From Eledone cirrhosa (Eukaryota), in assembly GCA_964016885.1 (NCBI GenBank), contig OZ024742.1, forward strand, positions 15,934,001-15,998,000: a stretch of DNA of 64,000 nt. Direction: 5' to 3'. Within the stretch, counting starts at the first letter, position 1; each line of letters begins with the position of its first letter. Of this stretch, positions 1 through 64,000 are shown in pieces. Both the position numbers and the translations under genes were made by a program. The notes below the pieces were generated by a model, which saw only the letters and a list, made by a program, of their open reading frames with translations, was not told the DNA's origin and did no database searches.

Positions 1-2065
1 TGCTGAAAATACGGACAGTGTCAACAAGCACATCCAACTCCTTCTTACTCTTCCCGAAGAGCTTAAGATCGTCCATAAAGAGGAGGTGATTGATGGTATG
101 CCCTCCCTTTCCCAACCTGTATCCTGCTCTCACTTTTCACAGTACACTGGTCAGGGGCATCAGGGCAAGGACAAACAACAGAGGGGACAGACTATCTCCC
201 TGGAAGATACCTCTCTTGATCTTCACGCTTCCCAAGGATTCTCCAGTTGATGTTAACTCTGTTTCCCAGGACTTCATACTTTTGCCCAACAACTGTCTGA
301 TGTTATCTGCCACCTTGAAGATCTCCAGGCTTTTGGTGATCCAAGAATGAGGCACCATGTCAAATGCCTTTTTGTAGTCTATCCATCCCATGGCAAGACC
401 AATGTGTCTCCTCTTGCAATTCCCCATTACCATCTTATCAATAAGTAACTGGTCCTTTGTACCACGTGACTTCTTTCGGCATCCTTTCTGTTCGTCCGGT
501 AACAAGTTGTTTGTGTGGACGTGATGGTAGATTTCCTCAGACATAATGCTTGTCAACAGTTTCCACATTACGGACAGACATGTGATAGGTCTATAGTTGG
601 TAACATCATTACCCTTGATTCGGTCTTTCATTATCAGAACTGTGGTACCTTTTGTCAACCACTCTGGTAGCTCACCTGAAATCAAGCAGTCATTGAACAT
701 GGTTGTCAGTTTCGGGTGGAGGGATGTTATATTTTTAATCCAATACCCCTGCACACCATCTGGGCCTGGTGATTTCCAATTGGTTAGTTTTTTGGCCTGC
801 CCCTTAAGAGTTTCAACTGTGATACTCAAATCAGTTTGTTGGCGTGCCTGTTCACTAATCTCCTTCTGTATTGTTTCAATCCACACTGCCTGGTCATTAT
901 GTTTAACATCCTGCTCCCATATTCCTCTCCAGAATGTTTTAGTTTGTTCCGCCTCAGGGATCAAGTCGTTGCCTCTTTCTTTCCCTTCAAGCTGTCCAAA
1001 CAGCATCTTCTGGTTGTTGTCGAACATGCAGTTCTGTCTATACTGACTGACTCTGTTCTCGTATCGCCTGATTTTTGCACTCTTTGCTACAATGCGTTGC
1101 TTCAGTTCCTCTATGATAATATTTAGCTTTTTCCTCCTAGTTTTGTACTTTATTTCCAGTCTATTTTTAGTGTCTATGTTTTTTAGTGTCCCATTCAGTA
1201 GGGACTCAAGCTTTCCAATGTCATTTCTCATTTCCCTGATTTGACCACTCAGTCGTTTCTTCCACCAAGGCTCTGCTCTTTCTTGTCTGTTGTTTCCTCT
1301 CGCTTTTATACCAAGTAGTTTCCTCACCGTATTTGCTGTTGCTTTGAGGATATTGTTGCACTGGTGAAGGCTCCTCGCCTCAAGGTATGGGATGACTTTG
1401 TTTACCTTAGCTGTTGTTTCTTTTAACCTTTTCCTGTCTACAAATCTTAGGTTCATAGGTCTCCCACTATCATTGTTCAATTCATCTACCACTAAGTTTA
1501 GGATATCAACCAAATCTTGTCCTAGCCCGTCAGCATTCATCTCCTCAGTGACCGTATCTCTGTTCCAGGTATTATTTATCTCAGCATTCAGATCATTGTC
1601 TGCTTCGGGTGGTTCCTCCGTTCTCTCGACCTCTTCACCTTCATTTCCCACTGGCTCGTTTGCCTGGCATACTCCACTCTCCATCTCCAAGCTAATCTCT
1701 CTGCTCAGTTCCTCCAGTTCCAGCTCGCTTATCCACCCATTAGTTCTTATTACCCGAGCCTGCCCGGCCAATTTTTGTTCATCTAATTTAAATAGACCAA
1801 TCTCGTTCCACATGTTATGCATCCGTTTCCTATAGCCTTTCTCCTTGGGGTTACTCTTCAGGTAACATTGCATAACAGTTCTATTCAATTCTTTCGTCCA
1901 GTTTGTTCTGGTCCCTTTCCTTCTTCTTCTTCCTCCGACACCAGCAGTATTTAGTTGACAGCCAGGTCCCTGCTGCTGAGCCAGGGAGCACCTGTTGGGT
2001 GAGAGTCTGTCACATGACATTCTAGTCTCCATTTCACCGTTATTCGAACTGTTTAGGTTCGACAT
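1..2065 (-). pseudogene. RT(-RLE) ORF of Dong-A1 with premature stop at 137-139
   Basis: 642-aa ORF; a stop replaces the Arg seen in copy A2 (LRKVRAGY). Confidence 0.85.
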
Positions 2066-3373
2066 TTAAACACTCTTATCGAGGATTGGCGAATGTATGG
2101 TTACATAACCACCGGTGAATTCATCGCCTCCGGTGGTTTCGTCACTCCACGTGATTTTTGTGTGGCATTATCACGCTGTAGACGAACATAAATAAACAAA
2201 CAAACAAACAGGCAAAAAACCCCCCCAAAATGAATAAGCATAAGTTTCATTGTAATGTAGTGTTTGAATGTCTGACTTAGTTTTTCCCTTCCCTTCTCTG
2301 TCCGTCTATTTGTTTTTCTCTTTATTTTTATTTTCTTTACGTTTTTCATTGTTGCTGTGCTGCTTTGATTTTGATTTTTGTTTTTTTGATTTTGACCGGG
2401 TCATCAATTCAGTCTATTTATATATTTTGATGCCTTCCTCTTTTAGTAGGGATTCTACAATGTAGCAGGGGGTAGCGGGAGAGAATAGCGGTGGTAGTGA
2501 TAATGCGGCAGTGGTGGCGGCGGTGGTAGCGGTGTTGTGCCAGCAGCAACTAGCAGGAGGTAGCGGGAGAGAATAACGGCGGTAGCGATAATGAGGCAGT
2601 GGTGGTGGTGATGTGATCGTATTACTGTAGTGATGGTGTTGAAGTTGGAGTAGAAATAGCGGTTGAGTCGACTTGACCAGAGTTTTCATCGTGGTAGTGG
2701 TGGTGGTGTTGGTGGTGAAATTATCTTTAGTTATTTAGTCATTTTGTCATTTTCCTCCTTTTCGGCTCTAACATTCCTGATCCAAAATTAAATATTAATC
2801 TTGTTTATTAATATTGTCTAGTGATACCCCTATCTTCCCCTTTCGTAAGTTAACAGAAGTTAATGGGGGGATAGCGGTGGTAGCAATGAAGGAATGGTGA
2901 CGGCGGTGATGGGATACTGGTAGTAATGATGGATGGGGGGCGGCGGCGGTGGCTGTAGTGATGGCGTTGTCGTTACTGAGTTTTGTTGAATAGACTGTAT
3001 TTTGTTTGATCGGTGAATCTATGGGGTTAGTCGCGTATATGTGTTGACATATTTTCTTAATATTGGAATTAAACATTTTTTTAAAACTTGAGACAATAAT
3101 AATAGTAATTATTATTATTATGTTGAGATTGGTGGTGGTGGTGGTGAAATTGCCGTTATCTGGCTGTTGTGTTTAGTGTACACAGAGGGGTGATGGGGTA
3201 GATGGTGTATCTAGTTTCTGGTGCTGGTGAAATTGCTGTTATTTGGCTGTTCTATATAGTGTAGACAGAGGGGGTTTTCTTCCATTTATAACCATTTTCT
3301 TTTTTGAATATAAAATGTATAATACAAAATTGAATATTTGAGCGATATAACAATATATTATGGATCCGAATTT
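1..3373 (-). mobile_element. R4/Dong-like non-LTR retrotransposon, family A, copy A1 (5' part with ~1.3-kb leader; runs off window start)
   Basis: ORF 137-2065 has R4-type N-terminus and RT motifs (KSPGPDG, NYRPITCL, EQKG, WIDYKKAFD, GIFQGDSLSP). The frame continues past a TGA at 137-139 into HLLFMDDLKL. (TAA)n lies upstream on the sense strand. Confidence 0.9.
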
Positions 3374-3390
3374 TTATTATTGTTATTATT

Positions 3391-6300
3391 ACAGTTGCAT
3401 TTATCTTGATTTATGTTCATACGAGTTATCACCAAGTCACAACCAGTGACCTCAAGAGACAACAAGGTCCGCCATGTTCAAGAAAGAACATACATACTCA
3501 CACATGCATCTTTAGTGTCTAGACTTGTGATGTACTTATATTGACAGAATCTTCCTTAGTATATGGGCAGTTCCAATTAGTACTATCTTTTGTATTTCTG
3601 CTATACGTGGGTTTCCTGGGATTTGCGATAAGTAATCATTAGACCCCTTAGGTATCATTCCCAGAGCGCCTACAACCACTGGTATTGTTTTAGTTCTCAA
3701 TTTCCACATTTTTCCAATTTCAATCTCCAGGTCCTTATACTTGCTCAATTTTTCAAATGTTTTTATAGATACATTCTTGTCTATTGGAACAGACATATCA
3801 ATTGGCAGGCATACCCTCTTTTGAAAGTCCTTCAATATTATATCAGGTCTATTTGCATCTATTTTTCGGTCTGTTTGGATGCTAAAGTTCCACAAGATTG
3901 AGATGTGATCTTTTTCAAGTATGGGAGGTGGTTGATGCTCCCACCAATTCTTTTGATGGGGCAGGTCAAAATGCTTACACATTATCCAATGTATGTATTG
4001 TGCAGCTCTGTCATGCCTGTTTAGGTATTCGGTTGGAGCTATAGGACTGCACATTGAAATTATATGGTCAATGGTCTCTGGTTGTTTTTTGCATACACGG
4101 CATAATGGGCTGCATCCATTTTTTATTATGTGTCTTGGTAATTTTTTGTTGGCAGACACTCATCTTGTGCTGATATAATCAGTCCTTCAGTCTCCGATTT
4201 TAGTCCAGAGGATGCCAACCACTGATGGGTTAAAGTTTTGTAAACATCAGGATTGTTAGCTCGCTCTGGGTATTTTCCATACAGAGGCTTTTCTTGCCAT
4301 TTCTTAGCCAGTTTCTGTAGCAGTTCTTTCTTTGCAGTTACTTTTACCTGCTTTGCTTTTTCTGTGTTTTCCATTTCAGCAGTAAATGGGACTTCTGAAA
4401 TTTGTAGTCCATTACTGTATCTTTGTGCATCTTTTGTAATGGAATATGATCTTTTGATGCTTTCGTGTTTCAAAACGAGTTTGATCATCCAATCATGTGA
4501 TTCCCTTAGATATGTAAATAATCCAATTGTTGCAGTTTTCAACGCAATGTCTAACTGGATTAACCCACGTCCTCCTTCTTTCCTAGGGAGATATATTCTA
4601 TCTATGTCTGCCTTAGGGTGATGCATTCTGTGCATGGTTAAGAATTTTCGAATTTTTGTATCGAGCCTACGGATCTCTGTACTTGACCAGTTGATGACAT
4701 TGTAACTGTAGGTTACTACTGGTATGGCAAGCGTGTTTATGGCATCGATCCTATTCCTTGCATTCAATTCCGTTCTTAAGATTGCTCTGACTCTGCGGTA
4801 ACATTCCTTCCTTATCCTTTCCCTTATTGTCGAGTGCTTGATTCCGTCTCCTTCACAAACACCTAGATATTTGTAAGTTTTTTCTTGATCAAGCTCTCTT
4901 ATCACGTTCCCCCGATCAAGATTAATGTCTGAACTCTTCAGCAGCTTTCCTCTGGTGAACGTTGCTTTGGCGCATTTATCCAGTCCAAACTCCATTTTAA
5001 TGTCATCACTGAACTGCTTCACAGTGGATAATAGCCCTTGCAATTGTTCATCATTTTTTGCAAATAGTTTCAGGTCATCCATGTAGAACAGGTGATTAAT
5101 GGTTTTGTCATAGACTTTATATCCATGTTTTGTTTCATTGAGCATTTTACTTAATGGTATAAGTGCGATGCAGAATAAAAGCGGTGATAAAGAGTCACCC
5201 TGAAAAATTCCACAATTAATATTAACTTCTCCAGCTTCCAGTGATTTTGTTTCACTATTCAAAAGGAGTGTCGTTTTCCATGTCTTCATACTGAATGACA
5301 AAAACCTCCTGACAACGGGGGATATTTTGAAAATCTCTAAACATTTTTCAATCCAACTGTGTGGCAAACTATCGAATGCTTTTTTATAATCTATCCAAGC
5401 AATCGATAGATTTTTGTGTCTATTATGACAATCTTCCAGTATCATTTTGTTAACCAGAAGCTGATCCTTACAGCCATATGAGCCTCGTTTACACCCTTTC
5501 TGCTCAATGGGAAATAGGTCATTTGTTATCAGGTGGTCATATGTGTATTCAGTTAGGACTAATGTTAAAATTTTATACATTGTGGTCAAGCAAGTTATCG
5601 GTCTGTAATTTTTGGGATTGTTTGTCTCATCATTCTTCGGAAGCAGGAATGTAATGCCGTTAACTAGCCATGATGGTATCTTTTCTGGCTCCTTAACTAT
5701 TTCATTGTAAAGTTGGGCTAACAGCTCATGAGACTCTGTGAAGGCATTTATCCAAAAGTTTTGTATTTTGTCTTTTCCTGGGGATTTCCATTTGCTGGTT
5801 TTTCTTAGAGCCAAGCGCAACTGTTCAACTGTTATATTTTCCCATATTTGTTCCTCAAGGTGAGCTGTATCTTTCATTTGTCTGTCTATCCATGGGGCAT
5901 GTATGTTATGAACTTTTTCTTCGGCCCAGATCTTTTCCCAGAATTCTTGCACTTCCTCCTTGGGTGGTATTGATTTAGCAGTTATTGTTGACTTACCAAT
6001 TTTTCTGTAGAAGTTTCTTTGGTTGTTTTTGAACATATTATTGTCCTTATAGAATCTAGATCGTTTTTCAAAGCGCCTTATACGAGCAGCTTTGGCCGAC
6101 ACTTTTTACTTGATTGTTTCTATCAGCATGTCTATGTCACATGTTGATCTTATACTGTACTTTTTTTTCAATTTTCTAAGTTTAGTTTGTTTAACACGTT
6201 CACCTACTTTATAGTTTGTTAAAATTTCTATGTCAGATCGGAGAAGGTTTATTTGGCGATTGATGTTATCTTGCCAAGTAGATTTCTTGTGGGAATTCCT

Positions 6301-6997
6301 TTGTTTTTTCATCTTCACTCCACATAAGTGAGTGGTGACTTTAGCCGATGCATAATAGAGATGATTTAAGTCAGTAATGTTTAGTTTGTTTGTGATGATA
6401 ATGTTTTTGAGAATTATGTTAGTCTTGTGTATTATCTTTTGGTTCTGTTTGGAGTTCTGGATCTTAGGGAGAGTGTCTCGTTCCCCCATGTCAGATTCTT
6501 TCATTTTCATCCATTCGATCATAATTTCATCCTTCAAGTTGGCAAGTTCATTCTCATTCATTTCTTTATCATTTACGATCTCATTATTTTCATTTGGAGT
6601 TTCATCCTGAGCATGCACTCCCTCCACTTTTTCGCTCCTTTCTTTAATTTGTTCTGTTGCCAGTGATTCCGCCCCAACGCTGGGATTCGAAGTGTTACAG
6701 TTTACCTCGTTTTCACTGACGCATGTTTCATTTTCCCTTCGCTGACTTTGTACTAATAGCTTGATCTGATCAATTTCTATATCAGTTAGTAACTTTTTTC
6801 TTACAATATTTCTTCGTATATTGGCTAGTTTGTTACTGTCAATATAGCCTCTGTTTTCGGGATGTTTCTTTTTCCAGTTGATATATGTCTGTTCTGTATT
6901 CGATGTATTTGATGGGTAGTACATGGCAGTGTAGAAAGCCTCAAGGACTTCTTTATTATCTTCCCTTGACCATTTTTCGCTCTTTTTCTTTGGATTT
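3391..6997 (-). mobile_element. R4/Dong-like family B, copy B1, 5'-truncated, (TAA)n tail
   Basis: RT (FYMDDLKL), CCHC (CRVCKKQPETIDHIISMC), RHD and RLE (NRPDIILKD...IDMSVP...KLSKY). TAA at 6106-6108 and a frameshift near 4130. Confidence 0.92.
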
Positions 6998-7094
6998 CTT
7001 CTTCTTTTTCTTCTTCTTCTTCTTCTTCTTCTTCTTCTTCTTCTTCTTCTTCTTCTTCTTCTTCTTCTTCTTCTTCTTCTTCTTCTTCTTCTTC

Positions 7095-7183
<89 letters not shown>
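6997..7183 (+). repeat. (TTC)n followed by (TTA)n microsatellite
   Basis: Directly visible. Confidence 0.98.
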
Positions 7184-7189
7184 GAATGT

Positions 7190-7705
7190 TCTTTGAAGGT
7201 TCCCATTATTGTTTTGTTTCAGTCAGTTTAAGATTTTACCCAATTGCTCAGTTCCATCGTTCTCCGATCATTCTGTTTCATTCTCAGTTTAATATTCTCT
7301 GTCTATCCCATTCATCTCTTTCTTTGCAATGGTTGCACTCTGTTTCTTCATTAACTTTACTTGCATTTATTTCAGGTTTGCCATTATCCCCTGTTCAGTT
7401 TTCTATACCCCGTTCCTTTTTTTGTGCCGTAACTCTTGATAGAGTCGTAAGGGTGACATACGGCGTTTCTTGGGCATCCCTCTCCAGGTATATCCCGTTT
7501 AATTTCTTTTAATTCTAGCCTTGAAAGGAAGTCATTTTACTTTATAGATCTTGCTTGTCCTGGGAGTTTCTGTTCTGTCCAGATTACCCATTATTTTCTT
7601 CTCCTCTTTCTTGTTTTTCACATTATTAGTATTTCATTGTGTCGTCACTGCATCACCAAGAACAGCTCTATATGCCTTGAGCATGTGAAGTGTTTACCAC
7701 TCACT
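7190..7705 (-). pseudogene. Highly decayed N-terminal fragment of an older R4/Dong element
   Basis: Minus strand near 7490-7580 translates EQKLPGQARSIK*NDFLSRLELKEIKRDI, versus Dong-A EQKLAGQARVIRTNGWISELELEELSREI. Confidence 0.7.
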
Positions 7706-7751
<46 letters not shown>

Positions 7752-7753
<2 letters not shown>

Positions 7754-7888
7754 AAAAAGTGATGAAATCGAAAATGCAACTGGAGTCTTATTTTTTTTTT
7801 AAATATATATATTTATTTGGTTCCTTTACCGGTTTCGCAGTTCTTCTGCTTTTCAAAAGGTGAGTTGAGATGGAGGGTCTGTGGTTTT
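7752..7888 (-). mobile_element. Short Penelope-like pLTR remnant with degenerate minimal hammerhead
   Basis: Minus strand: cctt-TTGAAAA-gcag(aagaa)ctgc-GAAA-ccgg-TA-aagg. This is type I hammerhead topology with 2 core mutations, and it ends in (TA)n. Confidence 0.55.
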
Positions 7889-7903
7889 TATTATTATTAT
7901 TAT

Positions 7904-8951
7904 TTGCATTTATCTTGCTTTATGTTCATACGAGTTATCACCAAGTCACAACCAGTGACCTCAAGAGACAACAAGGTCCGCCATGTTCAAGAAATAACAT
8001 ACATATTCACACATGCATCTTTAGTGTTTAGACTTGTGATGTACTTATATTGACAGAATCTTCCTTAGTATATGGGCAGTTCCCATTAGTACTATCTTTT
8101 GTATTTCTCCTATACGCGGGTTTCCTGGGATTTGCGATAAGTAATCATTAGACCCCTTAGGTATCATTCCCAGAGCGCCTACAACCACTGGTATTGTTTT
8201 AGTTCTCAATTTCCACATTTTTCCAATTTCTATCTCCAGGTCCTTATACTTGCTCAATTTTTCAAATGTTTTTATAGATACATTCTTGACTATTGGAACG
8301 GACATATCAATTAGCGCATTCCCTCTTTTTAAAGTCCTTCAATATTATATCAGGTCTATTTGCATCTATTTTTCGGTCTGTTTGGATGCTAAAGTTCCAC
8401 AAGATTGAGATGTGATCTTTTTCAAGTATGGGAGGTGGTTGATGCTCCCACCAATTCTTTTGATGGGGCAGGTCAAAATGCTTACATATTATCCAATGTA
8501 TTGTGCAGCTCTGTCATGCCTGTTTAGGTATTCGGTTGGAGCTATAGGACTGCACATTGAAATTATATGGTCAATGGTCTCTGGTTGTTTTTTGCATACA
8601 CGGCATAATGGGCTGCATCCATTTTTTATTATGTTGGTTTGGTAATTTTTTGTTGGCAGACACTGATCTTGTGCCGATATAATCAGTCCTTCAGTCTCCG
8701 ATCTCAGTCCAGAGGATGCCAACCACTGATAGGCTAAAGTTTTGTCAACATCAGAATTGTTAGCTCGTTCTGGGTATTTTCCATACAGAGGCTTTTCTTG
8801 CCATTTCTTAGCCAGTTTCTGTAGCAGTTCTTTCTTTGCAGTTACTTTTACCTGCTTTGCTTTTTCTGTGTTTTCCATTTCAGCAGTAAATGGGACTTCT
8901 GAAATTTGTAGTCCATTACTGTATCTTTGTGCATCTTTTGTAATGGAATAT
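7904..8951 (-). mobile_element. Dong family B copy B2, 5'-truncated 3' end (CCHC+RLE), frameshifted
   Basis: Near-identical to the 3' end of B1; flanked by (TTA)n. Confidence 0.92.
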
Positions 8952-8955
8952 TACC

Positions 8956-9023
<68 letters not shown>

Positions 9024-9024
<1 letters not shown>

Positions 9025-12000
9025 TGCATTTATCTTGCTTTATGTTCATATGAGTTATCACCAAGTCACAACCAGTGACCTCAAGAGACAACAAGGTCCG
9101 CCATGCTCAAGAAAGAACATACATATTCACACATGCATCCTTAGTGTTTAGACTTGTGATGTACTTATATTGACAGGATCTTCCTTAGTATATGGGCAGT
9201 TCCCATTAGTACTATCTTTTGTATTTCTGCTATACGCGGGTTTCCTGGGATTTGCGATAAGTAATCATTAGACCCCTTAGGTATCATTCCCAGAGCGCCT
9301 ACAACCACTGGTATTGTTTTAGTTCTCAATTTCCACATTTTTCCAATTTCTATCTCCAGGTCCTTATACTTGCTCAATTTTTCAAATGTTTTTATAGGTA
9401 CATTCTTGTCTATTGGAACAGACATATCAATTAGCAGGCATACCCTCCTTTGAAAGTCCTTCAATATTATATCAGGTCTATTTGCATCTATTTTTCGGTC
9501 TGTTTGGATGCTAAAGTTCCACAAGATTTAGATGTGATCTTTTTCAAGTATGGGAGGTGGTTGATGCTCCCACCAATTCTTTTGATGGGGCAGGTCAAAA
9601 TGCTTACACATTATCCAATGTATGTATTGTGCAGCTCTGTCATGCCTGTTTAGGTATTCTGTTGGAGCTATAGGACTGCCCATTGAAATTATATGGTCAA
9701 TGGTCTCTGGTTGTTTTTTGCATACACGGCATAATGGGCTGCACCCATTTTTTATTATGTTGGCTTGGTAATTTTTTGTTGGCAGACACTGATCTTGTGC
9801 CGATATAATCAGTCCTTTAGTCTCCGATTTCAGTCCAGAGGATGCCAACCACTGATGGGTTAAAGTTTTGTCAACATCAGGATTGTTAGCTCGCTCTGGG
9901 TATTTTCCATACAGAGGCTTTTCTTGCCATTTCTTAGCCAGTTTCTGTAGCAGTTCTTTCTTTGCAGTTACTTTTACCTGCTTTGCTTTTTCTGTGTTTT
10001 CCATTTCAGCAGTAAATGGGACTTCTGAAATTTGTAGTCCATTACTGTATCTTTGTGCATCTTTTGTAATGGAATATGATCTTTTGGTGCTTTCGTGTTT
10101 CAAAACGAGTTTGATCATCCAATCATGTGATTCCCTTAGATATGTGGATAATCCAATTGTTGCAGTTTTCAACGCAATGTCTAACTGGATTAACCCACGT
10201 CCTCCTTCTTTCCTAGGGATATATATTCTATCTATGTCTGCCTTAGGGTGATGCATTCTGTGCATGGTTAAGAATTTTCGGATTTTTGTATCGAACCTAC
10301 GGATCTCTGTGCTTGACCAGTTGATGACATTGTAACTGTAGGTTACTACTGGTATGGCAAGCGTGTTTATAGCATCGACCCTATTCCTTGCATTCAATTC
10401 CGTTCTTAAGATTGCTCTGACTCTGCGGTAACATTCCTTCCTTATCCTTTCCCTCATTGTCGAGTGCTTGATTCCGTCTCCTTCACAAACACCTAGATAT
10501 TTGTAAGTTTTTTCTTGATCAAGCTCTCTTATCACGTTCCCCCGATCAAGATTAATGTCTGAACTCTTCAGCAGCTTTCCTCTGGTGAACGTTGCTTTGG
10601 CGCATTTATCCAGTCCAAACTCCATTCTAATGTCATCACTGAACTGCTTCACAGTGGATAATAGCCCTTGCAATTGTTCATCATTTTTTGCAAATAGTTT
10701 CAGGTCATCCATGTAGAACAGGTGATTAATGGTTTTGTCATAGACTCTATATCCATATTTTGTTTCATTGAGCATTTTACTTAATGGTATAAGTGCGATG
10801 CAGAATAAAAGCGGTGATAAAGAGTCACCCTGAAAAATTCCACAATTAATATTAACTTCTCCAGCTTCCAGTGATTTTGTTTCACTATTCAAAAGGAGTG
10901 TCGTTTTCCATGTCCTCATACTGAATGACAAAAACCTCCTGACAACGGGGGATATTTTGAAAATCTCTAAACATTTTTCAATCCAACTGTGTGGCAAACT
11001 ATCGAATGCTTTTTTATAATCTATCCAAGCAATCGATAGATTCTTGTGTCTATTATGACAATGTTCCAGTATCATTTTGTTAACCAGAAGCTGATCCTTA
11101 CAGCCATATGAGCCTCGTTTACACCCTTTCTGCTCAATGGGAAATAGGTCATTTGTTATCAGGTGGTCATATGTGTATTCAGTTAGGACTGATGTTAAAA
11201 TTTTATACATTGTGGTCAAGCAGGTTATCGGTCTGTAATTTTTGGGATTGTTTGTCTCATCATTCTTCGGTAGCAGGAATGTAATGCCGTTAACTAGCCA
11301 TGATGGTATCTTTTCTGGCTCCTTAACTATTTCATTTTAAAGTTGGGCTAACAGCTCATGAGACTCTGTGAAGGCATTTATCCAAAAGTTTTGTATTTTG
11401 TCTTTTCCTGGGGATTTCCATTTGCTGGTTTTTCTTAGAGCCAAGCGCAACTGTTCAACTGTTATATTTTCCCATGTTTGTTCTTCAAGGTGAGCTGTTT
11501 CTTTCATTTGTCTGTCTATCCATGGGGCATGTATGTTATGAACTTTTTCTTAGGCCCAGATCTTTTCCCAGAATTCTTGCACTTCCTCCTTGGGTGGTAT
11601 TGATTTAGCAGTTATTGTTGACTTACCAATTTTTCTGTAGAAGTTTCTTTGGTTGTTTTTGAACATATTATTGTCCTTATAGAATCTAGATCGTTTTTCA
11701 AAGCGCCTTATACGAGCAGCTTTGGCCGACACTTTTTACTTGATTGTTTCTATCAGCATGTCTATGTCACATATTGATCTTATACTGTACTTTTGTTTCA
11801 ATTTTCTAAGTTTAGTTTGTTTAACACGTTCACCTACTTTATAGTTTGTTAAAATTTCTATGTCAGATCGGAGAAGGTTTATTTGGCGATTGATGTTATC
11901 TTGCCAAGTAGATTTCTTGTGGGAATTCCTTTGTTTTTTCATCTTCACTCCACATAAGTGAGTGGTGACTTTAGCCGATGCATAATAGAGATGATTTAAG

Positions 12001-13896
12001 TCAGTAATGTTTAGTTTGTTTGTGATGATAATGTTTTTGAGAATTATGTTAGTCTTGTGTATTATCTTTTGGTTCTGTTTGGAGTTCTGGATCTTAGAGA
12101 GAGTGTCTCGTTGCCCCATGTCAGATTCTTTCATTTTCATCCATTCGATCATAATTTCATCCTTCAAGTTGGCAAGTTCATTCTCATTCATTTCTTTATC
12201 ATTTACGATCTCATTATTTTCATTTGGAGTTTCATCCTGAGCATGCACTCCCTCCACTTTTTCGCTCCTTTCTTTAATTTGTTCTGTTGCCAGTGATTCC
12301 GCCCCAACGCTGGGATTCGAAGTGTTACAGTTTACCTCGTTTTCACTGACACATGCTTCATTTTCCCTTCGCTAACTTTGTGCTACTAGCTTGATCTGAT
12401 CAATTTCTATATCAGTTAGTAACTTTTTTCTTACAATATTTCTTCGTATATTGGCTAGTTTGTTACTGTCAATATAGTCTCTGTTTTCGGGATGTTTCTT
12501 TTTACAGTTGATATATGTCTGTTCTGTATTCGATGTATTTGATGGGTAGTACATGGCAGTGTAGAAAGCCTCAAGGACTTCTTTATTATCTTTCCTTGAC
12601 CATTTTTCTCTCTTTTTCTTTGGATTTCTTGGTGGTGAGCATGGAGGGCCAACAGTAGGAGTATTCCGGTTATGGGAGGTCCCCAGCTCCGAAGTGATGG
12701 GAAGGTTTGAACCATTAGCTGATTTTTCGACCCCAGTCTTGTTCCTCTCTGAGGGACGCGGCCCTTTTTTACTCGGGTCACGGCCGATCCGGTATGAGAT
12801 TTTATCATTAGACATTTACTTTATTTTTTCGCGTTTTATCCTTATCCGCCAAGGGGTAATCATTTCGTGTTACCACTTCTAGAACGAGTGTCAACCAAGA
12901 CTAGAGGGGTCGTTCTCCCCTAGAGACATGGCTATTCCCCGCCGGCCGCCATCCCGGTATTTCTTGGTCACGGGGTTTTCTTTTTGTTGTTTTTTTTTTT
13001 TTTTAAATTGTTATTATCATGAGTGGTTCCTTAATGTGAGCATTGCGTGGCTTAAGAATGAAATGATTAATAATTGTCTCCACTCCAGGCACAAGGCCAG
13101 CAATCACCCAGTGCATTACAATAATATAATATACTTTTTGTTGTAGTTGGCTGTTATTGTTGTTGGCTATGTCGGTGGTGGTGCCGGGGCTTTTTATATT
13201 GTTGGTGAGGAAGGGGTGAGCCAGCAGTCCCATAATTGTTGATGTAGACGTTTGGCCGGTGGCAAGGTCACCAAGTCAATCTATTTATATCTTTTGCTAG
13301 CCTCTCTCTTGTCTAGTGATACCGCCACCTTCCCTTTTCTCTCTCAAGTTAACAGGGGAATAGTGTCAGTAGCATCGAATGAGTGGTGGCGGCGATGATG
13401 GATGTGGTGGGGTGGTGGCAGCGGTGGTGTTGTGGTTACTGATATAGTATCTATGAGTTTGTGTTCGTATGTTTAATATATATTTTTATTATATTTTGTG
13501 TTGACATATTCCCGTAAAATTTGAATTAAACATTTTTTAAAATTTGAGACAATAATAATAGTAATTATTATTATGATGCTGGTGAAATTGCCGTTATCTG
13601 GCTGTTATATTTAGTGTGATGGGATAGGTAGTGTATCAAGTTTCTGGTGTTGGTGAAATTGAAATTGCTGCTATTTGGCTGTTCTATATAGTGTAGACAG
13701 AGGGTGTTTTGTTCCATTTATAACCATTTTCTTTTTTTGAATACAAAATATATAATACAAAATTGAATATTTGAGCGATACAACAATATAATATGGATCC
13801 GAAACTTTATGGGACCTCATTCGGTGCATTTATGCAACATTTGTGCTAAGAATTATTCTTTCACAATTGATTTAAATATGTTAAAAATCAAAAAAC

Positions 13897-13898
<2 letters not shown>
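9024..13898 (-). mobile_element. Dong family B copy B3, apparently full length with ~1.1-kb 5' leader
   Basis: ORF from ATG 12815 to stop 9165, interrupted by in-frame stops near 12372, 11736, 11550, 11338 and 9526. (TAA)n at both ends. Confidence 0.92.
9165..12815 (-). pseudogene. RT-RLE polyprotein of Dong-B3 (~1200 codons, several nonsense mutations)
   Basis: Collinear ORF pieces in a single frame carry RT, CCHC and PD-D RLE motifs. Confidence 0.88.
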
Positions 13899-13938
<40 letters not shown>

Positions 13939-13947
13939 GTTGTTATT

Positions 13948-16293
13948 CCTTGAATCTCAATCATTGATGTTGGTTAACTGGAAAGTCCGTTGGATTGAAT
14001 ATCAAGCCACTACCTGCAGCCTCAGATATTCAGGACGTATCGGAGGGTTCTTGCTGTTCCAAGCAAGCATGCCTTTTGAAGCGTTCCAAAAAGCGTGAAG
14101 GGGCCGATTTTCTTTAACCATCCCTGGAAACTTTTGGAGATAGTCCCCAGTGCGCCTATGACAATCGGGATCACTTTGACTTCATGGCAGTTCCAGATCC
14201 TTTTCACCTCCCACTTTAGGTCCTGGTATCGGTTAATTTTCTCCCTCTCCTTCTCTTGCACTCTCGTGTCGAACGGGCAGGCCACATCCACAATCAGACA
14301 CGATCTTTTTTCTTTGTCCACAACCACCAGGTCAGGTCTATTGTGTTCCAGTTTTTTGTCCGTCTGTATCCTAAAATCCCACAGCACCTTCACCTGATTG
14401 TTCTCCATCACCGCCTCTGGCCTATGCTCATACCATTTCTCAGAATGTGGTAAATTGTTTACTTTACACAGGTGCCAGTGGATCACCCTGCCCATCACAT
14501 CGTGTCTCCAGCCCTTATAGTGGGTCTGGGCTAGGTGTTTACACTCGGACACAATGTGAGCCACAGTCTCCTCTCTCTCTCCACAGATCCTGCACAGTGG
14601 GCTAGCCTCCACCTTGTAGATATGGTGCTTCAACCACTTCGTTTTGAGGGCCTGCTCCTGCGCAGCCATTAGCATTCCTTCTGTAGCCTTTTTGAGGTCT
14701 CCTCTTCTCAACCAGTTCCATGTCTGTGGATCTCTAAATTCAGTTTTCTCAAAGAAGGTACTATGAAGGGATTTTCCCTTAAGGCTGCTCTTCCTCCTTG
14801 ATGTTATTTCCTCCGTGGACATCCCCTGGCCTACTGTCCCCTCCTTCAGTACAGTTCTGAGCATTGGCTCCTTACTATAGGTCACGTATTTGTATAGGTT
14901 GTTTTTCTCCATCTGAACACAGTCCTCTATGCTGAAAAGACCTCTTCCACCCTCAGATCTCCTTAGGTAGAGTCTGTCGACATCACTCCTCTTGTGGAAC
15001 ATGTTGTAGATAGTCAATAGCTTCCTAGTCTTCCTATCCATTTCTTTTTGTTCAGCAACATTCCATCTCAGAATTCCCGCACTGTACCTAATAATAGACA
15101 CAGCTCGGGAATTTACTGCGCTTATGGCATTTCTGCTGTTAAGATGTGACTTCAATACGCTCCTTACTCTCCGAATGTATTCAGTTCTTAACAATTCCTT
15201 CATGTTTTTGTTCTTTATGCCATCAGCCTCCAGAACGCCCAAATACTTGTATCCTTCCTCAGAGTCAATTTCCTTTATCATCTCACCTGTTGGTATCTGG
15301 ATCCCGTTACTTCTGCTCAACCTACCCCTCCTCATCACAATGACTCCACATTTACCAATACCAAACTGCATACATATATCACTGCTGAAAATACGGACAG
15401 TGTCAACAAGCACATCCAACTCCTTCTCACTTTTCCCGAAGAGCTTAAGATCGTCCATGAAGAGGAGGTGATTGATGGTAAGCTCTCCCCTTCCCAACTT
15501 GTATCCTGCTCTCACTTTTCGTAGCATAATGGTCAAGGGCATCAGGGCAAGGACAAACAACAGAGGGGACAGGCTATCTCCCTGGAAGATACCTCTCTTG
15601 ATCTTCACGCTTCCCAAGGATACTCCAGTTGATGTCAACTCTGTCTCCCAGGCCTAGCAACTGTCTGATGTTATCTGCCACCTTGAAGATCTCCAGGCTT
15701 TTGGTGATCCAGGAATGGGGCACCATGTCAAATGCCTTTCTGTAGTCTATCCATCCCATGGCAAGATCAGTGTGTCTCCTCCTGCAATTCCCCATTACCA
15801 TCTTATCAATAAGTAACTGGTCCTTTGTACCACGTGACTTCTTTCGGCATCCTTTCTGTTCGTCCGGTAACAAGTTGTTTGTGTGGAGGTGATGGTAGAT
15901 TTCCTCAGACACAATGCTCGTCAACAGTTTCCACATTACGGACAGACATGTGATAGGTCTATAGTTGGTAACATCATTACCCTTGATTCGGTCTTTCATT
16001 ATCAGAACTGTGGTACCTTTTGTCAACCACTCTGGCACCTCACCCGACACCAAGCAGTCATTGAACATGGCCGTCAGCTTCGGGTGCAGGGATGTTAAAT
16101 GTTTAATCCAATACCCCTGCACACCATCTGGGCCTGGTGATTTCCAGTTGGTTAGTTTTTTGGCATGCCCCTTAAGAGTTTCAACTGTGATACTCAACTC
16201 AGTTTGTTGTTGTGCCTGCTCACCGATCTCATTCTGTACTGTCTCAATCCACCCTGCCTGGGCATTGTGTCTAACATCCTGCTCCCATATTCC
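13948..16293 (-). mobile_element. Dong family A copy A2, 5'-truncated
   Basis: RT (LFMDDLKL), CRICGEREETVAHIVSEC, RHD, NRPDLVVVD...VDVACP. Small deletion/frameshift near 15650; (TTA)n flanks. Confidence 0.92.
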
Positions 16294-16378
<85 letters not shown>

Positions 16379-16379
<1 letters not shown>

Positions 16380-17110
16380 TGAGACTCAGTCATTGATGTT
16401 AGTTAACTGGAAAGTTTGTTGAAATGAATATCAAGCTACTATCTGCAGCCTCAGATATTCAGGACGTATCGGAGGATTCTTGCTGTTCCCAGCAAGCATG
16501 CCTTTTGAAGCGTTCCAAAAAGCGTGAAGGGGCCAATTTTCTTTAACCATCCCTGGAAACTTTTGGAGATAGTCCCCAGTGCGCCTATGTCAATCGGGAC
16601 CAGTTTGACTTCATGGCAGTTCCAGATCCTTTTCACCTCCCACTTTAGGTCCTGGTATCGGTTAATTTTCTCCCTCTCCTTCTCTTGCACTCTCGTGTCG
16701 AATGGGCAGGCCACATCCACAATCAGGCACGATCTTTTTTCCTTGTCCACAACCACCAGGTCAGGTCTATTGTGTTCCAGTTTCTTGGCCGTCTGTATCC
16801 TAAAATCCCACAGCACCTTCACCTGATCGTTTTCTATCACCGACTCTGGCTTATGCTCATACCACTTCTCACAATGTGGTAAATTGTTTACTTTGCATAG
16901 GTGCCAGTGGATCACCCTGCCCATCACATCATGTCTCCTCCAGCCTTTATAGTGAGTCTGGGCTAGGTGTTTACACTCGGATACAATGTGAGCCACAGTC
17001 TCCTCTCTCTCTCCACAGATCCTTCACAGTGGGCTAGCCTCCTCCTTGTAAATATGGTGTTTCAACCAGTTCGTTTTGAGGGCCTGCTCTTGCGCAGCCA
17101 TTAGCATTCC

Positions 17111-17111
<1 letters not shown>
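16379..17111 (-). mobile_element. Dong family A copy A3, short 3' fragment
   Basis: RLE domain near-identical to A2; (TTA)n flanks. Confidence 0.9.
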
Positions 17112-17163
<52 letters not shown>

Positions 17164-17164
17164 A

Positions 17165-17201
<37 letters not shown>

Positions 17202-20200
17202 GGCGACCTACGTAGTAAATCGTATCATCGTGAGCTCCGCAAAGGTTTGTTATTTCCGTTTGTTAAAAATTGTCATTTATGGAAAATTTTATTGTCAACT
17301 GTTTATAAGCGGACATACATTGTTTTCCGAAAAGGACACCCAAAAAGATTGGGGCCTTGTGCCCAAAATTTAAACTTTTATTATTATCAAAAAAATTTCT
17401 TTGAAAAAAATGGCAAATTCACCTCTGCACGAAGCAGCTGAAAGCCTTCCTCACAAATTAACACCTCACACCGACACCACCATTGTAAATGTTACTACGT
17501 TTGCCAACACAAAAAAAATATAAGCACTAGCAATATTTTAAATTTGTCTCAGGCAGACATTCATTTCCCGCCATTACCAATGACTGCAGGTGTTAAAGCC
17601 TCCACCACCACCACCACCACCGCGACAACCACCACCACCACCACCATCACCACCACCGCGACAACAGAAACAAAAGAAGAAAAAAATAAATTAACTCGTG
17701 ATGTCGAAATGAAATCAAGCAAAATGGACTCTTCCCCACCAAAGACGACTGACGTCACCACCACCACAACTGAAACTAAAATTAATATTAACGATAGCAA
17801 CAACAACAACAATGAAATTATAAAACCCCCCTCAGTTTCGCCAGAGTAGCAAAACAGTTCGAAGCATTTACGGTAACTCAGGAGGATTTAGAAAATGCCA
17901 AACAAATGGTAAAGAAAGATGGGTACAGGGTCAGCCTCACCCCCCACCTAATAAAATGGAGCATCGGCGCCTATGCACCGTGTCGTATAGAACAATAAAT
18001 GTAAAATCGCGCCGAATGGAACGGCCATCCGAGTCCCAAATCCAAAAAGCTTTGGGACATGTGTGGGCAAGAAAAACCCACATCAGACGTGGGCAAAAGT
18101 ATGGAACCGTGGACGTGTTCTTTGAAACACCAGAGGAGGCTAGAGAACACTCCATGGCCCCATTAAGAAGTGACGACTTCACACTCGTCCCAAGCTATTG
18201 TGGCCAGAGACTCGTAAAGATCAGGGTGACCCACGTTCCACCGGCCATCGAAATTCCTTGGCTAATAGCGGCTGTCCTCGCCGTCATCGAAGCCAACACG
18301 AAAATAATAGCAATAGCAAAAGAAAAGCAGGAGCTCCTGATCCAAGCGGACCAAAAAAGCATTGAGGAAATCCCAGAGGTAATAGACCTCACTGACGGCA
18401 GCCACCTCACGGTAATTGTGAAGGAAATGGTGAAGGAACCCACCTAAGGGCTTTCTGCCCTCAGGCTAAAAGGTTGTGGCCACCTCTCCTACCCACCCCA
18501 GTGACACAACCATCAACACCACCAGTAGCAGAGATGGCAGAAACAACTGTAGCAACAACAACAGAAGCAACTATAACAGCAACAACCCCAGCAACAGTAG
18601 CAAAACCAACACCACCACCACCACCAGCAAAACCAACACCACCACCACCCAACGCTTCAGAACTAGCACCAGCGCCTACACCATCCACCACGCCACAACC
18701 AAAACTAACGGCTGTGAAGGATTTTCCACTCCCTGGCCTATCACACTGGAGACAGATTGTGACGACGAGGAGTGGGAAACGATATCCGGAACAAAAAAGA
18801 AACCAAAAAAGAAAAAATTCTCTTCCTTCCCCCTCCAAAAACAAAATACAGAGGGAAACAAATAAATTAAGAAACAAAAAAGTTAGGACAGATATGCCAC
18901 CATCCACACCAGCATCACCAAACCCATCAACCCAAACACCAACACCATCACCATCATTAACCCCAACACCACCATCACCTACACCACAAAAGTCACCAAA
19001 ATGCGAAACAGAAACAAACCCACAACAAACGCAAACAAAACAAAACAACCAAAACGATACACACTACACAGCATTAAATTTGAACAACAAGCAATTATTA
19101 CACTACATCCAACACAACACCAGCATCACAGAAAAAGACTACACAACAACCCCAAAATTCACACCACCTCCACACATACAAATCACTCGCATCACACAGA
19201 AAACGTACATGACACTAAAACAAAAATTCCCCAAAGACATCGGAAACTTCCGACAAGCACTCTCCAGGAGGATTTATAAGGACATCCTTCCTGAGGAGGC
19301 CACAAGCAGTGAAAAGGATGGAAAAACCGTCCTTCCCCTACGAGAAGTAAGGTAAGTGGTCTTTCCCATCTTTTCCACTCCTTTTCAACATACCTCACTC
19401 AGAATAGGCAGCATAAATTCGCGTGGCTTGGGGTCGTCATGGAAGCAGGGCCACCTGCTCAACGACCTCAGGTCACTAAACATAGATGTAGTGGCCATCA
19501 GCGAGACCAGAATCTCCGAAGCACAGGCTTTCGCACCGATCTTCGGCGGCTACGATGTGTACGCATCTCCCAGCCGTCCGGGATCGGGGGGAAGAGTTGC
19601 TGTGCTTTTTCGGAGAGGTTTGGATCTTGCCATACGGGCCATCTTCCTGGACCCAGAAGGTAAGTTGGTGGTGCTGGACGTGACCAGCGGAGACGGCCAA
19701 GCTTTCAGGCTAGTGGCCGTCTATGCCCCGACAGGAGCAGAGCGGCCTGATTTCTTCCGGCGTCTGGAGACCTTTCTTGGAACGTCCCGCTCTTTAGTGT
19801 TAGTGGGCGACTGGAACGGGATCTTAGATGCACGCTGGGATTGTGTGGGATTAGTGGATAAGGAAGGAGGGTGCAAGAGTCTCACCAACCTGCTCAGACG
19901 TTTTGAACTGTCTGACAGGTACCGAATGGATTTCCCAAATGTACGAATGTGGACTTGGACAAATCGCATAGGGTCATCCAGATCATATCTAGATAGAGTA
20001 TTTTGTAGGGAAATAGATAGGTCTAGCATAGGCTGTCCACAATTCAAGATAGTCAGCTACACGGACCACAAATTCGTGATCTGTGTGCTTGACTCAGATA
20101 GGCTTCATAGACGAGGACCCGGCTTAGGTTTAGTAAGACTTTAGCAATAGAGAAAAATAGAGCAGAGGGAGAATTAGTTAGAAAATTAGATGAGGCGCTT

Positions 20201-22530
20201 AGCAAAGGCATCGCGACCGACGTACTTGCGGCGAAATTGGCCCTTGACCAATTCTTCAATGCAAAGCACGAAGGCTGCGTTGTCAGAGCTAGGGTGCGTG
20301 CTCTCAGACACGAGGGGACGAAAGCCGTTCAATGGGCCCGAGTGGCGGAGGCGCGTCGTGGCAACAAAGCCACGATCCGGTCTTTGGTGGACCACGACGG
20401 GCGCATGCTACTCGATCCCGGGCAAATGTGTGAAGCTTTTCAGCGACACTTCGCTCAACTGTTCGGGGGCAGTGGCGGGCCGGATCGAGGGATGGACTTT
20501 AGTGTCTACCTCGACGGACTGCCGCGGCTTTCGGCCACTGAGGCGGAGTGTTGCGAAAAGCCGATAACAACCGCTGAAGTACGGGATGCAATGACTAGTT
20601 GCACAAGGGGTAAATCGCCTGGTTTGGATGGTCTGCCCTATGAACTTTACGTACAAATGCCAAACTTGTTCGGAGGCCTCTTGGCGGACGTCTACTGCAA
20701 CTGGCAATAGAACGGGAGAATTCCCAGCTCTGTGAGCCGAGGAGCGGTGGCGCTGCTGAGAAAGGATCCGAACAAGGGGGATAACATAGATAATTTTAGG
20801 CCCATAACTCTGCTAAACACAGAGTTCAAGATTTTGGCCAAGGTGCTAGCAAAGAGGTTGGCGCTTGTCGTTGGTGGTCTGGTGGGAGAGGCACAGACAT
20901 GCGCCATTCCCGACAGATCCATCCACGACAACCTCCACCTCATGCGATACATCGTAGAGAGGGTAGCTAGGGAACCTGGCACGGGTGGGTCTTTGATCAA
21001 TTTAGATCAGTCGAAAGCCTTCGATAGGGTCGACCATCGTTACCTAGCGGCAGTCCTGAGGGCGGCTGGCTTTGGGCCCGTCTTCAGAGGCTGGATCGCT
21101 GCCATGCACAGCGACATCTGCTCTGTAGTGAGAGTGAACGGTCACCTTTCGGAACCGTTCAACATCATGCGCTCGGTCCGCCAAGGATGTCCCCTCTCGT
21201 CCCTATTGTACGTATTGACTCTCGAGCCATTACTGCACAAACTGGAGACGTTGAGGGGGGTCCGCTCGAACTAGGATGCGGAAGATCCGTGTCAGCATAT
21301 GCCGACGATGTCACCGTAGTGGTGTCGAACGCCAAACACATCGAGGCGATCGGCACTACACTAAGAGAATACGAAGCGGTGACAGGAGCAATGATCAACC
21401 AGGAAAAGTCAGTGGGCCTGCAGCTCGGCACCTGGAGAGGCAGGTCCATGCCGTCCAACAGCGTCGTCGGGCGCTGGACGGACGGACCGGTTAAATTGCT
21501 AGGGGTCTGGTTCGGTCCAGACCTCCAGACGGACAAAAACTGGGACGAGGTGACCAGCAGGGTGGCTTCGAGAGGGAACGCTTGGAGACTGGAATGTCTT
21601 CAGGCGCTCACAGCCCTCGACCAATCGGGCAATGTGATCGGTGGAAACTCCACCTTGGCGTTCTATAGGGGATTAGTGGAGGGGAAGAGCGACGACGTAC
21701 TTGGAGAAACTCTAGGCGTCGACGAAAATCAACTAGCCAATCTCTTCGGAAGGACTTTCGGGCCGGGGCCTATGGACAACTTCCAGAAATCCCTGGCCTG
21801 GCAGTGCTACCGAGGAGCTTTGCCAGTTCGGGATAAACTCTACAGGCATAGAGGTGCCGTCAGCCGGGCATGTCCGAGATGCGCGCAGGGCGACGAAACC
21901 GTCCTGCACGCACTCGTCCAGTGTCCGAGCATTGCTGACTTGTGGGTTTATGTCGAACACCTGCTGTCACGTGTAGGACGGATCCAGCTATCAGCTGAGT
22001 CTATCGTGAGGATTGCCCCGCCCCCTTCCTTTAGCCGTGAAGGGCAGGCAGTTTTTAGCTGTCTGGTGGCCATGGCGAAAGAGATAGTATGGTGGACACG
22101 TTTGAAAGGGCTGAAGACGAGCACTTACCTCTTCGGTGATGCCCTGATTAACTTTTTCAAATTTCATTTGAAAAGGAAAATCAGGGTAGAGAGGGAAGTG
22201 CTCTCTTCCCAGCATTTTGTTGAAAGATGGGTGAGAGAAGCAAGTATGGCCCGAATGAATGGGCCTTCTCTGAGTATGTGTCTGTAAATTAAAGGTGGAA
22301 AACTGGGAGAGGGCACTTGCCCTGGTGGTCAGGGCCACTGTGGTCTTTTAATGGGCTTTCTCCACAAATGTCCCTCGGAAGTCTCCCCCCTATTGGGGAA
22401 TTTTTCTTTGTTATTTTATTTCAACCTCCGTTTTTTTTACACGCAGAAATGCCCATTTGTACCGTCCTGTATTGTCCTGTACTGTCCTTAATGTCTACTT
22501 TATGTAAACCCTTGTGGTTAATAAAGAAAA

Positions 22531-22532
<2 letters not shown>
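17202..22532 (+). mobile_element. Tx1/L1-clade LINE family A, copy 1 (full-length ends, internal deletions)
   Basis: ORF1 fragments 17410-19355. ORF2 has APE (INSRGL, ISET, VYAP, LVGDWN, SYLDR, TDHK), RT (FRPITLLN, LDQSKAFD, VRQGCPLS, YADD) and CCHC (CPRC..DETVLHALVQC). AATAAA precedes the (TTA)n tail. Confidence 0.92.
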
Positions 22533-22573
<41 letters not shown>

Positions 22574-25500
22574 GGTCTAAGCGGACGTATTTTGCTCGCT
22601 CACAGTAAGTCGCTTTATTTGCCTGTTAAAATTATTTGTTGTTAAATATTTCTTGTTGTGTAAGGGATATAAGCCCTTAGACTTTGCCCCGTGAAGGGGA
22701 AAGTATAATATTTGGGCCTTTTGGCCCAAATATTTGAACTTTGTTTAACATGCTAAAAAATTTACGAAGAAAAAAAAACATGGCTGAGCCACGCCCCCCA
22801 GTGATATGTCGGCTGTTGTGCGACAACGACGTAGAAGTTGAGAGGAGCGCTACAGCGAAATTAACACACATTGATAACACAAACACCACCACAAACAAGG
22901 TACACAAAGACACCAATGATACCAATAAGAACTCTAATTTTGAAAAAAATGACAGTCACAGCGACAACGAAAATACAGATAACAAAAAAAAAAAAATAAC
23001 AAATACAACAACAATATCAACACCACTAACATGAAAACAAATAGCGACAACACCAACAGCAACAATACCAACTGCACCGAGAACAACGGTGGCAACAAAG
23101 ACAACAATGATAACAGCGACAGTGCTAACAACAACACCAACAAGAACAACGACGACAACACCCCCAACGAAAACAAGAACACTTTCGCTGCGGCAGCAGC
23201 CAAAAAAAGGCCATGCTTCAACATGGACCTCTCAAACAAAGATGAAAAGTTGGCCCAGGCATGGAAGCTCATCAAGCAAGAGCAAACTTGGGCCAACTTA
23301 ACTGTCCCGGTAGAAGCTATTGAGGCAGTGGAGCGCAAAACGGTGCATTATAGATGCATCTCAGCACAAACCAAAAGGGTAGTTTTAATCCCACAAGAAG
23401 ATGTCGAAGTCGCGCTGAGGTGCATCAGAGAAGACACCGAATATATAGAGAGGGCCGGACAGTACGGCACCATTTCGGTGTTGTTCAAGTCAGAAGCCCT
23501 TGCTATGAAACACGCTATGACTCCTTGCAAAACCAGCAAGGTCATAATGTACCCTCCCACATGGGAAAAAGAACGGCCCGTCTCCGCATTCCCAGAATCC
23601 CAGCAGGACTTGACATGTGGTGGCTACTGGGATGTGTGATTGTGGAAGGAACGGATACAGTCCCTATAGAAGTGACCAGAACGGTCAGAGAGGACTGGTC
23701 CGGGGTTGACCTGGAGATCCTTCTCCAGATCAGGCCCGAGAATGTGAAGACAATCCCGGACCACATCCGCCTTCAGAATGGGATGGTCATTCACATTATG
23801 ACCGATGGCAAACGGCCGCAGTGTTTTGTTTGTGGGGAAAAAACCCATTTGCGAGCCTTCTGCCCACAACTGCCGAAAGAGACAAGGGGTCGAAAGGCTC
23901 CACTGCTGCCGACGCCGGGGCGAGGACCACAACCAACACCTGCACCGGAAAAACCACCAACAACAACACCAATAGAAAGACCACCACCAACATTGACCAC
24001 CCAGGGGGGAAACGAGGAAAGCTGTCAAATTACCCCTCCCCCCCAAAATACACACACCAATAAAACCTTAAACATACATACAGACACACTTACAGACACA
24101 GACCCCTCATCTACCAGTAGTGAAAATGAGGGAAATCCAAAATCCCCCAAAATACAAAAAAGGAAACACAAAAAGAAAAAAAAAACTCAACAAAGCACAA
24201 AAGCACCCCCAATAAAAAACGCAGACACCACCCACGCAAACATCTCTCCAATAACACCAACATCAACACCACCATCACCATCACCAGAATCCCCCAAACG
24301 CAAACAACCGAAACAGATGCAAGAACAAATATACACACAAACATCTGAAACCACAGACACCGCACTCACAACAAACACAGATACAACCGAAACAACACCA
24401 CCAAAACCATCACCACCACAGCCACGCAAACAAATAAAATCACACCAACAAAACATAAAAAACTTCGTACTCGTCAGGAGGGCCAACAAGGAACTGATGG
24501 CCCTCGTAGCATGAAGTGAAAATATACAAAAAGAGGGGGAAATTTTTAAATCGAGCACATTTCGCATGCCGGAAGATTTGGCTTTGGTGCGAATGTCGCT
24601 CGACATATTCAAAGAAATACGAGACAGCTTTCCTCGGGACGTGGGAACCCCGAACGTAAAACCCACTTCAAGACTTTTAAAGGGGTTCCCAAAAGAAACC
24701 CTACTAACTATGGAGGTCGAACAACCCGACCTTCACAAGAGCCCGGAAGTTAAGTAAACCTTCGTCTCTCTCTGTTTAACCTGCCAACATGGCCGTATTA
24801 AGAGTAGGATGTTTAAATGTTCGAGGCCTGGGATCGTCCTGGAAGCAGGGTCACCTGCTCAACGACCTCAGGTCTATAGAAATGGATGTAATTGCAGTTA
24901 GCGAGACCAGGATTTCCGACACGCGCGCACTAGCCCCCAATTTCGACGACTATCAGATCTTTGCATTTGTTAGTCGGCCGGGAATGGGAGGCGGGGTGGC
25001 AGTGCTGTTTAGGAAAGGCCTGGATCTCGAGGTAAGGTCGATCTTCCGGGACCCGGACGGGAAGTTGGTGGTCCTGGACGTGAACAATAATGAAGGTGGT
25101 GCCTTTAGACTGGTGGCCGTCTATGCTCCTACTGGGGTAGGACGGCCGGACTTCTTTAGACGCCTGGAAGCCTTTCTGGGTACGTCTCGCCTTTTAGTGT
25201 TAGCGGGGGACTGGAACGGCATCTTAGACGCACGCTGGGACTGTGTGGGAGTATCCGATAGGAGCGTGGGGTGCAAAAGCCTCAAGAACCTGATCAGCCA
25301 GTTCCAACTGTCTGACAGGTACCGACTAGATTTCCCTAATGCGCCAGTGTGGTCCTGGGCTAACCGCATAGGGTCATCTAGATCGTATATAGACAGGATA
25401 TTCATTAGGAAAATAGACAGAAATAGTGTAAGCTGTCCACGTTTTGAAACGGTCGCCTATTCAGATCACAATTTTGTGATCTGTATGGTCAACCTAGATA

Positions 25501-53141: not shown

Positions 53142-54944
53142 TTACCTCTCTGCGTCCCGGGTATCGGGCTGCACAATTTCCATTAGGGTGGGGGATGGGT
53201 TGTTGGGTGTGGTGGTGGTTTGTGGAAGTGTGGGGGCATCAGTGTGTTGTGTGGTTGGGGAGCTTGGAGTTGTGTGGGTGTTTGGGGAGGGAGTGGGATA
53301 GTTTTTTAGGAGGACGCGGTTAATGGGCCCGACGCAGGGGGGACCCACGTCCTCTTTAAAATTGTTTTTTAAAGTTTTATAGGTGTCCTGTGGGGCCTTA
53401 ATCATTTTGAGGTGGGGTAAATCCCCTGCCTGGGTGAAGTTAGGCCCTTGTGTTTTTATTAGATTGTTGTTGTACACAATGTTTAACAGTTTTTTGTTTC
53501 TTGTGTTTATGTATGTGTATGCATGTTTTTGTTTTTGCGTGGTGTTTTTTGTTTGCTGTTGTTGTGAGCTCTTTTGTGTTGGTGTCAGTGTTATGTTTTG
53601 GGGAGGGGGTTTTTTCATTTGTGTGTCTGAGGTGTGTTTTCTTTTTTTTCTTTTGATTGTGTGGAAGTGCTCCTCCTCGTCTGACGACGAACTAGGGTCA
53701 TCTTCCGCGTTGGAGGGGAGGGGTATATTTTCGGGTTGTGTTTGCGGTACGGGTGTTTTGGAAATTGTTTTTGTTTTTTGAGTGGAGGGGATGGGTTGGA
53801 CATTGTTTTGTTTTGGTTTGAGCTGTGGTGGTTGTTTTTGTAGTGGTAGTTGTGGTGATTGTGTTGGTTGTGCAGTTGTTGGTGGTGTAGGCAGGATTGG
53901 GGTTTTCTTATTAAGTTGGGGACAGACAGCCCTCAGGTGACCTCTGGTTCCGCAGAGGTAACACGAGGGCCGTCTACCCTCAACGGTAATGTTGATGAAG
54001 GTTAGATCATCCAGTATGACGCGTTCAGGGATCTGGGCGATCCTTTCGGGCCTCATTTGAACTACAAGTTCGAGGCTCGTTCCACTGAACGCGTCACCCG
54101 ATGCCTTTCCCATGGACACCAGCATGTCATCCTCCACGTCCAGAAAACCTGTCAAAACCCACCATATGTCCATAATCGGCAGGATGGTGTGGATTTTTAT
54201 TTTTTGTGTTCTTCTACCCATGTACGTAGGGTAGAAGGTGTATGCGGTGGATGTGATTGGTTTGATGGACAGTTTCACTGCTGTGTCCCTGTCCTTCATG
54301 AGAATGGATAGACTCCCGTAGAGTCTATCCTTCTGAATGAAGGTGATGTCCTTCATGACGTCTTTTAAAACCAGCTCTATCTCACTCTGTGATGGTTGAG
54401 CTGGTTTTTTACTTTTGTTCGAGATTGTCCTAAACATGACCGTGTTTAGGAGTCTCTGGCTTTTTAGTTCCGGGGGGGGGGGGGGGGGATGGATTGTGAA
54501 TGAACCATTTTCTCCGTACACTATATATTTTTTCGCATCCGCCAGTAGCTCCTTCGCTTTTGTTATATCTACTGGCAGATAGTCGAGGGTTTTCCTTGTC
54601 GTCTTGGCGAAGGAGAAATTTTGTTTGTTTGTGTTGTTGTTGTCGTTGGTGGTGTTGTTGTTATCATTGTTGTTGTTGTCACCGTTATTGGTCTTGTTGT
54701 TGTTGTTATTCTTATTGTTATTGGTGTTGTTTTCGTCCGTCGCATTGTTGTTGTTGTTGCTGTTGCTGCTGGTTCTTTGGGTTGTTGCCATGGCAACGTC
54801 AAGTTGTCGGTTAACAGGTGGAGAGAATTCTTCCTCTGGCTGACCTTTCTTCTTGACCTCTGCTACTGTGACAGTGGCAGGGGGAAGCTGTAAGTTCATC
54901 TTCCCCTTTCCTCCTTCGAATTTTGGTGAAGAAGCTTCGGCCAT
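53142..54944 (-). CDS. Tx1-C ORF1 (~600 aa; Asn-rich tract, CCHC knuckle)
   Basis: Open from MAEASSP to DAER*; contains CYLCGTRGHLRAVC. Confidence 0.85.
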   Translation of the reverse strand: MAEASSPKFEGGKGKMNLQLPPATVTVAEVKKKGQPEEEFSPPVNRQLDVAMATTQRTSSNSNNNNNATDENNTNNNKNNNNNKTNNGDNNNNDNNNTTNDNNNTNKQNFSFAKTTRKTLDYLPVDITKAKELLADAKKYIVYGENGSFTIHPPPPPPELKSQRLLNTVMFRTISNKSKKPAQPSQSEIELVLKDVMKDITFIQKDRLYGSLSILMKDRDTAVKLSIKPITSTAYTFYPTYMGRRTQKIKIHTILPIMDIWWVLTGFLDVEDDMLVSMGKASGDAFSGTSLELVVQMRPERIAQIPERVILDDLTFINITVEGRRPSCYLCGTRGHLRAVCPQLNKKTPILPTPPTTAQPTQSPQLPLQKQPPQLKPKQNNVQPIPSTQKTKTISKTPVPQTQPENIPLPSNAEDDPSSSSDEEEHFHTIKRKKRKHTSDTQMKKPPPQNITLTPTQKSSQQQQTKNTTQKQKHAYTYINTRNKKLLNIVYNNNLIKTQGPNFTQAGDLPHLKMIKAPQDTYKTLKNNFKEDVGPPCVGPINRVLLKNYPTPSPNTHTTPSSPTTQHTDAPTLPQTTTTPNNPSPTLMEIVQPDTRDAER

Positions 54945-55347
54945 TAAAAAAAATATTGACTTTTCAACAAGAAAAAACTTTTTTTTTTGTTTAACTATTT
55001 CGCCTAAAGGCGTAGAATATTTTGAGAGACTGACCAGATCAAAGTTTGACCTGGCAGTCCCTCTACAAAATGGTACAAAAATTAAAGTTATCAGACAAGA
55101 ATTTCTATAGAAATTTAAACAGAACTTACTCAGCAAGTTATACGCGTGTGTCCATCCCAGAGATATGTATATAGATATAGATATGTAAATATACACGGGT
55201 GTGTATGATTGTGTATAGAAGATTATATTAATAAGAAGAATTCCAACTTTGTCTGATTTACTCGTTTTATTTACAATCCTTTAAAATATATATAATATGG
55301 TATTATAATGAAATAGTATGATAGAATATTAAATTCTAAGTGTTAAT

Positions 55348-55386
55348 TGAACAAGTACTTTCATGCTTTCGCAATCTTCAGGTTCA
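55348..55386 (-). ncRNA. Minimal type I hammerhead with palindromic stem III in the PLE-2 pLTR
   Basis: tgaac-CTGAAGA-t-tgc(gaaa)gca-t-GAAA-gtac-TT-gttca. Confidence 0.85.
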
Positions 55387-57990
55387 TGATATGTGGTGAC
55401 AGTCGAGTTTGCAATTTTCAACTGTAATGAGATGGGTAAATTTACTACCTTTTATACATTTTATACAGAGAAAAGTGGCTCCAGAATGCAAAGCCCTGTA
55501 AACTGTATTTCGACCAATCAGTGTGTAGTTTCACTGAATTACTACAGCTGATTGGTTTAAGCGTCACGGCTGGTTGAGCATGCTAACGACCAATAGTCAT
55601 ACCCAACGTATCAATCGTTTTGCTTTTTGAAATGATGAAAATAGCATTTTCTATTAATCATCACCATCAACATCACTTTTATTATTATTATTATTATTGT
55701 TGTTGTTGTTGTTGTTAGTGGTCGTGGTCATAGTGGCGTCATAACCCCTCGGCGTTATTATTGTTCATTTAGCTTGGGTTTGAATTTATCAATAAAATTC
55801 TTTTCTTTGATTTTTCTCTTGATTTCACTTGGGCTGTGTAATTTGTAGAATGGGAATATTATAAATATTCCCTGACCACATGTTGCCAGGTGGCCGCTTA
55901 GGGGTATCTGACGGACATTTGGGTCTCTGATTTGTTGACGGTGTACCCGTGCACGTTCCGATAGTGCATTTCCAGTTTGACCGACATATAGTTCTTCACA
56001 ATTCGGGCATTTAATGCAGTAAATTAGATTTCTGCTTTTGCAGTTCATATTTGCATTTGGGAATATTTTTCCAGTTTTTGTTTTCATATATTGACCGGCG
56101 TGTTGGATTGACATGTGCCGCATCGATTATCATTGCATTTAGATACAGTGAATGATTGGTCTTTGTTGTTAAGGTCAAACCTTGCTTTTGTTAGCAATTG
56201 CTTCAAATTTTTTGGCTGTCTTTTACTAAGAGTCAAAGATCGATCTGTGATTAAGCCTTTTAATTCATTACTTTGAGCAATGATCGGTAGGTTTGCTTTG
56301 GCAGTGTTGAATATATTCTGGTGACATGGGTTGTGTGTCATTATAAATGGTATGACCAGTTCTTGGTTTCTTCTTCCTTGGGTTGTTCTAAGTTGTTGTA
56401 TAGGTATTTTTATAGCCCGCTGTATGCCATTTTCTATAAGTAGAGATGGGTATTTTTGTTTGAGCAAAAATTCTCTTAGTTCTGTTAGGCGTTTGTACCT
56501 GGTATTCGTATCTTCTACAATGGTACAAATTCTTCTGGCTAGGCAGTATGGGATGTTGCGTTTTGTATGAGGTGGATGGCACGACTTAAAATTCAGATAT
56601 TGATGGGTGTCTGTGTGTTTATAATATATATCCGTGGTAATGGTGGTGTCGTTTTTGATTATCATTATATCTAGGAATGGTAATTTGGTCCTACTCATCT
56701 CTTTTGTGAATTGGAGAGATGGGTGTAGGTTATTCAGGAGGATATTGAACTCATCCAGAGTATCTAGAGATTCTGTCCAGATGATGAAACAGTCGTCAAG
56801 GTATCTCTTCCAAGATTTTTCAATGTACTTTCTAAAGTCAGTACTATATTTTTCCTCTATTTCTTGGTAGAGTTGTTGTTCTAAGTATCCCATTACAGAG
56901 TTCGCGTAAACGGGAGCAAACTTCGTTCCCATCGCTGTGCCTCTAATTTGGATGTAATTCTTTCCATTGAAGAAGAAAGTGTTGTTTTCCAGAATAAGTT
57001 TAACTGCGTCTAATATAAATGGCGCTGTGAATCTAATGGGAATCACTTCTCTATGTTTTTCCACCCAGTATTTAACCGCCTTTATTCCTAAATCATGTGT
57101 AATGTTGGTGTAAAGGCTTACCACATCAAAACTGAGTAGAAGTGAATTCGTTTCCGTGGTTTTGGGAAGATGGGACAGGAAGTCGATATCATCCCGGATG
57201 AAACTGGGTATGTGAATACATAGTGGTTTCAAAATAATGTCAACAAAATTGCTTAGACGGTGAGTGGGGCATGTTGGACCAGCTATAATAGGTCTAAGTT
57301 TTAAGTCTTTTGGGTGTAATAATTTAATGTACTCACTGTTTTGTTCTCTTACTGCCAGTTGTATTTCTTTTGACTTGTGAACTTTCGGTAGGCCATACAG
57401 GTTGCTGGGTTTCGGCTCAAAATTGGTGATGTAGTCTCTTTCCTTATCAGTAAATGAGTTGTGGTATTTTGAAGCCAGGTTGTTGATCTTCTTCATGATG
57501 TTGTGGTCTATATTTGACGGTATTTCATGATAGAATGTTGTGTCTTTCAGTTGTTCCTCAACCAAATCCTTGTAGTATTCAGTATCCATTATAACAACTG
57601 CACCCCCTTTATCTGCTTGTTTAATTATTATTGTTTTATCATTTTGTATACGTTTAAGTGCAGACATTTCTGATTTGTTAATGTTTGGCCTAACATTAGT
57701 ATTATGTCTAAGAGGAAATTTAGACAGGATGTCAATGTATTGGTCGAGATAAATATTTCTTCCTTTTGGCGGAGTGAAATTTGATTTATTCTTTACTAGT
57801 GATTCATCACTCTCATTATTTTTATCAGCGAAGAATTCTACAAGACGTAATTTTCGACAGAATTCTTGGGTATCCTCCTTCAGTTCTTGGTGGTTGACTG
57901 TTGGAGTCGGTGTGAATTTCAGTCCTTTTGACAGAATTTGCATTTCATCATTGTCAAGATCTCTTTTAGATAAATTAATTATTTTAGGAT

Positions 57991-58951
<961 letters not shown>

Positions 58952-58952
58952 A

Positions 58953-58998
<46 letters not shown>

Positions 58999-59106
58999 TA
59001 TATATATAATATATATAATATATATATATATATATAATACATATATATATATATAATACATATATATGTATATATAAATATATATATATATATATATGTA
59101 TATATA

Positions 59107-59242
59107 TGAGAGACGTAAAATAAGAAAATGATAAAATTAACTTACTTACTAAAATATCACTTCCAACTAATTAGTTTCTGGAGTGGAATAAATATATTTT
59201 CCGAAGAAAATACAGAGAATCATTCCGTCGTCAGGGAAGACT
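59107..59242 (-). mobile_element. Diverged partial copy of the 532-bp unit at 61893-63043
   Basis: agacgtaaaataagaaaat.ataaaattaacttacttactaaaat...cgtcgtcagggaagact matches 62016-62150. Confidence 0.85.
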
Positions 59243-59257
59243 ATATATATATATAAA

Positions 59258-59350
<93 letters not shown>

Positions 59351-59449
59351 AAATACACACATATATATATATATATATGTATATATATACGTATATAAAA
59401 TACATATATATATGTATATATATATATATAAAATACATATATATATATA

Positions 59450-61360
59450 ATAATAATAATGAAATTATTGTGTAAAGTGCTCAGGTGCACTACAACTCGT
59501 CAAAGGTGTATGTATAGTACATAGAATAATACACAAATGTTAGGGAAGTGAATAGTGTATGAGTCATGGTATACATGTGTGTATGTGTATGGAGGGGGAA
59601 CATTAGCTGTAGTGTTGGAAGATCTCAGGGAAGCATGGAGGCCTTAAAGGATGCAGTGTCTCCACAGCTAACAACTGATTCAGGGAGTTTGTTCCATGCT
59701 TCAGCAACTCTGAGCGTGAAAAAATGTTTCCGAAAGTCATGGGAACGGTGCTGTTTTCTAAATTTGTGGGCATGCCCACGTGTGTTAGACACATGGAAAT
59801 CAAAAAGGTACTCAGGGTTGTTGTTGGCAACATGGTTAACAATTTTGTGGGTGTTTACCAAGTCAGTTGCCAGGTGTCGGAGCTTCAATGTATCCATGCC
59901 CAGGGAAGCAAGGCGCTCAGATTATGGTAGATGCCTGATGGAGGGTATTCGCTTGGTTGCACGTCTCTGAACACTTTCCAGGCGGTCAATGTTCTGAGCA
60001 AGATAGGGGTTCCAGACTGGTGATGCAAATTCTAAGTGTGGCCGCACCATAGCCATGTACAGCCTTAAATAGATAGCTGGAGAGCGGCTGACAAAGGTCT
60101 TGCTGAGTGATGCTAAGACACCCTCGGCCCTCTTGACAATTTTAGAGACGTGCTTCGTCCAACGCAAATCGCTGCTGATCGTAATGCCCAGGTCACGTTC
60201 ACAAGAAGATATTAGTGCTGTGGAGGGAGTTTTTACTCCCAAAATACATGGTGGTGCATTGGCCACAGCTAGCTTGAGTTGCCAGTCTGAGATCCATTTT
60301 TGCATTGTGTCTAGGTCAGACTGCAAGCAAGATCTATAGTGTTCAGGATCTGTCCTTTTTATCTCAAGGTACAGCTTGATGTTATCTGTGTACTTTAGTA
60401 CCGTGGCATTCTTTAAGTTGGCATCTATGTCATTAATATATGCCACAAACAAAAGAGGACCAAGAACAGATCCCTGTGGTACACCAGATGACATCTCATA
60501 TGGTGAGGAATGCTGTCCCAGAACCGTGACTACCTCTCTTCGACTGAAAATGAAGGACTTCAGTCAGTTAAAAAGATCACCCTTCAACCCATTGCAGAGA
60601 GTTTTGCCATAAGCCTTTTGTGTGGCACAGAATTGAAGGCTTTCGCAAAGTCAAGGTAAACAACATCCACCCATGAGCCGCCATCAGTGATCCGGGTGAT
60701 GTCCTCAAGAAACTCGATAAGTTGATCACAGCAGCTGCAGTTGGGGATAAATCCAAATTGCGAGGGCCGGATAAGACTGTGAGAGCTCCAGAAGTTCCAA
60801 AGTGTTTCTCTGACACAGGATTCCATCAGTTTGGCGATGCAACTAGTAAGACTGACTGGACGATAGTTCACAGGTGATGTGCGGTCACCCTTTTTGAACA
60901 GAGGAATGACACTGGCAGTTTTCCACTGTTCTGGAGTAGCACCATTGTTCAGACAGAATTGGAAGAAGCGTGATAACTGGTGCAGAAGGAAGTACCCACC
61001 AAGTTTAAGAAGCAGGTACGTAACACCATCAAGACCAGGAGAGGCATGGTTGCGTTTATTTTTTAGGTGACGTCGCAGCATTGCAGATGTAAATTCCATG
61101 GTTGTAATAGAGTCCGGTGTCATAGGTGGTGGAGATGGTACACTTTGGTCTTCAATAGTGAAAATGCCTGCATAGCATTCAGCAATGAGCTCTCGCATTC
61201 CTTGGGGTCGTCAGTAACCTGGCTTGTGTGGGGATTGTGAAGAGGACCAACTGGAGAGTGAGGCCTCTGCATTGAGTGAACATACTTCCAGAACACCTTA
61301 CTGTCAGGGCTGGTTGCTATGCGCTGCTCAAATTGAAGCACTGCCTTTTTTGTCACCTGT
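59450..61360 (-). mobile_element. CR1-clade LINE, 5'-truncated and frameshifted
   Basis: NYRPVSLTS, VYLDFAKAF, SGVPQGSVLGPLLF, YTDN (decayed YADD), RDLGI, VRPHLEF, LESVQRRATK, TRGH and FFTLRVAEAWNKLP; (ATT)n tail. Confidence 0.9.
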
Positions 61361-61377
61361 TATATATATATACAAAT

Positions 61378-61488
61378 GAATATATGATAGGGATAAACAC
61401 TGATACACTTTTTCAATCTAGCTAACTTGGTCATTTGCAATACGAACACATGTATACTTGTATCAGTGTTTATCCCTATCATATATTC
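61378..61488. repeat. 30-bp perfect inverted repeat with 51-bp spacer
   Basis: gaatatatgatagggataaacactgataca / tgtatcagtgtttatccctatcatatattc. Confidence 0.93.
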
Positions 61489-61544
61489 CTTTCTTTGAGC
61501 TATTTAATTGTAAAAGACTATTTGAGTTTATAACTCTATATATA

Positions 61545-61579
<35 letters not shown>

Positions 61580-61735
61580 TAAAATACATATATATATATA
61601 TGTATATCTATATCCAAAAATTAAGATAATCAAAATTATGGGTGTCATGCCAGAAATATGTATATATATATATTTATATATAAAATACATATACATATAT
61701 ATGTATATATATATATATATACATAAAATACATAC

Positions 61736-61767
<32 letters not shown>

Positions 61768-61786
61768 GTATATATATATATAAAAT

Positions 61787-63043
<1,257 letters not shown>

Positions 63044-63092
63044 CTATATATATATGTATATACATATATATATGTATATATATACATATATA

Positions 63093-63148
<56 letters not shown>

Positions 63149-63296
63149 ACCAATATATGTAAGCATGTATATATGTTAGTTTATGTCTCTCTCTCTATAT
63201 ATATATATACATGTGTGTGTGTGTGTGTTTACACACCAACATATATACGTGCGTGTGAGTATATATAGCTGTATACAGGAGATATACACTACACAA

Positions 63297-63370
<74 letters not shown>

Positions 63371-63548
63371 ATGTATATGTATGTATGTATGTATATGTAT
63401 GTATGCATGTATATATATATGTATGTATGTATATATATGTAATATATGTATGTATATATATGTATGTATGTATATATATATATGTATGCATATACATGTA
63501 TGTATGTATATATATATGTGTATATATATATATATGTATATATATATA

Positions 63549-64000
63549 TAAACGGAAAAAATGAAACGAAATTTCATTTCCCACTCTTAGTACGGCTGGC
63601 AGTTAAATATAAGTATGTACACGTACATACATATATGTATACAGACATACAGTAGTATGTATATATACATACATGCACACATATATATATATGTAAGTAT
63701 GGATTCACCGAACATTTATTATAATTCTCGGTGTGTTTGTAAACAAACATCCCGTATTAAGCCTCGTTTGTTCAACACTGACAAAGGAACGCTGTACTAG
63801 TTTCAATCTTATTAGCTATCGTCAGTAACGTATACCTTCCTGCCAGATTGTTGAATGTATACACTTACCTTATGCACATTAACGGCTGAGTAGCCCAATT
63901 TGCATATCGAGTGGGTTAATCGGCCGGGTGCACCGAAAACGATAAACGGAAAAAATGAAACGAAATTTCATTTCACACTCTTAATACGGCTGTTACTTAA
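63549..64000 (+). repeat. ~55-bp direct repeat ~395 bp apart, after a (TA/TG)n tract
   Basis: taaacggaaaaaatgaaacgaaatttcatttc.cactctta.tacggctg at ~63549 and ~63944. Confidence 0.85.

Follow-up and report, generated by a model that had tools for sequence, protein, structure and literature searches.

The window analysed here is a 64,000-nucleotide stretch of contig OZ024742.1 in the Eledone cirrhosa assembly GCA_964016885.1 (positions 15,934,001 to 15,998,000), and all coordinates below refer to it. It holds two copies of one LINE family, A, along with copies of families B and C. ORF2 of these elements encodes an APE endonuclease, a reverse transcriptase (RT) and a zf-RVT domain (Pfam PF03372, PF00078 and PF13966), and its best PDB match is human L1 ORF2p (E 3e-52). 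A separate ORF1 of 570–660 aa contains a conserved CCHC knuckle, C-x2-C-x4-H-x4-C, and has no match to any Pfam entry. The elements are L1-group LINEs; they are putatively of the Tx1 clade, and their protein matches bore no Tx1 name. Copies lie in tandem, head to tail at a spacing of ~5.8 kb, and their tails consist of (ATT)n, (TATC)n or (TA)n. An ORF2-start pattern has 10,851 matches in the 3.0 Gb genome.

Other retroelements occupy positions 137–2065, 4126–7218, 9528–12371, 14022–17023, 30783–33014, 46481–47773 and 56084–61210. They have an RT without an APE domain, with one weak GIY-YIG match, and several are nested and mutually 97–98% identical; being of different kinds, they are unsuitable as controls. 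A long C/A-rich tandem repeat at 38600–43040 contains open frames of more than 1,000 codons on both strands. Within ORF1, positions 18500–19100 show a summed contig depth in sequencing run X6 that is hundreds-fold above the rest of the element. The features around the junction of ORF1 and ORF2 are as follows, with a slash marking the proposed exon–intron boundary.

17824–19355, forward strand: ORF1 remnant of the first A copy, frameshifted, with its last 319 codons open
19349–19357, forward strand: donor AAG/GTAAGT of the first A copy, with GTAAGT at 19352–19357 and the ORF1 stop TAA at 19353–19355
19358–19389, forward strand: pyrimidine-rich spacer after the A donor, together with the donor the 5' strand of a predicted helix
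19390–19392, forward strand: decayed ORF2 start codon of the first A copy
19390–22287, forward strand: ORF2 of the first A copy (APE endonuclease, RT, zf-RVT), broken, shorter than intact copies and ending in TAA
19400–19402, forward strand: proximal CAG that would bound a 51-nt mini-intron, not conserved as an in-frame YAG
24747–24755, forward strand: donor of family B in phase 1, decayed here (TT for GT at 24750)
29322–29330, reverse strand: donor of the second A copy, with GTAAGT at 29322–29327
53140–53148, reverse strand: donor GAG/GTAAGT of family C, with the ORF1 stop inside it and the ORF2 ATG at 53115–53117

The original prediction described a consensus 5' splice donor that overlaps the ORF1 stop codon. 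GTAAGT does lie at 19352–19357 (forward), 29322–29327 (reverse) and 53140–53145 (reverse) with the ORF1 TAA within it, the pyrimidine-rich spacer follows, and the distances from donor to the AG of a conserved Arg codon in ORF2 are 51, 52 and 42 nt, all as predicted. The donor of B, given as AA/GTAAAC near 24754, is actually at 24750 and has decayed to AAG/TTAAGT; other B copies carry AAG/GTAAGT in phase 1. The ORF2 ATG is indeed mutated in both A copies of the window, and in the first of them ORF1 and ORF2 share a frame only through one lost ATG base. As a family trait this does not hold, since in 29 of the 30 best A matches the ATG is intact and the Arg-codon AG lies at a distance of 52 nt. 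Likewise, a stop inside the donor is found in the A copies and in C, but it is not a general rule across families.

Seventeen families, with one representative each and 63–96% nucleotide identity among them, were compared, and donors and acceptors were scored as plain match counts against the splice-site consensus. The donor scores 8–9/9 in 16 of the 17 representatives, which bears out the expectation that it would be conserved in related families. Across the 16 intact donors, G at −1, G at +1, T at +2 and T at +6 are invariant and the flanks vary; the variants GTAAGT, GTAGGT, GTGAGT and GTAATT all lie within the 5' splice-site consensus. When each element's GT sites (111–244 of them) are paired with the U1 5' end taken from the host genome, the donor is the best partner in 13/16 cases and among the top four in 16/16. 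For the first 30 of the 10,851 ORF2-start matches by position, the best upstream donor reaches 8–9/9 in 26, 7/9 in three and 6/9 in one, whereas an equal-sized control window within ORF2 of the same matches gives a maximum of 6/9.

The motif is read in different phases. ORF1 crosses the donor in phase 2 in ten families, in phase 1 in five and in phase 0 in family H, with open frames of up to 761, 642 and 280 codons, respectively. Family K is uncertain: it is scored as phase 2 although its single copy reads the motif in phase 0, a choice that leaves the count of phase-matched stops given below unaffected. Phases of F and M are taken from motif homology, their open frames being short. The C-termini of two ORF1 homologs from other assemblies, P0090 and P0092, are QGK and EGKS, matching what a donor in phase 1 would specify. 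A donor-like AAG/GTGGGT also occurs at alignment column 3463, 61 nt ahead of the ORF2 stop, at 8/9 in 12/17 families; it codes for E-R-W-V and may be forced by the protein.

In an outgroup relative with ~41% ORF2 identity, found as tandem repeats in a public bin, the donor lies just behind the ORF1 stop in 31/31 ORF1 ends, and the ORF2 ATG follows 13 nt after it. Loci L259–L300 are animal-type LINE tandem arrays filling contigs of a GTDB bacterial bin, and they are probably host DNA. In L298, a related family, ORF1 ends without a donor. More distant L1/Tx1-like controls were drawn from 92 loci, of which 43 had a long ORF2 and start motif and 39 of these an ORF1 end, the others being left out; none of the 39 scores 9/9, and two, both of one family, score 8/9.

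One family is joined at a donor, and the window contains the point at which its downstream part begins:

19307–19309, forward strand: CAG after which the P/A hybrid (family A2) continues, a putative cryptic acceptor for the family P donor

Family A2 consists of family P ORF1 up to the P donor, followed by A sequence. Up to the last exon base, its ORF1 shares 88–93% identity with the parent P; from the first base past the CAG, the hybrid shares 95–98% with A. Of 98 matches obtained when the parent was sought, 30 were fetched: 24 continue with the donor (20 of them exactly) and six are the hybrid. Because the hybrid joins P ORF1 at its donor to this CAG, the donor has probably been used: a P transcript was probably spliced into a tandem A neighbour and then retrotransposed. 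A template switch at the shared AG could also have produced such a join. The hybrid bypasses the element's own candidate acceptor at the ORF2 end. Among 86 junctions compared for hybrid joins, a second case, L085, connects a donor-homologous position to a CAG; it is a single copy, and its closest relatives are 72–79% identical with no parent among them. L168 and L170 are other inter-family chimeras, one running from B in its 5' part to A at its 3' end and one with ORF1 exchanged in register, so not all hybrids join at the donor. The donor is real, conserved and probably functional, and the reading of the motif as a 5' splice site is supported by its conservation, its rank as U1 partner and the P/A hybrid family.

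A partner for this donor may lie far downstream, around the end of ORF2. The following features of the window are relevant there:

22293–22322, forward strand: purine-rich stretch after the ORF2 stop of A, predicted 3' strand of the helix (tested on the A copy L159)
22427–22446, forward strand: T tract and CAG in the 3' UTR, as in A, A2 and L, candidate distal acceptor for A
22520–22574, forward strand: AATAAA and (ATT)n tail of the A copy, directly adjoined by the 5' end of B
28146–28175, forward strand: ORF2 end of B, with the stop TAG at 28170–28172 in an acceptor-like TAG/G
49633–49707, reverse strand: ORF2 end of C, with a pyrimidine-rich run, the stop TAG at 49681–49683 as candidate acceptor (3,465 nt from the donor) and then the purine-rich helix partner
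49425–49430, reverse strand: AATAAA of C, 250 nt after the candidate acceptor

In 15 of the 17 families, an AG is present at the ORF2 stop (TAG) in a pyrimidine-rich context, and this column ranks first among 796 AG columns of the alignment. TAG/G at the ORF2 stop is seen in 14/17 families versus 1/38 distant elements. The distance from donor to candidate acceptor is 3,388–3,481 nt, or 1,522 nt in the L copy with its deletion, and AATAAA, where found, follows the acceptor 201–266 nt further on; the J and K copies have no readable 3' end. Families A and A2 end ORF2 with TAA and have no AG there. Outgroup 3' UTRs contain a long pyrimidine tract and a TAG ~200 nt before AATAAA in 21/21 cases. A second donor occurs 14–40 nt after the ORF2 stop in the outgroup (23/23 ends) and in L298, which also has a 3' UTR pyrimidine tract with TAG. 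In L260–L296 and L298, this second donor is followed by an acceptor 144–239 nt on, suggesting that the outgroup families have a short intron within the 3' UTR.

Joining the donor to the candidate acceptor in the real phase would place a stop no more than three codons after the junction in 10/15 families, versus 7/30 other-phase cells, the families not being independent of one another; in L, I, J, K and X1 (5/15), there is no stop near the junction. An advance prediction of phase held in one of two new families. Silent-site constraint at the ORF2 end is unremarkable (rank 62 of 573 windows), and inspection of the family alignment by eye gave no clear conserved branch point.

The two flanks of ORF2 are also complementary. 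In 13/17 families, the best predicted partner of the donor and spacer, among 157–356 windows each, is the 50-nt stretch that follows the ORF2 stop; shuffle p is ≤0.04 in 14/17. With double centring, a family's own partner is favoured by 7.7 kcal/mol, a value reached by none of 20,000 permutations over 14 families, although shared descent inflates this contrast. The helix is weak in D (17/351 windows equally good) and B (7/349); with longer windows, L becomes best and B and D remain weak. In all four outgroup subfamilies, the strongest predicted pairing of the donor and ORF2 start is with the final 60 nt of ORF2, and this helix covers the start codon. The predicted helix accounts for the pyrimidine-rich spacer and the purine-rich stretch, and perhaps in part for the AG/GT at the ORF2 end; the acceptor likeness there may be a helix by-product, as AG/GT pairs with the ACC of the spacer in several predicted helices, and coding constraint likewise confounds its top rank. 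It does not explain the donor. Because the donor stays while its pairing partner and reading phase change, it appears to be maintained independently of the helix.

Exact-pattern searches of the genome gave no ORF1-only retro-copies, with families N, L, J and X1 outside the distal-splice patterns and diverged copies missed by such patterns. Four of the searches returned no match at all. One spliced-copy pattern was found in 0/50 examined of 54 matches, the next base of the other four excluding a mini-intron junction; another gave 0/8, with eight forward and no reverse matches, so that perhaps one strand only was covered. Unspliced counterparts are numerous, at 255 D junctions and 7,728 3' junctions. 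Even truncated copies would show splicing of ORF2, because its junction would be ~230 nt from the 3' end. Since no ORF1-only retro-copy was found, a retained ORF2 intron needs strict cis preference, which is described for L1 in the accessible part of one report (PMC5860796). Contigs of five of the six listed runs, all of unrecorded kind, were mapped; no spliced RNA was seen among the joints listed, and in four runs none is listed over the 220-nt junction. A 469-nt contig of run X6 (kind unrecorded; L004:1602, depth 3.1) matches up to the base immediately preceding the donor, its remaining 382 letters being other sequence. Partial fits are common in this run (10 of its 27 contigs), and the agreement may be due to chance. 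Protein searches for spliced C-termini gave nothing decisive, and viral contigs contained no relative of the elements.

We consider the chances evenly balanced that ORF2 is a retained alternative intron whose splicing yields an ORF1-only mRNA, as in copia. More tentatively, a co-evolving helix across 3.4 kb may switch between ORF1-only mRNA and full-length template, and splicing into tandem neighbours may create new autonomous families by ORF1 swap. At the DNA level, this proposal draws on a donor present in three phases and in the outgroup, a site resembling an acceptor either at the ORF2 stop or within the 3' UTR, complementary flanks of ORF2 and a hybrid joined at its parent's donor. The donor would open an optional intron of 3.4–3.5 kb that spans all of ORF2. 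U1 would bind it on the nascent RNA, and the acceptor and the helix partner would be transcribed together some 3.4 kb further on. Where splicing comes first, the message would still encode ORF1p almost unaltered, with a stop close to the junction or right at it. Nonsense-mediated decay spares transcripts whose junction coincides with the stop codon. Should helix formation come first, it would bury the donor together with the beginning of the last exon, and the RNA would stay full-length, yielding ORF2p through the ATG of ORF2 itself and also serving as template for new copies. ORF2p would probably be made by re-initiation, as in L1 and SART1; because ORF2 has its own start 25–52 nt after the donor, re-initiation on unspliced RNA is its likely route. 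Rarely, the donor would be spliced to the ORF1 end of a tandem neighbour, giving an RNA that still encodes ORF2 and can found a hybrid family.

The original prediction envisaged a different outcome, in which a mini-intron deletes the stop and fuses ORF1 to ORF2 in frame; its length is taken here as 39–66 nt. Reading frame permits this in 7/17 families within 70 nt: A, A2 and L have an in-frame CAG, while N, B, F and F2 have an in-frame TAG at 53–59 nt past the donor. However, in eight of the 17 families the only in-frame candidates nearby are AAG or GAG, and in H and X1 the first 90 nt contain none, so a conserved in-frame proximal YAG is lacking. The Arg-codon AG, proposed as the acceptor, forms an in-frame CAG in just three of the 17 families (A, A2 and L) and is absent in X1. 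Fusion is impossible in the outgroup, where the stop precedes the donor and the ATG follows so closely, and the ORF2 ATG context is retained in 16/17 families, the exception being H with ATA. In H (L096, L100, L139–L141), this ATA overlaps the ORF1 TAG in 5/5 copies, one with an open ORF2 of 1,146 codons, and a non-AUG start is possible. If fusion made ORF2, copies without the spacer would be expected, since the RNA is copied in cis; yet the spacer is present in all 31 family-A pattern matches that could be the spliced form. The lack of a listed contig joint over the junction points the same way. Fusion is the least probable of the alternatives considered, and the fallback offered alongside it, a distal acceptor or a U1 site, fits better.

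The main rival follows the second half of that fallback: the donor would be a docking site or decoy for U1, rarely spliced, that protects or routes full-length RNA, the helix would serve ORF2 re-initiation or bring the 3' end to nascent ORF2p, and hybrids would be accidents of a strong donor. This is unlikely in our judgement but deserves serious consideration, given that no spliced copy of the element's own ORF2 intron turned up in the genome pattern searches, that the outgroup and L298 have a second donor past the ORF2 stop, that the outgroup helix covers the ORF2 start codon and that a splicing-independent role of U1 at the EVD donor is described in the accessible part of its report (PMC5580714). 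A protective U1 would, however, have little to suppress, as A[AT]TAAA is absent from nine of 17 predicted introns and occurs once or twice in the rest, and a decoy leaves unexplained the top-ranked acceptor column, the pyrimidine tracts with TAG in outgroup 3' UTRs and the phase-matched stops. The P/A hybrid, the L085 join and the head-to-tail arrangement would also suit a donor maintained mainly for splicing into tandem neighbours, reshuffling ORF1 onto other ORF2s; with two lineages among 86 junctions, such events seem too rare to fix six to nine bases in every family, and we regard this as improbable. Still less probable is a motif that arises as a side effect of the helix or of the sequence around the stop codon and plays no part in splicing. 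The donor is base-paired in many predicted helices, GTRAG in phase 2 always contains a stop, and distant elements without the donor also have pyrimidine-rich spacers after the ORF1 stop; yet the donor persists through changes of partner and phase, its variants keep to the splice-site consensus, and the hybrid is joined exactly at it.

Splicing of ORF2 as a retained intron would resemble the production of GAG mRNA in the Ty1/copia elements Drosophila copia and Arabidopsis EVD, which also have a donor at the end of the structural gene; the likeness is one of working and not of family. According to the accessible parts of the reports, copia and EVD conserve a U1-type donor at this position and make structural protein in excess over enzyme, and in Drosophila copia the intron is ~3 kb and the short RNA ends in the 3' LTR (PMC5580714, PMC7197481). 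Those are LTR elements with a single GAG-POL frame, whereas the present elements are two-ORF LINEs in which ORF2 starts at its own ATG and a predicted co-varying helix would span the intron. Splicing has been shown for copia; for the LINE it is predicted from the DNA.

Among LINEs, the microsatellite-targeting Kibi and Koshi of the Tx1 clade share two ORFs, the APE, RT and zf-RVT domains and tandem copies behind microsatellite tails, but the accessible part of their description mentions no splice signals or helix (PMC4494074). Human L1 SpORF2 and SpIREs also involve splice sites inside LINE RNA, and spliced L1 RNA is retrotransposable; as far as the accessible text of these reports goes, the L1 introns remove parts of the 5' UTR or ORF1 and the products are called dead ends, whereas here ORF2 would be removed (PMC2896524, PMC5860796). 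The ORF2 start shortly past the donor recalls the termination–reinitiation of L1 and SART1, the latter needing a downstream structure according to the part of the report available; here, there is no stop–start overlap, except possibly in family H, and the predicted structure is long-range (PMC5972666). Compared with human L1, the donor is conserved over deep divergence, and a spliced hybrid has probably founded a family.

LINEs are thought to set the ratio of ORF1p to ORF2p by inefficient re-initiation on one bicistronic RNA, and L1 splicing is treated as a dead end. The literature searched, with most subscription papers and Repbase Reports outside it, contained no report of such a splice strategy for a LINE. 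If the proposal is true, this lineage would be a LINE counterpart of the copia strategy, and the hybrid family suggests splicing as a route to ORF1 replacement.
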